DNA of 64,000 bases from a virus (Duplodnaviria > Heunggongvirae > Uroviricota > Caudoviricetes). The stretch is taken from positions 11,687 to 75,686 of the IMG/VR virus record IMGVR_UViG_3300047564_003701; one strand, given 5' to 3'. Positions 1-64,000 of this stretch are shown in pieces. The first letter of the stretch is position 1, and the number at the start of each line of letters is the position of its first letter. The position numbers were made by a program, and so were the translations under genes. A model generated the notes under the pieces. The model saw nothing but the letters and a program-made list of their open reading frames with translations, did not search any database and was not told where the DNA came from.

Positions 1-239
1 TCGTTGATTATGTCTGCGTATTGTCCTCTAGGAAAAGGCCATTGTCCATATTTTTCAAGAGCAGCTTCATCTATGTTAACGATATGAACAGGAACTTCTT
101 TTTTAGGTTCGCTGACGATCAATTGATCAAAATATCTTAATCTTACACTTTCAACAAATGCAGGATCAAATAATCTTATTAATACCACTACAGTTAAAGT
201 AACTAGAGCAGTCCAGGGGTTTAAAAACAATTTCTTCAT
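1..239 (-). CDS. N-terminal fragment of a membrane-anchored CHASE2-like sensor domain protein (continues beyond the window start)
   Basis: ATG at 239..237 on the minus strand. The frame MKKLFLNPWTALVTLTVVVLIRLFDPAF...VHIVNIDEAALEKYGQWPFPRGQYADIIN stays open to position 1. It has a hydrophobic N-terminus and a 'IDE.SL...G.WP.PR' stretch typical of CHASE2. It is absent from the ORF track because it has no in-window stop. Confidence 0.4.
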   Translation of the reverse strand, partial: MKKLFLNPWTALVTLTVVVLIRLFDPAFVESVRLRYFDQLIVSEPKKEVPVHIVNIDEAALEKYGQWPFPRGQYADIIN

Positions 240-373
240 AGTAATATATTTACCGTGGAAATACTAAATAATCTTGGGGAGTAACTAGCCTGCAAAGGCT
301 CTATATGTCGTCAGCACGGTGTAAAAACCCGGTATATAGACAAAGATGTGAGACCATAACTTTAAGGTAAATT

Positions 374-1075
374 ATGGAACTCTTCACACTTCAAGCCCTA
401 TGGGCATTTCTCGCTATCGTTTTGATAGACATCGTACTAGCCGGGGATAACGCATTGGTTATCGGAATGGCTGCAAACAAACTACCGCCTGAACTACGTA
501 AGAAAGCAATCTTCTGGGGAACCTTTGGTGCTATCGCTATTCGCTTTTTATCAGTGGCAGCACTGACCTACCTACTATTAATTCCAGGACTTCGAGCCAT
601 CGGTGCTGCGGCGCTGATATGGATTGGTTGGAAACTGGCATTTAACAATGAAGAACATAACGTAGAGGCCAAAGACACCTTCTGGGGTGCGATTGGTACT
701 ATCGTAGTTGCTGATGCTGTTATGGGCATAGATAACGCACTAGGTATTGCTGCTGCGGCAAATGGCAGTTTTATTTTAGTGATTGCTGGATTACTAATCA
801 GTGTGCCAATTATCTTGTTTGGTGCAGGACTGGTTAGTAAGATACTAGAAAAATATCCTGACACAGTTTTTATAGGATCGTTTGTATTGTTTGCTGTGGC
901 AATGTTAATGCTGATGAAAGAACCTCTAATGGCAGCATGGTGGGCAGGATTGGTACCTTGGGCCGCTGCAATTGTACCTTGGGCAGTTGCGTTAGTTATT
1001 ACTGCTGTTCAATACAACAAAGCTCGATTACATCTACACAAGAAGTTCTTGTTTAAACAGGATCACCAAGCATAA
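374..1075 (+). CDS. TerC-family integral membrane protein
   Basis: Multi-pass membrane protein with duplicated GDNAL/IDNALGIA motifs characteristic of the TerC/YjbE family. Confidence 0.65.
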   Translation: MELFTLQALWAFLAIVLIDIVLAGDNALVIGMAANKLPPELRKKAIFWGTFGAIAIRFLSVAALTYLLLIPGLRAIGAAALIWIGWKLAFNNEEHNVEAKDTFWGAIGTIVVADAVMGIDNALGIAAAANGSFILVIAGLLISVPIILFGAGLVSKILEKYPDTVFIGSFVLFAVAMLMLMKEPLMAAWWAGLVPWAAAIVPWAVALVITAVQYNKARLHLHKKFLFKQDHQA

Positions 1076-1352
1076 GTGTAGACTCGTCGCCGACGCCGAT
1101 AATGCAAGCGATTTCCGAAGTCATTTGTAATAGTGTCCAGTTTTTTGTTTTAGAGTTAACAAATAGTGCGAATTTTGTATCGTCTATAGGATTCTTCGCA
1201 GCCCAAATAGGCTTTTCATTATAGTTCTCTATCAAGCTTCTGATCAGTGTCTGTACATTATCGCAGAGCACGGGTTTACGACTTTCAAACGGTTCGGCGT
1301 TGGCTACGCTGTATAAGCAGAATAGGAACGCCACGATTACTGTACGCATCAT
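1053..1352 (-). CDS. small secreted protein, last gene of the curli-like operon
   Basis: N-terminal signal peptide (MMRTVIVAFLFCLYSVANA) and same strand as the csg-like genes. No recognisable domain. Confidence 0.4.
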   Translation of the reverse strand: MMRTVIVAFLFCLYSVANAEPFESRKPVLCDNVQTLIRSLIENYNEKPIWAAKNPIDDTKFALFVNSKTKNWTLLQMTSEIACIIGVGDESTLMLGDPV

Positions 1353-1374
1353 GGCATACTCCTTAAAACAGTAT

Positions 1375-3309
1375 TTATTGCCCTTGTGTTACAGTAATGG
1401 CTGCACAACTGGCCTGAGCACAGTTATGTGTTATAGAGTAAAACTGTTGAGTGCCGCCTGTTTGCGTAGCGGTAATTGAAGTAGCCCCACCGGTCAATGT
1501 AATATTAGCCATATGACCTACAGAGCCAGTCTGTGTAATGTCAACAGTCTTGGTACCGCCGCTGAGAGAAATTTCAGAATAATGATTTCCAGTACCACTT
1601 TGATTTACGGTTAAACTATTTGATGCATTATTCACTGTAGCTAATATACCTTTAGCACCACCGGTTCCGGATTGAGTTAAATTTGTAGTATTGCCATTTC
1701 CAGAAATAGTTAATTCTATATAATTAGTAGTGGTAGCCCCGGATGAAGATTGTGTTATAGTAGTTGTATTATTTGATCCTGTAAGATCAATTTCTGCATA
1801 ATTTTTATTGCCTGTCTGTTGAACTGTGGCAACATTATAGCTTCCTATCTGTTCTACAATAACTCTATTTCCGTTTTGCTGTGACCATATATTGGCTCTA
1901 TTGGCAAATCCTGTATTGGCAGCAAACGCATCTGTAGAGCAAGTTGAACTATTAGGACACGCTGGCGCAGTTGATCCTCCTGTAGTAGGAGCACTCGATC
2001 CAGCGTTAGGTGCGATAGGTCCAAAGGTTTGTCCGTTAAGGGTAGTAGAACCTTGTAAATCGTCGACTAACAAAATAGGACTCAATGCTGTGTCTCCAAG
2101 ATTAAAACTTGAGAATCCTAATATGTAATCTCCGCTTACTGGAACAGTAATGGTCGCTAACTGCCAACCTGTTGATCCATAACTGTCTGTGGCATAGTTT
2201 CCTGTTCCGGGATTGGTAAATCCTAATAATGCATATCTCTTAGTTTCGTTGTTTAACACAGGTATTTTTGTCGGGTCACTAGAATGAATTAAAGTCATAA
2301 TACTTCCATCATTAAATGGTGTATAGTCCGTACTCATATATTGCCAAGCGATGACATATGTTTTACCTGATTCAAGTGCAACAGTTCGTTTAGCCCACGA
2401 AGCATTAGTAGGTGAGCTGTTGCCTCCTAATCCAGTAAGATAATTTCTAATGTTAGTTATTTCTGTTGTAGTTAATCCTAATGAGGTCATAGCAGGATCA
2501 AAATTAGGACTGTCACCACCGGCTTGAATGACCATCATATACGTTCCGTATGGCGTAACTGACCAAGACTTGCCGCCGCCAGGTTGATAATTTGTCATTC
2601 CTTTTGATGTATTAACACCGTCGCCGTTATCGCTCCAGCCTGAGGTTTTTTCTGTGCCTGTACCGTTACTGATAGTCCAGTTAGCAGTAGTTCCTGATTC
2701 AAAACCTAAATTAGGGTTGTTGGTGTTAGGACTTACAGGTCCGCTGGAAGATGTCGGTGTTGATGTTTGAGAACTTGGTGTAACGGTAGCAGTTTGACCT
2801 GAACTCAAAGGAACTGTAGAGTAAGTTGCATCGGCATAGGTGTTGGCCTGAGCGATTGTAGGGTTAAGGGTACCAGTCCAAGACACACCCGATGTTCCAC
2901 TCATACCACTACTACCGCTAAACAGTTGTCCTGTGTTATTGTCACTGCCTACAAAGAAAAAATAGTCAGGACCCATATTAACGATCTTACCGTTACCTAG
3001 TGTAGATTTAACATTGCCTGCGCTGTCATATTGTTTTGCTGTATAAGGATACGAACTGTTTCCACTCAATTCAAACTTTACATAGTCACCAGAAGCCCAT
3101 TGCACTTGACCTGAAGTCCAGGGTATCTTGTAGGCCGTACCTGGCTGTTTGCTATAAATTTGGCAGGTGGTAGTATTCAGACACGAGTTAACATTCCATT
3201 GACTGTCTGCAATTTGATATTGTCCAAATTTGATATCAGTTAGGTCTGCGCGAACTGTCGTAGACAAAAAAATTAAAATAAGAAATAAAAGTTTTTTTAT
3301 CTGTTCCAT
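1375..3309 (-). CDS. large secreted Ser/Thr/Asn/Gly-rich protein with C-terminal curlin-like repeats
   Basis: Signal peptide (MEQIKKLLFLILIFLSTTVRA). The C-terminal ~170 aa is tandem ~22-aa repeats of the form N.TTITQSG.GN / SLTVNQSGTGN / VDITQTGS.GH, matching the curlin repeat pattern (S-x5-Q-x-G-x-x-N). There is a central lectin-like Gly/Trp-rich region. Confidence 0.6.
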   Translation of the reverse strand: MEQIKKLLFLILIFLSTTVRADLTDIKFGQYQIADSQWNVNSCLNTTTCQIYSKQPGTAYKIPWTSGQVQWASGDYVKFELSGNSSYPYTAKQYDSAGNVKSTLGNGKIVNMGPDYFFFVGSDNNTGQLFSGSSGMSGTSGVSWTGTLNPTIAQANTYADATYSTVPLSSGQTATVTPSSQTSTPTSSSGPVSPNTNNPNLGFESGTTANWTISNGTGTEKTSGWSDNGDGVNTSKGMTNYQPGGGKSWSVTPYGTYMMVIQAGGDSPNFDPAMTSLGLTTTEITNIRNYLTGLGGNSSPTNASWAKRTVALESGKTYVIAWQYMSTDYTPFNDGSIMTLIHSSDPTKIPVLNNETKRYALLGFTNPGTGNYATDSYGSTGWQLATITVPVSGDYILGFSSFNLGDTALSPILLVDDLQGSTTLNGQTFGPIAPNAGSSAPTTGGSTAPACPNSSTCSTDAFAANTGFANRANIWSQQNGNRVIVEQIGSYNVATVQQTGNKNYAEIDLTGSNNTTTITQSSSGATTTNYIELTISGNGNTTNLTQSGTGGAKGILATVNNASNSLTVNQSGTGNHYSEISLSGGTKTVDITQTGSVGHMANITLTGGATSITATQTGGTQQFYSITHNCAQASCAAITVTQGQ

Positions 3310-4397
3310 TGTCTTACCGTCACTACGTTACCATTAGCACCGCTACCGACTTGACGTTGACTAACGTCAACATTGTTGACTGAAATGTTATAGGTAGTTG
3401 TGTCAGTAGTTTCTAATGATCTAATGTGTATCACATTACCTCTTAAAGGATCAACGTGTTCGTACCAATTATATCCTTTTTCATTTCCGCAACTGGTAAA
3501 TGGCCAACAAGGATTGCCTGCTGTCTGTTCAGTAGACCCAACCTTTGTTGTTCCTATTTCCCCAGATAGTGCTCTTTGTATATTCCTGTCCGAATTGCCT
3601 TCTCTATCTTTTCGTGCCACTTCGTCATTGTTATCTCTCGCTGCTTTTCTTTCGTCATCGTTAGCACGACTCCTATCTTTTCGTTCTTCTTTCTTTTGAT
3701 CTCTTTCGGCAACAGCTTTAACTACCTGCTCGGGTTTCTTTAATGATCCTTCACCGTAGGCATTCATCACGCTAGGATCAACTTGAACAGGGGGCAAAGG
3801 AGATTCTTGATGACTAACAGCATAGGTAGCTAAAAATGGACTATCCATACTGACTTTTCCTGCAGTAGTAGTTACATCTATAGCACCACATACACAGTTT
3901 CCTGGTAATTCCACCCGTTGTGCATCACGATCGTCTTTACAACTAGGTAATAGTACTACAGTGCTTCTACCAAGTTCGTCTACGGTCATGGCAAAGTCTG
4001 TTCCTCTCACAGCTATGGCGGCTGTTGGAGTTTTTATATTAACGTTCTGAGCAGAATTTTTAGCTATAGCACCCGAAGCCATTCGGACTGTCCCTAACGC
4101 CACTTTCATAGAACTCTTAGAAGCTCCGCCTTTAGGATCATAGACAAAGTCATCTATAATAAGTTTACTGTTTTCAGTTATTTTTGCTGTGCTGTTATCT
4201 GAAAAAGTGATCGTGAGTTTTGTATTTGATCCGACACTGACAGTGTCATTTGATTCTATCACAGAATCTTTCGATGCTTTGATAGATTTACTACCTCTTT
4301 TAATTTCAACGGCTGTGCCCTGGAGCTCAGTTATTTTGCCTATGTTGGCTTGAGCCCCAGATGCAATCAATAATAGAACCAGCCATAAATGTTTCAT
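3297..4397 (-). CDS. secreted FecR-domain protein with highly charged linker and C-terminal curlin-like repeat
   Basis: Signal peptide. 'ITFSDNSTAKITENSKLII...IAVRGTDFAMTV...VVLL' fits the FecR fold signature. KE/RD-rich segment. The C-terminus 'VDVSQRQVGSGANGNVVTVRQWN' resembles a curlin R repeat. Confidence 0.5.
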   Translation of the reverse strand: MKHLWLVLLLIASGAQANIGKITELQGTAVEIKRGSKSIKASKDSVIESNDTVSVGSNTKLTITFSDNSTAKITENSKLIIDDFVYDPKGGASKSSMKVALGTVRMASGAIAKNSAQNVNIKTPTAAIAVRGTDFAMTVDELGRSTVVLLPSCKDDRDAQRVELPGNCVCGAIDVTTTAGKVSMDSPFLATYAVSHQESPLPPVQVDPSVMNAYGEGSLKKPEQVVKAVAERDQKKEERKDRSRANDDERKAARDNNDEVARKDREGNSDRNIQRALSGEIGTTKVGSTEQTAGNPCWPFTSCGNEKGYNWYEHVDPLRGNVIHIRSLETTDTTTYNISVNNVDVSQRQVGSGANGNVVTVRQWNR

Positions 4398-5080
4398 TAG
4401 TTTCCTGTGGTTACAGTTACAGCATTGCTGTTACCAGTTGTGACTATGTTTACTGTTGTATTAACTGATCCGCTCTGTGTCACAGAATGTGTGTTAGAAG
4501 TTCCAGTTACAGCAGCCATTAATGAATGTCCTAGACCTGCACTGGCTCCTGCCATAGAGCTAGTGAATGTATTGCTGTCTCCTAGGATAGTGATACTGCT
4601 GGTAGAATTATTTGTTAATATAGACTGTGTAACAGTATTGTTATCTCCAGTAATACTCAACGTATTTGCAATGCTACTTCCTTTTATTGTGCTAGTAACA
4701 GTATTGCTGTCTCCAGCGATTGTCATAGTGCTAGTTACGTTGGTACAGGCTGTGGTACCATCGCCACAGGTAAAGGTTATTTGATTAGTATCACCTGTGA
4801 CAGTTTTTGTAATCGTATTACCATTACCTACTACAGTATAATCTATGATGTTGCCATCGCCAGTTTGACTGGCTGTTAATGTGTTTGTGCTTCCGGTTAT
4901 TTTACTTTGGTTATTAAGACCGCTGTTTCCTACTCGGTTGGTGCTGCCTACCTGAGTAATTGTTACAGTGTTAGAACTACCTGCTTGTTCTATATAAACT
5001 GTGTTGTTAGCGTATGCTCCTGAACCCCAAAACATAGCCGCCATAATGAAGGCCATTTTACCATAATTATTTTTAATCAT
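4397..5080 (-). CDS. csgA: curlin (CsgA/CsgB-like) amyloid subunit
   Basis: Signal peptide followed by at least 8 imperfect repeats (SNTVTITQVGSTN, TNTLTASQTGDGN, GNTITKTVTGDTN, SNTHSVTQSGSVN ...) with the S/N-x-T-x-T-x-Q-x-G-x-x-N curlin periodicity. Lies immediately downstream of csgG. Confidence 0.6.
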   Translation of the reverse strand: MIKNNYGKMAFIMAAMFWGSGAYANNTVYIEQAGSSNTVTITQVGSTNRVGNSGLNNQSKITGSTNTLTASQTGDGNIIDYTVVGNGNTITKTVTGDTNQITFTCGDGTTACTNVTSTMTIAGDSNTVTSTIKGSSIANTLSITGDNNTVTQSILTNNSTSSITILGDSNTFTSSMAGASAGLGHSLMAAVTGTSNTHSVTQSGSVNTTVNIVTTGNSNAVTVTTGN

Positions 5081-5154
5081 TTTTCGCTCCTTGGTACTGT
5101 TATTGTTATTATTGTACCTTATTTTTTAAAGAATCCAACCCTATTTGGTTCTTT

Positions 5155-6072
5155 TTATTTTGTTTTAACTGATTCTCCTCCAGTATTTTTTCCGTCATCG
5201 GACTTAGGTACTGGGGGTGTCGCTTCGGATTCGATTTTGGATGTGGTGTTTTTTTGAACCAACTCATCTTTTTTCTCCTCTGATTTATAAGACCAATGGC
5301 CTTTCTTTTCTCCCTCACGAATCAATTCTATCACTGCTGCATGAATCGCTAATTGAATAGCCTTATTCATTGATTCGTTCGTGGCAGATCCTGTTTCTAA
5401 TTCTAATGCTTTAGTGCCTGCTTCATAAAATCTTAAAACACCAGCCTTGTCTTGGAAACTGTAAACACTCTTAGAAATATTAACTACAGTTAGTACTTCA
5501 CCGGTAGATACTGATACTGCTCTAAGACTAATTGTAACTTCGTCTTGTCTGTATTCTGTGCTAGCCCCAATGCCTAATAATCTAGCTCCGGAACCACCAC
5601 TCATTGTGTTACTATCATAGCCTATGATACCACCTTCGAGTATCATTCCAGCGAACAACATAGGTGGTAAAGGTTGTGCTTTATCACCTTGATACAGTTC
5701 TCTCATCTGACGTATTAGTTGTCTTTCTTTGATAAGATTATCTAATCCGCCTCTTTCGAGAACTTTAAACCATTTACCGCTGCCTACTTCCTGTAGACTT
5801 TTCACAAGGTATGCATCTGCTCCTTGAGTCACAGCAGAGCTTAGACTTGCGATATTTTGACTAGCCTTACGTTGGCCAGTCATATCTCTAAAATTATAGA
5901 CTGCTACAGGTATAGATCCGCTTTGAGGTTCTTTTAGATTTGATTCAGCTTTAAGAGCTGGTTTTGTTACTTTGGGATCATCGAAGCTACGAACAGCATT
6001 ACCTACTGTTCCGCAACCTGCTAAAAATAATGCCAAAGCCAGGGGTGTTAATTTAATTAAGGTGCTAGCCAT
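5155..6072 (-). CDS. csgG: curli secretion channel lipoprotein CsgG
   Basis: Lipobox LAGCGT. Long collinear similarity to E. coli CsgG (VAVYNFRDMTGQ..., IKERQLIRQ..., MILEGGIIGYDSNTMSGGSGARLLGIGASTEYRQDEVTISLRAVSVSTGEVL). Has an extra K/E/S/P-rich C-terminal tail. Confidence 0.8.
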   Translation of the reverse strand: MASTLIKLTPLALALFLAGCGTVGNAVRSFDDPKVTKPALKAESNLKEPQSGSIPVAVYNFRDMTGQRKASQNIASLSSAVTQGADAYLVKSLQEVGSGKWFKVLERGGLDNLIKERQLIRQMRELYQGDKAQPLPPMLFAGMILEGGIIGYDSNTMSGGSGARLLGIGASTEYRQDEVTISLRAVSVSTGEVLTVVNISKSVYSFQDKAGVLRFYEAGTKALELETGSATNESMNKAIQLAIHAAVIELIREGEKKGHWSYKSEEKKDELVQKNTTSKIESEATPPVPKSDDGKNTGGESVKTK

Positions 6073-6515
6073 CCGAAATCTCCAATTGGTACTGTCATTG
6101 TTGTTACATTTCCGTTTTCATCTCTTATGGTAATCTCTATCAGACTACCTGCCTTGGTGTAGGTAATTGTACCACCGTTGAACGCAAATGTTCCGGATGC
6201 TTGGGTGCCTTGCCCCTCAAATAATTTTTCAGTGATTTGTCTTGCTAATTCGTTATAAACACGACTTTCTAAGTTTGCAACGAATTTGGCCATAGTCGTA
6301 TTTTTAGCATCTTGTTCTGCTTTTAAAGCATCTGCTTTTTTTTCTGCAGCAATAGCTAATTTACGACTGAGTTCTTGACCGTAAATGGTCAATGCATGAC
6401 TGGAATATCCTACTCCAGAAAATGATGGACTGTTGAATTGATGGACAAGTTCAGCAGACTGACTTGCCGTCGATAAGGATAAAAATATCCCTAAAGATAC
6501 TAACGTTTTCTTCAT
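6057..6515 (-). CDS. csgF: curli assembly component CsgF
   Basis: Signal peptide, then 'AELVHQFNSPSFSGVGYSS', which matches the conserved mature N-terminus of CsgF (TFQFRNPNFGG) that plugs the CsgG pore. Length of ~150 aa. Overlaps the csgG start, consistent with translational coupling. Confidence 0.65.
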   Translation of the reverse strand: MKKTLVSLGIFLSLSTASQSAELVHQFNSPSFSGVGYSSHALTIYGQELSRKLAIAAEKKADALKAEQDAKNTTMAKFVANLESRVYNELARQITEKLFEGQGTQASGTFAFNGGTITYTKAGSLIEITIRDENGNVTTMTVPIGDFGWLAP

Positions 6516-6573
6516 CGGTTCGCTCCCGGTTACTAATTATTTAGTGAACCGGCCTAGAAAATTATAGTACGAG

Positions 6574-6942
6574 TTAAACCAACAGAATATACGCAATACC
6601 TAGATAGGTAAATTGATGAGCGAATTGATCTAAACCAAATTGATTCCAGAATTGTGGTTTAGTGTTGTCTTTGCATCCGTATTTTACTTTTACAAAATCT
6701 ATTATGTAGTGTAAAATACCTTCTGAAAATGCAACAATTAAAATTGTAAAACCGGATAGAGGATGGATGAAATTAAATGCCAATAGAGCTACTAATGTAT
6801 AGGCGACATGATCACTGCTGTGACTAATTCCAACAGGATCTAACCAAACTCCTTTTTTTACGGTCTGTAAATAAGTTTGGACTTTAAAATCTGCGTACCA
6901 GTGTTTAACCTGCAGAAATAATAAAAGTAGTAGTATTTCCAT
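6574..6942 (-). CDS. hypothetical small membrane protein
   Basis: Three or four hydrophobic helices. First gene of the minus-strand block upstream of csgF. Confidence 0.4.
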   Translation of the reverse strand: MEILLLLLFLQVKHWYADFKVQTYLQTVKKGVWLDPVGISHSSDHVAYTLVALLAFNFIHPLSGFTILIVAFSEGILHYIIDFVKVKYGCKDNTKPQFWNQFGLDQFAHQFTYLGIAYILLV

Positions 6943-6967
6943 TTATGCTATTTATATAGCGTTTTTA

Positions 6968-7645
6968 CTAAATTTCAGGAAAAAGGCAGTCCTGTATGAA
7001 AATCCTTACATCTTCCTGATTTAAACCTAAACTAGCCATAACTTTAGGAGTATGTGGATTCATTTTTTGATTTTGAGCGTAATAGTTTTGCTCAAAAGTA
7101 GCATCTGCTACTTTATTATTGGTTTCTCCTACTGTTTCTACGTAATGGTTTATTAGTATATGTGCTAGACTTTCAATTTGAGATAATTCAGACTCGTCGC
7201 TGACATTTCCAGCAGCTACCATATTTGAACTAAAAATACGCTGTGCCCAATCTGGAAGATCTCGTTTTTTGATCCAATCGTATCTACTGACTTCTTCGGC
7301 GAAGTATTGATTCATAGGGTGATTACGATCTGTGGTTGGACTATAATCTATGAAACAGCCTGTGATCTTATTTTTTCCTGCGATAACATCAAAACCAAAA
7401 ATGGGCGCCGGGTTATGGATATGAGGAAATACACAACAGTGCATCATCCAGAGGCCCTTTGTGGATCGGGCATCGACTACGTCAATGTGAGCTCTACGAT
7501 AATTACCACTAGTCCATACCCTGTTTACCCAACCCGGCTGATTGAAACGTTCCATCCCTGGTTCAAATGATTCGATCCCAGATTCGTTAAATTTTTTAGT
7601 TAATAGATTCTGTATCTCTATCAGTTTCGACCATACCGCAGACAT
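6968..7645 (-). CDS. pebS: ferredoxin-dependent bilin reductase (PebS/PebA/PcyA family), phage PebS-like
   Basis: Sequence pattern of the FDBR family (WTSGNYRRAHIDVVD..., HCCVFPHIHNPAPIFGFDVIAG...). Sits one gene away from a heme oxygenase, as in cyanophage pebS-ho1 pairs. Confidence 0.65.
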   Translation of the reverse strand: MSAVWSKLIEIQNLLTKKFNESGIESFEPGMERFNQPGWVNRVWTSGNYRRAHIDVVDARSTKGLWMMHCCVFPHIHNPAPIFGFDVIAGKNKITGCFIDYSPTTDRNHPMNQYFAEEVSRYDWIKKRDLPDWAQRIFSSNMVAAGNVSDESELSQIESLAHILINHYVETVGETNNKVADATFEQNYYAQNQKMNPHTPKVMASLGLNQEDVRIFIQDCLFPEI

Positions 7646-8932
7646 TTAGTACCTATATGTTTCTAATTTATAAGGACCATCGACTTCAACATTAATGTAT
7701 GCAGCCTGATTAACAGTTAAATTGGTTAACGTGGCACCAATCTGATCTAAATGCAATCTGGCAACCTTCTCATCTAACTTTTTAGGAAGTAGATATAGTT
7801 TTCCAATTTCGTATTTGTCAGGATTATTGAATAAATCGATCTGTGCTAATGCTTGATTAGTAAAACTGTTACTCATAACATAGCTAGGGTGACCGGTGGC
7901 ACAACCTAGATTTACCAGTCTGCCTTTGGCTAGAACTATAATTCTTTTTCCGTCAGGAAAAATTACGTGATCGACCTGCGGTTTGATTTCATCCCATACG
8001 CAGTTTTTTAAACTAGCAATATCAATTTCACTGTCAAAATGTCCTATGTTGCACACAATAGAATTGTTTTTCATTCTAGACATATGATTGTAAGTTATGA
8101 CATCTATGTTTCCTGTGGCTGTGACAAAAATGTCTGCTTTGTCTGCTGCATACTCCATGGTCACTACTTTATAACCTTCCATAGCAGCCTGCAACGCACA
8201 GATAGGATCAACTTCTGTAATCCATACTTGGGCCGACAGAGCTCGGAGAGACTGTGCAGAACCTTTGCCTACATCTCCATAGCCACATACTACCGCTATC
8301 TTGCCTGCTATCATTACATCAGTGGCTCTCTTGATTGAGTCAACTAGACTTTCGCGGCAACCGTATAAGTTATCGAATTTTGATTTCGTTACACTATCGT
8401 TGACATTGATAGCTCTGAGATGCAGTGTTCCTTTAGAAATCCTCTCCAACAGTTTATGGATGCCGGTTGTGGTTTCTTCAGTTACGCCTATGATATCTTT
8501 TAATAAATCGGGATACTTGTCGTGTACAAAGGCTGTTAGATCGTGACCGTCGTCTAAAAGCATATTTGGTTTCCAGTTATTTGGTCCTGATATTGTTTGT
8601 TCTATACACCACCAATATTCTTCTTCGGTCTCGCCTTTCCAAGCGAATACTGGAATACCTTTAGAAGCCAATGCTGCCGCTGCATGATCTTGTGTTGAAA
8701 AGATATTACAACTAGACCATCTTACCTCTGCTCCTAAATCTATAAGAGTTTCTATTAGAACAGCAGTCTGCACAGTCATATGTAGACTACCTGCGATTCT
8801 TGCTCCCTTTAGAGGAAACTTATTTTTATATTCTTTTTTAATCGCCATTAATCCGGGCATTTCTGTTTCGGCGATCGCTATTTCTTTTCTTCCCCAGTCA
8901 GCTAACTGTATGTCTGCGATTTTATAATCCAT
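7646..8932 (-). CDS. ahcY: S-adenosyl-L-homocysteine hydrolase
   Basis: Full-length match to AhcY, including [30 protein letters not shown] and the NAD-binding [15 protein letters not shown]. Confidence 0.9.
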
Positions 8933-8933
8933 T

Positions 8934-9473
8934 TTATTCCTTATTCAAATCTTGCATAATTTTTATTGCCCATTCAAAGGCTACACGAGCTTCGTCACCT
9001 AAGTCATCTGTTAGCTCTGCACGTATCTGTTCCTTGAGTTTTTCTGGATCTTTAAACTTGTAAAAACGTCCTTGTCCAGGTACACGTTTGGCAATCATTT
9101 GGCCGCCATATAGATCTCCCATATGACGACAATAAAGATGTGCCTTGATAAGATGTTTTCTTTCTGGGTCATTGATCAGTTCTAACAGATAATTATGGTA
9201 TCCGATAGTAGACGGTAACCATTTAAAATCGTGATCTTTTCCAGCTAGTTCGATAAAATCTTGATAGATCGGCCAGGTCCTTTCAATGTCCGGGAGGCTG
9301 GCAAAATTACCTAGTATTTTGTTACCCATTTCGATAGGTTGATAAACCAAAACCATTTGCCATAGGTAGTTGGCGTAGTCCTCTTTAGATATAGATCCGC
9401 TTAAAAGTTTTTTAGCAAACTCTGTACGTTCTGCATCTGAATGTAAATCTTTAGTTATTTCTCGTAAGCTCAT
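8934..9473 (-). CDS. ho1: heme oxygenase
   Basis: [24 protein letters not shown]... and [22 protein letters not shown] align with the HO-1 proximal and distal helix motifs (LKEATKEVHTQAEN..., [20 protein letters not shown]). Confidence 0.75.
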
Positions 9474-9483
9474 AGTGTGTTAT

Positions 9484-9750
9484 TTACACCTTAGAAATTT
9501 TCAACATTAATAATAAGAGATCTTTTTCACTATCGAATTTAATGAAAAAGGTATTGCTATTGTTTTTTTGATACTGCCATTTGATACCTAATTTTCCAAA
9601 TGACTGTTCTATTGTTCTAATGAAATTTAATCTTCCTTGTTTTCCTAGAGTAGCTGCTGGAGTTCGATAATCTTTGATAAGTGCCCAGTGACCGAATCTT
9701 TTTGACCCTACATTCTGATAAGAAATTATTTTATAATTTTCCTGGATCAT
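9484..9750 (-). CDS. hypothetical protein
   Basis: ORF with a 4-nt ATGA overlap to the clpS start. No recognisable domain. Confidence 0.35.
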   Translation of the reverse strand: MIQENYKIISYQNVGSKRFGHWALIKDYRTPAATLGKQGRLNFIRTIEQSFGKLGIKWQYQKNNSNTFFIKFDSEKDLLLLMLKISKV

Positions 9751-10046
9751 TCTCTTTCTAAATTAATCTGTAACGGAAATCCGTTCAATCTAGAAAGTTT
9801 AGTAGATTCTACTGATTTGTGCTCAGCTATTTCGTAATTAAAAACACCTACTACAGCGGAGCCAGTGTTGTGTATTTCTAGAGTGAGATCTTTAGCAGTA
9901 TCTTCTCTATGTTTAAAAATCGAAGTTAACAACTCAATGACGAATTCCATAGGTGTTTGATCGTCATTTAAAAATACTACTTTCCATAAAGATGGAGGTT
10001 GCAGATTAACTTTAACTTTTTCTTCTGTTTTGATTTCTGTGCTCAT
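9747..10046 (-). CDS. clpS: ATP-dependent Clp protease adaptor ClpS
   Basis: PPSLWKVVFLNDDQTPMEFVIELL...HNTGSAVVGVF matches the ClpS core ([24 protein letters not shown]). Confidence 0.8.
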   Translation of the reverse strand: MSTEIKTEEKVKVNLQPPSLWKVVFLNDDQTPMEFVIELLTSIFKHREDTAKDLTLEIHNTGSAVVGVFNYEIAEHKSVESTKLSRLNGFPLQINLERE

Positions 10047-10088
10047 TAGTTGCTCCGGTAATAGTAGGGGATTTCTCCCCCACTAATA

Positions 10089-10526
10089 TTACTTAACCTC
10101 TACGATATCGATTACCTTAGGTTTGGCAGACTCTGGAATATTTCTTACCAATTTGATAGAAAGCATACCATTTTGTGTTTCTGCACCAACTACCTCAATA
10201 TATTCTGCTAAAGGAAATTCCTTAACAAAATCACGAGTAGCTAGACCTCGATGTATGTATACCATATCAGTGCTTTCATTTGATGTTTGACTTTCGCCTT
10301 TGATGATCAGCACGTTGTCTTCTACGGTTACATTGATTTCGTCTTTCTTGAAACCAGTAACAGCGATTTGAATCTCATACTGATTCTCACCAGTTTTGAG
10401 AATGTTGTGTGGGGGATAATTGTTAGAAACGCTGTTAGCGAATCGTCTTTCCATTTGGTCAAACATAGTGTCGAAACCAATAAGTGCTCTATTAATGGCG
10501 TCTAGTCTTGCTAGTTGATTGTTCAT
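10089..10526 (-). CDS. small heat-shock protein (Hsp20/alpha-crystallin family)
   Basis: IbpA/Hsp20 layout: NYPPHNI...YEIQIAVTGFKKDEINVTVEDNVLIIKGE...IHRGLATRDFVKEFPL...GMLSIKL. Confidence 0.85.
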   Translation of the reverse strand: MNNQLARLDAINRALIGFDTMFDQMERRFANSVSNNYPPHNILKTGENQYEIQIAVTGFKKDEINVTVEDNVLIIKGESQTSNESTDMVYIHRGLATRDFVKEFPLAEYIEVVGAETQNGMLSIKLVRNIPESAKPKVIDIVEVK

Positions 10527-10530
10527 AATA

Positions 10531-10569
10531 ATCTCCTTATAAAGTAAGATGAACTGGGCTCTATGCCCT
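10531..10569 (-). promoter_or_regulatory. conserved ~40-nt upstream element (copy 1, 5' of hsp20)
   Basis: 20-nt block atctccttataaagtaagat plus 14-nt block gggctctatgccct. A near-identical element lies 5' of dnaK at 12671..12710. It includes the SD AAGGAG and a GGGC..GCCC mini-hairpin. Confidence 0.45.
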
Positions 10570-10570
10570 A

Positions 10571-10762
10571 TTACTGACCCTCACCCGAGTGATCTGTAAT
10601 TCTGTTTTCTGTTTCTTGAAGAGTTTCTTCTGCTATAAGTTTAGAAACTTCTTCAATTACAGATTGTTCTTGTTTTCTAAAGACAGTATCCCAATTAGAA
10701 TCGAAAGTTTTTTTATCGACGCTATATGGACGCGGTCTACTACCTTTACCTGCCTCAGCCAT
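10571..10762 (-). CDS. hypothetical small protein
   Basis: 63-aa ORF 3 nt downstream of dnaK. It is not DnaJ or GrpE-like. Confidence 0.35.
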   Translation of the reverse strand: MAEAGKGSRPRPYSVDKKTFDSNWDTVFRKQEQSVIEEVSKLIAEETLQETENRITDHSGEGQ

Positions 10763-10764
10763 TT

Positions 10765-12666
10765 TTATTCCTTCTTTTCTGTAAACGTAGCATCTACTAC
10801 GTTATCATCGGATGGATTATTGCCGGTTGCTTCTTGAGCTGGCTGACTTTCTTTAGCCTGCTTTTTTTCTAACAGAGTTTTCATTGCCGGATAAACTTTG
10901 TTAAGTTCTTCTGTGATCTTATCTTTGTCGTCGCCCTTTGTGGCTTCTCCAACAGCATTGATAACATCCTCAAGTTGCTTAACTTCATCTTCAGTAAGTT
11001 CGCTACGATACTCTTCAAGATCTTTTTTAACTTCGTGCATCTGAGCTTCAGCTGAATTCTTAGTATCGATTAGTTCTCTAGCTTTCTTATCTGCTTCGGC
11101 ATTAATCTCAGCATCTCGAATCATTTGTTCAATTTGTTCTTTGCTTAGACCGGAATCAGACTTGATGGTGATCTTATTTTCTTTGCCTGTATTTTTATCT
11201 TTGGCAGAGATATTCATGATGCCATTGGCATCAACATCGAAAGTAACTTCGATCTGCGGAAGTCCTCTACGGGCCGGAGCAATGCCTTCTAGATTGAATT
11301 CGCCTAACAGTTTATTGTGTTGAACGAGTTCTCTTTCTCCCTGGACCACTTTGATAGTCACGGCAGGCTGATTATCTTCAGCCGTGCTGAATGTCTGACT
11401 TGCTTTGGTAGGAATCGTAGTGTTCTTTTGAACCAGTTTAGTCATTACTCCGCCTAACGTTTCGATACCTAAACTCAGAGGAGTAACGTCAAGTAACAAT
11501 ACGTCATTGCGATCGCCGCCCAACACAGCACCTTGGATAGCAGCACCAACTGCTACTGCTTCGTCTGGGTTTACATCTTTGCGTGGTGCCTTACCGAAAA
11601 GTTTCTCAACTTCTTCTTGCACTTTAGGCATACGTGTCTGACCGCCAACAAGAATAACTTCGTCAATGTCAGCAGCAGTAACACCTGCGTCTTGCATAGC
11701 GATGCGGCAAGGAGCCAGTGAACGATTAATAAGATCTTCGACCAGGCTTTCTAATTTTGCCTTTGTTAATTTTACTACTAGATGCTTAGGACCACTTGCA
11801 TCGGCTGTGATGTAAGGTAAGTTAACTTCTGTCTGTGTGCTGTTTGATAATTCAATTTTGGCTTTTTCAGCAGAGTCTTTTAAACGCTGAAGAGCTAATA
11901 CATCTTTAGTTAAATCAACGCCTTGTTCTTTCTTGAACTCCTCGACCAAGTAGTCCATAATGCGTTGATCGAAGTCTTCACCACCTAGGAATGTGTCGCC
12001 ATTCGTTGACAATACTTCAATTTGTTTGTCGCCATCTACATTCGCGATTTCAATGATCGATACATCGAAAGTACCGCCACCAAGATCGTAAACAGCAATT
12101 TTTCTGTCAGCTTTATCTTGCTTATCAACACCATAGGCCAATGCAGCCGCTGTTGGTTCGTTGATGATACGCAGAACTTCTAAACCTGCGATCTGTCCCG
12201 CATCTTTGGTTGCTTGACGTTGTTGATCGTTAAAGTAAGCAGGCACAGTGATCACTGCTTTAGTTACTTCTTGACCAAGATAATCTTCTGCGGTCTTTTT
12301 CATTTTACGAAGAACTTCTGCAGAAATCTGTGGAGGTGCCAATTCTTTGCCCTGTGCTCTAACCCATGCATCGCCGTTTTTACTTTCCATAATTTCGTAT
12401 GGCATCAGGTCGATGTCTTTTTGTACAGCCTGTTCTTTAAACTTACGTCCAATCAATCGCTTGGCTGCATAAATTGTATTTTTGGGGTTAGTGATCGACT
12501 GTCTTTTCGCCGATGCACCTACAAGGATTTCGTCGTTGGCATAGGCAACGATACTAGGTGTAGTACGAGTACCTTCTGAATTTTCAATAACTTTGGAAGT
12601 TCCATTCTCGACGATAGCCACGCAGGAATTGGTGGTGCCGAGGTCAATACCGATGATCTTAGACAT
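10765..12666 (-). CDS. dnaK: molecular chaperone DnaK (Hsp70)
   Basis: Full-length Hsp70: [23 protein letters not shown], the substrate-binding domain and a C-terminal lid. Confidence 0.95.
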
Positions 12667-12670
12667 ACAT

Positions 12671-12710
12671 ATCTCCTTATAAAGTAAGATCTATTTGGGC
12701 TCTATGCCCT
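12671..12710 (-). promoter_or_regulatory. conserved ~40-nt upstream element (copy 2, 5' of dnaK)
   Basis: Same 20-nt and 14-nt blocks as at 10531..10569, with a 6-nt instead of 5-nt spacer. Confidence 0.45.
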
Positions 12711-12744
12711 GTAAATTGCCCTATGGTACAATTTACGATTTTAT

Positions 12745-13329
12745 TTATCTCTGGTTAGCTAGCGGCATAAACAATTTACCGTTTAGCCCGGAACTAGCAG
12801 TTCTTAGAGATTTAAAAACATTCTGTACTCCTACAGCCTGATTCCACGCATCTTCTAAGGCGTGATGCTTGAGTACCGGAGGACGCTTTGGGTCTATTCC
12901 GAGATCAAATAATGTGCGGGTATCACGAACTTCCCAAAATGACCAAGGAACAGCTTTACCAATTTTACGAAATAAATTTTCGCAGATAATCACATCAAAG
13001 CCGGCACCGTGACTCCAAACACGTTTGGCGCCCCAACAGAACTTATAAAGTTGAGTCATTGCATCAACAATATCAATCCTGTTGTTAGGATCAAACGCTT
13101 CGTCTTGAGCAGCCTGACTTTGACTTGCCCACCAATCGAGTGTTGCCTGACTAACTGTACAACCTAAACGATCACAACTGTCTAGATCAACCCTAACGTA
13201 AAATTTTTCGCAGGTAGGATCTTTTAAATCATCTCCGAAAGGATCAAATTTTACTGCTCCAATAGTTAAAATAGTAGCAGTTGGGAGAACATCTAGAGTC
13301 TCCATATCAATCATTATATCTGTAAGCAT
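12745..13329 (-). CDS. DEDDh-type 3'-5' exonuclease (DnaQ/RNase T-like)
   Basis: Exo I motif MIDMETLD and a C-terminal H....D motif (WSHGAGFDV). Confidence 0.6.
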   Translation of the reverse strand: MLTDIMIDMETLDVLPTATILTIGAVKFDPFGDDLKDPTCEKFYVRVDLDSCDRLGCTVSQATLDWWASQSQAAQDEAFDPNNRIDIVDAMTQLYKFCWGAKRVWSHGAGFDVIICENLFRKIGKAVPWSFWEVRDTRTLFDLGIDPKRPPVLKHHALEDAWNQAVGVQNVFKSLRTASSGLNGKLFMPLANQR

Positions 13330-13366
13330 TATATTATTATAAATTCTTTCTATTAAGATGTCAATG

Positions 13367-14386
13367 TTATTTTACAAATATATCGTTGATCTGTCTGTTC
13401 ACACGAATAAATGTGGTACATTTGGATAATTGTTTTAGACTAGGAGCTCCGACATAGGTACAGGTACTGCGTAAACCACCTAAAAGATCTAATACAGTAT
13501 TCTGCACCGGACCTTTGTATTTTACTTCTACAGTGCGTCCTTCTGAACTACGATATTCAGCAACACCTCCACTGTGTTTATTCATAGCAGTGTCTGAACT
13601 CATTCCGTAAAATGTTACTTTGCCGTCTTTGATTTCGCCACCGCCTTCGTCGTGTCCTGACAGCATACCGCCTAGCATTACAAAGTCCGCGCCAGCGCCG
13701 AAAGCCTTAGCAACATCACCAGGGCAAACACATCCACCATCAGCAATAATATGAGCGCCAAGACCGTGAGCGGCATCGGCACACTCAATGATAGCACTAA
13801 GCTGTGGGTAGCCCACACCAGTTTGGATACGAGTAGTACAAACGCTACCAGGGCCAATGCCCACTTTAATAATATCTGCGCCACGTAAAATTAACTCCTG
13901 TGTCATATCTGCGGTAACCACATTACCGGCGATAATAGTTATGTGAGGATATGCTTGTCTAACTTTAGAAACATATTCTCCAAAATGTTCACTGTATCCG
14001 TTAGCTACATCGATACAGACGAAATGAATTTCTGGATAAGAATTTACTATCTGTCTTAGTTTAAGAAAATCTTTGTCACTGGTTCCTGTGCTGACGGCAA
14101 AATAATTTCCGCCAAACTTACCTGTTAGATCAAAAAGATCGTCTTCAGCATAGCTCTTAACCAGACAAGTAAACATCTGATGTTTATACAATTTTCGAGC
14201 CATATCTATTGTACCCACACCGTCCATATTGGAAGCCATGATAGGTACACCGGTCCATTCAAAGCCACTGTGTCTAAATTTATATGTTCTTGTAAGATCT
14301 ACTTCTTTGCGACTACTTAGAGTAGAACGCTTTGGTCTGATGAGCACATCACGGAAGTCTAGCTTGACTTCATCTTCGATACGCAT
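13367..14386 (-). CDS. guaC: GMP reductase
   Basis: N-terminus [26 protein letters not shown] is almost identical to E. coli GuaC. IMPDH/GMPR TIM-barrel motifs ([11 protein letters not shown]). Confidence 0.9.
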
Positions 14387-14398
14387 TTGATACCTTTC

Positions 14399-14626
14399 TT
14401 AGAAAAGTTTTGGAGGAAGTTGTTGCGAACGTAGTTGTTTGCGCCAACGTGCTTTCGCAGCACCTTTCTTACGCTTACGTTCTGTGGTTGGTTTTTCGTA
14501 GAATTCTTTTTTACGTAGGGTATCTAGAATTCCCGATTCTTCTACTTTTTTCTTAAAACGTCTTAGAGCCTGATTGATGTTTTCATGCTCTTTTACAAAT
14601 ACTTTTGAACCTTTGATAATATCCAT
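14399..14626 (-). CDS. rpsU: 30S ribosomal protein S21
   Basis: [35 protein letters not shown] matches bS21 (ALRRFKRSCEKAG...[13 protein letters not shown]). Confidence 0.85.
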
Positions 14627-14630
14627 ATTT

Positions 14631-15029
14631 TTATAATGTCGAATTTAAAATTTTTGTAACATCGTCTGCATTGTATATATTCCTGTTATTGATCGGCGAT
14701 AAATTTTTTAATGTTCCAAAATAATAAGAATATTTTTGTGCGGACATATAACCTATTATAATATCATTTTCACTATCTGCATTAAAAATTATTATATCAC
14801 TTTTGTGTTTTTTATCCAATAACCAATCTACAGAATCTCCTGATCTCCAAATATACGAAACAATGCTACTGAATCCATCTGACTGTGCTAAAGAATCAGA
14901 AACTATTTGATTTTGGTCTGTATTGAGATCTACTAGTAATAATCTTAGACCGTCTACTTGGATGTCATCTGGGTCTGTAACTAATATAACACTGTCTGTC
15001 ATTTTTTGCTTTCTTGTATCCGACTCCAA
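14631..15029 (-). CDS. hypothetical protein
   Basis: 132-aa ORF. Alternating acidic and hydrophobic beta-strand pattern. No confident domain. Confidence 0.4.
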
Positions 15030-16555
15030 ATGGTATTTTCATTTTGTTCGGCATTTTGTTTATATCCGCTCAGAGTTCCTTGGATTTCTTCACCTGTTGA
15101 AGGCCTTCCCTCTCCATCCAAGTCACTACCTTTTTTTTTAGAAGTTTGCTTTTCAAGTTGTTCTTTGGCCCACTTGGCTGCTTCTATGGCAGCTTCGTCT
15201 TCTGCATTAACGAAGTCTGGTTTAGCTTCAAGATATTCTTCCCAGGGTAATCTATCGATCACACCTTTTTCAAAAAGTTTTCTTTGCATTTTTAAAGAAC
15301 TTTCAGGATTTGCAGATTTCCATCTCGCCATTGCTTCTTTTTCTGAATGGGCAGCGTTCTCTAAAATTTCGTTATCTTCTATTTCTTTTTCTTCTTCGAC
15401 TGCTTTTTCAGCTTCTTCTAACATCTTGTTCCACTTGTCAAGATTGGATTCTTTCTCTTCTAGAGATTCGATTTCTTCTTCGGGTTCTGGTTTCTTATCT
15501 TCCCAGGGCTTACCTTCCGGATATACGTCGTTATCATCGGCTAGAAATTTAAAATCATCGTCTTTGGTTTCTTCTTTGATTTCTGCAACAGGAAACGGCC
15601 AGGGAGAATGTACATAACTACTTTCTTCTACTGGCTCAGACGCACTATTCAATTCGTGTATGTCGCTGGCCATTTCCTCGCCAGACAGGTCATTTAATGT
15701 TTTTTCTGAATTCTGTTCTTCTTCTTGTTTACGGAACCATTGAAAACTATATTGGCTTGCCAACAACAAAATAACTGCCAGTGGGTCGAATACCGAAACA
15801 ATAATGATGATGACCCAAGTGACAGCTTTCTCTAGGATGTTAGCATCAGGATTGTCACCGTAGATAAAATTAGCAATATATTTTATTGGTCCAACTTCGG
15901 CTTCGACTTTGCGGACTTCTGCGGCGATAGGGGCTCGTTCTTCGTTGAGTTTAGCAATAGTACTCTGTGACCTAGAAATATCGTTTTGGAGTCTAGTTCG
16001 TTCTGCTTGTTGTTGTCTGCGGATTTGAACTGCACGTTCTGCACCGCGGTCGTCGGTGCTGCGACTGAGCCTTTCATTAACTTGAGAATCCATTTGAGTA
16101 AGTGCTTTACGAGCCGCATCGATATTCTCCCGTTCAGTTTTAATCTTTTCGTCATAGACGGCGATCTTAGCCATTACATCGCCCGAAACTAAACCAGCAT
16201 CACTGTGTGCTTTGCTTAAGAATCCAAAGATACCCATACTGGTGATGAGCATCAGAATAGCAATGGCTATTAATAGATATGTTTTTAAAAACCTAGGGGC
16301 TATCGACCAATTTTGTTTTAGCCAAACTGTAGCAGATAATTTGCCTACTTCTAATACCACTCCCATAACCATAATCGGTATGGCAGCGGCAGCAAAGATG
16401 CTGACTAGGCCTGCTACAGAATAATAAATGGCCACGGCGGAAATTGATAATCCGCTGAGTAATGCCGACCAGGCTATAATTTTATCGCTAATATTGGTTT
16501 TCATTGAATTAATATTTATCGACCAACCATCTCCAATTATTATGCGCATTTTCAA
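14999..16555 (-). CDS. hypothetical membrane protein with coiled-coil and highly acidic C-terminal region
   Basis: N-terminal transmembrane helices, a central heptad-rich segment and an E/D/K-rich tail. The antisense Ser-rich ORFs inside it are probably spurious. Confidence 0.4.
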   Translation of the reverse strand: MKMRIIIGDGWSININSMKTNISDKIIAWSALLSGLSISAVAIYYSVAGLVSIFAAAAIPIMVMGVVLEVGKLSATVWLKQNWSIAPRFLKTYLLIAIAILMLITSMGIFGFLSKAHSDAGLVSGDVMAKIAVYDEKIKTERENIDAARKALTQMDSQVNERLSRSTDDRGAERAVQIRRQQQAERTRLQNDISRSQSTIAKLNEERAPIAAEVRKVEAEVGPIKYIANFIYGDNPDANILEKAVTWVIIIIVSVFDPLAVILLLASQYSFQWFRKQEEEQNSEKTLNDLSGEEMASDIHELNSASEPVEESSYVHSPWPFPVAEIKEETKDDDFKFLADDNDVYPEGKPWEDKKPEPEEEIESLEEKESNLDKWNKMLEEAEKAVEEEKEIEDNEILENAAHSEKEAMARWKSANPESSLKMQRKLFEKGVIDRLPWEEYLEAKPDFVNAEDEAAIEAAKWAKEQLEKQTSKKKGSDLDGEGRPSTGEEIQGTLSGYKQNAEQNENTIWSRIQESKK

Positions 16556-16997
16556 AACAGGCAGTCTGCGTCATAACCTTTTCTGTATCATATGCAATAA
16601 CCTGCATATGAATTCTCCTACAGTATCCAGAACCAGTAGGCCACGTCATTACAGGCACTGCTAGACCACTGGCCCTATTCTGATACCATTTAACTGTTTG
16701 TCCGTTTTCTGCAAACATCACTGCGTGTGTCACAGCTTGATTATGAGCCGCTTTTTCTTGGGGGTCTAGGGTTTTAAACCAACCAAAAGAAAAATCCATC
16801 ATATGATTTGCAAAGTCGCCGCCGCGATAGTTAAAAAATCTTGGATTATCAACATCGCTGGCAGCGGCATCTATACTACTGAACAACATGACCAATGGTA
16901 TTAACAATTTCCCAGCTACCGTCAGGTTTCTGGCAGCTGATTCCTTTGCGTTGAACATTGCGTCCTCCAATCTGCATCCAATATGAAAATTCGCCAC
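16509..16997 (-). CDS. secreted protein with 17-kDa surface-antigen-like domain (start uncertain)
   Basis: C-terminal 'QTVKWYQN...GSGYCRRIHMQVIAY...QTACFENAHNNWRW' follows the x-W-x-N...YCR...C....W pattern of the Rickettsia 17-kDa antigen C-terminal domain. The N-terminus overlaps the upstream lipoprotein gene, so the real start is probably an internal Met. Confidence 0.45.
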   Translation of the reverse strand: MANFHIGCRLEDAMFNAKESAARNLTVAGKLLIPLVMLFSSIDAAASDVDNPRFFNYRGGDFANHMMDFSFGWFKTLDPQEKAAHNQAVTHAVMFAENGQTVKWYQNRASGLAVPVMTWPTGSGYCRRIHMQVIAYDTEKVMTQTACFENAHNNWRWLVDKY

Positions 16998-17205
16998 AGT
17001 TAGGAGACATTCCTAGTCTTTTGGAAGTAAGACGTTCAATCTGATCGTCAGTACATTCTACTCGGACACGACTGTTAACCTGTTCTCTATTTTCAGTTTC
17101 AATAGTTTGATAGGTATAACAATATTGTGGCTTTTCTGCTACTACCTTAGGGGCCGAACTACAGCCTGCCGCTATTAATGAAACGGCTACGATAGCCGCT
17201 CTCAT
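16876..17205 (-). CDS. lipoprotein, 17-kDa surface-antigen-like
   Basis: Lipobox AAGCSS. 'NCGEFSYWMQIGGRNVQRKGISCQKPDGSWEIVN' matches '[34 protein letters not shown]' of the 17-kDa antigen family. Confidence 0.55.
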   Translation of the reverse strand: MRAAIVAVSLIAAGCSSAPKVVAEKPQYCYTYQTIETENREQVNSRVRVECTDDQIERLTSKRLGMSPNCGEFSYWMQIGGRNVQRKGISCQKPDGSWEIVNTIGHVVQ

Positions 17206-17687
17206 TATCGGGAAGCTTTCTGCTCTTTGGCTTCAGAGATCAACTGATCGAAAACAGACTTAGGCATCTTAAGACGAACGAATGTATAATGACGACCATT
17301 CATTGTAAAATGTCCTACTTCGCGGTTGATGTGTTCACGAATAGTAGTATCCCTTACAACATAAGAAATTTTAGTATAAGTCTTTTTCTTATCGTTGTCG
17401 AAGACGATTTCGGTGTTGCTGTTAACTTCACTATTAATGCGTTTAGCGAAGTTATTCATAGCGATTGCGTACATCTGTTCTTCAGCGGCCTGTGCATGAA
17501 TTGATTCACCGGCGCCGCAGGCGTATGCAAATTCTTTTGACCACCAGAACCATCCTTCGGTTCCTGCTTGCGCACAGTCCTGATACCAACTAGGTTGAGC
17601 ATAGGTCTTGCGTTCTTCAATGCCTTTCATTGATGAGCAGCCAGTAATAGCCGCGGCCATCAAACCAACTACTAATGCCTTTTTCAT
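17205..17687 (-). CDS. hypothetical lipoprotein
   Basis: Lipobox ITGCSS. No confident domain. Possible outer-membrane spanin-like role, by position next to the lysis genes. Confidence 0.45.
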   Translation of the reverse strand: MKKALVVGLMAAAITGCSSMKGIEERKTYAQPSWYQDCAQAGTEGWFWWSKEFAYACGAGESIHAQAAEEQMYAIAMNNFAKRINSEVNSNTEIVFDNDKKKTYTKISYVVRDTTIREHINREVGHFTMNGRHYTFVRLKMPKSVFDQLISEAKEQKASR

Positions 17688-17768
17688 ATTTGCCTTTCTG
17701 TTTGCGGATTACAACAGTAATAATTGTAACAGGACCCAGAGGTCCTGTCAACAGTTCAAATTACCAAT

Positions 17769-18074
17769 TTATTTGAAGAAGATCAATGCCATCATAATAG
17801 CTTGAATTATAAATCCAAAACCTATAGTGATAACATTCAGCATATCTTTTTGGATTGCGGCTTTGACAAACAACAGAGAAAGCCCGCCCCAAACCAAGAG
17901 AACCAAATCTACAGCAGGTAATCGATCAGTTAAACCAGCCATAACTGCTAGTAAACTAGGCATGGTGCTGGCGTGTAGTATGATCACAGCCAACCAGCCA
18001 AAAGTTTCGGCAGAAATGTGACTGATCTTGTTTTGAACGAAATCCTTAAAATCTTTTAGTTCAAAGTTTGGCAT
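17769..18074 (-). CDS. small membrane protein, holin candidate
   Basis: 101 aa with 2-3 transmembrane helices. Its start overlaps the end of the endolysin gene. Confidence 0.4.
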   Translation of the reverse strand: MPNFELKDFKDFVQNKISHISAETFGWLAVIILHASTMPSLLAVMAGLTDRLPAVDLVLLVWGGLSLLFVKAAIQKDMLNVITIGFGFIIQAIMMALIFFK

Positions 18075-18642
18075 ATTGTTCCCTTTCTTTTCCTCGATAA
18101 AAAATGTGTTGGCCGATCTTACCTATCTTTTCGAGAGGCCATCTCGGATTGACATAGGTGGCATGATAATATAAAGCATCTTTGAGAATGTCCAATCGGA
18201 AGTTCTCCAAAAGAACTTTTTTAGCAACAGCGTAACTTTCATTGTAAGCCTCCTTGTTCACTGGTCTTGTTCTGGCAGCAGAATCGCAATGCCAACTAAA
18301 TTGACAAATGACTTTTTCCATCACTACCGTTTTCTGATGCACAACTCCGCAGACATCTTTGGGGAAGGCCGGGTGAGCTACTCTGTTGAGAGTGACTTGT
18401 GCTACAGCTACTTTTCCTTCAAAAGGCTCGTAGCCAGCTTCGCGATAGATATTCATCGCTAGGCATTCTAATTGGCGTTCCCTAGTTTTGATAGAAACAA
18501 CGTCTTGAGAATACAGAGCATTGTTTTCTTTTAATTTTTCAAATTTATTTTGGGTAAGCGCACTCAAACTGTAGGCAAGAAAAAACAAGCCTATAATACA
18601 GGTTAAAAACTTAATTGACTTTTCCATAAGTCCTCCTTTCAT
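18061..18642 (-). CDS. cell-wall hydrolase, SleB-like (Hydrolase_2 family) endolysin with N-terminal signal-anchor
   Basis: AMNIYREAGYEPFEGKVAVAQVTLNRVAHPAFPKDVCGVV...QFSW matches the SleB/Hydrolase_2 core. Has an N-terminal hydrophobic segment. Confidence 0.7.
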   Translation of the reverse strand: MKGGLMEKSIKFLTCIIGLFFLAYSLSALTQNKFEKLKENNALYSQDVVSIKTRERQLECLAMNIYREAGYEPFEGKVAVAQVTLNRVAHPAFPKDVCGVVHQKTVVMEKVICQFSWHCDSAARTRPVNKEAYNESYAVAKKVLLENFRLDILKDALYYHATYVNPRWPLEKIGKIGQHIFYRGKEREQYAKL

Positions 18643-18920
18643 TTGGTGTCACGATTAACTGCGACATTACATTAAGGGAGTAAACTTCACGAGGCTCTTG
18701 AAAGAACCCTGGGTTCGTGTAGTTTGTCTCCATCGGACGCACAATCTCATAACTTGTGTGCCTTTGGAGCCTTGACCGCCCGAATCTCACGGGTTTCTCA
18801 TAGGCCAAGACTCGCGGATCCTTTTCTGCTTTTGACATACTTTGGACCTACTATCTTAGTTTCTTTGCGAAACGTATAATATATAGTTCATCTTTCATAT
18901 TATAGCACGAAAACCGGCGA

Positions 18921-19310
18921 TTATCGACGCATTTTGGCGATATCTACCGCCTGCTCGTCCGAAAAGATTGGAACTGCATTACTCTTATGCATAGTACCAA
19001 TACCTTTAATCTTATCACCGGTATAGACTTTTTGCTCTGGTTTAGTACAAGGGCCACCAGTAAATGGTAGGCTAGGGATCTTAGGTTGATCAGATCCTCT
19101 GTAAAATGGTGCGGGAGTTGACAGAGTCGGAGCAGACATAGCACGTTTCTTACGCTTTTCTTGTTGCTCGATACCCCATTTTTTCAATAAGTCGTTCCAA
19201 TTTTCTTCCAATTGTCTAGCCTTTCGTGCTTCATCTGCATTGCGAAACTTACGTTTGCCTTTTTTCTTTCCCGTAGTTGAAAGCCACGGACCTTCCAAAT
19301 GCATACTCAA
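18921..19310 (-). CDS. hypothetical basic protein
   Basis: Lys/Arg-rich 129-aa ORF. Confidence 0.4.
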   Translation of the reverse strand: MSMHLEGPWLSTTGKKKGKRKFRNADEARKARQLEENWNDLLKKWGIEQQEKRKKRAMSAPTLSTPAPFYRGSDQPKIPSLPFTGGPCTKPEQKVYTGDKIKGIGTMHKSNAVPIFSDEQAVDIAKMRR

Positions 19311-19370
19311 AATAAGCCTCCAAAACTGTTACTGATGTATTACTATAACATCTTTGCAATAGACTGTCAA

Positions 19371-19406
19371 GAAAAACCCGCCTAGGGCGGGTCTTTTGGT
19401 TTTTTG
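19371..19406. terminator. bidirectional intrinsic terminator
   Basis: Perfect hairpin CCCGCC-TAG-GGCGGG flanked by an A-run upstream and T-runs downstream (aaaaacccgcctagggcgggtcttttggtttttt). Confidence 0.55.
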
Positions 19407-19415
19407 ATCTATGTA

Positions 19416-19487
19416 TTAGCGATTAGCGATATACATAGTGATCTCAAAACCGTAACGCATTTCAGTAGCTTCTGGTTTGGTCCACAT
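19416..19487 (-). CDS. possible 23-aa micro-protein
   Basis: ATG 7 nt after a perfect AAGGAG. Frame encodes MWTKPEATEMRYGFEITMYIANR. Lies between the glycosyltransferase gene and the terminator. Confidence 0.25.
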   Translation of the reverse strand: MWTKPEATEMRYGFEITMYIANR

Positions 19488-19583
19488 AATGTTTCTCCTT
19501 TTTTACATCATTAAAAACATACTTGCATCAGTATGTATCTATATTATATGATAAAAACTACCAGAAAACCATAGTGAAATTCA

Positions 19584-20594
19584 TTAAATTATACTAATCA
19601 AATTGTTTTTGAAAATCTTCCAGCAATTTTCCCAAGTCCATTTTTCTGCAGTCTCTCTGACTCTTTCTCTATTATAATTGGCTGCTATACGAATACTAAG
19701 AGATAGATTTTCGCTCATATGTCCATTCACGCCTTGTTCCAAAATATCAATAGGACCAGGAACTGGATATGCGGCCACTGGTGTACCTAGACTAAGGCTT
19801 TCTATAATGACGATACCAAATGTATCTGTTCGGCTAGGGAAGCAAAATACATCTGCTTGTGCGTAGCAGTCTGCCAAATCGCTACCCGATTTATATCCCA
19901 GAAACTTTACTCTAGAATATTTTTTTTCTAACTCATTTCGGTAAGGGCCGTCCCCAACAATGGTTATATCAAACTCATTTTCTAAACGACACAGCTCATC
20001 TAGATTTTTTTCTTTGCTAACACGACCTACATATAGAACAGAAAGATTCAGATGAAGATACTTATGATGACTCCATTTAATGCTAGTTGATAGTGTTTCT
20101 CGATCTACTCCCCTGGTCCAAGAAACGATATCACCTTTAAATCCGTGTGATTTTAAATCGTCAACCATTGTATCAGTCGTAGTCAGTACTTTGCCGCTGT
20201 GTTTATGAAACCATCGAACATACCAATAAGTCCAACTTATGGGTATCTTGTATATTTCGTTTAAAAATTCAGGAAATTTAGTATGGTAACTAGTATTGTA
20301 ACGATAGCCGCGTTGGTCAAGATAAAGTCTAGCACACAGACCAACAGGACCCTCGGTGGCGATATGTATATAATCCGGAGATATCTCCTCAATCTTCTTG
20401 CCGATCTTCCTAGGAAGGCTAAGTTTAACTTCAGGGTAGCCTGGGCAACTAAAATGTAAGAACTCCCTGGGATCAAGGTATAAAAGGCTATACCCGTCCA
20501 AAACAGCGTGTTTCTCAATACTCTTGAAGGTCGTAACAACGCCATTGATCTGCTCCGGTAAATTATCAGTGATGACTAAGATTGTTTTATGCAT
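19584..20594 (-). CDS. glycosyltransferase, family 1 (GT4-like)
   Basis: C-terminal GT-B donor-binding motif (FCFPSRTDTFGIVIIESLSLGTPVAAY). Confidence 0.75.
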   Translation of the reverse strand: MHKTILVITDNLPEQINGVVTTFKSIEKHAVLDGYSLLYLDPREFLHFSCPGYPEVKLSLPRKIGKKIEEISPDYIHIATEGPVGLCARLYLDQRGYRYNTSYHTKFPEFLNEIYKIPISWTYWYVRWFHKHSGKVLTTTDTMVDDLKSHGFKGDIVSWTRGVDRETLSTSIKWSHHKYLHLNLSVLYVGRVSKEKNLDELCRLENEFDITIVGDGPYRNELEKKYSRVKFLGYKSGSDLADCYAQADVFCFPSRTDTFGIVIIESLSLGTPVAAYPVPGPIDILEQGVNGHMSENLSLSIRIAANYNRERVRETAEKWTWENCWKIFKNNLISII

Positions 20595-20654
20595 CTTCCC
20601 TCTACTCGAAAACTTTCAAACTTTAACCAATAGGTCATACTTTGTAACACCTGT

Positions 20655-21500
20655 TCACATTGTTGCTGTGTTTGGAACTGTAGGGTTATTCTTCCCGGTA
20701 TGTCGTTTGGGTTGTTTGTGTGAACTGCTATCAATATCATCAACCACATCATCTCGCTCCTTAGTCCACGTTACTATTTCCCAACGGCCGTCCCAATGTT
20801 CAACTAATGCTGTACAACTTTCGACCCAGTCACCGTCGTTCATATATGTGACACCGTTGATTTCTTTAATCTCTGCGTGATGTATGTGTCCGCAGATAAC
20901 GCCATCAAAGCCACGCTTCTTACAGTAGTTGGCTAAGTTCTCTTCAAATTTGAATACGAAGTCTACTGCTTTTTTAACTTTGTACTTAAGAAACTTGCTA
21001 AGGCTAAAGTACCCAAAACCCATACGGCGACGAATCCAATTAAATTTACTGTTGAGGTTAAGAACAACGTCATATGCTTTATCTCCTAAGAATGCTATCC
21101 AAGGTGCTAGGCGGGTGATGCCATCAAACAGGTCTCCGTGTACAACTAGATAGTGTTTGCCGTCTGCGCCTATATGTTCTACTTGATTATGTATTTCTAT
21201 TAGACCAAAATTGAAACCATATGGTATCATTGGTCTTAAAAATTCATCGTGATTGCCTGCTATGAATACAACTCGTGTGCCACGTTTAGCGTGTCCTAGT
21301 ACTCTGCGTACCACGTTAGTATGACTTTGTTTCCATCGCCATTTGTTTTGTTGTATCTTCCAAGCATCAATTATATCACCTACAAGATAAAGAGTGTCGC
21401 AGGTGTTGTGTTTAAGAAAGTTGTTGAGATGCTCGGCCTTACAATCTTTGGTGCCGAGATGTACGTCGGAAATAAAAATGGAACGGTAAGTTCGCTGCAT
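20655..21500 (-). CDS. calcineurin-like metallophosphoesterase, LpxH-like (UDP-2,3-diacylglucosamine hydrolase family)
   Basis: SDVHLG ... GDIIDAW ... AGNHDEF ... GH.H motifs in LpxH order. Confidence 0.6.
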   Translation of the reverse strand: MQRTYRSIFISDVHLGTKDCKAEHLNNFLKHNTCDTLYLVGDIIDAWKIQQNKWRWKQSHTNVVRRVLGHAKRGTRVVFIAGNHDEFLRPMIPYGFNFGLIEIHNQVEHIGADGKHYLVVHGDLFDGITRLAPWIAFLGDKAYDVVLNLNSKFNWIRRRMGFGYFSLSKFLKYKVKKAVDFVFKFEENLANYCKKRGFDGVICGHIHHAEIKEINGVTYMNDGDWVESCTALVEHWDGRWEIVTWTKERDDVVDDIDSSSHKQPKRHTGKNNPTVPNTATM

Positions 21501-21554
21501 AGCAGTATTTACCGTTCCTTGGTGTGTGTAATATTACAGATCAGTTACAAATAA

Positions 21555-21713
21555 TTAAATTTGAACTACGGTCCATCGGTGTGTAAAATGCTTACCTTCG
21601 GCCTTGCGTTTCAAGATTTTTTGGAACTCGTGTTTCTTAAGCTCTGCCATCTTCTTGGCGTCGTGGTCGAAGCAAGCCTTATACAGTTCCGCTATGAGCT
21701 TTTTCTGTCGCAT
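21555..21713 (-). CDS. possible small protein (52 aa)
   Basis: ATG preceded by GGAGG. Encodes [30 protein letters not shown].... Fills the gap between the LpxH-like and AhpD-like genes. Confidence 0.3.
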
Positions 21714-21741
21714 AGTCTTGCCCCTCCTTGTAATTTATTTA

Positions 21742-22251
21742 TTAACTGTTTAACACCTTAGCAACACTGTTCATTACAGCAGCGATGCGTCCAATGTCTC
21801 TCAACTGATCAACTGAATAACCTTCTGCCTTTAGTGTGTCGAAATGTGCCTTCACACAGAAATGACATTTGCCTACGATACTGGCTGCTAAACTATATGC
21901 CTCAAATCTTGCCTTTGTAGTACCGCCGTGACTGGCAATAGCATTCATACGCAGTTGTGGCGGGATGCCTTCTAGAGCACCGCCTACCATTTCAACATAT
22001 GGATACCAAACGTTGTTCTGCGCCATGATAGCCGATGCTGTCAATGCTGCGTCACGTTCTCTGAGATCTTCAATGCCACTAGATACAAATGTTACTAACT
22101 TACCGTTGCCTGTGGACATTGCGGCTGCTAAGGCACACCCTTGAGCTTCTATTGCATCTAATGTGCTACGGTTTATAACCGCGTCAAGGTTTAGTCTAGT
22201 GTCCTTAGCGTATTCCGGGAGTGCCTCTTTGATTTGTTCTACCCAACTCAT
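21742..22251 (-). CDS. AhpD-like alkylhydroperoxidase / carboxymuconolactone decarboxylase family
   Basis: AhpD-core CxxC-xxH signature (GKCHFCVKAH). Confidence 0.7.
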   Translation of the reverse strand: MSWVEQIKEALPEYAKDTRLNLDAVINRSTLDAIEAQGCALAAAMSTGNGKLVTFVSSGIEDLRERDAALTASAIMAQNNVWYPYVEMVGGALEGIPPQLRMNAIASHGGTTKARFEAYSLAASIVGKCHFCVKAHFDTLKAEGYSVDQLRDIGRIAAVMNSVAKVLNS

Positions 22252-22673
22252 TGTGTGTCTCCTTGTGTTTTCTTAGCGATCGCTTTGTATCCTTTATATG
22301 TAGGATGCACACCATCTGCACTTATTTCGTGATCCCTAGAGTCAATGACGACATCGTGATATTTCTCAGCGATTTTTTGTACGTTGGCTCTCTTGGTATC
22401 TTTGATAGCAGGAAGGATCCAATAGACCCTGTCCGCTTTTACTAAATGCCTTAAAGTGTGTAGTTCCTCATAGGTATTGATACTTTTATAGTCGTTTGAC
22501 CCTAGGCTGATAATCACAGTCTTTGCTTCTTTGTAATTAGTACCGGTGTATAGGATATGACGATTAACATAGTCATAACTATTGATACCACTCTTAGCAT
22601 AGGTCACACATTCTTTACGGATCTGTCCCACTCCAACTGCAAGGCTATCGCCTAAAATCAAACATTCTAACAT
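22248..22673 (-). CDS. SGNH/GDSL hydrolase
   Basis: Block I ILGDSLAVG, block III GSND and block V DGVHPT. Confidence 0.7.
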   Translation of the reverse strand: MLECLILGDSLAVGVGQIRKECVTYAKSGINSYDYVNRHILYTGTNYKEAKTVIISLGSNDYKSINTYEELHTLRHLVKADRVYWILPAIKDTKRANVQKIAEKYHDVVIDSRDHEISADGVHPTYKGYKAIAKKTQGDTQ

Positions 22674-22685
22674 AATATTGTTCCC

Positions 22686-23243
22686 TTAGAGAGTCTCGCC
22701 ACCAACTGTACGGTTACAAGCACATAGCTCGCCAGTTTGTAACGCATCCAATACACGAAGTGTTTCTTCTGGTGAGCGACCAACGTTCAAGTTGTTGACG
22801 GTAACGTGTTGGATAACGTTGTCTGGATCAACAATGAATGTGGCACGAAGTGCAGCACCTGCTGGAGCATAGAACACGCCGAGCTGATTAATCAGGCTTA
22901 GATCTTCCATGGTGTTGTCATTCCAACGCTGCGTATCTGCAAACTGTGTATGCGTGATCTTTTGTAGATCTGGGTGTGCCTTTTGCCAGCTGACTTTACA
23001 GAACTCGTTGTCTGTTGAACCTGTGAGCAGTACTGCATCACGGTCGGCAAAGTCGCCGGCTAGTTTGTCGTAGGCTACAATTTCTGTAGGGCAAACGAAT
23101 GTAAAGTCCTTTGGGTAGTAAACGATTACTTTCCACTTACCTTCAAAACTTTGGTCTGTAATGTCAAAGAACGCATCTTCTGGTTGACCAGGCTTGACAC
23201 CTGTTACTGCGAATTTTTCTAATTTATCACCAACTGTTTTCAT
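22686..23243 (-). CDS. peroxiredoxin (AhpC/TSA family)
   Basis: FTFVCPTEI peroxidatic Cys motif. Start placed at the internal ATG at 23243, which has an AAGGAGAAG SD. The longer ORF in the track is probably an upstream artefact. Confidence 0.8.
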   Translation of the reverse strand: MKTVGDKLEKFAVTGVKPGQPEDAFFDITDQSFEGKWKVIVYYPKDFTFVCPTEIVAYDKLAGDFADRDAVLLTGSTDNEFCKVSWQKAHPDLQKITHTQFADTQRWNDNTMEDLSLINQLGVFYAPAGAALRATFIVDPDNVIQHVTVNNLNVGRSPEETLRVLDALQTGELCACNRTVGGETL

Positions 23244-23384
23244 ATCTTCTCCTTGTGTGTGTTTGAAAACTTCAATAACTCTGTATTGTATGTGTATATT
23301 ATATATCCTATTAAAATGCAAAATCAATAGATTTTTTCTAAATATTTTTTTATGACGATCATAGGAAAAATCAATAACGAAAAG

Positions 23385-23416
23385 AAAGCGGCCCGAAGGC
23401 CGCTTTACTATTTTGG
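23385..23416. terminator. intrinsic terminator (hairpin GCGGCC-cgaa-GGCCGC with flanking T/A runs)
   Basis: On the minus strand the hairpin is followed by TTTCTTTTCGTT. Positioned at the 3' end of the tmRNA coding piece. Confidence 0.5.
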
Positions 23417-23740
23417 TTGACAAGGCATAGTTGCCCCGGAGTGGCAGTTTCTTAGGCTGCTAGAGCGAATCTACCTTCATTAGCTGCACCAACGGTGTTG
23501 CCTGTGAAGTTCAATGCGCCAAACTCAAATGTATCTGCGTTTGCATTTACGTTTTTTGCTTCTGCGACCGGGTTACTCCAATCCTACGGGTTCTGCTTTC
23601 CCGAGCTGTCCACTCTGTTACTCTTTGCCCTGTCGAAACCATGTACACCCCCAACGCAGGATACTTTTAAAATATCCTCCGGTGGAGGTGGGGAGATTCG
23701 AACTCCCGTCCAGAACACTTTTCTCTTTGCTTCATACAGC
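23405..23740 (-). ncRNA. ssrA: circularly permuted (two-piece, alphaproteobacterial-type) tmRNA, ssrA
   Basis: Minus strand, acceptor piece: T-arm GGGAG-TTCGAAT-CTCCC, then 3' acceptor strand CACCTCC, discriminator A and CC (plus 23681..23707). A short intervening hairpin follows (GGATA..TATCC). Coding piece begins GGGGGTG-TACAT-GGTTTCGACAGGG at plus 23652. Its first 7 nt pair perfectly with the 3' acceptor strand, including G3:U70. An internal frame ends GCAGCTAATGAAGGTAGATTCGCTCTAGCAGCC-TAA, i.e. AANEGRFALAA-stop (23452..23487). The terminator follows. Confidence 0.75.
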
Positions 23741-23748
23741 AATAACTT

Positions 23749-24159
23749 TTATTTAATCCAACCTATCTTTTCGCCAGCATCTTTGCGACGATCATGTTCT
23801 TCTGGAGTATTTGGATATCTCCAGGCCCAAACAGCGACCAATGCCATAAACACTGCTGTTGAAATAATACCGATAAGTTTTACCCCACCTGTCCACATTA
23901 GTATAAGGCTTAATGACATCATTGTCAACATCAAATAACGTAGTTTTTGAGGAAAAACTCTTTTTTCGCTCCAATTGGTTAAAAATGGTCCGAAAATCTT
24001 ATGATTGTAAATCCAACGATGCATACGCTCACTGCCCTTAGAAAAACAATAAGCTGAAAATACAATAAACGGGCTGTAAGGAATTCCAGGTGTGATCAAT
24101 CCGATATAGGCCAGTCCTAAACTAATAAATCCTAAAACATTCCAAAATAATTTTTTCAT
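23749..24159 (-). CDS. YbaN/DUF454-family inner membrane protein
   Basis: MKKLFWNVLGFISLGLAYIGLITPGIPYSPFIVFSAYCFSKGSERMHRW parallels E. coli YbaN. Start taken at the internal ATG at 24159. Confidence 0.6.
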   Translation of the reverse strand: MKKLFWNVLGFISLGLAYIGLITPGIPYSPFIVFSAYCFSKGSERMHRWIYNHKIFGPFLTNWSEKRVFPQKLRYLMLTMMSLSLILMWTGGVKLIGIISTAVFMALVAVWAWRYPNTPEEHDRRKDAGEKIGWIK

Positions 24160-24161
24160 TT

Positions 24162-24425
24162 TTATCCCGCAAATACATCTGATGAACCTGTCGCAGCGTG
24201 TCCGCAACTGGCTGTGTCTCCTGCTCGGCATACCGGTATATTATGAGCGAAAACAGTTCCGCTAGCACCTACCATAACAGGGCCGCTGTGAGGTGATCTT
24301 CCGTGACCAGATATGGCCGCTCCCTTAACTACTATAGGTGCATTATTGACAAAGACCGTAGGTGCAAGATTACCGACTATGGTACCTCCTGCTTGATCTA
24401 CCCCTACTCTTGAGATTCCTGGCAT
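24162..24425 (-). CDS. PAAR-repeat protein (spike-tip, T4 gp5.4-like)
   Basis: ~87 aa Gly/Val-rich with repeated 'G.AA.SGHG / VMVGASG / CRAGDTASCGH' PAAR-type beta-turn motifs. Confidence 0.65.
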   Translation of the reverse strand: MPGISRVGVDQAGGTIVGNLAPTVFVNNAPIVVKGAAISGHGRSPHSGPVMVGASGTVFAHNIPVCRAGDTASCGHAATGSSDVFAG

Positions 24426-24426
24426 A

Positions 24427-24882
24427 TTAAAAAACCGTTGGTAAAGAACTAACTTTATCTTTGTATTGATTAAATTTGGCCAATGCTTCTGCTACTTTTT
24501 CAGCCGATATATTGTTTGTCTCTTCCAGTATTTTACCTTCTTCGATGAAGAGTTTATACAATGATAAAAGTCCTACCCATTCCCAAGGTCCTACAAAATG
24601 TACTCCTGTACCTTCAGCAAGTTCTTTAACTTTTTTCTGATAAGTTTCAATAGCTGTTAGTTTTGTGGCTATAGTTGTTTGTTGGGTAGCTATAGTTGTT
24701 TGTTGGGTAGCCATGCTTTCTACAGCAGTTTTTATAGCAGTAGAATTCGTTGCTAGGGTTTCTAAAGCTGTAGCTATTCTATCATAATACAAAGTGTAAT
24801 CTATGGCTACCGCTACGCCTTCGCTGACACTTTCTCCAGTTACTACTGGTCTACTGTTTGGGTTGACTAATGTAATTGCCAT
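24427..24882 (-). CDS. hypothetical protein with internal tandem repeat
   Basis: Contains a perfect 21-nt x2 tandem repeat encoding ATQQTTI-ATQQTTI. Confidence 0.4.
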   Translation of the reverse strand: MAITLVNPNSRPVVTGESVSEGVAVAIDYTLYYDRIATALETLATNSTAIKTAVESMATQQTTIATQQTTIATKLTAIETYQKKVKELAEGTGVHFVGPWEWVGLLSLYKLFIEEGKILEETNNISAEKVAEALAKFNQYKDKVSSLPTVF

Positions 24883-24886
24883 TTAA

Positions 24887-25177
24887 TTACCTCATCGCTA
24901 TACCAGTTGTCCCTGATAGATATTGATCTGAGAATTCTTTGTCAGATGCTTCTATAACGACCACAGTTGATTTATTCATTTTAATTTCTTTATCGGGGCT
25001 AACAGTAAAAAGATAAGGCACCATCCCTATGCCCTTAGGACTCATGCTGAGAACTAACGGCTTAGATAGCTTATAATGCATCGGACCGTCTTCTACTAAC
25101 TTTGCTACTAATTCTTCTCCGCTGGTGAGTTTTAGAGTGACCACTTCACCTATTGCCACGCCTTTGTCAATTAACAT
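24887..25177 (-). CDS. hypothetical protein
   Basis: 96-aa ORF with no recognisable domain. Confidence 0.4.
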   Translation of the reverse strand: MLIDKGVAIGEVVTLKLTSGEELVAKLVEDGPMHYKLSKPLVLSMSPKGIGMVPYLFTVSPDKEIKMNKSTVVVIEASDKEFSDQYLSGTTGIAMR

Positions 25178-25191
25178 TCTATTTTCCTATT

Positions 25192-25440
25192 TTAATACCC
25201 GGTACCGTTAAATCCGGTTTCGTCGATATATTTTCTTAATTCTGTGAATCCGCCAATTACATTGCCATTGATGATAATTTGCGGTACTGTTCGAGCTGTA
25301 GGCACTTCTTCGAGCAATTCTTCTTTGGTGTATCCGTCGCCAATTTTCTTTTCTACAAATCGTATGTTACGTTGTCCCAATAATGCTTTGGCTTGATCAC
25401 AGTGGGTACAGTTATATTTGCTCCAAACTACTACTTCCAT
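25192..25440 (-). CDS. glutaredoxin-like protein (NrdC/NrdH-like)
   Basis: 82 aa with a CTHC active site near the N-terminus and the thioredoxin-fold TVPQIIINGNVIGG motif. Adjacent to the RNR genes. Confidence 0.75.
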   Translation of the reverse strand: MEVVVWSKYNCTHCDQAKALLGQRNIRFVEKKIGDGYTKEELLEEVPTARTVPQIIINGNVIGGFTELRKYIDETGFNGTGY

Positions 25441-25446
25441 TTTTAT

Positions 25447-25620
25447 TTCCTTTCAACTTGAGTAAATCACGGAACCCTTGTTATCAGTCACTCTGACTAA
25501 CAAGGCTCCCATATTCTTTCTATTTAATGCCGCCTGTATAGCAGCAGCTTCATTTCCATAAGAACCAATAGTAGTCCAAGACTCATAAGGACTTTTATTT
25601 TTAAACTGTGCTTTGTACAT
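25447..25620 (-). CDS. possible small protein (57 aa)
   Basis: Fills the 180-nt gap between grx and nrdB. Its ATG lies just downstream of the nrdB stop on the minus strand. Encodes MYKAQFKNKSPYESWTTIGSYGNEAAAIQAALNRKNMGALLVRVTDNKGSVIYSS. Confidence 0.3.
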
Positions 25621-25622
25621 AA

Positions 25623-26723
25623 TTATAGTTCCGGCAAAGACTCGTAGTCTATAGCATCTCCCATAACACCTATAATGTAATTAGTCGATTCGTTCTCTTG
25701 TAACGCAGTTTGTTTCTTTGAAGTATCGCTGTGTTTATTGAACCAAGGAATTGGATTGGTTTTAGGTGCAGGGTAAGAATATTTTATACCAATTTCTTTC
25801 AGTGCATTGGCCGCAGTAAAATCTACGAAATCTTTCAAAATGTTTGCATTCAAGCCAATGACAGGGCCTTTCTTGAATAGATAATCAGCCCATTCTTTTT
25901 CTTCTCGAATCACACCTAAATACATCTGATAAACTTCTTGTTCGCATTCTTGTTTGGCTTTGACAAATCTAGGATCTTCTTTAACTACTTGATTAATCAA
26001 GTAGGCTGTCCATCCTTTGTGTAGTAATTCATCTTGTAGGATCAAGCTGATGATGTTGCCGTTGCCGATAAAGATCTTATTCTCTACCATTGCTAACGAT
26101 GTAGCGAATGATACCATAAAGCGGAATGCCTCTAAAGCGTAACTGGCATTCAGTGCTAGCCAGATTGCTTTGATGTGTTCGAATTCATCAAATTTTTCTC
26201 CTAGCTCTTTACGACAGTTGATCATATGCAATCGATCATAGTAATAGCCTACACTACTTGCCATCTCAACGATTTCTTTAGTGTCGTGGATTGTGTTGAA
26301 CACTTCCTTAGGCACGTTATAGATGTTACGGATGATGTGACTGTAACTGCGACTGTGAATGTTGGTTTCGAAGAATGTCCAATTGTAGACTAATGCTTCT
26401 AATTCTGGCAGGCCCACGACTGGTGTAAAGATCTGACTTGGTCCACGCCCTTGCAGACTGTCAAGAGCAGTTTGACGTAGTAGGTTACTGGTGAAGATAT
26501 GTTTAACTGCATCTGATGCATCCTTAAAGTCTTGTGAATCTTTAGTTAGACTAATCTCTTCAGGCACCCAAAAGAATCCCCTAGCAGTCTTTTCAAAATC
26601 TACAATTTTGTTATATTTTACTTCTTCAAATCGTTGAATGGTAACTGGACCTGCAGGGTCTAGAAACATCTTACGATTTGAGTAATCGGTTTTGGTTGAT
26701 AGGTTATATTGTTGTTTGCTCAT
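25623..26723 (-). CDS. nrdB: ribonucleotide reductase class Ia, beta subunit
   Basis: Ferritin-like di-iron protein. Conserved Glu/His ligand helices and the C-terminal tail. Confidence 0.85.
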   Translation of the reverse strand: MSKQQYNLSTKTDYSNRKMFLDPAGPVTIQRFEEVKYNKIVDFEKTARGFFWVPEEISLTKDSQDFKDASDAVKHIFTSNLLRQTALDSLQGRGPSQIFTPVVGLPELEALVYNWTFFETNIHSRSYSHIIRNIYNVPKEVFNTIHDTKEIVEMASSVGYYYDRLHMINCRKELGEKFDEFEHIKAIWLALNASYALEAFRFMVSFATSLAMVENKIFIGNGNIISLILQDELLHKGWTAYLINQVVKEDPRFVKAKQECEQEVYQMYLGVIREEKEWADYLFKKGPVIGLNANILKDFVDFTAANALKEIGIKYSYPAPKTNPIPWFNKHSDTSKKQTALQENESTNYIIGVMGDAIDYESLPEL

Positions 26724-26725
26724 AA

Positions 26726-29053
26726 TTATAATTTACACGCTTCGCAATCTTCTATTTCTTCTTCTGGGTGAAATCCGTTCATTTGAATTAATTCTTCGGC
26801 GGGTTCATTAGATGTTTTGCTTCCTGCCTTGTTGATCAAACTATAGTAAAAAGTTTTGATACCCCACTTATGTGCCTGCATAAGATTTTTAACAATTAAT
26901 GTAGTAGAAACCTTACGATCTGGAAAATGTGCAGGGTTGTAGAAAGTGTTTGTTGAAATACTTTGATCAACATATGCAGCTAAGACAGCAGCAGTCTTTA
27001 AATATCCTGCACAGTCAGTTTGTTCCCACATAAGTTGATATTTGTTTTTTAATCGATTATATTCTGGAACTACCTGTGTAAAACTTCCGGCCTTGCTTTC
27101 TTTAGTTGATATAAGACTCATAGGCATTTCAATGCCATTTGTAGAATTAATAACAACACTACTAGACTCAACTGGAGCGATAGCCATAAGAGTAGCATTT
27201 CGTACACCATATTGCTTCATCTCCTCACGTAAATGTTCCCAATCGAGTTCAGGAGTAAAGTCAGCAAGTTCATTAACACCGTTGGCTCGAAGTTCCCAAG
27301 GAAAGATTCCCTGTCCGTAACGAGTTTTGGCACTGTCTACGCAAGCCCCTCGTTCTTTTGCCAGCTCTACTGTGGCTTCGGTTAGATAAAATGCCTGGTG
27401 TTCCATCCAAGATTTTACTTCGGCTAGAGCATCAGCTTCTCCATATTTCAGACCACGTTTGGCGTGCCAGTAGGCTAGATTGGTCACTCCTATGCCCAGT
27501 GGCTGTATCTCATCGTTACTGAGTTTGCTCTGTATCGATAAGAAGTCTTGATAATCAAGGATGTTACACAAGCTACGCTGTAGAATCCTTGCGGCCCTAC
27601 GCATATCTTCTGGGTTCCGGAACGCACCCCAGTTGAGAGATCCCAGTGTACATAACGCTATGCGACCATCAGCATCGTCAAGTCTTTTAAAGGGACGTGT
27701 GGGTAATAGAATCTCACAGCACAAGTTACTCTGATATATCGCGTGATATTCAGGATTAAAAGGTCCTTGATCGATAACATTATCGATAAAGACCAAATAG
27801 ATACGACCAGTGTCTGTGCGCTCCTTCAGTATACCACCCTTGAAAACTTCTTCGGCTGAGATAGATTTTTTTCTCAGTCCTGATTGTTTCTCATATTTTA
27901 CATACAGTTCTTCGAATAGTTTAGTGTCTTTGTAAAATGCTTCGTAAAGATCAGGCACTTCGTTAGGATCAAAGAAAGTAATATTTTCTTTGTTTTTAAA
28001 CCTACGCCAAAAGAAAGCTGATAAGACCACTCCGTAGTCCATGTGTCTAACACGAGTTTCTTCAGTTCCTTGATTGTTCTTAAGAACAATAAGGTCGTCA
28101 AACTGATGATGCCAAATAGGATAAAACACTGTAGCACTAGCATTTCTAATGCCGCCTTGTGAGCAAGAACGTAAGTCACCAAACCACTTCTTTAAAAAAG
28201 GAATCATACCAGTGTGCATGATTTCACCACCACGTATAGGACTGCCCAATGGACGTAAGCGTCCAATTTCTAAACCAATGCCTGCACGTTTGCTGGCATA
28301 CTTGGCCATCATCTCCCCACTAGCAAATATGCTATCCAAATCGTCGTCACTGCGGATAAGAACACAACTAGAAAACTGTTTAGTAGGAGTCCCAAGCCCA
28401 GCCAACACAGGAGTAGCAAGAGTAAACAAACCATCTGAAGCACAGTTGTAGTACTCTTTGATGTAACGCATACGGGCTGCATTAGGTTCTTCTTTATGGA
28501 ACACAGTCGCGGCAGCAACCATATAACGAACTTGTGGTGTCTCATAAATTTCCTTTGTCGCACGGTTGCGTACCAAATATTTTTCAATCAACTGCTCAAT
28601 GCTGGCATAACCATATTCTTCATCTTTAGAATGATCCAACATATCATCCATCTTATTCCAATCGTCTTCTGAATACCATTCAAGAAGTTCCGGAGTATAA
28701 AGACCAACTTCAACATTCTTCTTTACGATGTCGTAGAGGCGAGGAACTTCGTAACTACCATATACATCTTTGCGTAACATCGAAAGACGTTGCTTGCCTG
28801 CGACATATTGATAATTTGTATGTCCTACATCGGGATTGTTTTCAACATCAATAAGATCTACAATAGCTCTAAGAGTTATGCCATCGATTTCTCTCGTGGT
28901 GATGCCGTCATAAAAATGTGGTTGTGCTTTTATTTCAATCATTGACTGGCTGACGTCTGCTATTCCGCTACAAACTTTCGCTACCTGCGCCTGCCATTTT
29001 TCAATTGTTAAAGATTCTTTCTTTCCATCTCTTTTAATTACTGTAATCGACAT
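26726..29053 (-). CDS. nrdA: ribonucleotide reductase class Ia, alpha subunit
   Basis: N-terminal ATP-cone (VIKRDGKKESL), catalytic barrel with active-site Cys/Asn/Glu motifs, and a C-terminal CEAC-like tail (CEACKL). Confidence 0.9.
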   Translation of the reverse strand: MSITVIKRDGKKESLTIEKWQAQVAKVCSGIADVSQSMIEIKAQPHFYDGITTREIDGITLRAIVDLIDVENNPDVGHTNYQYVAGKQRLSMLRKDVYGSYEVPRLYDIVKKNVEVGLYTPELLEWYSEDDWNKMDDMLDHSKDEEYGYASIEQLIEKYLVRNRATKEIYETPQVRYMVAAATVFHKEEPNAARMRYIKEYYNCASDGLFTLATPVLAGLGTPTKQFSSCVLIRSDDDLDSIFASGEMMAKYASKRAGIGLEIGRLRPLGSPIRGGEIMHTGMIPFLKKWFGDLRSCSQGGIRNASATVFYPIWHHQFDDLIVLKNNQGTEETRVRHMDYGVVLSAFFWRRFKNKENITFFDPNEVPDLYEAFYKDTKLFEELYVKYEKQSGLRKKSISAEEVFKGGILKERTDTGRIYLVFIDNVIDQGPFNPEYHAIYQSNLCCEILLPTRPFKRLDDADGRIALCTLGSLNWGAFRNPEDMRRAARILQRSLCNILDYQDFLSIQSKLSNDEIQPLGIGVTNLAYWHAKRGLKYGEADALAEVKSWMEHQAFYLTEATVELAKERGACVDSAKTRYGQGIFPWELRANGVNELADFTPELDWEHLREEMKQYGVRNATLMAIAPVESSSVVINSTNGIEMPMSLISTKESKAGSFTQVVPEYNRLKNKYQLMWEQTDCAGYLKTAAVLAAYVDQSISTNTFYNPAHFPDRKVSTTLIVKNLMQAHKWGIKTFYYSLINKAGSKTSNEPAEELIQMNGFHPEEEIEDCEACKL

Positions 29054-29074
29054 TTATTATTTCCTGTTTGCTAT

Positions 29075-29497
29075 TTATGGTAGGGTTTTGACTGACAGCA
29101 ATATGCTGGTTTTGATTTCGGAAAGACAGTCTGCACTTAGGATCTCTCCGTATTCATAATTTAAGACTTTGTCGTCTATAACTAGAAAGTATCTGTGTTC
29201 GCTGTCTTTCGATAACATAGACATATGTATCTCGCAAACCGAATCCATAAACCGCTGTGTTAACTTCAAAGTATACAGCATTCCAAGACAGATAGCAAGA
29301 TTATCTAGTTTTTCATCAAGAACTAGATGCCAAGGATCGGGCCAAGATTTTGGAGTTTGGGGATTCAGATACGGACTAACAAAGGGAGCTTTATTCCAAA
29401 AGTCTACCACGGCCTGTAAAGGATCGTCTAAGACTTCTAGCGTATTTCTAAACTCTTTCCATTTTGTTAATCTGTCTATGCCGTGTGCATCAAACAC
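29075..29497 (-). CDS. hypothetical protein
   Basis: 140-aa ORF. Confidence 0.4.
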   Translation of the reverse strand: MFDAHGIDRLTKWKEFRNTLEVLDDPLQAVVDFWNKAPFVSPYLNPQTPKSWPDPWHLVLDEKLDNLAICLGMLYTLKLTQRFMDSVCEIHMSMLSKDSEHRYFLVIDDKVLNYEYGEILSADCLSEIKTSILLSVKTLP

Positions 29498-31070
29498 CGT
29501 AATTCACAAACAAAGTGATGTTGCCATCAGCACCAGTGGCGATTGGATTCTTATAAGTTAAAATAATAGTCTCTTTCGCGCTGTCGCCTCTATTAGTTTT
29601 GAGTTCAGCTCCGAATTCAAAATTTGTCATCATGGCACCTCCCGGGTCTGTGATTAAAGATGAAGAATATTGATAACTGTCCGTGATAGCCACAGCATCC
29701 TGTGATTCATCTACGGTCAAATATAATGTTCCGTGTCTGTTGTATTGTTCGTTAAGTGTAACTGTGTAATCGATCACGTGATATCGATTTAGGGCAGATA
29801 GAGCCAATAAAGGTCTAAATGTGTCGCTTCTATAAACGATAGAAGCTATAGAATTAGAAAATTTAACTAGATTAGCGTTTTGAACTTCACCATATGCTGC
29901 TCTCGTATCTAGTGCTGTTAGATTGTATTGCTGAAGTCTGTCTGTTCTGCAGTCGATTACGATATTGTCAGCACTTTGTCCAAATATAATAAATGAATCA
30001 GTTGGGGTAGCATCATTACCTATCCCGTTACCGCAGTCAACAAAATGACAATTTCTAATTACTGTACCGGTTCCGTGAGCGATATATAGGGCTTGATTAG
30101 CAACTTCTTGAAATTTAGAATTTTTTACAGTCCAACTATTTTTTTGATTTTCTACACCAGTTAACAATATCGAAGTTGCATTTTCTAAAAACGAACATCC
30201 GTCTAGGGTTATCGAAGTTTCAAAAATATCTTCTTGACGGCATCGTATAGCGACTTTAGTTGATTCAAATTTGCAATTGTTGAATGCGATATTATCAACT
30301 TTAGTTCCGGCTAGATCGTTTTCCCAATAAACGCTGGCATTAGAATTTTCTAATTCTGAATTTGTAAATGTAGCAGCAGTAAGTTCAAAGTCTGATAAAA
30401 ATTTAACGCTGTCAAAGGTGCTGTCTTTTAAACCTGTGATAACGAGTTGACCTGAATCGTGTCTGATTGTTAAATTTGATATTTCTATATTCAGTGGTCT
30501 GTCAGTGTCTTGAAACTGTGCTACTTCTGTGCCGTCTTCGGAAATTAATAGTATATTGAAATCGCCTATATTCAACGATACTCCTTCTATACTTTCGCCT
30601 TTGATTCTGGCATTTGAAGGAATCCTAAGATTGTCACTGAACAGATAACTGCCGTTAGGTATGAAAAGAGTTTTTTTAAATTTAGGATCTGCGTTTCTAA
30701 ACAGTTGATTAAATGCATTTTCAAAAAACGTTGTAGAATCTGTAGATCCATCAGGAACCGCACCAAAGTCAAAAATACTGACATATTCGTCTAATTTATT
30801 CTGAAGGCCTCTAGGGACGCTTAGACTGATCGAGGGGTCATTGAATGCGAACCTATAGCTATTAGCTAGCTCTAATATATTATCGTGTTCGGTAAGTATC
30901 TTGGTGTTACCTACGTAAGGTGCACCGTCGGCTACTGATCCGTTACCGATATAAAGTTCTTGTGTATCTATGGCCCACGCTATTTCTGCTGCACTTAGCT
31001 GTGGAATGCCTGCGTTATTATTTTTTAATCCGCGGCGATGTTGTATTTTTGATATCTGAATGACGGCCAT
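29490..31070 (-). CDS. right-handed beta-helix (pectate-lyase fold) protein, tailspike/fibre-like
   Basis: FDFGAVPDGSTDSTTFFENAF start typical of pectin-lyase-fold proteins. Repetitive beta-helix coils with Asn ladders. Confidence 0.55.
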   Translation of the reverse strand: MAVIQISKIQHRRGLKNNNAGIPQLSAAEIAWAIDTQELYIGNGSVADGAPYVGNTKILTEHDNILELANSYRFAFNDPSISLSVPRGLQNKLDEYVSIFDFGAVPDGSTDSTTFFENAFNQLFRNADPKFKKTLFIPNGSYLFSDNLRIPSNARIKGESIEGVSLNIGDFNILLISEDGTEVAQFQDTDRPLNIEISNLTIRHDSGQLVITGLKDSTFDSVKFLSDFELTAATFTNSELENSNASVYWENDLAGTKVDNIAFNNCKFESTKVAIRCRQEDIFETSITLDGCSFLENATSILLTGVENQKNSWTVKNSKFQEVANQALYIAHGTGTVIRNCHFVDCGNGIGNDATPTDSFIIFGQSADNIVIDCRTDRLQQYNLTALDTRAAYGEVQNANLVKFSNSIASIVYRSDTFRPLLALSALNRYHVIDYTVTLNEQYNRHGTLYLTVDESQDAVAITDSYQYSSSLITDPGGAMMTNFEFGAELKTNRGDSAKETIILTYKNPIATGADGNITLFVNYGV

Positions 31071-31094
31071 TTGAATATACCCTTGTTAGGGTAT

Positions 31095-31796
31095 TTATCT
31101 GCCTAAGGCGTAATACTCTTCCACCTTCGCTAGCCAAAGATCTTCGTACTTGCTGTAATCGCTGGGCTGTAGATCAAACTGCTGATATTCACAATTTCTA
31201 GAACACATAAAAACAATGCCTCTACGTATGTCCGTTCCGTAGACTTCGTTGTGAGCCATAATGTAAGCAGTTAATTGAATTTTATAATCTTCAACCCATT
31301 CTTCTTTTTTAGGCTTGTTGGTCTGTTTGTAATCCATCACTGCCGGTTCGCCGTTGTAGACACCTACCAAGTCAGTTGTACCTGAGAATAGCCCTGGAAA
31401 GTATAAACTCTGTTCCATCGCCCAAACTTCATTTACCTTGCTGAGTCCTTGTTCTATGATAACGTCGGCCATTTTATTAGCCTGTACGTGTACAGGATTG
31501 TTACCAGGTTGTCTTTGCAGTCCTGCTATAAATCTTTCAAGATTACTATGCATAGCAGTGCCTACACCTGCAGCTTCTGTTGTTATCTGTTTTGCTTTTT
31601 CTTCCCCTACTCGTTTCTTCCATTCGTTCAATGCTGTCATATCTTTAGTAGCACTGAGTATGGTAGTCACCGAAGGAAGACTTTCTCCGTCTGGAGTAAG
31701 GTAAACACGCTTACGAGTAACAGGGTCATTGACCTGTGTACAGTTTTTGTATTCAAATTTTTGAATAAATGGTGGAGGGGTATATTGATTGATCAT
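31095..31796 (-). CDS. PD-(D/E)XK family nuclease (Cas4/RecB-like exonuclease)
   Basis: D...VMDYKQTNK D/ExK motif and flanking Cys residues. Confidence 0.5.
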   Translation of the reverse strand: MINQYTPPPFIQKFEYKNCTQVNDPVTRKRVYLTPDGESLPSVTTILSATKDMTALNEWKKRVGEEKAKQITTEAAGVGTAMHSNLERFIAGLQRQPGNNPVHVQANKMADVIIEQGLSKVNEVWAMEQSLYFPGLFSGTTDLVGVYNGEPAVMDYKQTNKPKKEEWVEDYKIQLTAYIMAHNEVYGTDIRRGIVFMCSRNCEYQQFDLQPSDYSKYEDLWLAKVEEYYALGR

Positions 31797-31828
31797 TCTG
31801 TATATATTACAGAATTTTTTTTAGATTG

Positions 31829-32224
31829 TCAAGCCTGGATGCCAGCTTGACTTTGAGCTAGTTGTTGTGGGGCTGCAGAAGCTGCTATTTTGGCCACTGC
31901 CTGTTCGCTGTCTTGACCTGTGCCCTGTGTAGGTTCTTTTTCTGCGTTCGAATCCGGAGCTCCGGGGACATTGAGCTCAATACCATCTGCATTGAAATTC
32001 TTAACCATATTCTGTATCGCTGGACTGGAATCATACATAGATTTGAAAGTTTCATAATCTGCGGTCAATTCAAAACCATTGGTCTGAAGAACTTTATTTA
32101 ATCCGGCCCAATTTAATTTGGCAGGTGCTTTCTTACTGGCGGCTCTGCCGATGTAGTTACGAAGCACGATCATGAATCTGTCTTGATCGTTAGCTTCGCT
32201 GCCGGAAAATTCAAAAAATCTCAT
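31829..32224 (-). CDS. hypothetical protein (MRFFEF N-terminus)
   Basis: ORF. Shares its N-terminal MRFFE motif with 35188..36291 and 53952..55400. Confidence 0.4.
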   Translation of the reverse strand: MRFFEFSGSEANDQDRFMIVLRNYIGRAASKKAPAKLNWAGLNKVLQTNGFELTADYETFKSMYDSSPAIQNMVKNFNADGIELNVPGAPDSNAEKEPTQGTGQDSEQAVAKIAASAAPQQLAQSQAGIQA

Positions 32225-32505
32225 CCTAGTGATACCAGCTGTTTTTGCAGATCAGATAACTCTTGTTGTTTTGCTTTGATAGCATCTTGAACTTGCTTTT
32301 TCTGATCTTGTCGTTCTTTAGCCGCTGCTGCTGCTTGTGCAGGGTTTATCTGTTGTAAAGTTGCCATATCGTCAGGTGTTGCACCTAGCTTACTGGCAAC
32401 AGTTTGTCCTACTTTAGTTCCTGCTATTTTTTGAGCAGCTGAAATAGCTAGAGCAGGGATCTCATCCAGCTGCCGGTCATTTTCTTTAAGATCAGTAAGT
32501 CTCAT
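32221..32505 (-). CDS. hypothetical coiled-coil protein
   Basis: 94-aa ORF, Ala/Gln/Lys-rich. Confidence 0.4.
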   Translation of the reverse strand: MRLTDLKENDRQLDEIPALAISAAQKIAGTKVGQTVASKLGATPDDMATLQQINPAQAAAAAKERQDQKKQVQDAIKAKQQELSDLQKQLVSLG

Positions 32506-33299
32506 TATCCTGCTAATACTTTTAACAAACGGCTCTGATAGTTGATGCTTTCTCTTTGTTCTCTACCGGCTTCTTCAGCACCGCCTGCAGCAGGTTCAGC
32601 TGCTGCAAAGGCATCTTCTTCTCCGCCGGTGTTCATCATATCTGGTTCAGCTGCTGGGAACGCATCTTCTTCGCCTCCCATTTCAGCGCCTGGCTCACCG
32701 CCTAGCATTTCTGCACCTTGCTCTTCACCGGTCAGTGTGCGAACACCGGTTGCTAATGTTTCACGTGTGGTCTTTAGATTTTCTAAAGCCTGTTGAATAG
32801 CTGGTGCGACTGCTGAGATAAAGTTCTTTGCCTGCTCCGAACCCATCTCGTCACGTATCTGATCACCTAGCTGGAGGAGTGTATCATTCTCCATACCAGA
32901 AAGTTCTTCAATCCAGCGGCCCACTCTGTCAACCATTGTCTTTGCGGTTACGATCGACTGGGCTTGTTGGATCTCACCTTCTGTTACTTTTGTCATTTCT
33001 TCTCCTTGGGATTCTGTAGTATTTTCTGATTCTAAAGTCATTTCGTCGCGGCTAGCGATTTCACTGTTAATGGCATCTAGAATCCATTGAGCCTGATGGA
33101 AAGCATCATTCTCTAGATTTTCGTTAAATCCGGACTCGGATCTAATTTGGCTGAGCTGTGTCCTTAGCTTGTTTCTTGCATCTTCTAATTTAATTAGATC
33201 GAAGTCAGAAAAATTAATTTTCCTACCGAAAGTTTTTTCGATAGATTCGTTGATCCTTGCTGACGATCTGTTAAATTTAAATAAATCAGTAGTTTTCAT
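32505..33299 (-). CDS. acidic repeat protein (scaffold-like)
   Basis: Strongly acidic and helical, with internal GGE.GAEMGGEEDAF.AAEP repeats. Confidence 0.4.
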   Translation of the reverse strand: MKTTDLFKFNRSSARINESIEKTFGRKINFSDFDLIKLEDARNKLRTQLSQIRSESGFNENLENDAFHQAQWILDAINSEIASRDEMTLESENTTESQGEEMTKVTEGEIQQAQSIVTAKTMVDRVGRWIEELSGMENDTLLQLGDQIRDEMGSEQAKNFISAVAPAIQQALENLKTTRETLATGVRTLTGEEQGAEMLGGEPGAEMGGEEDAFPAAEPDMMNTGGEEDAFAAAEPAAGGAEEAGREQRESINYQSRLLKVLAG

Positions 33300-33326
33300 A
33301 ATGATGAGTCCAGATTAATGTTGTAT

Positions 33327-33752
33327 TTATTCAGATATTACACAAAGGGCTTCTGCTCTTTTCTTGGCTGCTAGCATTTTATCTCTGCTCTCACAGTACC
33401 TAGCCCATAAGACATCTGCTTTGTCGTAATTCTTGTTTTTCATAGATTTTTCGTATTGATTTCTTAGCAATTGGCTTTCGGTGAACCACTTGCCGTATTC
33501 TTGATCAGCTCTGTATATGGTCTCAGTTTTGATAGTAGATTGTTGTTTAGCTAATAAATTGGCTATCCTAACAGTGGTAATATTTAAGTGAAGATTTTTG
33601 TAGAGTAATTTTCCTTTATGATAAAGACTTTTACTGAATCCTTGACTTACAATCAATATTGTTCCTACCAGGATGCCCTCTTCTGTTTTAACAGGAAGTA
33701 TATCTCTATTGTTTTTAATCAGGGATTCTAGCTTGTTGCTAAGTCTAGTCAT
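33327..33752 (-). CDS. hypothetical protein
   Basis: ORF. Confidence 0.4.
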   Translation of the reverse strand: MTRLSNKLESLIKNNRDILPVKTEEGILVGTILIVSQGFSKSLYHKGKLLYKNLHLNITTVRIANLLAKQQSTIKTETIYRADQEYGKWFTESQLLRNQYEKSMKNKNYDKADVLWARYCESRDKMLAAKKRAEALCVISE

Positions 33753-33794
33753 AAAAAAAGGACCTATGGTCCTTTATTTAACTGCCTGTTCTTA

Positions 33795-34112
33795 TCAGGC
33801 AAATATTTTAATAATAGTTTCCAAATGTCCGGATACGAATCCTAATACAGCTAACCCTCCTAGTATCAGATACATCCATTTTTGTTTAAACTGCTGTAGT
33901 TCTGTAATTTTAGCATCTAACTCTGAGTGTGTGTTTTTTATCGATGATGCTAATTCGGCATGTTGTGTGCATGATGCATCATACATCTGATCAAGACGCT
34001 TATGTATACCGGTGCCTAAATGGTTGACTTCTACTTTTATTTCGTCAATCTTTTCGTCTAGATTAGTTACCTGTACTTCGACTACACTTACTCTTTCAGC
34101 CATTGATGGCAT
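33795..34112 (-). CDS. hypothetical coiled-coil protein with C-terminal transmembrane helix
   Basis: ORF with heptad repeats, then a hydrophobic C-terminus. Confidence 0.4.
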   Translation of the reverse strand: MPSMAERVSVVEVQVTNLDEKIDEIKVEVNHLGTGIHKRLDQMYDASCTQHAELASSIKNTHSELDAKITELQQFKQKWMYLILGGLAVLGFVSGHLETIIKIFA

Positions 34113-34199
34113 ATTCTGATCTCCTGAATTAAGTCAAGTTCCTGGAAGGATATGTGCCTAATTTTGCCTATTGAATATGCCTGTATTCTTTATTTATTC

Positions 34200-34592
34200 T
34201 CAGATCAGATAAATCCAGGTGTTGATTTTATTGCTTTTAGTAGAAAATATTGGAGGATCTAAGTCCACAGAATTATCTAAGTTTGGTATGATAGGAACAC
34301 CGTTTAAATCGTCTACGAGCAAGCCGACTGGGTCGTCCCCTTTGAGAAAAACATCTTCTCTTTCAACTTCTATATTCCATACCCAATGAGTGGCTTTGCC
34401 TTCTAAGTTGTTAGGTAATCTTCCGGATAGCATCTCCGGGTCTCGGTCCCATTCTATATTTGATCTAATACCTATGGCCTGCACCAGACTATTAAAATTA
34501 GACTGCTGCCCAATTTTTTTAGATTCTTTGCAGGTCCTGTCCGGATCAGAACGTGTGATATCTACTAGAGTAATGATTTTATATCTGGCCAT
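34200..34592 (-). CDS. hypothetical protein
   Basis: ORF. Confidence 0.4.
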   Translation of the reverse strand: MARYKIITLVDITRSDPDRTCKESKKIGQQSNFNSLVQAIGIRSNIEWDRDPEMLSGRLPNNLEGKATHWVWNIEVEREDVFLKGDDPVGLLVDDLNGVPIIPNLDNSVDLDPPIFSTKSNKINTWIYLI

Positions 34593-34611
34593 AATATGCT
34601 ACTATTTATGG

Positions 34612-34641
34612 CCAATAAAAAAGGGCGGAAAAAATCCGCCC
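34612..34641 (-). terminator. strong intrinsic terminator downstream of structural gene
   Basis: Minus strand: GGGCGGA-TTTTT-TCCGCCC hairpin followed by TTTTTTATT. Confidence 0.6.
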
Positions 34642-34665
34642 TCGCTTCCCATCCCAAAAGGAAGA

Positions 34666-35103
34666 TTAGCTGAAGCTTAGACCAGTGTGGCTAGCTGTTG
34701 CTACTGTTGCAGTTGCTCCAGAGATAGCAGCGTCGATAGCTGTTTCTAGTTTGCCGAAACCTGCTGTAGTATTGTCGCTGTTATAACGGTTCAAGCTATG
34801 TCCGGTCATTAACATAACGCCAACTGAAGGGTCTGCGTTAGTGAAAGCACCAACATAATAGATTTCGCCGCCTGTTGCCTGTACAACAGAAATTAACTGC
34901 TGTAGGTTAGAACCAGCTGCTGTTGGTGTTGTGCTCATATTAACACCAGCGATGCTGAATTGAACTGGCTGTAGTACTGGTGTACCTAAGTCTGTTAACG
35001 GAGCTGCTGCTGCGAAAGCTGACTTGTCACTTGATACTTGTAGTTTACGGGCATTTGCACCAAGTGTAGTGCTGCCAACGGTTGTTGCGTATAAATTTGC
35101 CAT
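34666..35103 (-). CDS. probable abundant virion structural protein
   Basis: Ala/Thr/Gly-rich 145-aa protein with strong SD (AAGAGGAGAAAACATC-ATG). Preceded by a hairpin and followed by a strong terminator. Confidence 0.45.
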   Translation of the reverse strand: MANLYATTVGSTTLGANARKLQVSSDKSAFAAAAPLTDLGTPVLQPVQFSIAGVNMSTTPTAAGSNLQQLISVVQATGGEIYYVGAFTNADPSVGVMLMTGHSLNRYNSDNTTAGFGKLETAIDAAISGATATVATASHTGLSFS

Positions 35104-35187
35104 GATGTTTTCTCCTCTTAATCATAGTCTCGCTCAGAGACTGGCATAGTATTTATTAAGTTTGGAAAAAAATATGGTTTTAGACTG

Positions 35188-36291
35188 TTAATCTGCTCGA
35201 AATGGTGTCCAGCGATCTCTTGGTACTAGTTTTACTGAATCATCTCCACTGACATAACCCTCGCCTCCCGGTTTTCCATCTGTGGTAGCTGTGATATCGC
35301 CCTCAGCAGCATCTAACTCTCTGATCACTTCGTTTTTTGCTGCCATGATCTCTCTGACTAAGTCGAACAGGGTGTCTAGTACTCCGGGATTCGCATCGCT
35401 GTGTGTTTTTATCTTTACAGCTTTAGCTGGTGTTTTTTGCAAAAAGTTAAAAAATGATTCTGAATTGATATTTTCTAATTGCTTTGCTTTGCTCTGTGCA
35501 TTTACAAAACTATAAATTTCATTTTGTAAATAACCCATTCCTGCAACCGGAGTTAGGAATTTGTTTATGATGTTTTGATTTTTAGCCAGAGCTTCGATCT
35601 TGCCTAAATTGTCTGCACTGACCTCTGGTCTGTAACTTACATATGTTTGACCAAAGACTACTAATTCTGGGTTGGTGGAAAAAGCTTCTGGATTTTCAAA
35701 AGGCTCTCCACTCTTATCACCGAAGTATCCGTATTGCTGATGTGCTGCTACAGCGATCTTAGCTTTGACCAGCTTTCTTCCTACTTCGCTAGTTCCTTTT
35801 ACAGCATAGGTTGTTTGATTCGGAGTAAAGCTGATACGACCGTCGGCACCTTGATAAGGTTTGCCTGGATGAAACAAGATATCTCCGTAGACATATCCCC
35901 TGAAGTCGTTTGGTGTGGCTGCTTCGAACACTGACCACATAGCAGCCATATCGCCTGCAAATTTGGCTCGCCATTCTTCGCCCTTACCACGACTCATGAT
36001 AAACTGTTTGAGTTCTTCTGGGCTAGAGCTTTTACCTTCTTCACGTCCCCAGTTGTTTTTGCCAACCATACGGAAGGCACCGTCTTCTTCACGTCCCCAG
36101 TAGACTGTAGGGTTGCCGTCCCACTTGATAGCGATTTTTTTAGATGGATTGGCTAGATCCTTAAGGACTTTGATCGCACGTTGAGCACCGTTGGTTTCTG
36201 TGAATACTAGATCTTCTAGGTGGTTAAACTCTCTGCCTACTTTTTTAGGAGCAGGGGCGTCAGCTTCGGTTAAAAATTCAAATGCTCTCAT
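35188..36291 (-). CDS. hypothetical protein (MRAFEF N-terminus)
   Basis: 367-aa ORF. Confidence 0.4.
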   Translation of the reverse strand: MRAFEFLTEADAPAPKKVGREFNHLEDLVFTETNGAQRAIKVLKDLANPSKKIAIKWDGNPTVYWGREEDGAFRMVGKNNWGREEGKSSSPEELKQFIMSRGKGEEWRAKFAGDMAAMWSVFEAATPNDFRGYVYGDILFHPGKPYQGADGRISFTPNQTTYAVKGTSEVGRKLVKAKIAVAAHQQYGYFGDKSGEPFENPEAFSTNPELVVFGQTYVSYRPEVSADNLGKIEALAKNQNIINKFLTPVAGMGYLQNEIYSFVNAQSKAKQLENINSESFFNFLQKTPAKAVKIKTHSDANPGVLDTLFDLVREIMAAKNEVIRELDAAEGDITATTDGKPGGEGYVSGDDSVKLVPRDRWTPFRAD

Positions 36292-37073
36292 TTACAGATT
36301 TCTATTAATTTACGCATCCAGCCTATTGTGCCAGGTTGATAACTTTCTACGGCTTCGTTTTTAGGAAGTTCTATTCCGGAACGCCCCAGTGTTTCTCTGG
36401 CTGCGGAAATAAGTTCTTCGTAATTTGGCAGCTTTCTAATATAGGCGATGATATTTTCTACACTGCGAATATCTTTAGACGTAGCAGTCTGTCCTAGCAG
36501 TTGTTTAGCGATAGTGTTCCAGTCATCTCCGCCAGGAACAGTTTCATCTGTTTCAGCATTCATAAGACCAAACTTAGGTGAATACTTCATTCCTCTGGCG
36601 CGAGCAATTGAACTTAGTAATATATGACGATGTTCACCACGGAATGGGCTGTCTGGCCCGCTACCTAACATACTGCCCTGCTGAAATTTAGGATTAGCTG
36701 AAAACATAAAATCTGTCTGTGCAAATCCGTTGGCAGGGTCTCCATTGATTGGGGTTTTTAGGTGTACATTATCGCCGCTTAATTTTACAGAATCTTTGCC
36801 AAAAATAGACCTAAGTTTTTCTGCGAATTCTGTTTTATTGATTTCGTTAGCATCAACTGAGAGATCAAGATCTCCGCTGTCTGCTTTACGTCCAGTAGTA
36901 CCTAACCATTTGATAGGCACCCCTTCTTCATCTTTGTCTGTGCTGAAATCTACACTAGTCTCTTTTTCTAAAAAAGCGATGGTCGTAGGTATTTCTGATC
37001 TGGTAATCCTACGAGTTAAAGGCTGTTTATCCGGGCCTTTGAATACGTTTCCACCCTCAAATAATTCAGTCAT
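36288..37073 (-). CDS. hypothetical protein
   Basis: 261-aa ORF coupled (ATGA) to the downstream gene. Confidence 0.4.
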   Translation of the reverse strand: MTELFEGGNVFKGPDKQPLTRRITRSEIPTTIAFLEKETSVDFSTDKDEEGVPIKWLGTTGRKADSGDLDLSVDANEINKTEFAEKLRSIFGKDSVKLSGDNVHLKTPINGDPANGFAQTDFMFSANPKFQQGSMLGSGPDSPFRGEHRHILLSSIARARGMKYSPKFGLMNAETDETVPGGDDWNTIAKQLLGQTATSKDIRSVENIIAYIRKLPNYEELISAARETLGRSGIELPKNEAVESYQPGTIGWMRKLIEICK

Positions 37074-37347
37074 TGCTCTCTTCCAATTTTTTCTGATTTT
37101 TTCTGGACTCTGCTATTCTTCGTATACCTCTTACAAATTTAGCCGGGTCTTGTCCTTTTATAGCATTGATCAATCTGCGCTCTAACTCGTCAGCTGCATC
37201 TTCGCTATAATTTTTTTGGATCGATTCTAACAGATTAATAGCTGAATTGATGACATTGATCGCTCTACTTTCGATAAGAGCGTCTTTGTTTCGAACTTCT
37301 GCTATAGAATTAAGTTCTTGTAAAATTGATCTGGTTCGTAACTTCAT
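37066..37347 (-). CDS. hypothetical protein
   Basis: 93-aa ORF, first gene of a minus-strand block. Confidence 0.4.
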   Translation of the reverse strand: MKLRTRSILQELNSIAEVRNKDALIESRAINVINSAINLLESIQKNYSEDAADELERRLINAIKGQDPAKFVRGIRRIAESRKNQKKLEESND

Positions 37348-37388
37348 CTTTAATCCGATTGATAGTATATTTAACTCAAATTTAATTT

Positions 37389-37418
37389 ATATTAAAGTAA
37401 AATAGCAGGGCTGTCAAA
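37389..37418 (-). promoter_or_regulatory. sigma70-type promoter for the minus-strand block
   Basis: Minus strand reads TTGACA-N17/18-TAATAT. Confidence 0.5.
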
Positions 37419-37425
37419 TGAAATA

Positions 37426-37441
37426 ATGTGCGACCGCACAT
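37426..37441. promoter_or_regulatory. palindromic operator-like site in divergent promoter region
   Basis: ATGTGCG-AC-CGCACAT, a 7-2-7 inverted repeat. Overlaps the -35 region of a plus-strand TATAAAT promoter and sits 8 nt upstream of the minus-strand -35. Confidence 0.45.
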
Positions 37442-37500
37442 TGTTTGATATAAATACTCAGTAGAAACACTGATTCTACACACACTTACAGAGGATAAAA

Positions 37501-37683
37501 ATGAAATATCTATCAGAACAGATGTTTAGGATGTTGGAGCGATTAGCCGAAATGTTTCCTAAACAGCATTATCAAAGCGAGCTAGACCGCTACATCACCA
37601 GCAGGTACCCACAGAACGCCTCAGATGTAGAACATTTTACCAAAGAGTTCGAATACAGAACACAACAGGGGAAATTTTTATGA
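37501..37683 (+). CDS. hypothetical small protein
   Basis: 60-aa ORF with a CA-rich leader and GAGGATAAAA SD. Confidence 0.4.
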   Translation: MKYLSEQMFRMLERLAEMFPKQHYQSELDRYITSRYPQNASDVEHFTKEFEYRTQQGKFL

Positions 37684-37812
37684 AATCATTCATCAACTAC
37701 ATCTGGTCCGTGATGGACTCGTTTGGCAGGGCTAGAGCTGCCACTTACTTTGCTCGTTTGGGCGATTACGAAGCTGCAAAACGTGTAATGGCGGAATGAT
37801 CCGTGTTTACTC

Positions 37813-37841
37813 TTGACTTTTTCCCATTAGGGATATATAAT
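37813..37841 (+). promoter_or_regulatory. consensus sigma70 promoter
   Basis: TTGACT-N17-TATAAT (TTGACTTTTT...TATATAAT). Confidence 0.6.
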
Positions 37842-37871
37842 AACACATACACAAACACACAAGGAGGAGTT

Positions 37872-38093
37872 ATGTTTTCACCAGTTTTTTACATTGAATC
37901 ATTTCAAAACACAAAAAAGATCGTTACCGATCAGATTTATAAAGATCCTGCCCTAAATAAAGCGGCACACGCATATATCGATGCACAAACACAATTTGCC
38001 AAGATGGCTGTGAATAACACCATCGAAATGGCTAAGTATTCTGTGGAATCCATTAGCAAGCATTGGTTTCCAAAGAAGGAAGGTACCGCCTAA
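37872..38093 (+). CDS. hypothetical small protein
   Basis: Start at the ATG after AAGGAGGAG and an ACACAC-rich leader. The upstream in-frame extension in the ORF track is unlikely. Confidence 0.45.
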   Translation: MFSPVFYIESFQNTKKIVTDQIYKDPALNKAAHAYIDAQTQFAKMAVNNTIEMAKYSVESISKHWFPKKEGTA

Positions 38094-38127
38094 GGTACAG
38101 GACATACACACATACAAAGGAGAATAA

Positions 38128-38395
38128 TATGTCAGACTTTACACCAAAACTACCGGAAGTTAAATTTAACAAGAACGGCTACGAAATCCGTACAGACATT
38201 CTTGATATGGCTAAAGGCATGTTAAGCGACGAGTTCCACTCAAAGTTCCAAGGATGGGAAATGACTGCCAAGCGCGATGAGAAGACTGGGCAGATCGTTA
38301 CTACAGTTGATATGCCAGAGTTTCCAGGTTTAGATAAAGTATTAGAGACCGCCGAAAAAATGTACGCATTTGTTAACAACGGCGTGAAGAAATAA
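38128..38395 (+). CDS. hypothetical small protein
   Basis: Start at the ATG after AAAGGAGAA with a CA-rich leader. Confidence 0.45.
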
Positions 38396-38455
38396 TATAG
38401 GCTCGTAGAGCAATATATAGCGGTAAAAGAAAAGCACCCTTAGGGTGCTTTTTCT

Positions 38456-39157
38456 TTATCTAACTGTAGCTAACTTAAAGAACCGCAAGATACAGATATA
38501 CATCCAACCTAGATCAAATTCATACCATTTCTGGCTGAACTTGGCATTGGCTCCATCACTGTGGTGATTGTTATGCAGTTCTTCGCCGCCAATCCACACC
38601 GCCCACGGAATGATGTTACGGCTGGTGTCTTTGGTATCGGTGTTGCGGTATCCCCACCAATGACTAACGCCGTTGATAACACCTGCGGCCCAAAACGGGA
38701 TCCATAACATTTGTATACCCCACACAAAAAATCCCACAGGGCCAAAAAGAACAAGATCTATGATCAACATTAAAAGAATCCCTAGGCGACTATGCGGGGT
38801 ATACAAATTCTCTTCTATCCAATCGTTAGGTGTGCTGTGACCTAATTCTTGTATTAATAGTTTATTTTTTGCAGCTTTGGCATACAGTAATGCGCCTCCA
38901 AATAATACACGCCATATTCCGTATACCTGCGGGCTGTGTGGATCTTTTTCTGTATCGCTGGCCTGATGATGTTTACGATGTATGGCTACCCACTCTCTAG
39001 TGACCATTCCGGTAGTCAACCATAACCAGAATCGCATAAAGTGTGCTACTACCGGATGAAACTGTACTGCTCTGTGTGCCTGACTACGGTGTAGATAAAG
39101 CGTGACACAGGCTATAGTGATTTGTACCATCACTAAGGTATATAAAAGTTCTATCAT
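38456..39157 (-). CDS. fatty-acid desaturase (membrane di-iron, histidine-box)
   Basis: His boxes HRKHH and HNNHH plus transmembrane helices. Start taken at the ATG that overlaps the upstream stop (TAATG). Confidence 0.7.
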   Translation of the reverse strand: MIELLYTLVMVQITIACVTLYLHRSQAHRAVQFHPVVAHFMRFWLWLTTGMVTREWVAIHRKHHQASDTEKDPHSPQVYGIWRVLFGGALLYAKAAKNKLLIQELGHSTPNDWIEENLYTPHSRLGILLMLIIDLVLFGPVGFFVWGIQMLWIPFWAAGVINGVSHWWGYRNTDTKDTSRNIIPWAVWIGGEELHNNHHSDGANAKFSQKWYEFDLGWMYICILRFFKLATVR

Positions 39158-39777
39158 TAATAATTCCCGGAGGCCAGAACAATTTTGCAAATGTGCTCTA
39201 GTCGCTCTATGTGTTCAAAAGACCGCCATGGAGTTGAATCTATAGCCACGACCCCGTGTCCTTTGATACCTACTATGTCGTACTTAATCTCACCTGTAGA
39301 TTCATTTAAACCCAACTTTTTATGACATTGATCTCCCAGTTCTTGACTTATAGGCGGAACGTCTCCTACGTTTGGTGCTACACGAGTATAACGGCCTAAT
39401 TCTGGAAAATGTTTAACTAATTCTGATAATTCAATTCCGGCGTGCATAGCCGCCACACAATATGTAGGATGGATGTGGGTTACTACACGAACTTCGTCTG
39501 TATGTATCTTGTGCTGGAGACCGAAATGCAATGGCATTTCACCTGTAGGTTGCAGTCCAGATGAAATTTCGGAATAAATCATTTCTTCCCAATAACGATC
39601 AGATAGGATCTTTATTTTCTTGAACTGATCCGGTTGCATCGTTTGTTTACGAACTCCGCTAGGAGTGACGTAAAAATGATCACGATCGTGATGGCGAATC
39701 GAAATATTGCCATCTCTACTTGTGATCCAATTGCGTTTATACGATTCTACTAATATGTCGCAGATGGTTTCTAACAT
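39157..39777 (-). CDS. class II aldolase/adducin-family protein
   Basis: NWITSRDGNISIR...FYVTPSGV...E...H.H.TH.HP metal-binding pattern of the class II aldolase fold. Confidence 0.6.
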   Translation of the reverse strand: MLETICDILVESYKRNWITSRDGNISIRHHDRDHFYVTPSGVRKQTMQPDQFKKIKILSDRYWEEMIYSEISSGLQPTGEMPLHFGLQHKIHTDEVRVVTHIHPTYCVAAMHAGIELSELVKHFPELGRYTRVAPNVGDVPPISQELGDQCHKKLGLNESTGEIKYDIVGIKGHGVVAIDSTPWRSFEHIERLEHICKIVLASGNY

Positions 39778-39829
39778 TATTAAAACTGCTCCTTGTATGT
39801 TGCCAGTATTTATGGTACAGCGATAGCGG

Positions 39830-39858
39830 TTGACTTTTTAATTAACCGGGTATATAAT
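39830..39858 (+). promoter_or_regulatory. consensus sigma70 promoter, apparently leaderless transcript
   Basis: TTGACT-N17-TATAAT, with the ATG 7 nt downstream of the -10. Confidence 0.55.
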
Positions 39859-39864
39859 ACAAGT

Positions 39865-40056
39865 ATGGAAATCAATTCTGCATCATTAAAATACTACGAA
39901 GAACATCACTTATATCTCCAAAAAATGCGAGATAAAACTCTCTATGAAAATAGAGTAGAGCAGGAACAACATCTGCAAAAACTTAGAGTAGATAATACTC
40001 AAAGAGCTAGAGAATTGGATAGAAACCTAGGACAAAACATAGACGTTACAGTATGA
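39865..40056 (+). CDS. hypothetical small protein
   Basis: ORF starting at the ATG right after the promoter. Confidence 0.4.
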   Translation: MEINSASLKYYEEHHLYLQKMRDKTLYENRVEQEQHLQKLRVDNTQRARELDRNLGQNIDVTV

Positions 40057-40631
40057 AAAAAATCATTTTAACAGACGCAGACGGAGTTCTACTAGATTGG
40101 GAATGGGCATTCTCAGTTTGGATGCAAGAACGCGGTTACACACTTACAGCAGATAACAAGAAAAGCTATTATCTGCATCACCACTATAATGAGCTAGAAG
40201 AAAAGGATGCCAAAAAGGTTGTTAAGACTTTTAACGAATCTGCAGCAATTGGATTCTTACCTGCACTTCGTGATAGTGCTTATTATGTTAAAAGACTGCA
40301 CGAAGAACACGGCTATGAATTCCGTGTAATCACAAGTCTAAGTCTAGATAAGAATGCACAGAAACTGCGTGAAATGAATCTGCGTAAGTTGTTTGGCAAT
40401 GCTATCGAATCAGTTATTTGTTTAGACACAGGCGCTGACAAGGATGAAGCTCTTGAACCGTATCGTGATAGTGGCCTATGGTGGCTTGAGGACAAGCCAG
40501 CTAACGCAGATGTTGGACACAAATTAGGACTTAAATCAATTCTAATTGAACACGGGCATAATATGCATCACAAATGTTCTTATCCTGTAGTTAAAAACTG
40601 GAAAGAAATTTACGAGAGAGTTCTGTCATAA
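40053..40631 (+). CDS. 5'(3')-deoxyribonucleotidase-like HAD phosphatase (NT5C family)
   Basis: MKKIILTDADGVLLDW DxDGV motif and HAD architecture, as in phage NT5C-type nucleotidases. Confidence 0.6.
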   Translation: MKKIILTDADGVLLDWEWAFSVWMQERGYTLTADNKKSYYLHHHYNELEEKDAKKVVKTFNESAAIGFLPALRDSAYYVKRLHEEHGYEFRVITSLSLDKNAQKLREMNLRKLFGNAIESVICLDTGADKDEALEPYRDSGLWWLEDKPANADVGHKLGLKSILIEHGHNMHHKCSYPVVKNWKEIYERVLS

Positions 40632-40692
40632 TAAATATCCCTGCGTGTGAGGCGATCTGAGCTAGGCCTAAATCAACCTTAAGGAGATTTAG

Positions 40693-41556
40693 ATGGCCAG
40701 AACAAAGAAAGAACAGGCAGCAGCCCCTGAGACCCGTTCCGAAATGGAAATGATCAAAGAGCTGCAAGATGAATTACGTTATCTTAGAGAACAGCGCAGT
40801 GCTAAAAGTGCTGATCCCGAACAGGTAGCGAAACAGCAGGAATTAGTTGCTAAAAATACAAGACGAGCCTGGGATTCAGAAGCCCTGGTTCAGTTCAACG
40901 TGGCTCAGGTACAGGTGGCTCGTTCAATCGTCGAAGAAAATGTAACTGATGCTATGCAAAGTTATACTATTAATGCGGGCGGTAATCGCGAACTGATTAT
41001 GCGTACCACAGACGATGTATATCGTAATCGTATGATGATGCTTACACAGTTGCAGCCTGCAACACCTATGCAGGCCTTGTTCCAAGATTCGATGATAACA
41101 AAGACCAAACTAGATTATCTGCACCATCGCAATCAGGTTAATCAAGAAATGGTAACTATCATTCAAGAAATGGCTGATGCTATTCGTAAGATTGGTGATG
41201 TCAGCGAACGTTTCTATGTGCTCAACGAAATGATGGTTGAACACTGTGATGAAGTGTCAGACGAGAACGCACTGTGGTTTGACGGAGAGTTGACAGCTAT
41301 GATGCAGGCTGCTACCCAAGATGATAACAGTCAACGAGTTGAATTAGCTGAAACTGAGACCGATATCATTCTCAAGTCAGCTGAACTTAATCGATTAGAA
41401 ATTCGTGCTCTAGCAGGATTAGCCGATAGTCTAGGAGATCATCTTCAAGAATGTCAAGACCACGGCAACGAACTCAGAGACGATGTTATCAATCTCAGGG
41501 AAAAAGTCGACGGCACACAGAAGCGAATCGCTGATCGCATTGCACCAAAAAGATGA
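40693..41556 (+). CDS. hypothetical coiled-coil protein
   Basis: 287-aa ORF, helical and acidic. Confidence 0.4.
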   Translation: MARTKKEQAAAPETRSEMEMIKELQDELRYLREQRSAKSADPEQVAKQQELVAKNTRRAWDSEALVQFNVAQVQVARSIVEENVTDAMQSYTINAGGNRELIMRTTDDVYRNRMMMLTQLQPATPMQALFQDSMITKTKLDYLHHRNQVNQEMVTIIQEMADAIRKIGDVSERFYVLNEMMVEHCDEVSDENALWFDGELTAMMQAATQDDNSQRVELAETETDIILKSAELNRLEIRALAGLADSLGDHLQECQDHGNELRDDVINLREKVDGTQKRIADRIAPKR

Positions 41557-41756
41557 TATTTCCGGATAAACCTAGGCCGCCTTGGCAATATGCGAAACCG
41601 AAGATCCAAAACACAAGGATCCAAAGTCGACCTGAAGAGGTCGACGAACCTCTCAAGGTACCTAAGCCCGCAGGTTATTATCGAGAAAGAGTTGAGTTTG
41701 GATTGATAATAATCGGTATGTATTTTTGGATTCAATATTGGATGCAGTTCGCATAA
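41553..41756 (+). CDS. hypothetical small protein
   Basis: ATGA-coupled ORF. Confidence 0.3.
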   Translation: MIFPDKPRPPWQYAKPKIQNTRIQSRPEEVDEPLKVPKPAGYYRERVEFGLIIIGMYFWIQYWMQFA

Positions 41757-41983
41757 TATTCGATGATCTAAGTATAGATCTCGTGCTAGCTCATCGACGA
41801 TGGAGTAGGATTCGTCGAATAAGAAATGCACTGAGATCTATACGACGACAATATCCTCAGATCAAATTTACACACAATAGACAAGATCAGATCGTTACAG
41901 TGGAATTTTATTCGGATATTGATCTTTTTCAGTTTGTTCTTGTATGGCCTACTAATCTACCCAAATGGCGCAGACTTAGTTAG
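41726..41983 (+). CDS. hypothetical small protein
   Basis: ORF. Confidence 0.3.
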   Translation: MDSILDAVRIIFDDLSIDLVLAHRRWSRIRRIRNALRSIRRQYPQIKFTHNRQDQIVTVEFYSDIDLFQFVLVWPTNLPKWRRLS

Positions 41984-42118
41984 ATTTAATGTCTTGCTTA
42001 GACTCTTGTTTTAATTCCACTTTTGTTTCGTGTTTTGGAAAGTAAGGATCTATTAGATAATAGTTTGCACCCCACCAACCTACTGCGCTGAAAAAACCCC
42101 AGGTTATAATTTCTAAGA

Positions 42119-42841
42119 TCATACATTCTCCATTAAACGATTAACAAAGTCTAGTAATAATTTATTATGCCGGCCATTGTGCCAATGCCTAGGCATCCAG
42201 GTATAATAATCGTACCAATCTTTCTGACTTTCGGGGTGGCAACCTATTAGTCCAACTTGCTCTTGTATAATAGCCATAGGATCCCTATTGCTATAGCTAG
42301 CCACGACATCCATATTACCGCCAGTAATAGCACAACCGTCATAGAAATACATCCTTTCTAATTGCCCTTGCCAGCTGACCAACTGTCCTTTGGCATGGGG
42401 GCGTCTAGTATCTGCGTTGGGGCGTCTGATGTATTGTTCGACTCGGGTGCCAGTATTGAGAATATCGAAGTAATGTTGATCAGCCCAATAAGCACCAAGG
42501 CAAATACCCAAATACTTCCCGCCCTTTTTGACATAATCACGTATGGTGCTAACATGCCTATCAAGAATAACATCAAATCTGTCTGAATCACCTAAGCCTC
42601 CTGGAAAACAAACACAGTCTACATCGTCGAAGTATGTATCTTCTATGTCGTGCTTAGTGAATATTTTAAACTTGTAGTGCGGAGATAATGAATGGATTAT
42701 TCCGTTTACCGACTGAACGGAGCACAAAGGGTGATGCAGAAATATAGCTATGGTGCGCATACAACCAAAAAGATAATGCTCACTTAGAACGCCATTCCGG
42801 GGCACGACTCCCATAACGCTCTGCCCAGCAGCCGGGCACAC
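42119..42841 (-). CDS. class I glutamine amidotransferase-like (gamma-glutamyl hydrolase/GATase1 fold) protein
   Basis: GICLGAY nucleophile elbow (G-x-C-x-G) and a downstream His. Start codon ambiguous (GTG at 42841, or ATG at 42760). Confidence 0.45.
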   Translation of the reverse strand: MCPAAGQSVMGVVPRNGVLSEHYLFGCMRTIAIFLHHPLCSVQSVNGIIHSLSPHYKFKIFTKHDIEDTYFDDVDCVCFPGGLGDSDRFDVILDRHVSTIRDYVKKGGKYLGICLGAYWADQHYFDILNTGTRVEQYIRRPNADTRRPHAKGQLVSWQGQLERMYFYDGCAITGGNMDVVASYSNRDPMAIIQEQVGLIGCHPESQKDWYDYYTWMPRHWHNGRHNKLLLDFVNRLMENV

Positions 42842-42872
42842 CTAAAGTAACGATAACGTCCTAAGGTAGGTG

Positions 42873-43982
42873 TTAGTTTTGCTTCTCGATAGTATAGTCT
42901 GCTTCAGTACTATCTGGATAGCGTGTGGTTAATTTGTCAATGATATCTGCTCGACTTTCGCCTTCAATCCGTGCTTGCTTGCCTGATGCATTTTGGGTTA
43001 CTAAGTAAGTTCCAGGGCCATCGTTGGCATCCTGCTCAGGTTCATCCTTCTTTTCCTCGCCCGATGCAAAAGATAACGGAAACTTTTGTTTAAGGTCTGA
43101 TATAGCACTATCGATATCATAACCGCCACGAGCAATATCTTTGCTGGCATCTTTGATTTCGGCCGATTTAGATTTCATTCCTGCTATGATCTTTTTCAAC
43201 AGTCCTGGAAACAGCTCAGAGAACACACTGTCCTTACGCACAGTCTGATTACCGTTATTGATCTGATCTGTAGGTGCGTGTATTTGCCACTTGCCGTTGA
43301 CATCGTCAACATTGTCTTTGTCTATGACGCTGATGATAGGACCGTCCGGTGCGTACCTTTCAAACCAACGAGCTCCAGAACTAGAACCTGTACAGAACGA
43401 TGCTTGAAATCCTGCTGAGTTATTAAATGTATAGCAGCTACCGTAGTTAAAAGGAACTACGACTAAGAAACGCTCATCATCAACGATAGTGATCTCTTTC
43501 TTTTCTCGTTTATGTTTTTCGATGACTTCAGCATCTTTGATACGCTGTAGTTCATCTCGGTATTCTCTGCTCTGTACAATGCTCTGTATCTGACGCAGAT
43601 TTTTAAATTTATTAAAATCTTGATGTGGCTCTTTGAGCTTACCTCTGATGCTTAGTGCTTTCCAAGCTCCTAATGCATCGCCGCCTTCTCCGTTGACATC
43701 TTCATAGTCAACCACACCGTTGACATACAATCTAGTCAGCCAGTCATCAAATTTGCCATCGGCAGAAAGATCACCGTAGCTAGTTGAACGCAAACTGTCG
43801 TCTAACATTTCACTCCACAGCTTTAGAATTTCTTCATCCGAAGGCTTAGTGCCTAGACGGGCTACTTTGTCTTTAGGTAGAGTTTGATCGTGACGCATCG
43901 CGATGCCTAGCATCTTGATCATCTTAGGATCTTTGAGTTTGGCTGCTATATTAGCTTCTAGAACGATTTGATTGAGTTTCAT
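42873..43982 (-). CDS. hypothetical protein
   Basis: 369-aa ORF. Confidence 0.4.
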   Translation of the reverse strand: MKLNQIVLEANIAAKLKDPKMIKMLGIAMRHDQTLPKDKVARLGTKPSDEEILKLWSEMLDDSLRSTSYGDLSADGKFDDWLTRLYVNGVVDYEDVNGEGGDALGAWKALSIRGKLKEPHQDFNKFKNLRQIQSIVQSREYRDELQRIKDAEVIEKHKREKKEITIVDDERFLVVVPFNYGSCYTFNNSAGFQASFCTGSSSGARWFERYAPDGPIISVIDKDNVDDVNGKWQIHAPTDQINNGNQTVRKDSVFSELFPGLLKKIIAGMKSKSAEIKDASKDIARGGYDIDSAISDLKQKFPLSFASGEEKKDEPEQDANDGPGTYLVTQNASGKQARIEGESRADIIDKLTTRYPDSTEADYTIEKQN

Positions 43983-44890
43983 CCTGTTATCAATGCCCTT
44001 TTAAAGAATCCTAAGACCGTACCTAGTTTTTTCTGATCTCCGTTGGCAATGTCTTTCAATAATTGTTGAGGTCCTTCGCTACGCTGTGCTGAATAGCTAT
44101 TTGAATAACCTTTAGTAATAGAGCCTGTCTGTTCTGGGTAATGATGACTAGCAGCCATTAGCACTGCAATGTTGATAGCACTTTTTACTGATCCGGGTGT
44201 GTCTGCACTGGTACCTGCTTCTAGACCTTCTAGTGCGTTCTGCAAACTTTCAACCTGTGACAGTTTGCGTTTAGCTTTTTCAAATGCATCATTCTTAATC
44301 ATATTGGCCACGTGACCTTTGATGTCTGCCACAGCTGATTGTATGGCTTTGGCCCATAGAGGTTTGAACTTCTTCATCAGCATTTCTTGATCAACGGTTC
44401 TCTCTAGACCTTTCTTAGCGTCAGCTCGTTTTTGTTGTTTATCATCGACGGCTGATGTGTTACGACCAACATAAAACTTTTGTAATTTGCCGATGTTTGT
44501 CTTGAGAAAATCTAAAATATTTCCGCCGCGCCCATCTGAAGTAGTATCAACTGGGCCGCCTGCACTGGAAACAGCATCATAGGTATCTCTGCGTGATCTA
44601 ATAGCACCTGTGCCTTTTGATCCTACGACAATGACCCATGATCCTCTGTAAGGCTCTTTAAGATCACTCCAACTGATCTTTTCTACCTGTCGATAGTCTT
44701 GATCGTGGGCTAATTTCATATCTTTATGAAGATATGTAACCACTTCTTTGCCACCAGAATTTCCAGAAATAAGACTCAGAGAAGTACTGGCTTCGTCGAT
44801 GTGACTTTCTAACAGATCAGCGAAAACTTTGTAGCCATTGACGTTCATATTAATTACACCAGCTTTGTTTTGCCTCGCCGTAGTACTCAC
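43979..44890 (-). CDS. hypothetical protein
   Basis: 303-aa ORF. Confidence 0.4.
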   Translation of the reverse strand: MSTTARQNKAGVINMNVNGYKVFADLLESHIDEASTSLSLISGNSGGKEVVTYLHKDMKLAHDQDYRQVEKISWSDLKEPYRGSWVIVVGSKGTGAIRSRRDTYDAVSSAGGPVDTTSDGRGGNILDFLKTNIGKLQKFYVGRNTSAVDDKQQKRADAKKGLERTVDQEMLMKKFKPLWAKAIQSAVADIKGHVANMIKNDAFEKAKRKLSQVESLQNALEGLEAGTSADTPGSVKSAINIAVLMAASHHYPEQTGSITKGYSNSYSAQRSEGPQQLLKDIANGDQKKLGTVLGFFKRALITG

Positions 44891-45323
44891 GAGCGAAACC
44901 GTTTGCTATGAGAGCAGCACGGAGACTTTGTCCGTTGACTAAAATGTCACCAAGTACACGACCTCCAAACTTGTCCCACCCGTAGAGCGTAGCTTGAAAC
45001 TTGCCTCCACTGGCTGCTGCGGTTGCGATAGCATTCTTAGTGAATGCTGAGGCTGCTTCTCCTCGCTGTGCTTCTGAAGGGCATTGAGCACGATGTCCTT
45101 TTTCTGGTGTATCAACACCGTAGACTCTAACTGCCAATTCTGGCTTAAGGGGTGCTGGTAGAAAGGGGGCTGCGATCACCACCGTATCGCCATCACTCAC
45201 TCTTAGGATTTGTGCATCGTATGTAACACCCTTAGGTGCTTTTTGTGCGAATGCTGCTTTTGTTAATGGAAAAAACAGCAGGAATCCTATCATTAATAGG
45301 ATGGCTTTTTCTTTAGAAAACAT
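44850..45323 (-). CDS. secreted staphylococcal-nuclease-like thermonuclease (SNase)
   Basis: Signal peptide followed by RVSDGDTVVI...RVYGVDTPEKG SNase motifs. Start at the internal ATG with a GAGG SD. Confidence 0.65.
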   Translation of the reverse strand: MFSKEKAILLMIGFLLFFPLTKAAFAQKAPKGVTYDAQILRVSDGDTVVIAAPFLPAPLKPELAVRVYGVDTPEKGHRAQCPSEAQRGEAASAFTKNAIATAAASGGKFQATLYGWDKFGGRVLGDILVNGQSLRAALIANGFAREYYGEAKQSWCN

Positions 45324-45349
45324 AGAAACCTCACGAATAATAGCTGTAT

Positions 45350-45973
45350 TTATATACTTTTCTCTGTATACTCGGCTTTTGTCCAACCAATAAGAAAATT
45401 GGATTTCCAATGGTTCTGTTCAAACCCCTGTAGAGATTCCCACTGCTTCCGATGTTGCCAAACACTGTGGGCAGCATCTGTCCAATCTGTATGACGTACA
45501 GTCCATTCAAAATTAATCATTCGATTTTTAAAGAAATCATAATCGCAATGATCGTATTCTACGTGCAGAACTTCAAACACGGATCCGTCTTCTGAGACAG
45601 CATCTAGGGCGAAATCAAACCCCCATTTCTGTTTTGTTCTTAATAACATATCAGCCTGCGGGACAGCTGTCTTGAGTTCTCGTAATTGCTGCTCTGCCTC
45701 TCCAATATACCTACATCTGCACAAGAACATACTGTGATCTAATATTAGGTCGGAAGTTTTGTTTTCTAATTCAAACCAAGGTTCTTGCCAACAATGATGG
45801 TTTAAGATTTCGTGATCGATCGGATATTTCATAGCGGCATAGAATTTCTGCTCTGCTAGATTAAGTTCAAATCCGTCCTTGTCATAATATCTAAAATCAC
45901 TTACATCAAGGTCTTCAATCCTTTTCGTACAAGAAGGATCTGACATTAGCGTAATTTGATGTCTGCGGAACAT
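45350..45973 (-). CDS. hypothetical Cys/His-rich protein
   Basis: Start at the ATG overlapping the tail-fibre stop (TAATG). Confidence 0.4.
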   Translation of the reverse strand: MFRRHQITLMSDPSCTKRIEDLDVSDFRYYDKDGFELNLAEQKFYAAMKYPIDHEILNHHCWQEPWFELENKTSDLILDHSMFLCRCRYIGEAEQQLRELKTAVPQADMLLRTKQKWGFDFALDAVSEDGSVFEVLHVEYDHCDYDFFKNRMINFEWTVRHTDWTDAAHSVWQHRKQWESLQGFEQNHWKSNFLIGWTKAEYTEKSI

Positions 45974-47568
45974 TATGTCATCTCTAAAATAGCGGTATAA
46001 ACCTGATCCATCGTGATACCTCCGATTTCTATCCAGGATGTCCCTGTGTAGATCGTGAGATAAGGCTGATTCAATCCTTTGGCCAAAGGATCCCAACTGT
46101 TACCATCGGCTAATGCTATCTGTCCTGCTGCTTTACCTGCCGGTTCTGAAGACAGAGGAGGCATTGATAATGTGCCATTGGCATTCAGTGCTGTGCTGGT
46201 GGGTTTGTCGGAGAGATCATTATAGCTGCCGCTGAAGCCATCGATGGTAATGTTTCCATCTGTATCACTGCTGGTGGTTATTCCTGTGCCGCCTACAAAC
46301 TTAATTAGATTATCGCTGTTAACTTGTCGTTGTGTTGAATCGTCTGCGGCTATTGACCAAGAATATGTTCCAGCTAGGTTAGGTTTGTCTGTAAGCTGAT
46401 TCCAACTGACCGTGGTTAGATATCCCCTTGTGGTCACATAACTTTCTGTAGCGTACCCTGTTAATGCTGAACTAGTGATAAATCCTGCAGAGTTCACTAG
46501 CTGATTAGTGTCTGTTGGTATAGTTGGTTTGTTAGATAGATCGTTATAACTACCGCTGAATAAACTAGGGGTGTTTGTTATAATTGAATAGTCGACTGTG
46601 GTTAGATACCCTCTTGTGGTTACATATGTTTCAGTGGCTAGACCTGTTAACGCAGAACTAGTGATATAACCCTGTGTGGTTACGTAACTTTGTGTAGCAT
46701 AAGAACTAAGGTCGGGACCAGTAATGGTTATTTTACCTTCAGTATCCGAAGTAATTGTTATTCCTGTAGCACCTTGGAATTTCAAAGTTTCTCCGTTTGA
46801 AATTTCTCTAAGTGTGCTGTCGTCACCGGCTACGCTAAAGGTATAAGGATTTTCTACATTGTTAGTTATATAGGTGGTACCACCCCCACCTTGTCCTAAC
46901 AGTCCCGACGCATCAGTCAGTTGATTGATGTCTGTGGGTATTGTGGGTTTATTAGTTAAATCTGTATAGCTACCTGAAAATAAAGTAGGTTTATTTGTTA
47001 AGTCATTGTAACTACCGCTGAACAGTATAGGCTTATTGGTTAAATCTGTGTAACTGCCACTGGTAGCTACTGTAGCAAATGTAGGTTTACTGGTTACGTC
47101 GTTCCAACTTACTGTTGTCAGGTACCCTCTAGTGGTCACATAACTTTCCGTAGCATACCCAGTTAATGCCGAACTTGTTATGTACCCAGCGCCATTAGTT
47201 AGCTGGTTAGTATTAGTGGGTATTGTTGGGGTGCCTGTGAGCTTTGAATAAGCTAGGCTAGTTATCCAACTAGGGTTTGCATAACTTTGATCGCTGAATA
47301 CTCCGTTAGCAACGCTGATAATTTGATTGGCGATGGTTATAGTTGTGCCGTCGACTTTTACTCCACCCTTTACTGTAGTAGAAGCTGTAGGTAATGTATA
47401 ATCGCCTCCTCCTCCGCCTGACGAGATGAGCACACCACCCGGAGTTACACCATCTCCAATGCGAAGGTCGCCTAATTCTTCACTGTAAAATAAGGTTCCT
47501 AGATCGCCTACAAAATCGTCTGCTATCGCTCCTGGAACCCTACCTGCTTTGATTTTATGAATGGTCAT
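45973..47568 (-). CDS. tail fibre protein with internal sequence repeats
   Basis: Repeated SSALTGYATESYVTTRGYLTTV / YNDLTNKPT(I/L)F SGSY modules. Gly/Thr/Ser-rich with a globular C-terminus. Confidence 0.65.
   Translation of the reverse strand: MTIHKIKAGRVPGAIADDFVGDLGTLFYSEELGDLRIGDGVTPGGVLISSGGGGGDYTLPTASTTVKGGVKVDGTTITIANQIISVANGVFSDQSYANPSWITSLAYSKLTGTPTIPTNTNQLTNGAGYITSSALTGYATESYVTTRGYLTTVSWNDVTSKPTFATVATSGSYTDLTNKPILFSGSYNDLTNKPTLFSGSYTDLTNKPTIPTDINQLTDASGLLGQGGGGTTYITNNVENPYTFSVAGDDSTLREISNGETLKFQGATGITITSDTEGKITITGPDLSSYATQSYVTTQGYITSSALTGLATETYVTTRGYLTTVDYSIITNTPSLFSGSYNDLSNKPTIPTDTNQLVNSAGFITSSALTGYATESYVTTRGYLTTVSWNQLTDKPNLAGTYSWSIAADDSTQRQVNSDNLIKFVGGTGITTSSDTDGNITIDGFSGSYNDLSDKPTSTALNANGTLSMPPLSSEPAGKAAGQIALADGNSWDPLAKGLNQPYLTIYTGTSWIEIGGITMDQVYTAILEMT
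46390..47190 (-). repeat. intragenic coding repeats in tail-fibre gene
   Basis: ~70-nt blocks (e.g. gtggttagata(c/t)cc..ttgtggt(c/t)acata...gttaa(t/c)gc) occur at least three times. Confidence 0.5.
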
Positions 47569-47611
47569 ACCAATATTTATCGGAAGACCTATTTTGGAAT
47601 TATGTTAGTGT

Positions 47612-47854
47612 TTATCTACGAAAGATCGGATTGTGAGGATTGTGCTCAGTTTCGTCTCTGGTAAGTTTGTTGATGATCGGAGACTCTTTGCCAGCTTCTG
47701 CTTTTTTCAGTTCAATCTCTTGCTGTAAAGGGCTGACCATTACTGGATTAGGGTCTTTTTCTTCTGGATTTTTAGCGACAGAATCGTTCGACTGGTCGCT
47801 GTCTAGTTTTTCAATAATGTCGGCCAATGCCCGCATGAATTCAGCTGCTCTCAT
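47612..47854 (-). CDS. hypothetical protein
   Basis: 80-aa ORF. Confidence 0.4.
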   Translation of the reverse strand: MRAAEFMRALADIIEKLDSDQSNDSVAKNPEEKDPNPVMVSPLQQEIELKKAEAGKESPIINKLTRDETEHNPHNPIFRR

Positions 47855-47863
47855 AGTATATAT

Positions 47864-48016
47864 TTAGTTGTGAGTTAAATCCTGTTCGTTTTCTGCTTGA
47901 CAATAATTGCAGGCACATTCCGAGCAGTGATCGCAGCTTTCGTCTAAACAACTTTGTCCACAGTGTGCTGTATGTTTACAATGATTACAAATCATTTCAT
48001 TCTGTTCTGTTGTCAT
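47864..48016 (-). CDS. Cys-rich small protein (50 aa)
   Basis: Perfect SD TAAGGAG, then MTTEQNEMICNHCKHTAHCGQSCLDESCDHCSECACNYCQAENEQDLTHN. Multiple CxxC pairs; metal-binding candidate. Confidence 0.45.
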   Translation of the reverse strand: MTTEQNEMICNHCKHTAHCGQSCLDESCDHCSECACNYCQAENEQDLTHN

Positions 48017-48029
48017 TTGTCACTCCTTA

Positions 48030-48518
48030 TTATTTCTTTCGTCCTTGGCAATGTGCTTTTTGGCTGAAACCTTTGGGATTATTGCAATTTATACTTTTTT
48101 TGTATTTCTTGCTCCAAGATTCTTTGTGCATACCAAAGTTACCTTGCATACGCACCTGCTCTATTTCATTCTTTTCAGTATACCTATCTACATAGAGAGC
48201 CAATTTAAAATCTAATATAGTCAGTCCTTTGACATCGAACGTAGATGTCTTTACAGTGACTTCTGCGACATCCTGTGTGACTTCTGCGAAGTGGTCCATC
48301 TTTTCTGATAAGCGATTTATAAACTCGACAAATTCTAGAGCATGACGATGATCTTTGGCCACATACTTGGCCTGTAGAGTCCTGTGATCCAACATTTCCC
48401 AGTCAGGTAGAAACTGTGATTTGATATCGTCTAGATCGCTGTCGTTAGGCACAAAATCTTCTATGTCTTTGGATCTAAATTTGCCTTCTGCGATGTCGAT
48501 AAGTTCTCTCATGTTCAT
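48030..48518 (-). CDS. pterin-4a-carbinolamine dehydratase (PCD/DCoH)-like protein with basic C-terminal tail
   Basis: PCD-like core topology (…FVEFINRL…VKTSTFDVKGLTILDFKLALYVD), but the canonical HHP motif is replaced. Confidence 0.35.
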   Translation of the reverse strand: MNMRELIDIAEGKFRSKDIEDFVPNDSDLDDIKSQFLPDWEMLDHRTLQAKYVAKDHRHALEFVEFINRLSEKMDHFAEVTQDVAEVTVKTSTFDVKGLTILDFKLALYVDRYTEKNEIEQVRMQGNFGMHKESWSKKYKKSINCNNPKGFSQKAHCQGRKK

Positions 48519-48940
48519 TCTGTTCGATCCTTGTCATCTATGGCGCCACCTGTGACCCACGCTGTACAACTACGGTCGCCAGCGCATTTAAAATGTAAGA
48601 AGTTGCAGTAACCTAAGTCTGCCTTGTGTATTGTAGCCATAGCATCTGCATCCTTTTCATCGCCCTTGATACCCGATTCTATACAAGCCCACATCTTGTC
48701 TGAAACATCAAAGGCTGCACAATTACCACACAGCATAGTCTTAGCAGTCTTTTCTGTAATGTTCCAACGCTTGGCAGCATCCTTCCAGTACGACTCTGGC
48801 TCATCTGGATTAGCAGGACCGTAGTGATATTCATCTATAGCCTTCTGACGATTCTTTAGATTAACATCTATGTCGTAGGTAGCAATAGGACAGCCTTTGT
48901 TGGCTGCTTCTACTATGTTGATATATTTTCTGTAGATCAT
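48515..48940 (-). CDS. hypothetical Cys-containing protein
   Basis: 141-aa ORF. Confidence 0.4.
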   Translation of the reverse strand: MIYRKYINIVEAANKGCPIATYDIDVNLKNRQKAIDEYHYGPANPDEPESYWKDAAKRWNITEKTAKTMLCGNCAAFDVSDKMWACIESGIKGDEKDADAMATIHKADLGYCNFLHFKCAGDRSCTAWVTGGAIDDKDRTE

Positions 48941-50316
48941 CTCTGTTCAATCCAAGTCATTGTAGCCACAGCATTTTTGTTAGCGTTTCTAGCCGCAATG
49001 GCTAGAGTTAGTGTGTCGCTGACTGTGCCCAAACTGCTGCGTCCAATCTGATAGACTGTGTCAGTGTCTATCCTAATAGGGCCGCCACCACTGTTGGCAG
49101 TGATCATACCACTGTCTAATGAAGAGCCATCTGTGATAGCACCTGTGCTGGTATAGTTGTATTGCGTGAACGCATTAGTGTCGGGATGATCTGTCCAAGT
49201 TCCGTTGACTGTGGCATTACGTATAAGTTTATAGTAGATGTCAGTGTTGTCCAATGTGCTGGCTTGGAAGTATGTGGGAATCACAATGCCTGTCAGTGCT
49301 GTGCTTTTCATTCTAATGCTGAGCACAGGGTAAAATGTGTTAGCGGAAGGTAGGTTAATACCAGTTAGTGGTGTTAGTATGTTTTCAGCAATACCTAGTT
49401 TTTCCACACTACCTTCTACTAATAGACTATTTGATCCTTGCCACATATAGTGTGTGCCGGCAGCACCGCCAAAGTTTTCAATCTCTAGTCTAATGGGTAA
49501 GAAAGGTGTTTTACTCCACGGACTCTTAAGTCTGTTGCCGTTGTTGACTACGTGTATTACACGGGGGAATCCGTTGATCACCCAGCTGAATACAATCTGT
49601 CCAGCACCATACCACTCATATTCAACACTAATAACTTGTTGTGCGTCAGGTACTGCGGTGATGCCGCTTGGACCAGTGCCATCTAACTTATCGCCATTCC
49701 AATCTTTGCGATAGATTCTCTCTACAGTAGGAGTAGCACCATCGCTGTTGATTACCACTACAGCATATTGTGGCTCGCCTGTGTCTGGATCCACTGTGCC
49801 ACAATCTTCAAAATAAAATCCATCACTGCCGTCATACATTCCTAGTCTGCGTCTAACTCCAGTTACGGGCATTTCAAATCTAACAGCAAAAGAAATGTTC
49901 TGTGCTCTACCTGGAGTATAGCGTTGTACGTTGCGAGTCTGTCGTATAACTTTAGATCCTACAGTGCTAGAGACGCTCATAGCAATTTGGCTTAGGGTAG
50001 CGTCAAATACTGCTGAGCCACCTGATGTAGTACTTTCATCCCAGACATCTGTTTCTTTACCGTATTGGAATGTGTTAAAGAATATAGTTTCCTGTGTCTG
50101 GACTTTGAGACGACCTTTGCTATCAACCGTAGATATGACTCCATTGCCGGGTCCAGATCCTGTTAAGTCTGCCTGTACTCTTATTATTGGCTCGCCGACA
50201 CCATTGTAGTCCATTGCACGATGCAATTCTTGTAGATTAGGATCGCTAGCGTGTGTGTAGTTGGTGGTGTCCCAAGGTTGTTCGCTGGGGTTTAATCGTT
50301 GTCCGTTAAATGCCAT
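48937..50316 (-). CDS. probable virion structural protein (capsid/baseplate candidate)
   Basis: 459 aa, beta-rich, in a block with other structural-looking genes. No specific motif. Confidence 0.4.
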   Translation of the reverse strand: MAFNGQRLNPSEQPWDTTNYTHASDPNLQELHRAMDYNGVGEPIIRVQADLTGSGPGNGVISTVDSKGRLKVQTQETIFFNTFQYGKETDVWDESTTSGGSAVFDATLSQIAMSVSSTVGSKVIRQTRNVQRYTPGRAQNISFAVRFEMPVTGVRRRLGMYDGSDGFYFEDCGTVDPDTGEPQYAVVVINSDGATPTVERIYRKDWNGDKLDGTGPSGITAVPDAQQVISVEYEWYGAGQIVFSWVINGFPRVIHVVNNGNRLKSPWSKTPFLPIRLEIENFGGAAGTHYMWQGSNSLLVEGSVEKLGIAENILTPLTGINLPSANTFYPVLSIRMKSTALTGIVIPTYFQASTLDNTDIYYKLIRNATVNGTWTDHPDTNAFTQYNYTSTGAITDGSSLDSGMITANSGGGPIRIDTDTVYQIGRSSLGTVSDTLTLAIAARNANKNAVATMTWIEQR

Positions 50317-50319
50317 TGA

Positions 50320-50739
50320 TTAACTCCAAGGACGTCCGTCAACAAGTCCGCCTACGTTAGGATTATCTACTACTGTATTTCCTACATATTTTGTAGGTAG
50401 ATCATCTCTATTATACACATCGGGTCTACCAGTTCTTGCTCTGTTTACTTTGGCTATCTCTAGTTTTTGTATCTGTCGATCTTCTTTAGTACCCACTTGA
50501 TTCGGAGTACACAGTATAGTGTCTCCATCTACTATGCCCATAGCAGTTAGTGTAGTCGAACTATCACCATAAACTACGTCATTGATCGCAGGATTGTTTA
50601 ATAAACTAATCTTATAGTAATCCGTTGGCAATCCTTCGTCAGAAGCGATAGCAGAGATCAGTTGATCGATAGTAACAGTTAATGCCACTGTCACTGAATC
50701 TTTGACGCTACTTAAGCCCCAATAATTAATTGTTGCCAT
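50320..50739 (-). CDS. hypothetical protein
   Basis: ORF. Confidence 0.4.
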   Translation of the reverse strand: MATINYWGLSSVKDSVTVALTVTIDQLISAIASDEGLPTDYYKISLLNNPAINDVVYGDSSTTLTAMGIVDGDTILCTPNQVGTKEDRQIQKLEIAKVNRARTGRPDVYNRDDLPTKYVGNTVVDNPNVGGLVDGRPWS

Positions 50740-51140
50740 TAGTTGTCTCCGTAAATTCTAAAGCTGTCGCCACGGATGTCTTTTGTGTGTTTTGGGGCAT
50801 TCATACCGCCGCCTGCTGCTGCGGTTACTGCATCCATAGCAGCATATTCTTCTTTAGGAGTATTTGAATATTCAGTTGGTTCGCCTTGATCAGCTAGGTC
50901 CACGATTTGACGGAATCTGCGGATATCGTCCGGAGCGAACTCTTCTTCTGCTGGGTCACCTTGCTTGTTCATAAATCCTACAATCTTGTCGTAGTCTGCC
51001 ATAGTCACAGGACCGTTGGCGCTCATAGCTATCACTGCCTGAGCAACATCGTGTATGTCCGCGTCTTGCTTTATATCTTCTCTACTTAGTTCCAGTAGTC
51101 TTATGAATAGGGGTACATCTAGTTGTACGATATCTGCCAT
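50739..51140 (-). CDS. hypothetical acidic protein
   Basis: ORF. Confidence 0.4.
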   Translation of the reverse strand: MADIVQLDVPLFIRLLELSREDIKQDADIHDVAQAVIAMSANGPVTMADYDKIVGFMNKQGDPAEEEFAPDDIRRFRQIVDLADQGEPTEYSNTPKEEYAAMDAVTAAAGGGMNAPKHTKDIRGDSFRIYGDN

Positions 51141-51184
51141 AGTTCAATCCTCGATCACATATTTAGCGGTTAAATACTGTTACG

Positions 51185-52390
51185 ATGATTAACAAAGAAC
51201 CCTTTAAAAAACTCATATTAGACCTTAAAGAATCTGGGAAATATCGTGTTTTCAACGATATTATCCGCGAGCGAGGTGACTTTCCCAAAGCTATCTGGTA
51301 CGGTCCCTACAATATTAAAACCATAGTAAACTGGTGCTCAAATGACTATTTGGGTATGGGCCAACACAAAGTGGTCTTAGACGCTATGCACACAGCCTTA
51401 GATCAAACAGGATCTGGATCTGGAGGCACTCGCAACATTGGTGGAACCAGCCACTATCACGTGGCCTTAGAACATGAGCTAGCAATGTTACATAACAAGA
51501 GCAGAGCCTTGCTGTTTAGTTCAGCTTATGTGGCCAACGAGTGGACTATCATAGCCTTGAGCAAGATCATTCCTAACATACAGTTTATTTCTGACAGCAA
51601 CAATCATAACAGCCTTATTGTTGGCATACAACATTCTCGGGCTCCTAAACAAGTTTTCAAGCATAACGATCTACAAGACCTGGAAGATAAGTTAGTACAC
51701 AGCAAACTGGCTGGGCACACTCCTTGTATCGTTTTTGAATCAGTCTACAGTATGGATGGCGATGTAAGTCCTATTAAACAAATCTGCGATCTAGCAGACA
51801 AGTATCAGGCTATAACTTACATAGACGAAGTACACGCGGTAGGACTCTATGGAACCCACGGTGGTGGGAAGGTTGAAGAGCTTGGGCTAGAATCCCGTAT
51901 TGACATAGTCAATGGTACATTAGGGAAAGCCTATGGAGTCCAAGGTGGCTATATTGCTGCCGATGCTGATGTCGTTGATGCCATCCGTTCTGTAGCTGCT
52001 GGATTTATCTTTACTACGTCAATGAGTCCTGTGGCCTGTGCCGGTGCATTGGCTGCGGTCAAGTGGTTAAAGGATCATAACGAGATTCGTGAGAAACATC
52101 AAGAACGTGCTAACAAGTTAAAGAAATTACTGAAAGAGAACGAACTGCCTGTGATGGGATGTTCTACTACACATATCGTTCCGTTACTGGTAGGAGAGGC
52201 TAAAAGGTGTAAAGCCATGAGCGATCTTTTACTCAATGAGTTCAACATCTATGTACAGGCGATTAACTATCCAACGGTAGATGTAGGTACAGAAAGATTA
52301 CGATTTGCACCTACACCATACCACGATGATTCTATGATGAGTGATTTGATTGTTGCTCTAAAGTCTGCGTATCACCAGGTGCAAGTCTAA
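51185..52390 (+). CDS. hemA: 5-aminolevulinate synthase
   Basis: Near-collinear match to alphaproteobacterial/mitochondrial ALAS: [24 protein letters not shown]-lysine region ([11 protein letters not shown]... TLGKA) and C-terminal RLRF. Confidence 0.9.
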
Positions 52391-52727
52391 AACGATCCTC
52401 AACATAATCCGCAGTCCCGACTTCTAAGATCACTGAATTAGGATGCAGAGCTTCGATCTGATGCGGGCTGAGCTCTGCGAAATCTGCGGTCTTACCTTCT
52501 TCTAGAATAGCTTCTTTGATTTGACCAGTGGCCACATCTATGTAAGTTACCTTGAATCTCCCGGCATTGACAAACCAGCTCTTTCTTTTTTCTTTATGGA
52601 ATACCATACTGGTTTTGGCACCTACCTTGGTAAACACCAGTAGTTTGCCGCAGTAACTTTCATTGTTACTCCATATGATTTCAAATCCCCAGCCCTTGTC
52701 TATTTTTCCTGCTTTCTGTAGGTTCAT
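52332..52727 (-). CDS. cupin-domain protein
   Basis: Small beta-barrel pattern (GWGFEIIW...GKLLVF). Its 3' end overlaps the hemA 3' end convergently by 59 nt. Confidence 0.45.
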
Positions 52728-53314
52728 GGTCTTTTCTCTATGATTTTATCTACGAGCCCGTAGTCTAATGCTTCTTGTGCTGACATAAACTTATCTCTTT
52801 CCATATCCGCAGAAAACATTGCAAATGTTTTATCTTTGCTGTTATGCTTGACATAGATCTCAGTGAGATTCTTTTTCATTTTTAAAATTTCTTCAGCCTG
52901 TATCTGAATGTCTGTGGCCTGCCCACGAGCTCCTCCGCTGGGCTGATGAATCATATGACGAGCGTTAGGCAGCATATGTCTTTTACCTGCTGCACCTGCC
53001 TGGGCTAGCAATGATCCCATAGAACAGGCCTGCCCCATTACATAGGTGGCGACATCTGGTTTGATAAACTGCATCGTATCATAGATGCTCATACCTGCTG
53101 TGACTACGCCACCTGGACTGTTTATGAACAGACTAATGTCCTTGTCTGGATTTTCACTTTCTAAAAATAACAGTTGGGCTACGACCAAATTCGCCATATA
53201 ATCTTCTATAGGGCCGTTCAACATAATTATTCTTTCTTTGAGCAGTCTACTGTAGATATCAAAAGCACGCTCGCCTTTTGATGTAGACTCAATAACCATT
53301 GGTACCAATGCCAT
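52724..53314 (-). CDS. clpP: ATP-dependent Clp protease proteolytic subunit ClpP
   Basis: Catalytic Ser (GQACSMGS), His (HQP) and Asp. Full ClpP length. Confidence 0.9.
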
Positions 53315-53358
53315 AATATTCCTTTAAGTAAAGTGTATATATTACTATAATATTTTGA

Positions 53359-53387
53359 TTGACGCTAGATTGATTTTGCCATATACT
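53359..53387 (+). promoter_or_regulatory. sigma70 promoter
   Basis: TTGACG-N17-TATACT upstream of the HNH gene. Confidence 0.45.
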
Positions 53388-53425
53388 TGTAGGATTAAAT
53401 ACAGTAGCAACAAGAAAGTTACGAA

Positions 53426-53941
53426 ATGAGCAATACTCTACTACTAAACGCAGATATGCAACCTGTTAGCCTATTGCCACTATCAACAGTAGATTGGCAA
53501 GAAGCTATTCGATATATGGTTTTGGATAAAATTGAAGTTTTAGCCTGGCACGACGATTGGGTCGTTAGATCCGCACGTTGGGAAACTCGTGTGCCTGCTG
53601 TAATTATGCTTAAAGAATACCAAAGACCAAAACACACTATGCGTCTCAGCAAACGCAATATATTTCTTCGCGACGAATATGTCTGCCAATATTGCGGTAC
53701 AGAGGTTCAAGAGTCCAATGCTACTTTGGATCACGTCCATCCTGTGAGTCTAGGAGGCAAAACAACCTGGGAAAATTCTGCTACTGCCTGCAAGCCCTGT
53801 AACTATAAAAAGGCTGCTCACGTAGGCAAAATGAAACCCAAAAAGCTGCCTTATAAGCCTCATTTTTGGGATCTAGTTGAAAAACGCAAACGCAGAGGTT
53901 ACCACATAGCTCATCCTAGTTGGCAAGACTTTTTGGGCTAA
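53426..53941 (+). CDS. HNH endonuclease
   Basis: CQYCG...LDHVHPVSLGG...N...C..CN HNH zinc-finger motif. Confidence 0.8.
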   Translation: MSNTLLLNADMQPVSLLPLSTVDWQEAIRYMVLDKIEVLAWHDDWVVRSARWETRVPAVIMLKEYQRPKHTMRLSKRNIFLRDEYVCQYCGTEVQESNATLDHVHPVSLGGKTTWENSATACKPCNYKKAAHVGKMKPKKLPYKPHFWDLVEKRKRRGYHIAHPSWQDFLG

Positions 53942-53951
53942 ATATTAATCT

Positions 53952-55400
53952 ATGCGATTTTTTGAAATTCAAGATACTCCAACCCAAGGTGCTGATGCAA
54001 CATCGTCAGCACCTGTTCCTACGAAAGATACAAGTATGCAGTTTGCATCAAAACATGAATTAAATCAATTGGCATCTCAGCTCAAAACATCTATTCCAAA
54101 TGGACGATTTGAGCCTACCGGCAAAGGTAAGAGTAAGCCTGTGGAACATATTCGAGTGTTCAGTGTTAGTAGATCAGAATTGATAAACTCGCTTACTTCG
54201 ATGGGGTATGCGCAGGCAGATCTAAAACCGGAACAAACTTATTTGAGCACAAAATATGCTGCAAATATTTTTAGTTTTACCAAAGACAACAAAATTTTTA
54301 GTTTTGTGATATCTAGCAAAGGCACTGAAGAAACTGCTGTAGGTGTCGGTATTAAAGAATACAGTCCTACTAATCTTGGCCTAGCAGGTAAAGTTTTATC
54401 CAGAAATGAACTGATCCAAAGTGCTAAAGATGCTGTAGCCAAAAAGGCCAAAGATGACAATTTAAAAAATGCATTGTTATCGTTGATAGACATCGCTGCT
54501 AGTAGAGGACAGGGCCAACTTACTCCTGAACTTAATCAAGCTATAGCCACTGACAGAAATCAACTCAGTGTAGATTTTGGAGAAGTTTTGGCTCCTATTG
54601 CTATTATGGATGATAATGATAATGCTGAATTCCCTGTTGGCAACAGTCCGTTGATCGATGTTAAGGTAGGATCTCAGAATATTTCAGTAAAAAGTCTCAG
54701 CGGCAGCGGAACAAGTTTTCGCTCAATTGCAGATTTAATGGACAAATATGAGCAGGCCATAACAGCCGATGATCCTAACAAACAAAAATTTGAAATGTTG
54801 AAAAAGTTTCATCCCAAAGCTGGAGGAAACAACAAAGATAAAATCATTTCAGCGGCATCGCAGTCTGGAATAGCCGAGCATAAAGAAATGATGAAAATTT
54901 TGGGTGTTCCGAAAATTGAAAACTTTTCTCAATTGTCATCCGCACTAAAGGCTAAAAAGATCACAGATTATGGAACGTTTCTAAAAACTTTTTATCCGGC
55001 GATGACTTCAGGTGGGTGGGGCAAGCCTGTAGGACTGCCTGCAGATGGAGCCTATTATATGGGCAGTAAGAAGGAAGCGCCGAAAGTTGAAAAGGCCGCA
55101 GGCAAAAGAAGCTTTGATAGAGATCCAGTAGATTCGGGCGCAGACATTTTAACCTATGTGTTAGGAGTAGGACTTCTTAACTTTGTCACAAGAGGCGGCG
55201 ACGCTGACGGTTACTCAAAAATAATGACTGACATCGTAAACAAGGCTGATGCTGTTTTAGGTAAGATTGATATTACTGTCAATGGCGGAATTAAAATTAC
55301 CACAAGGCCATTTACCGAACTTAAATTTGCTTTCCAATATCACGCACCTAGCCATATTCCGGGCAACAACCTACCCGGATTCATTGCTATTCTAGATTAA
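53952..55400 (+). CDS. hypothetical protein (MRFFEI N-terminus)
   Basis: 482-aa ORF. Confidence 0.4.
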   Translation: MRFFEIQDTPTQGADATSSAPVPTKDTSMQFASKHELNQLASQLKTSIPNGRFEPTGKGKSKPVEHIRVFSVSRSELINSLTSMGYAQADLKPEQTYLSTKYAANIFSFTKDNKIFSFVISSKGTEETAVGVGIKEYSPTNLGLAGKVLSRNELIQSAKDAVAKKAKDDNLKNALLSLIDIAASRGQGQLTPELNQAIATDRNQLSVDFGEVLAPIAIMDDNDNAEFPVGNSPLIDVKVGSQNISVKSLSGSGTSFRSIADLMDKYEQAITADDPNKQKFEMLKKFHPKAGGNNKDKIISAASQSGIAEHKEMMKILGVPKIENFSQLSSALKAKKITDYGTFLKTFYPAMTSGGWGKPVGLPADGAYYMGSKKEAPKVEKAAGKRSFDRDPVDSGADILTYVLGVGLLNFVTRGGDADGYSKIMTDIVNKADAVLGKIDITVNGGIKITTRPFTELKFAFQYHAPSHIPGNNLPGFIAILD

Positions 55401-55418
55401 TTCCTGTATAATTACTGT

Positions 55419-56360
55419 ATGACTACACTTATTCAAGGTGACTGCCTAGAAGTCGCCGACCAAATCGCCGACGGATCTATAGACTTTGTTCTCACCGATC
55501 CTCCCTATAACATCAGCAATGATGGTGCGAAGCCTGTTTGGATTGATCCGGAAACAGGCGAAAACAAAAATACCATCCATAGCCAAAAGTTCAGCGAAAA
55601 CTTTGAACAGGATTGGGATGCCGTTACACACGATCAGTTTCTGTTACAGTTAGAGCAATGGAGTAAGCTGTGGCATAGTAAACTGCGCAAAGGCGGTAGT
55701 TTTGCCGTATTCATCTCCGATCAGTACATCAGCTATCTTTGGAAGACAATGGCGGACGTCGGCCTTGAACCCAAGCGTGTCTGGACTTGGAAGAAGCCTG
55801 CGGCTGTGCCTTTCAATCGAGGAGTTAATCCTGTTAGTGGTTGTGAATACATCTTATGGGGTATCAAACCTGGCGGTAAGAGAACATTCAATTCTGACAC
55901 AGACCTTAATTCGATCGTAGACAGATATGCTGTGGCTGATAAGGTGTCTAGTATTATGTACAGGGAAGTCAAAGACGGACTAGGCAGTCGCAGCCTAGAC
56001 AGCATCTTTGCTGCTGCTCAAAAAGAAGCAGAAGCAATGATAAAGAGTAGAAAACAGTCTGGCAGCAAGGTACAGGCTATTGTACCAAATACTATTACCT
56101 ACAGTGGAGGGTTAGGCGGCAAGATACACCCGACCCAAAAACCTACAGAGATTTTAGAATACTTTATCGAGCTGTGTTCCAATCCAGGCGACATAATTTT
56201 GGACACATTCGCAGGCAGTGGAAGTACAGGAATCGCTGCCAAGAACACGGGAAGAAACTGCATTTTGGTTGAACGAGATCCAAAAATGTTTGCCAAAATG
56301 AGCGAACGCTTTGATACAACATCCGGCCTCAACACCAATCTTTTCATCGAATCTGATTGA
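55419..56360 (+). CDS. DNA methyltransferase (N6-adenine/N4-cytosine, beta-class)
   Basis: DPPY catalytic motif near the N-terminus and AdoMet motif I (FAGSGSTG) near the C-terminus. Confidence 0.85.
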   Translation: MTTLIQGDCLEVADQIADGSIDFVLTDPPYNISNDGAKPVWIDPETGENKNTIHSQKFSENFEQDWDAVTHDQFLLQLEQWSKLWHSKLRKGGSFAVFISDQYISYLWKTMADVGLEPKRVWTWKKPAAVPFNRGVNPVSGCEYILWGIKPGGKRTFNSDTDLNSIVDRYAVADKVSSIMYREVKDGLGSRSLDSIFAAAQKEAEAMIKSRKQSGSKVQAIVPNTITYSGGLGGKIHPTQKPTEILEYFIELCSNPGDIILDTFAGSGSTGIAAKNTGRNCILVERDPKMFAKMSERFDTTSGLNTNLFIESD

Positions 56361-56415
56361 CACAAAGTTCTCCTTGTGCTACAATTTAAACATTGTAGAA
56401 ACCTAGGAGCAGACA

Positions 56416-56766
56416 GTGCGATATTACATTGTCAGTTGGGACAATTTAGGTGTAGAGTTCTTTGAAGAAATCACAGAACATCATCCAGAGAATTGGGCCA
56501 AAGATCATTTATTTGACAGTATAAAACAAAATAAGCGAGTAAAAAAGCCTATGAAGTTTAATCTTCAGGCCCTAATACTTCGAGCACAGTTTAACACGCA
56601 TCGCCATTATGAGATCTATGTATTCACCTCAGAGGATGATGTTGGACCCCAAGATATTCAGCATTGGTTTACTGTAACCCCGCAAGATTTTGCAGAGTGG
56701 GTTCGTGAAAACAATTCTTACAAAATTTATAGCAATCGTAAAACCACAAAGGATCTAATTGTATGA
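56416..56766 (+). CDS. hypothetical protein
   Basis: GTG-start ORF after AGGAG. An extended -10 (TGCTACAAT) lies upstream. Confidence 0.4.
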   Translation: MRYYIVSWDNLGVEFFEEITEHHPENWAKDHLFDSIKQNKRVKKPMKFNLQALILRAQFNTHRHYEIYVFTSEDDVGPQDIQHWFTVTPQDFAEWVRENNSYKIYSNRKTTKDLIV

Positions 56767-58079
56767 GAACACAACCACAGATTATTATTCAACGCCTTGA
56801 AGCAGATAACAGTCGTCTTGCCAAAGAAGCTGTTTTGGTCGATGCGATGGGCGAAGGATTAGATGAGTTCTTTGAAGGCGTCCGTATGTGTTTGGACAAT
56901 CTTTATACCTTTGGTGTCAAGCAGGTCCCTGTCAGTGATAAAGATGGTCAGGGTCTCAGCTGGGACAACTTCAAGCAGTTGGCGGAATCTCTTTACAAGC
57001 GAGAACTTACTGGACACGCAGCTAGAGATGCTATCCAATTAGCCATGGATGTGGCTACCAAAGAACAATGGAACGACTTTTATCGTCGTATTCTAATCAA
57101 AGACCTACGCTGTGGTGTTTCAGAAAAGACTGTGAACACTGTGGCTAAAAAACAAAAGAAGACGCAGTATGCAGTTCCTGTATTCGAGTGTCAGCTCAGC
57201 CACGACTCTGCTAATCACGAAACCAAACTCGCTGGGAAAAAGATCGTTGAGCGTAAACTAGACGGCGTTCGTTGTTTAACTGTGATCGATCACGAGCAGA
57301 GAACTGTCACTCAATATACACGTAACGGCAAAGTATTGGAAAATTTCAAACACGTTACTGAGTACCTAGAAAAGTTTATCGACGAGTTCGGTAGAAGCTA
57401 TGTGCTTGATGGCGAGATCATGAGTTCTAGCTTTCAAGATCTTATGAAGCAAGTACATCGTAAGGACAATGTCAATGCCGCTGATGCTGTACTAAATCTG
57501 TTTGACATCATACCTTTGGTAGAATTCAAACAAGGCAAATCCGTAATGGGGCAACGTCGACGAAGCCAGTTCTTAAAGAACTTTGAAAACATCTTTAACG
57601 ATTCAGGATTTATCACTATCGTTCCGCAACGTGAGTTTGATCTTGATGTGTTTACTGATGAAATTGAATTCCGCGACTACATGAAGGAAATGGTAGCGGC
57701 TGGCTACGAAGGCATTATGATCAAAGATCCTGATGCCAAATATGAGTGTAAGAGAACCACAAACTGGTTGAAGATGAAACCTTTTATTGAGGTTAGTTTA
57801 ACCATCACAGAAGTAGAAGAAGGGACGGGTAGGAACAATGGACGTCTTGGCGCAGTTGTTTGCAGGGGCATTGATGACGGTAAGGAGATATTGGTCAATG
57901 TTGGCAGCGGTTTTACTGATTCTGATCGTACTGATTATTGGATCGCACGTGATACGCTACCAGGTCAAATTGTGGAAGTGCGAGCAGATGCTGTCACGCA
58001 AAATCAAGATGGATCGTACAGTCTGCGGTTTCCCAGGTTCATTAGATTTAGAGGATTCAAGGTCGGGGAAAAAATCTAA
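56763..58079 (+). CDS. ATP-dependent DNA ligase
   Basis: Motif I KLDGVR and downstream nucleotidyltransferase and OB-fold motifs. Confidence 0.85.
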   Translation: MRTQPQIIIQRLEADNSRLAKEAVLVDAMGEGLDEFFEGVRMCLDNLYTFGVKQVPVSDKDGQGLSWDNFKQLAESLYKRELTGHAARDAIQLAMDVATKEQWNDFYRRILIKDLRCGVSEKTVNTVAKKQKKTQYAVPVFECQLSHDSANHETKLAGKKIVERKLDGVRCLTVIDHEQRTVTQYTRNGKVLENFKHVTEYLEKFIDEFGRSYVLDGEIMSSSFQDLMKQVHRKDNVNAADAVLNLFDIIPLVEFKQGKSVMGQRRRSQFLKNFENIFNDSGFITIVPQREFDLDVFTDEIEFRDYMKEMVAAGYEGIMIKDPDAKYECKRTTNWLKMKPFIEVSLTITEVEEGTGRNNGRLGAVVCRGIDDGKEILVNVGSGFTDSDRTDYWIARDTLPGQIVEVRADAVTQNQDGSYSLRFPRFIRFRGFKVGEKI

Positions 58080-58094
58080 AACAGAATGGGATGA

Positions 58095-58361
58095 ATGATG
58101 AAAGAGATTGTTGGGTTCCTAAAATGGCAATGGAATAAGTTTGAATTTTGGCAAAAATGTTTTGTTGTTAGTAGTTCCTTTATCGGAGCATCCATAGTAG
58201 CCCCTGAGCCTGTGGATCGTTGGTTATTTGCTGTTCCGATGATAGTGGTATTTGGATTTACGACCAAATGGTTTGTATGGGATGGTGTGAAGGCAAGCTG
58301 GCAAAAGTACAAAGAAGATCGGAACAGCCTGTTGACTACTATTAAAGAATCAGATAAATGA
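58095..58361 (+). CDS. small membrane protein
   Basis: Two transmembrane helices. Confidence 0.4.
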   Translation: MMKEIVGFLKWQWNKFEFWQKCFVVSSSFIGASIVAPEPVDRWLFAVPMIVVFGFTTKWFVWDGVKASWQKYKEDRNSLLTTIKESDK

Positions 58362-58825
58362 AAAAGTTATTCTATATCAAAGAGGGCCGTAAGTATGTGC
58401 CCGTGGCAGAATATGATAACGAACTTTTGGATAGCTTTCCCAAAGGAGACCATCTTGTGTCTGTGTACCCAGGAGGTTCTAGTCGTCGCTTTAAGATTGA
58501 TCCGGCCTATGCTCCGATGATCGCTGCCGCTCGTGTTGCTGAGGACGAGATCTGTCGAGCTATCTCTAAAGCCGCTGAACTACGTCCTCCACGTACTCCA
58601 ATTACTCCTAAGCAGAAAAAAGCCTGGGAAGCATTGGCTGCGGCATTCGGTGACGAGCTTTGTACCTTACAGGGATTGAGCATCCGCGATTGTGCCGAAG
58701 CAGGTGTTAAAGCTATGCAAGAAGAAGCAGAAAAATTACTAAAACACCAAAGTGTTCGTAAGGCATACGAGCACTTCCAACTAATGTGCGAATTGGTAAA
58801 AGAAAATGAATGTCACAAATCATAA
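58358..58825 (+). CDS. hypothetical protein
   Basis: ATGA-coupled ORF. Confidence 0.4.
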   Translation: MKKLFYIKEGRKYVPVAEYDNELLDSFPKGDHLVSVYPGGSSRRFKIDPAYAPMIAAARVAEDEICRAISKAAELRPPRTPITPKQKKAWEALAAAFGDELCTLQGLSIRDCAEAGVKAMQEEAEKLLKHQSVRKAYEHFQLMCELVKENECHKS

Positions 58826-59501
58826 AGGTCCTGTCCTTAGTGTTTTACAGGAAATTTTTGGTAGAGGGGACGACAGCCCTCCCCATCCTAATTTTCATCA
58901 GGCCGTAAAGGTCATAGAATTTCCCACCGTACATAAAAAAGATAATGAACCGGTAAATTTAATTTGGCCTGATATTCAACGCGGTCCGTGGATTGCCGGC
59001 GGTGCTGCTCTGCGATGGTACCAGAATCAACCCGTAGGAGACAGCGATATCGATGTGTTCTGCGCCAATGCTCGACAGGCCGCTGATGTCATAAGTCGAA
59101 TCAAGAGCTATGGTCGACACTCTGTCAAGTTTGAAAGTGAAAATGCACTGACATTGGATTATTGGTCTAAGGAAAATTACAGCGATCGATGGACTATTCA
59201 AATTATCACCCGACGATATTTCAACAGTCTAGAAGAAGTGATCAATAATTTTGATATCACTGTCTGCGAAGTCGGGACAGCAGGCAATGAATGGTTGTTA
59301 GGTCCATTCACTGCTCGCGATATTCGAGAGCGCAATTTGAATTTTAAATTGCCTTTACAACCAGATGCTATGAAAAGATTAGTCAAATATTGGGCCTACG
59401 GGTATCGGCCGGTTGAAGGTACCATAGAGGCTATTCAAAATAACCCGATCGCTAAATGGCAGTTTAGTGCTGAAACCGAGGACTATCAAAATGCGTTCTG
59501 A
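58806..59501 (+). CDS. putative nucleotidyltransferase (Pol-beta superfamily)
   Basis: GGAALRWYQNQPVGDSDIDVF fits the GG/GS...D.D NTase signature. Confidence 0.4.
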   Translation: MNVTNHKGPVLSVLQEIFGRGDDSPPHPNFHQAVKVIEFPTVHKKDNEPVNLIWPDIQRGPWIAGGAALRWYQNQPVGDSDIDVFCANARQAADVISRIKSYGRHSVKFESENALTLDYWSKENYSDRWTIQIITRRYFNSLEEVINNFDITVCEVGTAGNEWLLGPFTARDIRERNLNFKLPLQPDAMKRLVKYWAYGYRPVEGTIEAIQNNPIAKWQFSAETEDYQNAF

Positions 59502-59868
59502 ACATACTTGGAGTTTGCTAGATCCTAGGCCAGTGCTGTTGTATCTAGACAAGTCTGATGAATACATTGTTTATTGGAACGGTGTAGTTATGCCGCATAC
59601 CATGGCACTTTCTATGGCTATGGAGAACTACGGTGTCTGGGCTACTCCGGAGATGAAAACTGCTATGGAGAAAGATTACGAGCGTATTTACTATGCCAAC
59701 GGATTTAATACCAGGGCTTGGGACAGTAAAGTCTCATCTTCTCCGGTTTACCCTTACTTGAAGCGCATCATGGCCGATCATTTAAAGACGGTGCTAGAAG
59801 GCAAGGAAGCCCGAGATGTACTAGGTTGGTTTGATTATTCACGAGCAAGAAAGGAATCAAATGTATAA
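59467..59868 (+). CDS. hypothetical protein
   Basis: ORF. Confidence 0.4.
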   Translation: MLKPRTIKMRSEHTWSLLDPRPVLLYLDKSDEYIVYWNGVVMPHTMALSMAMENYGVWATPEMKTAMEKDYERIYYANGFNTRAWDSKVSSSPVYPYLKRIMADHLKTVLEGKEARDVLGWFDYSRARKESNV

Positions 59869-60085
59869 GACAATTTACACAGAGGTTGAAGTTGATGTTG
59901 ACCTGTCAGAGTTTGACACAGAGGATCTCGTCGAGGAACTGGAAAGCCGAGGTGCGGGGGTTGAACCCGAGTTCGGTGATGGCAAGGAACTCTTGATGTC
60001 TATCTATGAAAAGCGTAGATTGGGCAAGGACTATCAAACAGAACTTGAACAATTAATTTGGCGAGGATTGGGTAAAGTATTATGA
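59831..60085 (+). CDS. hypothetical protein
   Basis: ORF. Confidence 0.35.
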   Translation: MIIHEQERNQMYKTIYTEVEVDVDLSEFDTEDLVEELESRGAGVEPEFGDGKELLMSIYEKRRLGKDYQTELEQLIWRGLGKVL

Positions 60086-60285
60086 ACGAACGAATTCGAG
60101 AAGTTTGGATCAAAGCGGCCAGCGAAGATTCTGACCCAGATAATTGGGATACACAAGAACAGTTTATTGAACGGTTCGCCGAGTTGATTGTGCGGGAATG
60201 TGCTGAGCAAGTTGATTGGATACTTGCCGAAGGTGGTAAGACACAGGGTGATTTGATTAAACAACATTTCGGAGTTAAAGAATGA
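60082..60285 (+). CDS. hypothetical protein
   Basis: ORF. Confidence 0.35.
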   Translation: MNERIREVWIKAASEDSDPDNWDTQEQFIERFAELIVRECAEQVDWILAEGGKTQGDLIKQHFGVKE

Positions 60286-60404
60286 AACCTAAATTATTGT
60301 ATTATTTGAATGGTGGTAAAAGATTTCCTAGCGGCAAGCGTTTTGGAATGTATAAACTTACTGACGCCAAATGGCGTATCATGTATGACCTACCTCAGAG
60401 TTGA
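60282..60404 (+). CDS. possible 40-aa protein
   Basis: ATGA-coupled. Encodes MKPKLLYYLNGGKRFPSGKRFGMYKLTDAKWRIMYDLPQS. Confidence 0.3.
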   Translation: MKPKLLYYLNGGKRFPSGKRFGMYKLTDAKWRIMYDLPQS

Positions 60405-60407
60405 AGA

Positions 60408-60515
60408 ATGAGCAAGCATCCATCATATTGTTGCCAGCGATGCGGAGAACTAATTGGTTGGCTAGGTCGAGTTATGCCCTTTCATAAATGTAAAAGTATC
60501 GGAGTTGAAGAATGA
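60408..60515 (+). CDS. possible 35-aa zinc-ribbon-like protein
   Basis: MSKHPSYCCQRCGELIGWLGRVMPFHKCKSIGVEE. Confidence 0.3.
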   Translation: MSKHPSYCCQRCGELIGWLGRVMPFHKCKSIGVEE

Positions 60516-60688
60516 TTAGATTTATATTTGTATTTGCCATTTTGGCAGCGTTGATTCATTTTGGTATTATGGCTTGGCAAAAGATGTCAGGATCTGAACG
60601 TTGGACCTTGACAAAAAGCCTAACCTATAGTATAATTGTTGCACTGCTAGCGATAGTAGCAATGATGTTCTTGGTAGTTTTGTTTTAA
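60512..60688 (+). CDS. possible 58-aa membrane protein
   Basis: ATGA-coupled, with two hydrophobic helices. Confidence 0.35.
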   Translation: MIRFIFVFAILAALIHFGIMAWQKMSGSERWTLTKSLTYSIIVALLAIVAMMFLVVLF

Positions 60689-60784
60689 AGGACTAATATG
60701 ATCAACGATCGTTGGTTGCGCCCATTGTATTTTGCTCTGGGCTTCGCAGCGTGTTTCTTTCTTTTTTCCACTGGAGTTATCTAA

Positions 60785-61579
60785 ATGAAGCGTTTTTTCA
60801 CTCTGTCTATTTTGGCTGCTGCCGTTCTAGCAACAGGTTGTACTCGTATTGAAACCGGCGAAGTCGGTGTGCGAGTTGGTTTTGACAAACAGGTACAGCC
60901 CGGTGAACTGTTACCTGGCTCGTTCAATCAGGTATTGATTGGTGATGTACTTACGTTCCCTATCAAGGACGTTAATGTGACATTGGAGAATATGACTCCG
61001 GTAGCCAAAGACAATAGCACAATGAAAGACTTCGATGCAGTGGTTGTTTATAACATCAATCCACAACAAGTGTCAGAACTGTATGCCACTAAGAACCGGG
61101 CTTTCCACGCAGAGTTTAAAGGCGATACTTATGTAATGTATAACTACATCGTACAAAATGCCCGTAACTCTATCTACAAGGCAGCACGTAAGTACGAAGC
61201 ACTGGATATGGCGGATAATCGCAGTGATATGGAGAATTTCATCAAAGAAGAAATCGTTCGCAATCTCGCTGAAGAAAAGCTAGACGGTAGTATCACTATC
61301 AGCCAAGTGCTAATCCGTAATGTTGTACCCGCTGACTCGGTAGTTGAATCAGCCAACGCTCTTGTTCGTGCTAAGAACGAACTCAAGCAGAAAGAAGTCG
61401 AAGTTAAGACTGCCGAAGCTGAAGCACGTCGAATGGCAGCATTGGCCAATAACAGTTCTAGCTCGATAGCATTTATGCAAGCGCAGGCTATGCTTAACAT
61501 TTCTGAAGGTATCAAAACTGGCAAGGTTCAAACTATTGTTGTTCCTAGCAATTTCAATGCCTTGATGATGAACAAATAA
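60785..61579 (+). CDS. SPFH/band-7 domain lipoprotein
   Basis: Lipobox LATGCT, then GEVGVRVGF... of the SPFH fold, and a C-terminal coiled coil. Confidence 0.55.
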   Translation: MKRFFTLSILAAAVLATGCTRIETGEVGVRVGFDKQVQPGELLPGSFNQVLIGDVLTFPIKDVNVTLENMTPVAKDNSTMKDFDAVVVYNINPQQVSELYATKNRAFHAEFKGDTYVMYNYIVQNARNSIYKAARKYEALDMADNRSDMENFIKEEIVRNLAEEKLDGSITISQVLIRNVVPADSVVESANALVRAKNELKQKEVEVKTAEAEARRMAALANNSSSSIAFMQAQAMLNISEGIKTGKVQTIVVPSNFNALMMNK

Positions 61580-61594
61580 TAAGGTCGAATCAAA

Positions 61595-62188
61595 ATGATC
61601 ACTCTAAAAGAATGGATGGAAATCGTTGACTACCGTATCACTGAAGGCAGTGGCTATCAGTGGCAGTGCTACGGTCCCAATGCTTACTGTCTAGACTCTT
61701 GGAATGGTGAACAAGATGGTCATAGTCTTTCAATCATCTTTGATACTAAAACCCAAGAAGTCTACGAAGTTCAAGCCCACGACTATCAGCGAAATCGTGC
61801 CTATCGTTTGACTAATCCCGACTATCTATCGGATCGAGATGATGAAGCTCGAGATCGTGGTGTTAACAAACAAGAAGCCTGGGATGATCTCGAATACGTA
61901 GATCTTGATGTAGATGATGACTTTATCCAAAAAGCACTGTCTATTGTTGCAGATGAAGATTACGATACCCGTGTGCAGGTTCCTGTGGATTTTTCAGACG
62001 AAGAATTACTGGAATATATGAAGCTGGCACACCAACGAGATATCACATTCAATCAACTGGTCGAGGAAGCTCTAAGAGCAGCTATTGAAGACCGCAAGCT
62101 CGATAACAGTCCTATGCACTACACCAACACGGATAATCCTATTGATTTTCCTGTGCCGAAGACAAAAAAGAAAAAGTCTAAGAAGTGA
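61595..62188 (+). CDS. hypothetical acidic protein
   Basis: ORF with a K-rich C-terminus. Confidence 0.4.
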   Translation: MITLKEWMEIVDYRITEGSGYQWQCYGPNAYCLDSWNGEQDGHSLSIIFDTKTQEVYEVQAHDYQRNRAYRLTNPDYLSDRDDEARDRGVNKQEAWDDLEYVDLDVDDDFIQKALSIVADEDYDTRVQVPVDFSDEELLEYMKLAHQRDITFNQLVEEALRAAIEDRKLDNSPMHYTNTDNPIDFPVPKTKKKKSKK

Positions 62189-63082
62189 TCAACTGACTCG
62201 TTTAGTAGCGCAAATATCAAATCCGTTGGCACATTGATCCTTTTGACAGAGAATAGGATCTTTAGGCCAACGTATATTTTCTCCTAGTTTTCCCAAAGGA
62301 CCTCCCTGTCTACAGTGTCCTCTGTATATCACACCTTCGGCTGTGACTATGATCTGTTCTAGTCCGATATCGCACTGATGATCAACGAAACGATTTTGAT
62401 CGTCTAAGACTAATCGCATATACGATGTTTCTATTTTTTCGGATTCGGAATCTAAGATCAATCCTTTCTGTGTTCTGAATATTTCTAGTTGTTCTTTAGT
62501 GTAATCAACTACGAATCTGTTCCTGATAGGATCTTTAAACAGCATCTTTTTCCAAATCAACATCTTAGGCCATTTGCTTTTTAATCGATCTACGAACTCA
62601 TCTAATTCTTGCCATCTATCGGGTAACATATTCACTGTCACAGAAACTTTACAGGCAGTGTTGGCCAAAGTCCAATTGATCAGCAGCATCAGATGACTGA
62701 GTTGGCTGTGTTCTATATGTACGTTGACTTTGGCTTCGGCAAGGTAGGGAACGATGTCCTGCCAGGTTTCTAAATCTACGTTGAGATTAGTGCCGATTTT
62801 GTTGATCACTGACCTAGAATGTGTGTAGCTCAACAGATCAGGTAGATTATACCATTCTGTGACTTCACCACCTGTGTAAAATATCTCTAATTTTTTACCC
62901 AGACTTTGACTCTGTGCCAGGGCTTGATCTACGAAGTTTTCACAGTTTCGGATGTCGGGCAAAGGAAAGCTGCCATTTCGAATCACTGTGTGACAATAAC
63001 TGCAGGCCCAGGAGCAGTGGTTCATCAACCACCAGTCAATATAGAATTTACTGTGATCTCGCTGTGCGACTAGATTGGGCAT
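62189..63082 (-). CDS. radical SAM protein with C-terminal Cys-rich (SPASM/twitch-like) region
   Basis: CSWACSYC CxxxCxxC cluster near the N-terminus. C-terminal C..QGG...CQKDQCANGFDIC. Confidence 0.6.
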   Translation of the reverse strand: MPNLVAQRDHSKFYIDWWLMNHCSWACSYCHTVIRNGSFPLPDIRNCENFVDQALAQSQSLGKKLEIFYTGGEVTEWYNLPDLLSYTHSRSVINKIGTNLNVDLETWQDIVPYLAEAKVNVHIEHSQLSHLMLLINWTLANTACKVSVTVNMLPDRWQELDEFVDRLKSKWPKMLIWKKMLFKDPIRNRFVVDYTKEQLEIFRTQKGLILDSESEKIETSYMRLVLDDQNRFVDHQCDIGLEQIIVTAEGVIYRGHCRQGGPLGKLGENIRWPKDPILCQKDQCANGFDICATKRVS

Positions 63083-63085
63083 AGC

Positions 63086-63655
63086 TCATAGCCAATGCTC
63101 TACGGCCTGTGTGCCACACTGTTGCATGGCCTGTGCCCACATATCTTCTGGGTCTACGCTGACTAACCAATCAGGATCGGGATTGTTTAATATCAACCAA
63201 CTGTGGCTATGGGTCCAAGGGTGACGTCCTGTGAGTTCAGCTAGTAGTTGACCCGGGCTCCAGCTGGCAAACCCAAAACTGATTCTCTGTCTGCTGGGTA
63301 GGTCTCCGGCCTTGAGCTGTTCAAACATACTGACGTGGCTAGTGATAGCCCAATGCTGGTTGACTGGTATGGTATGTTGATTGCGCCAGCCCGTGTCGTG
63401 CAGCATCCACACAGTCTGAGGGTTCACTGGCCCACCCCAGAACAGTTCTTGATCCCAATCCAATGAAATATCTATAGGGTCCAGTATCTGGCTCAAAGGA
63501 TGATCAGTGGGCCTGTTTAGGCACAGGGCAAAGGTACCCCCATTGTGATCGTGTGTGACCATCAGTACTGATCTACGGAATCTAGGGTCTGCGATCTGCG
63601 GAGGTGCTATGATTAGATCGCCACCGGTTAGTTCATAGTTTCCGGTCTTGATCAT
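63086..63655 (-). CDS. YqgE/AlgH-family (UPF0301) protein
   Basis: LIIAPPQIADPRFRRSVLMVTHDHNGGTFALCLNRP parallels E. coli YqgE [35 protein letters not shown]. Confidence 0.75.
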   Translation of the reverse strand: MIKTGNYELTGGDLIIAPPQIADPRFRRSVLMVTHDHNGGTFALCLNRPTDHPLSQILDPIDISLDWDQELFWGGPVNPQTVWMLHDTGWRNQHTIPVNQHWAITSHVSMFEQLKAGDLPSRQRISFGFASWSPGQLLAELTGRHPWTHSHSWLILNNPDPDWLVSVDPEDMWAQAMQQCGTQAVEHWL

Positions 63656-63658
63656 AGC

Positions 63659-63937
63659 TTAACTCCAATCAGGCAAAGGGCCCCCATACTTTTTGCCCTT
63701 GATCTTCTTGCCGCGAACTTTGACACGCTCTGCGCCTACCTTGTGGCTCTTGCCCCCGTCACGGCTGCGATAGCCCTGCGATTTGCAGCTGGCCAGTTGA
63801 CTAGCCCCTAACGCTGAATCGGGCTTGCCCGACTGACAGAGATCGCGTGAAGCAGGCTCTTCATCAAGATCCTGATCATCGGAGTTGGCCGAGCCCCCAA
63901 ACATTATGTCATCGTTGATGGGAAAGTCTAGATCCAC
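63659..63937 (-). CDS. hypothetical protein
   Basis: 92-aa ORF in the GC-richer terminal block. Confidence 0.35.
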   Translation of the reverse strand: MDLDFPINDDIMFGGSANSDDQDLDEEPASRDLCQSGKPDSALGASQLASCKSQGYRSRDGGKSHKVGAERVKVRGKKIKGKKYGGPLPDWS

Positions 63938-64000
63938 GAACTCTTCGGGCAGTTCGCCGGTGTCTATGATCCAATCCAGTTGTTCTCTAGTAGGATGTAC

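Follow-up and report, generated by a model that had tools for sequence, protein, structure and literature searches.

A probable vAlaS-type 5-aminolevulinate synthase gene, with heme oxygenase and PcyX-type bilin reductase genes, in a large freshwater phage

Background

The locus described here raises the question of whether a phage carries a working enzyme for the synthesis of 5-aminolevulinate (5-ALA) and what such an enzyme could offer it during infection. This synthesis is the committed and tightly regulated step of all tetrapyrrole synthesis, and 5-aminolevulinate synthase (ALAS, EC 2.3.1.37) converts glycine and succinyl-CoA to 5-ALA, CoA and CO2. An ALAS gene, hereafter valaS, had been reported by an earlier note in the window, that is, the whole 64,000-nucleotide stretch of DNA from a virus record that was analysed.

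Viral AlaS was defined in marine and freshwater phage contigs by Wegner et al. 2024 (Nat Commun 15:8783, PMC11480375). In the portion of that article drawn on here, valaS occurs in a full cassette, in a 'broken' cassette or alone; the viral sequences stand apart from bacterial AlaS, at ~55% identity, and have lost H342/C400; and the vAlaS of CB_2, a freshwater homologue, complements an E. coli 5-ALA auxotroph, a rescue that is abolished by K250A. Supplementary Data 1 of the article (PMC11480375), in the part used here, lists GROS21-1 UViGs (179-325 kb; 40.7-41.7% GC) in which HemO, a bilin reductase and AlaS are all encoded and which are marked 'Cassette? N'. The class to which valaS belongs and its pairing with hemO and a bilin reductase are already published, and were tested in a close relative (2024). 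As far as this portion of the article goes, the literature holds no explanation of why a phage encodes both heme synthesis and heme breakdown (PMC11480375).

Our analyses indicate that valaS very probably encodes a catalytically competent, PLP-dependent ALAS of the vAlaS clade and serves as an auxiliary metabolic gene (AMG) of a large freshwater phage. Its ALAS activity is predicted by homology to the tested CB_2 enzyme.

Results and discussion

An intact gene of the ALAS family

The valaS open reading frame (ORF) is intact, with boundaries exactly at the positions given in Table 1. Its product scored 568.8 bits against the ALAS equivalog model TIGR01821 of NCBIfam, 230 bits above the curated cutoff of 338.55, and the match runs from end to end (residues 6-400 on profile positions 6-398 of 402). 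The closest relatives in the PDB are two bacterial ALAS structures, 7x98 (3e-126) and that of Rhodobacter capsulatus, 2bwn (2e-124), both aligned over residues 7-398; human and yeast ALAS follow, and then KBL and AONS at ~1e-57 or weaker.

Table 1. Positions of valaS and of the other features discussed, in window coordinates
Feature	Position	Strand	Description
PcyX-type bilin reductase (pcyX)	6968..7645	-	ferredoxin-dependent bilin reductase; PF05996 5e-14
S-adenosyl-L-homocysteine hydrolase (ahcY)	7646..8932	-	PF05221 1e-130, PF00670 8.5e-81
Heme oxygenase (hemO, vHemO)	8934..9473	-	PF01126 6.4e-21; PDB heme oxygenases ~1e-8
tmRNA	23361-23790	-	permuted, two-piece
Virion structural protein	48937-50316		PHROG 'virion structural protein'; ~53% identical to T4-like cyanomyophage virion proteins
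g133	50739..51140	-	divergent neighbour of valaS, 133 aa; beside valaS in 56/81 related loci
Motif TATTTA-N4-TAAATA	51160..51176	both	bipartite; in the 44-bp divergent spacer g133(-)/valaS(+)
valaS	51185..52390	+	5-aminolevulinate synthase CDS; ATG start, 401 aa, stop included in coordinates
Cupin-like protein	52332..52727	-	131 aa; phrog_7851 (PHROG 'cysteine dioxygenase') 5e-27
ClpP protease subunit	52724..53314	-	PF00574 8.6e-82; adjacent in 52/81 loci

The active site is conserved as well. The lysine that forms the Schiff base with PLP is kept (K248, as in R. capsulatus), together with the PLP-binding residues H141 (R. capsulatus H142), D214, H217, T245 and S189, and all six are invariant in the 59 sequences of the viral clade (59/59). 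The residues that bind the glycine carboxylate are N53 and R373 (R. capsulatus N54 and R374). At four positions that discriminate ALAS from its paralogues, the protein carries R21, T82 (R. capsulatus T83), N84 (R. capsulatus N85) and T278, whereas all 50 of the non-ALAS alpha-oxoamine synthases compared have K, V, F and N. Residue roles were taken from the literature on 2BWN, with those of N54, S189, R374 and K248 confirmed; the roles of the remaining R. capsulatus residues are presumed. Thus, the earlier description of a full-length ALAS with all catalytic motifs was borne out by the family model, the structural alignments and the residue map, and the PLP lysine and the succinyl-CoA-binding residues, which it had proposed to check, are all present.

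The tree was built by neighbour-joining from 135 non-identical sequences, with 76 bootstrap replicates; its input comprised the ALAS-like ORFs of 80 IMG/VR loci and 80 cellular loci, plus the R. capsulatus sequence. The ALAS sequences (viral, cellular and R. capsulatus), with valaS inside, separated from the other alpha-oxoamine synthases in 76/76 replicates. Grouping with AONS or KBL had been named beforehand as the outcome that would speak against the assignment, and the tree places valaS with ALAS instead. The proposal that the product is another alpha-oxoamine synthase (BioF, KBL or serine palmitoyltransferase) and merely ALAS-like is effectively refuted: the family fold and the Pfam Aminotran_1_2 domain carried by the valaS protein are common to both, the BioF and KBL scores are sizeable and the matches in GenBank phages are exclusively BioF/KBL-like, but the protein stays below the curated cutoffs of the BioF model (306.7 bits against 426.45), of the KBL models (304.7 against 460 and 242.5 against 493) and of the BioF/Kbl-related and serine palmitoyltransferase models, and the PDB ranking, the discriminating residues and the bootstraps all point to ALAS.

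Only slightly more room is left for the view that the product, instead of being an ALAS of primary metabolism, is a 'cyclising', ALAS-like enzyme comparable to those of secondary metabolism in the C5N-unit pathways of Streptomyces; we consider this extremely unlikely. Such paralogues match ALAS models as well, and one Streptomyces sequence falls within the ALAS super-clade; however, it is just 40% identical and lies on a basal branch distant from the viral clade, the acyl-CoA ligase and amide synthase partner genes were not found near valaS, and a member of the viral clade yields free 5-ALA and rescues an auxotroph.

Predicted escape from heme feedback

The heme-feedback residue H342 of R. capsulatus is replaced by R341 in the valaS protein, and across the viral clade the equivalent column holds K, R, L or Q and never H. 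The last cysteine of the protein is C342, and its 10-residue C-terminal tail is free of cysteine; the loss of C400 was judged from this tail, as the R. capsulatus reference covered residues 9-393. The valaS protein thus shares the loss of feedback residues that characterizes viral AlaS, and this agrees with the published proposal that vAlaS escapes feedback inhibition. The encoded enzyme is therefore predicted to be insensitive to heme feedback.

A viral clade under purifying selection

Within ALAS, the viral sequences and a single bacterial sequence formed a clade in 76/76 replicates. With this one exception, no cellular match exceeds ~56% identity to the valaS protein, the alphaproteobacterial enzymes included, and the protein clusters apart from bacterial AlaS. 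The exception (L081), an ALAS of 69% identity, is encoded in a region of cellular appearance on a chromosome-like contig assigned to 'Neisseriaceae bacterium PsAf'. Its branch falls within the viral clade, which speaks for a transferred copy rather than for the source of the viral genes.

Copies of valaS that are 67-93% identical were found on at least 89 IMG/VR contigs, and more than 120 metagenome protein clusters are at least 85% identical to the valaS protein. Between valaS and its viral relatives, dN/dS was 0.04-0.07 wherever it could be computed, with dN of 0.05-0.2 and dS at or near saturation. This strong purifying selection indicates that valaS is maintained as a working enzyme.

Among the 50,697 GenBank phages, megablast with positions 40-60 kb of the window returned zero matches. 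A tblastn search of the same phages, cyanophages included, with the ALAS returned matches of at most 34% identity, all of them BioF/KBL-like and for the most part due to host DNA contaminating the phage records; none of these phages carries valaS. The PHROGs have no family for the valaS protein either. Taken together, these results indicate that the gene is still confined to uncultured phages.

The window as part of a large freshwater phage genome

The window contains 97 ORFs, the majority on the minus strand, at a GC content of 41%. The ORFs are dense, short and mostly unannotated, and the stretch is rich in AMGs. A curli cluster (CsgF, CsgG, two curlin-repeat proteins and a FecR-like protein) is accompanied by chaperone and protease genes (ClpS, Hsp20, DnaK and ClpP), and further genes encode GMP reductase/IMPDH, a cell-wall hydrolase, a glycosyltransferase, a peroxiredoxin, both RNR subunits, a fatty-acid desaturase, a class II aldolase, a radical-SAM protein, AlgH, TerC, an HNH endonuclease, a DNA ligase and a tail-spike-like protein.

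Homologues in the Pelagibacter phage HTVC008M were found for 11 of the 97 ORFs, including the five genes of the curli cluster in the same order, and a guanylate cyclase gene just outside the window extends this collinearity. In addition, proteins identical to those of the window occur in the same local order on ENA scaffolds of GROS21-1, a German-lake (LIMNOS) data set, one of them 121,362 bp long, and in JGI freshwater samples. On the 121-kb scaffold, genes for a CobS-like AAA protein and a CobT-like DUF2201 protein lie ~9 kb past the window. A query with a concatenated 2,886-aa pseudo-protein for the closest isolate was dominated by matches to the RNR small subunit and gave no lineage signal. 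The identical genes in lake assemblies and the collinearity with HTVC008M indicate that the window comes from the genome of a large freshwater phage, a distant relative of the pelagimyophage/Melnitz group.

We also considered whether valaS is cellular, with the window being a bacterial fragment, a mis-binned contig or a prophage-flanking region rather than phage DNA. Capsid, portal and terminase genes were not found inside the window, many of its functions are of a 'cellular' kind (DnaK, ClpP/ClpS, AhcY, GMP reductase/IMPDH, RNR and TerC), and the Neisseriaceae-labelled contig carries its copy in a cellular context. Against this, a virion structural protein resembles those of T4-like cyanophages, a tail-spike-like protein is present, the curli/cyclase block is collinear with HTVC008M, and the ORFs are of the dense, short and mostly unannotated type. 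Moreover, valaS sits in the same neighbourhood on the IMG/VR contigs mentioned above, several of which span 138-147 kb and one 280 kb, and GROS21-1 UViGs of the same GC carry the same three genes in the part of Wegner et al. used here (PMC11480375). The Neisseriaceae-labelled copy is itself nested within the viral clade. A cellular source of valaS is very unlikely, and the window is best read as phage DNA.

A conserved neighbourhood with one structural gene

The earlier note had placed valaS among structural genes and near clpP. The latter is correct, with the ClpP gene two genes downstream. The former is only weakly true: there is one structural neighbour, 870 nt upstream, while the remaining neighbours have metabolic or no assignments (cupin, HNH endonuclease, methyltransferase, ligase and genes of no known family). 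The g133 protein gave neither Pfam nor PHROG matches. The cupin-like and valaS genes are convergent and share 59 nt at the 3' end of valaS; the cupin-like gene adjoins valaS in 49 of 81 loci, and identical gene calls are found in public assemblies. A search of PDB sequences with the cupin-like protein returned nothing meaningful.

Tens of IMG/VR contigs share the gene order g133(-)/valaS(+)/cupin(-)/ClpP(-)/HNH(+)/ligase(+). A compact valaS-FDBR-HemO cassette was found at a single locus (L079), beside gp13/14/15-like and terminase-like genes.

Candidate late promoters upstream of valaS

Both g133 and valaS are faced by a TAAATA element in the spacer that divides them. On the plus strand, this element stops 8 nt short of the valaS ATG, and a Shine-Dalgarno (SD) sequence is absent upstream of valaS. 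The same arrangement recurs in relatives: of 55 distinct upstream sequences, 46 contain the TATTTA/TAAATA pair, with TAAATA 4-8 nt ahead of the ATG, and only 3 have an SD-like element. A palindromic operator of fixed spacing, such as the site of an iron or heme regulator, was rejected, as the gap between TATTTA and TAAATA ranges between 1 and 6 nt in the relatives, whereas the distance of each half to its own gene is kept. The variable gap points to a pair of separate elements in opposite orientation, and not to a single operator.

The T4-type late promoter (TATAAATA) has TAAATA as its core. This hexamer is enriched upstream of the window genes, with 19 occurrences observed against 5.5 +/- 2.4 in shuffles; ~6 of these 19 overlap an upstream TAA stop codon, which weakens the promoter reading. 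A scan for sigma-70 promoters and intrinsic terminators around valaS gave counts no better than shuffles; neither a sigma-70-like promoter nor a terminator flanks valaS, and nothing was detected upstream of it on the plus strand. The bipartite motif may thus represent candidate back-to-back T4-late-like promoters, and the conserved TAAATA would direct late, possibly leaderless, transcription of valaS.

Heme oxygenase and bilin reductase genes in the same genome

A heme oxygenase and a PebS-like reductase had been reported at 7-9.5 kb. Both genes are present; the reductase, however, is of the PcyX type and not PebS. Its closest PDB relative is PcyX (5OWG, 6e-70), followed by PcyA at ~4e-14, and no PebS chain is among its PDB matches at E <= 0.01. 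The vHemO sequence contains 'DLHSDAE', which by analogy with HO-1 we take to be the context of the proximal histidine, and a 'GDLYGGQ' motif. The ahcY gene is interposed between hemO and the reductase gene, and three independent freshwater contigs show the same arrangement. The remaining ORFs of the window yielded no additional tetrapyrrole genes.

The distance from valaS to hemO and pcyX is ~42 kb, and these two genes are on the opposite strand, so that co-regulation with valaS is not evident. The three genes nevertheless co-occur on one contig, in the manner of a broken cassette. Among the purposes suggested for the bilins had been pigments for hosts with proteorhodopsin, a rationale that fails, since the chromophore of proteorhodopsin is retinal. 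The broader suggestion, of an entry point into heme metabolism and an exit branch from it in one virus, matches the published model of valaS with hemO and pcyA/X.

Proposed role and host

During infection, the valaS enzyme would most likely condense glycine and succinyl-CoA to 5-ALA, which would be passed to the downstream tetrapyrrole enzymes of the host, none of these being encoded in the window. The output of heme and other tetrapyrroles could thereby be kept up or raised independently of host regulation. HemO would open heme to biliverdin and iron, and the PcyX-type reductase would then reduce biliverdin to a bilin. With valaS, hemO and pcyX in one genome, the phage would control the input of the heme pool and one of its outputs. 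It is probable that valaS is of physiological benefit to the phage.

The association of ALAS with alphaproteobacteria does not fix the host of this phage. The tmRNA scored best with the Rfam model for betaproteobacterial tmRNA, and together with the ALAS in the Neisseriaceae-labelled contig this hints against assuming an alphaproteobacterial host. In the case of phage Melnitz, a phage-borne tmRNA proved unreliable for tracking the host, so the betaproteobacterial score stays a mere lead.

The strongest alternative accepts that 5-ALA is made but holds that its main purpose is something other than respiratory heme. The product could feed bilin formation by HemO and PcyX (as a signal, chromophore or antioxidant) with release of iron, or B12 synthesis, or the enzyme could provide a Shemin bypass that spares Glu-tRNA in a host using the C5 route. 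The presence of hemO and pcyX in the same genome favours such purposes, as do the CobS-like and CobT-like genes beyond the window and, through a possible non-alphaproteobacterial host, the beta-type tmRNA and the viral-clade ALAS in a betaproteobacterial contig. Wegner et al. discuss these options without settling on one (PMC11480375). On the other hand, bilin-binding proteins (phytochrome, phycobiliprotein and BBAG) were not detected in the window, valaS is neither co-located nor co-oriented with hemO and pcyX, and the Melnitz case tells against the tmRNA as a guide to the host. These options are variants of purpose rather than of mechanism and are inseparable in silico; we regard them as possible but do not favour them over a supply of heme.

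A joint reading of the host leads, rather unlikely as a whole, would be that the phage infects a non-alphaproteobacterial freshwater host using the C5 route, e.g., a betaproteobacterium; that valaS serves there as a foreign, heme-insensitive Shemin bypass, not as a mere boost to a native pathway, and is expressed as a leaderless or near-leaderless transcript from the conserved, back-to-back TAAATA promoters of T4-late type; and that the copy in the 'Neisseriaceae' MAG is the footprint of a transfer from phage to host.

A phage with its own feedback-insensitive ALAS could seize the heme supply of the infected cell. Possession of HemO and PcyX would let it govern heme breakdown and the release of iron too. 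The finding of valaS was a notable discovery at its publication in 2024.

Comparison with known systems

Pigment AMGs of cyanophages (ho1, pebS and pcyA) combine a heme oxygenase with a four-electron bilin reductase, both acting on host heme. The window phage likewise encodes a heme oxygenase and a bilin reductase, but the latter is of the PcyX type, and no photosynthesis genes were found among the annotated ORFs of the window.

The bacterial enzymes R. capsulatus HemA/AlaS (2BWN) and Caulobacter-type AlaS (7X98) match the valaS protein at ~1e-125 and have identical residues for PLP, glycine and succinyl-CoA. They differ from it in that the valaS protein has Arg in place of His342 and a Cys-free C-terminus, and its gene lies in a phage genome behind a phage-type motif without an SD sequence.

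The marine pelagimyophage hemO-pcyX-valaS cassette beside gp13, known from the Wegner contigs as far as they are covered here and from the single compact locus described above, comprises the same three genes. In the lineage of the window these genes are dispersed, HTVC008M homologues are limited to 11/97 ORFs, and the samples are from freshwater.

The closest counterpart is the vAlaS of Wegner et al., with which the window, judged by the portion of that article used here, shares the enzyme family, the viral clade, the loss of feedback residues and a broken cassette at ~41% GC. Over the N-terminal stretch compared, the valaS protein is ~73% identical to CB_2 vAlaS and ~80% identical to GROS21-1 vAlaS; the exact protein is absent from their alignment. 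Set against the published vAlaS, the window has valaS 42 kb from hemO and pcyX, with ahcY splitting those two. The g133/valaS/cupin/ClpP neighbourhood and the TATTTA-N-TAAATA motif have no mention in that portion of Wegner et al. 2024 (PMC11480375). What is added here is small: an upstream motif that is conserved and lacks an SD sequence, the stable position of valaS next to the cupin and ClpP genes, the ahcY gene lying between hemO and pcyX, and the hints on the host. The window represents one more well-preserved freshwater valaS with a long genomic context, and it leaves the overall picture unchanged.

Organization of the tetrapyrrole genes

The order of the heme oxygenase gene hemO, an S-adenosyl-L-homocysteine hydrolase gene and the bilin reductase gene pcyX was the same in three independent freshwater contigs. 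A compact cassette, in which valaS, a bilin reductase (FDBR) gene and hemO lie together, was found in only one of the retrieved IMG/VR loci (L079, positions 5973-8523), where it adjoins terminase-like and gp13/14/15-like genes homologous to genes of the Pelagibacter phage HTVC008M. The ALAS of this cassette belongs to a smaller, more divergent subgroup of viral ALAS (67-69% identity).

In the window, the 3' end of valaS shares 59 nt (52332-52390) with that of a convergent cupin-like gene (phrog_7851, 'cysteine dioxygenase'), and the same overlapping gene calls are present in public assemblies. A scan for a terminator between the two genes found none. Antisense or transcriptional interference is a possible consequence of this arrangement.

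An ALAS with 69% identity to that of the window is encoded at 3001-4188 of another contig (L081; WNLJ01000010.1, 'Neisseriaceae bacterium PsAf'). Its neighbors look cellular (a kinase, a patatin, a TolC-like protein and ABC-2 transporters), and in the tree it falls inside the viral clade, branching between the two subgroups. This copy may have passed from a phage into a bacterium of a lineage in which the C5 pathway is expected, or it may be a MAG artefact.

Approximately 9 kb past the right end of the window, the 121-kb GROS21-1 scaffold carries CobS-like AAA (AAA_5) and CobT-like (DUF2201) genes (locus L169, positions 1-1673), which nominally constitute a further link to tetrapyrrole metabolism. 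HTVC008M harbors a similar gene, annotated 'porphyrin biosynthesis CobS', and also a ferrochelatase.

Other features of the phage genome

Additional features of the window, including several auxiliary-type genes, are listed below.

Additional features by position in the window
Feature	Position	Strand	Remark
Curli (type VIII secretion) cluster	1375-6515	-	CsgF, CsgG, two curlin-repeat proteins, FecR-like protein
S-adenosyl-L-homocysteine hydrolase	7646-8932	-	between hemO and pcyX
ClpS	9747-10046	-	
Hsp20	10089-10526	-	
DnaK	10765-12666	-	64-65% identical to bacterial DnaK
75-aa ORF	14399-14626	-	weakly similar to HTVC008M ribosomal protein S21 gene (34% over 41 aa, E 9e-6)
Permuted (two-piece) tmRNA, phage-encoded	23361-23790	-	ARAGORN and Rfam
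ClpP	52724-53314	-	
N6/N4 DNA methyltransferase	55419-56360	+	precomputed annotation on identical contigs
Protein with Pfam Gad2 match	58806-59501	+	precomputed annotation on identical contigs
TerC, GMP reductase/IMPDH-family, peroxiredoxin, fatty-acid desaturase, class II aldolase, pterin-4a-carbinolamine dehydratase, radical-SAM protein, AlgH-like protein	374-1075, 13367-14386, 22686-23243, 38456-39777, 48030-48518, 62189-63655 (listed jointly)		auxiliary-type

A full proteostasis kit (DnaK, Hsp20, ClpS and ClpP) is encoded by one phage (9747-12666 and 52724-53314), and contig L172 has a second ClpP-like gene immediately beyond the window's left end.

The tmRNA, with the tag peptide ANADTFEFGALNFTGNTVGAANEGRFALAA according to ARAGORN, scored 104.5 bits against Rfam beta_tmRNA (gathering 84) and 105.5 bits against tmRNA_permuted (gathering 47). 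Two mechanically called ORFs overlap this tmRNA: 23514-23756 (+) and, with its start, 23749-24231 (-). Two-piece tmRNAs are already known in Melnitz and pelagimyophage-like phages; that of the window shares this form, while its best match is the betaproteobacterial model, which might hint at the host.

The curli cluster is collinear with gp014-gp018 of HTVC008M, and a CHASE2-guanylate cyclase just beyond the window (7815-9866 of L172) matches gp019. Pfam curlin repeats were detected in two of its proteins, of 227 aa and 644 aa. Zaragoza-Solas et al. (2020) reported that the curli operon was absent from their freshwater pelagimyophages and that CsgA/B were missing; in contrast, the freshwater phage studied here harbors a curli cluster, and one with curlin-repeat candidates.
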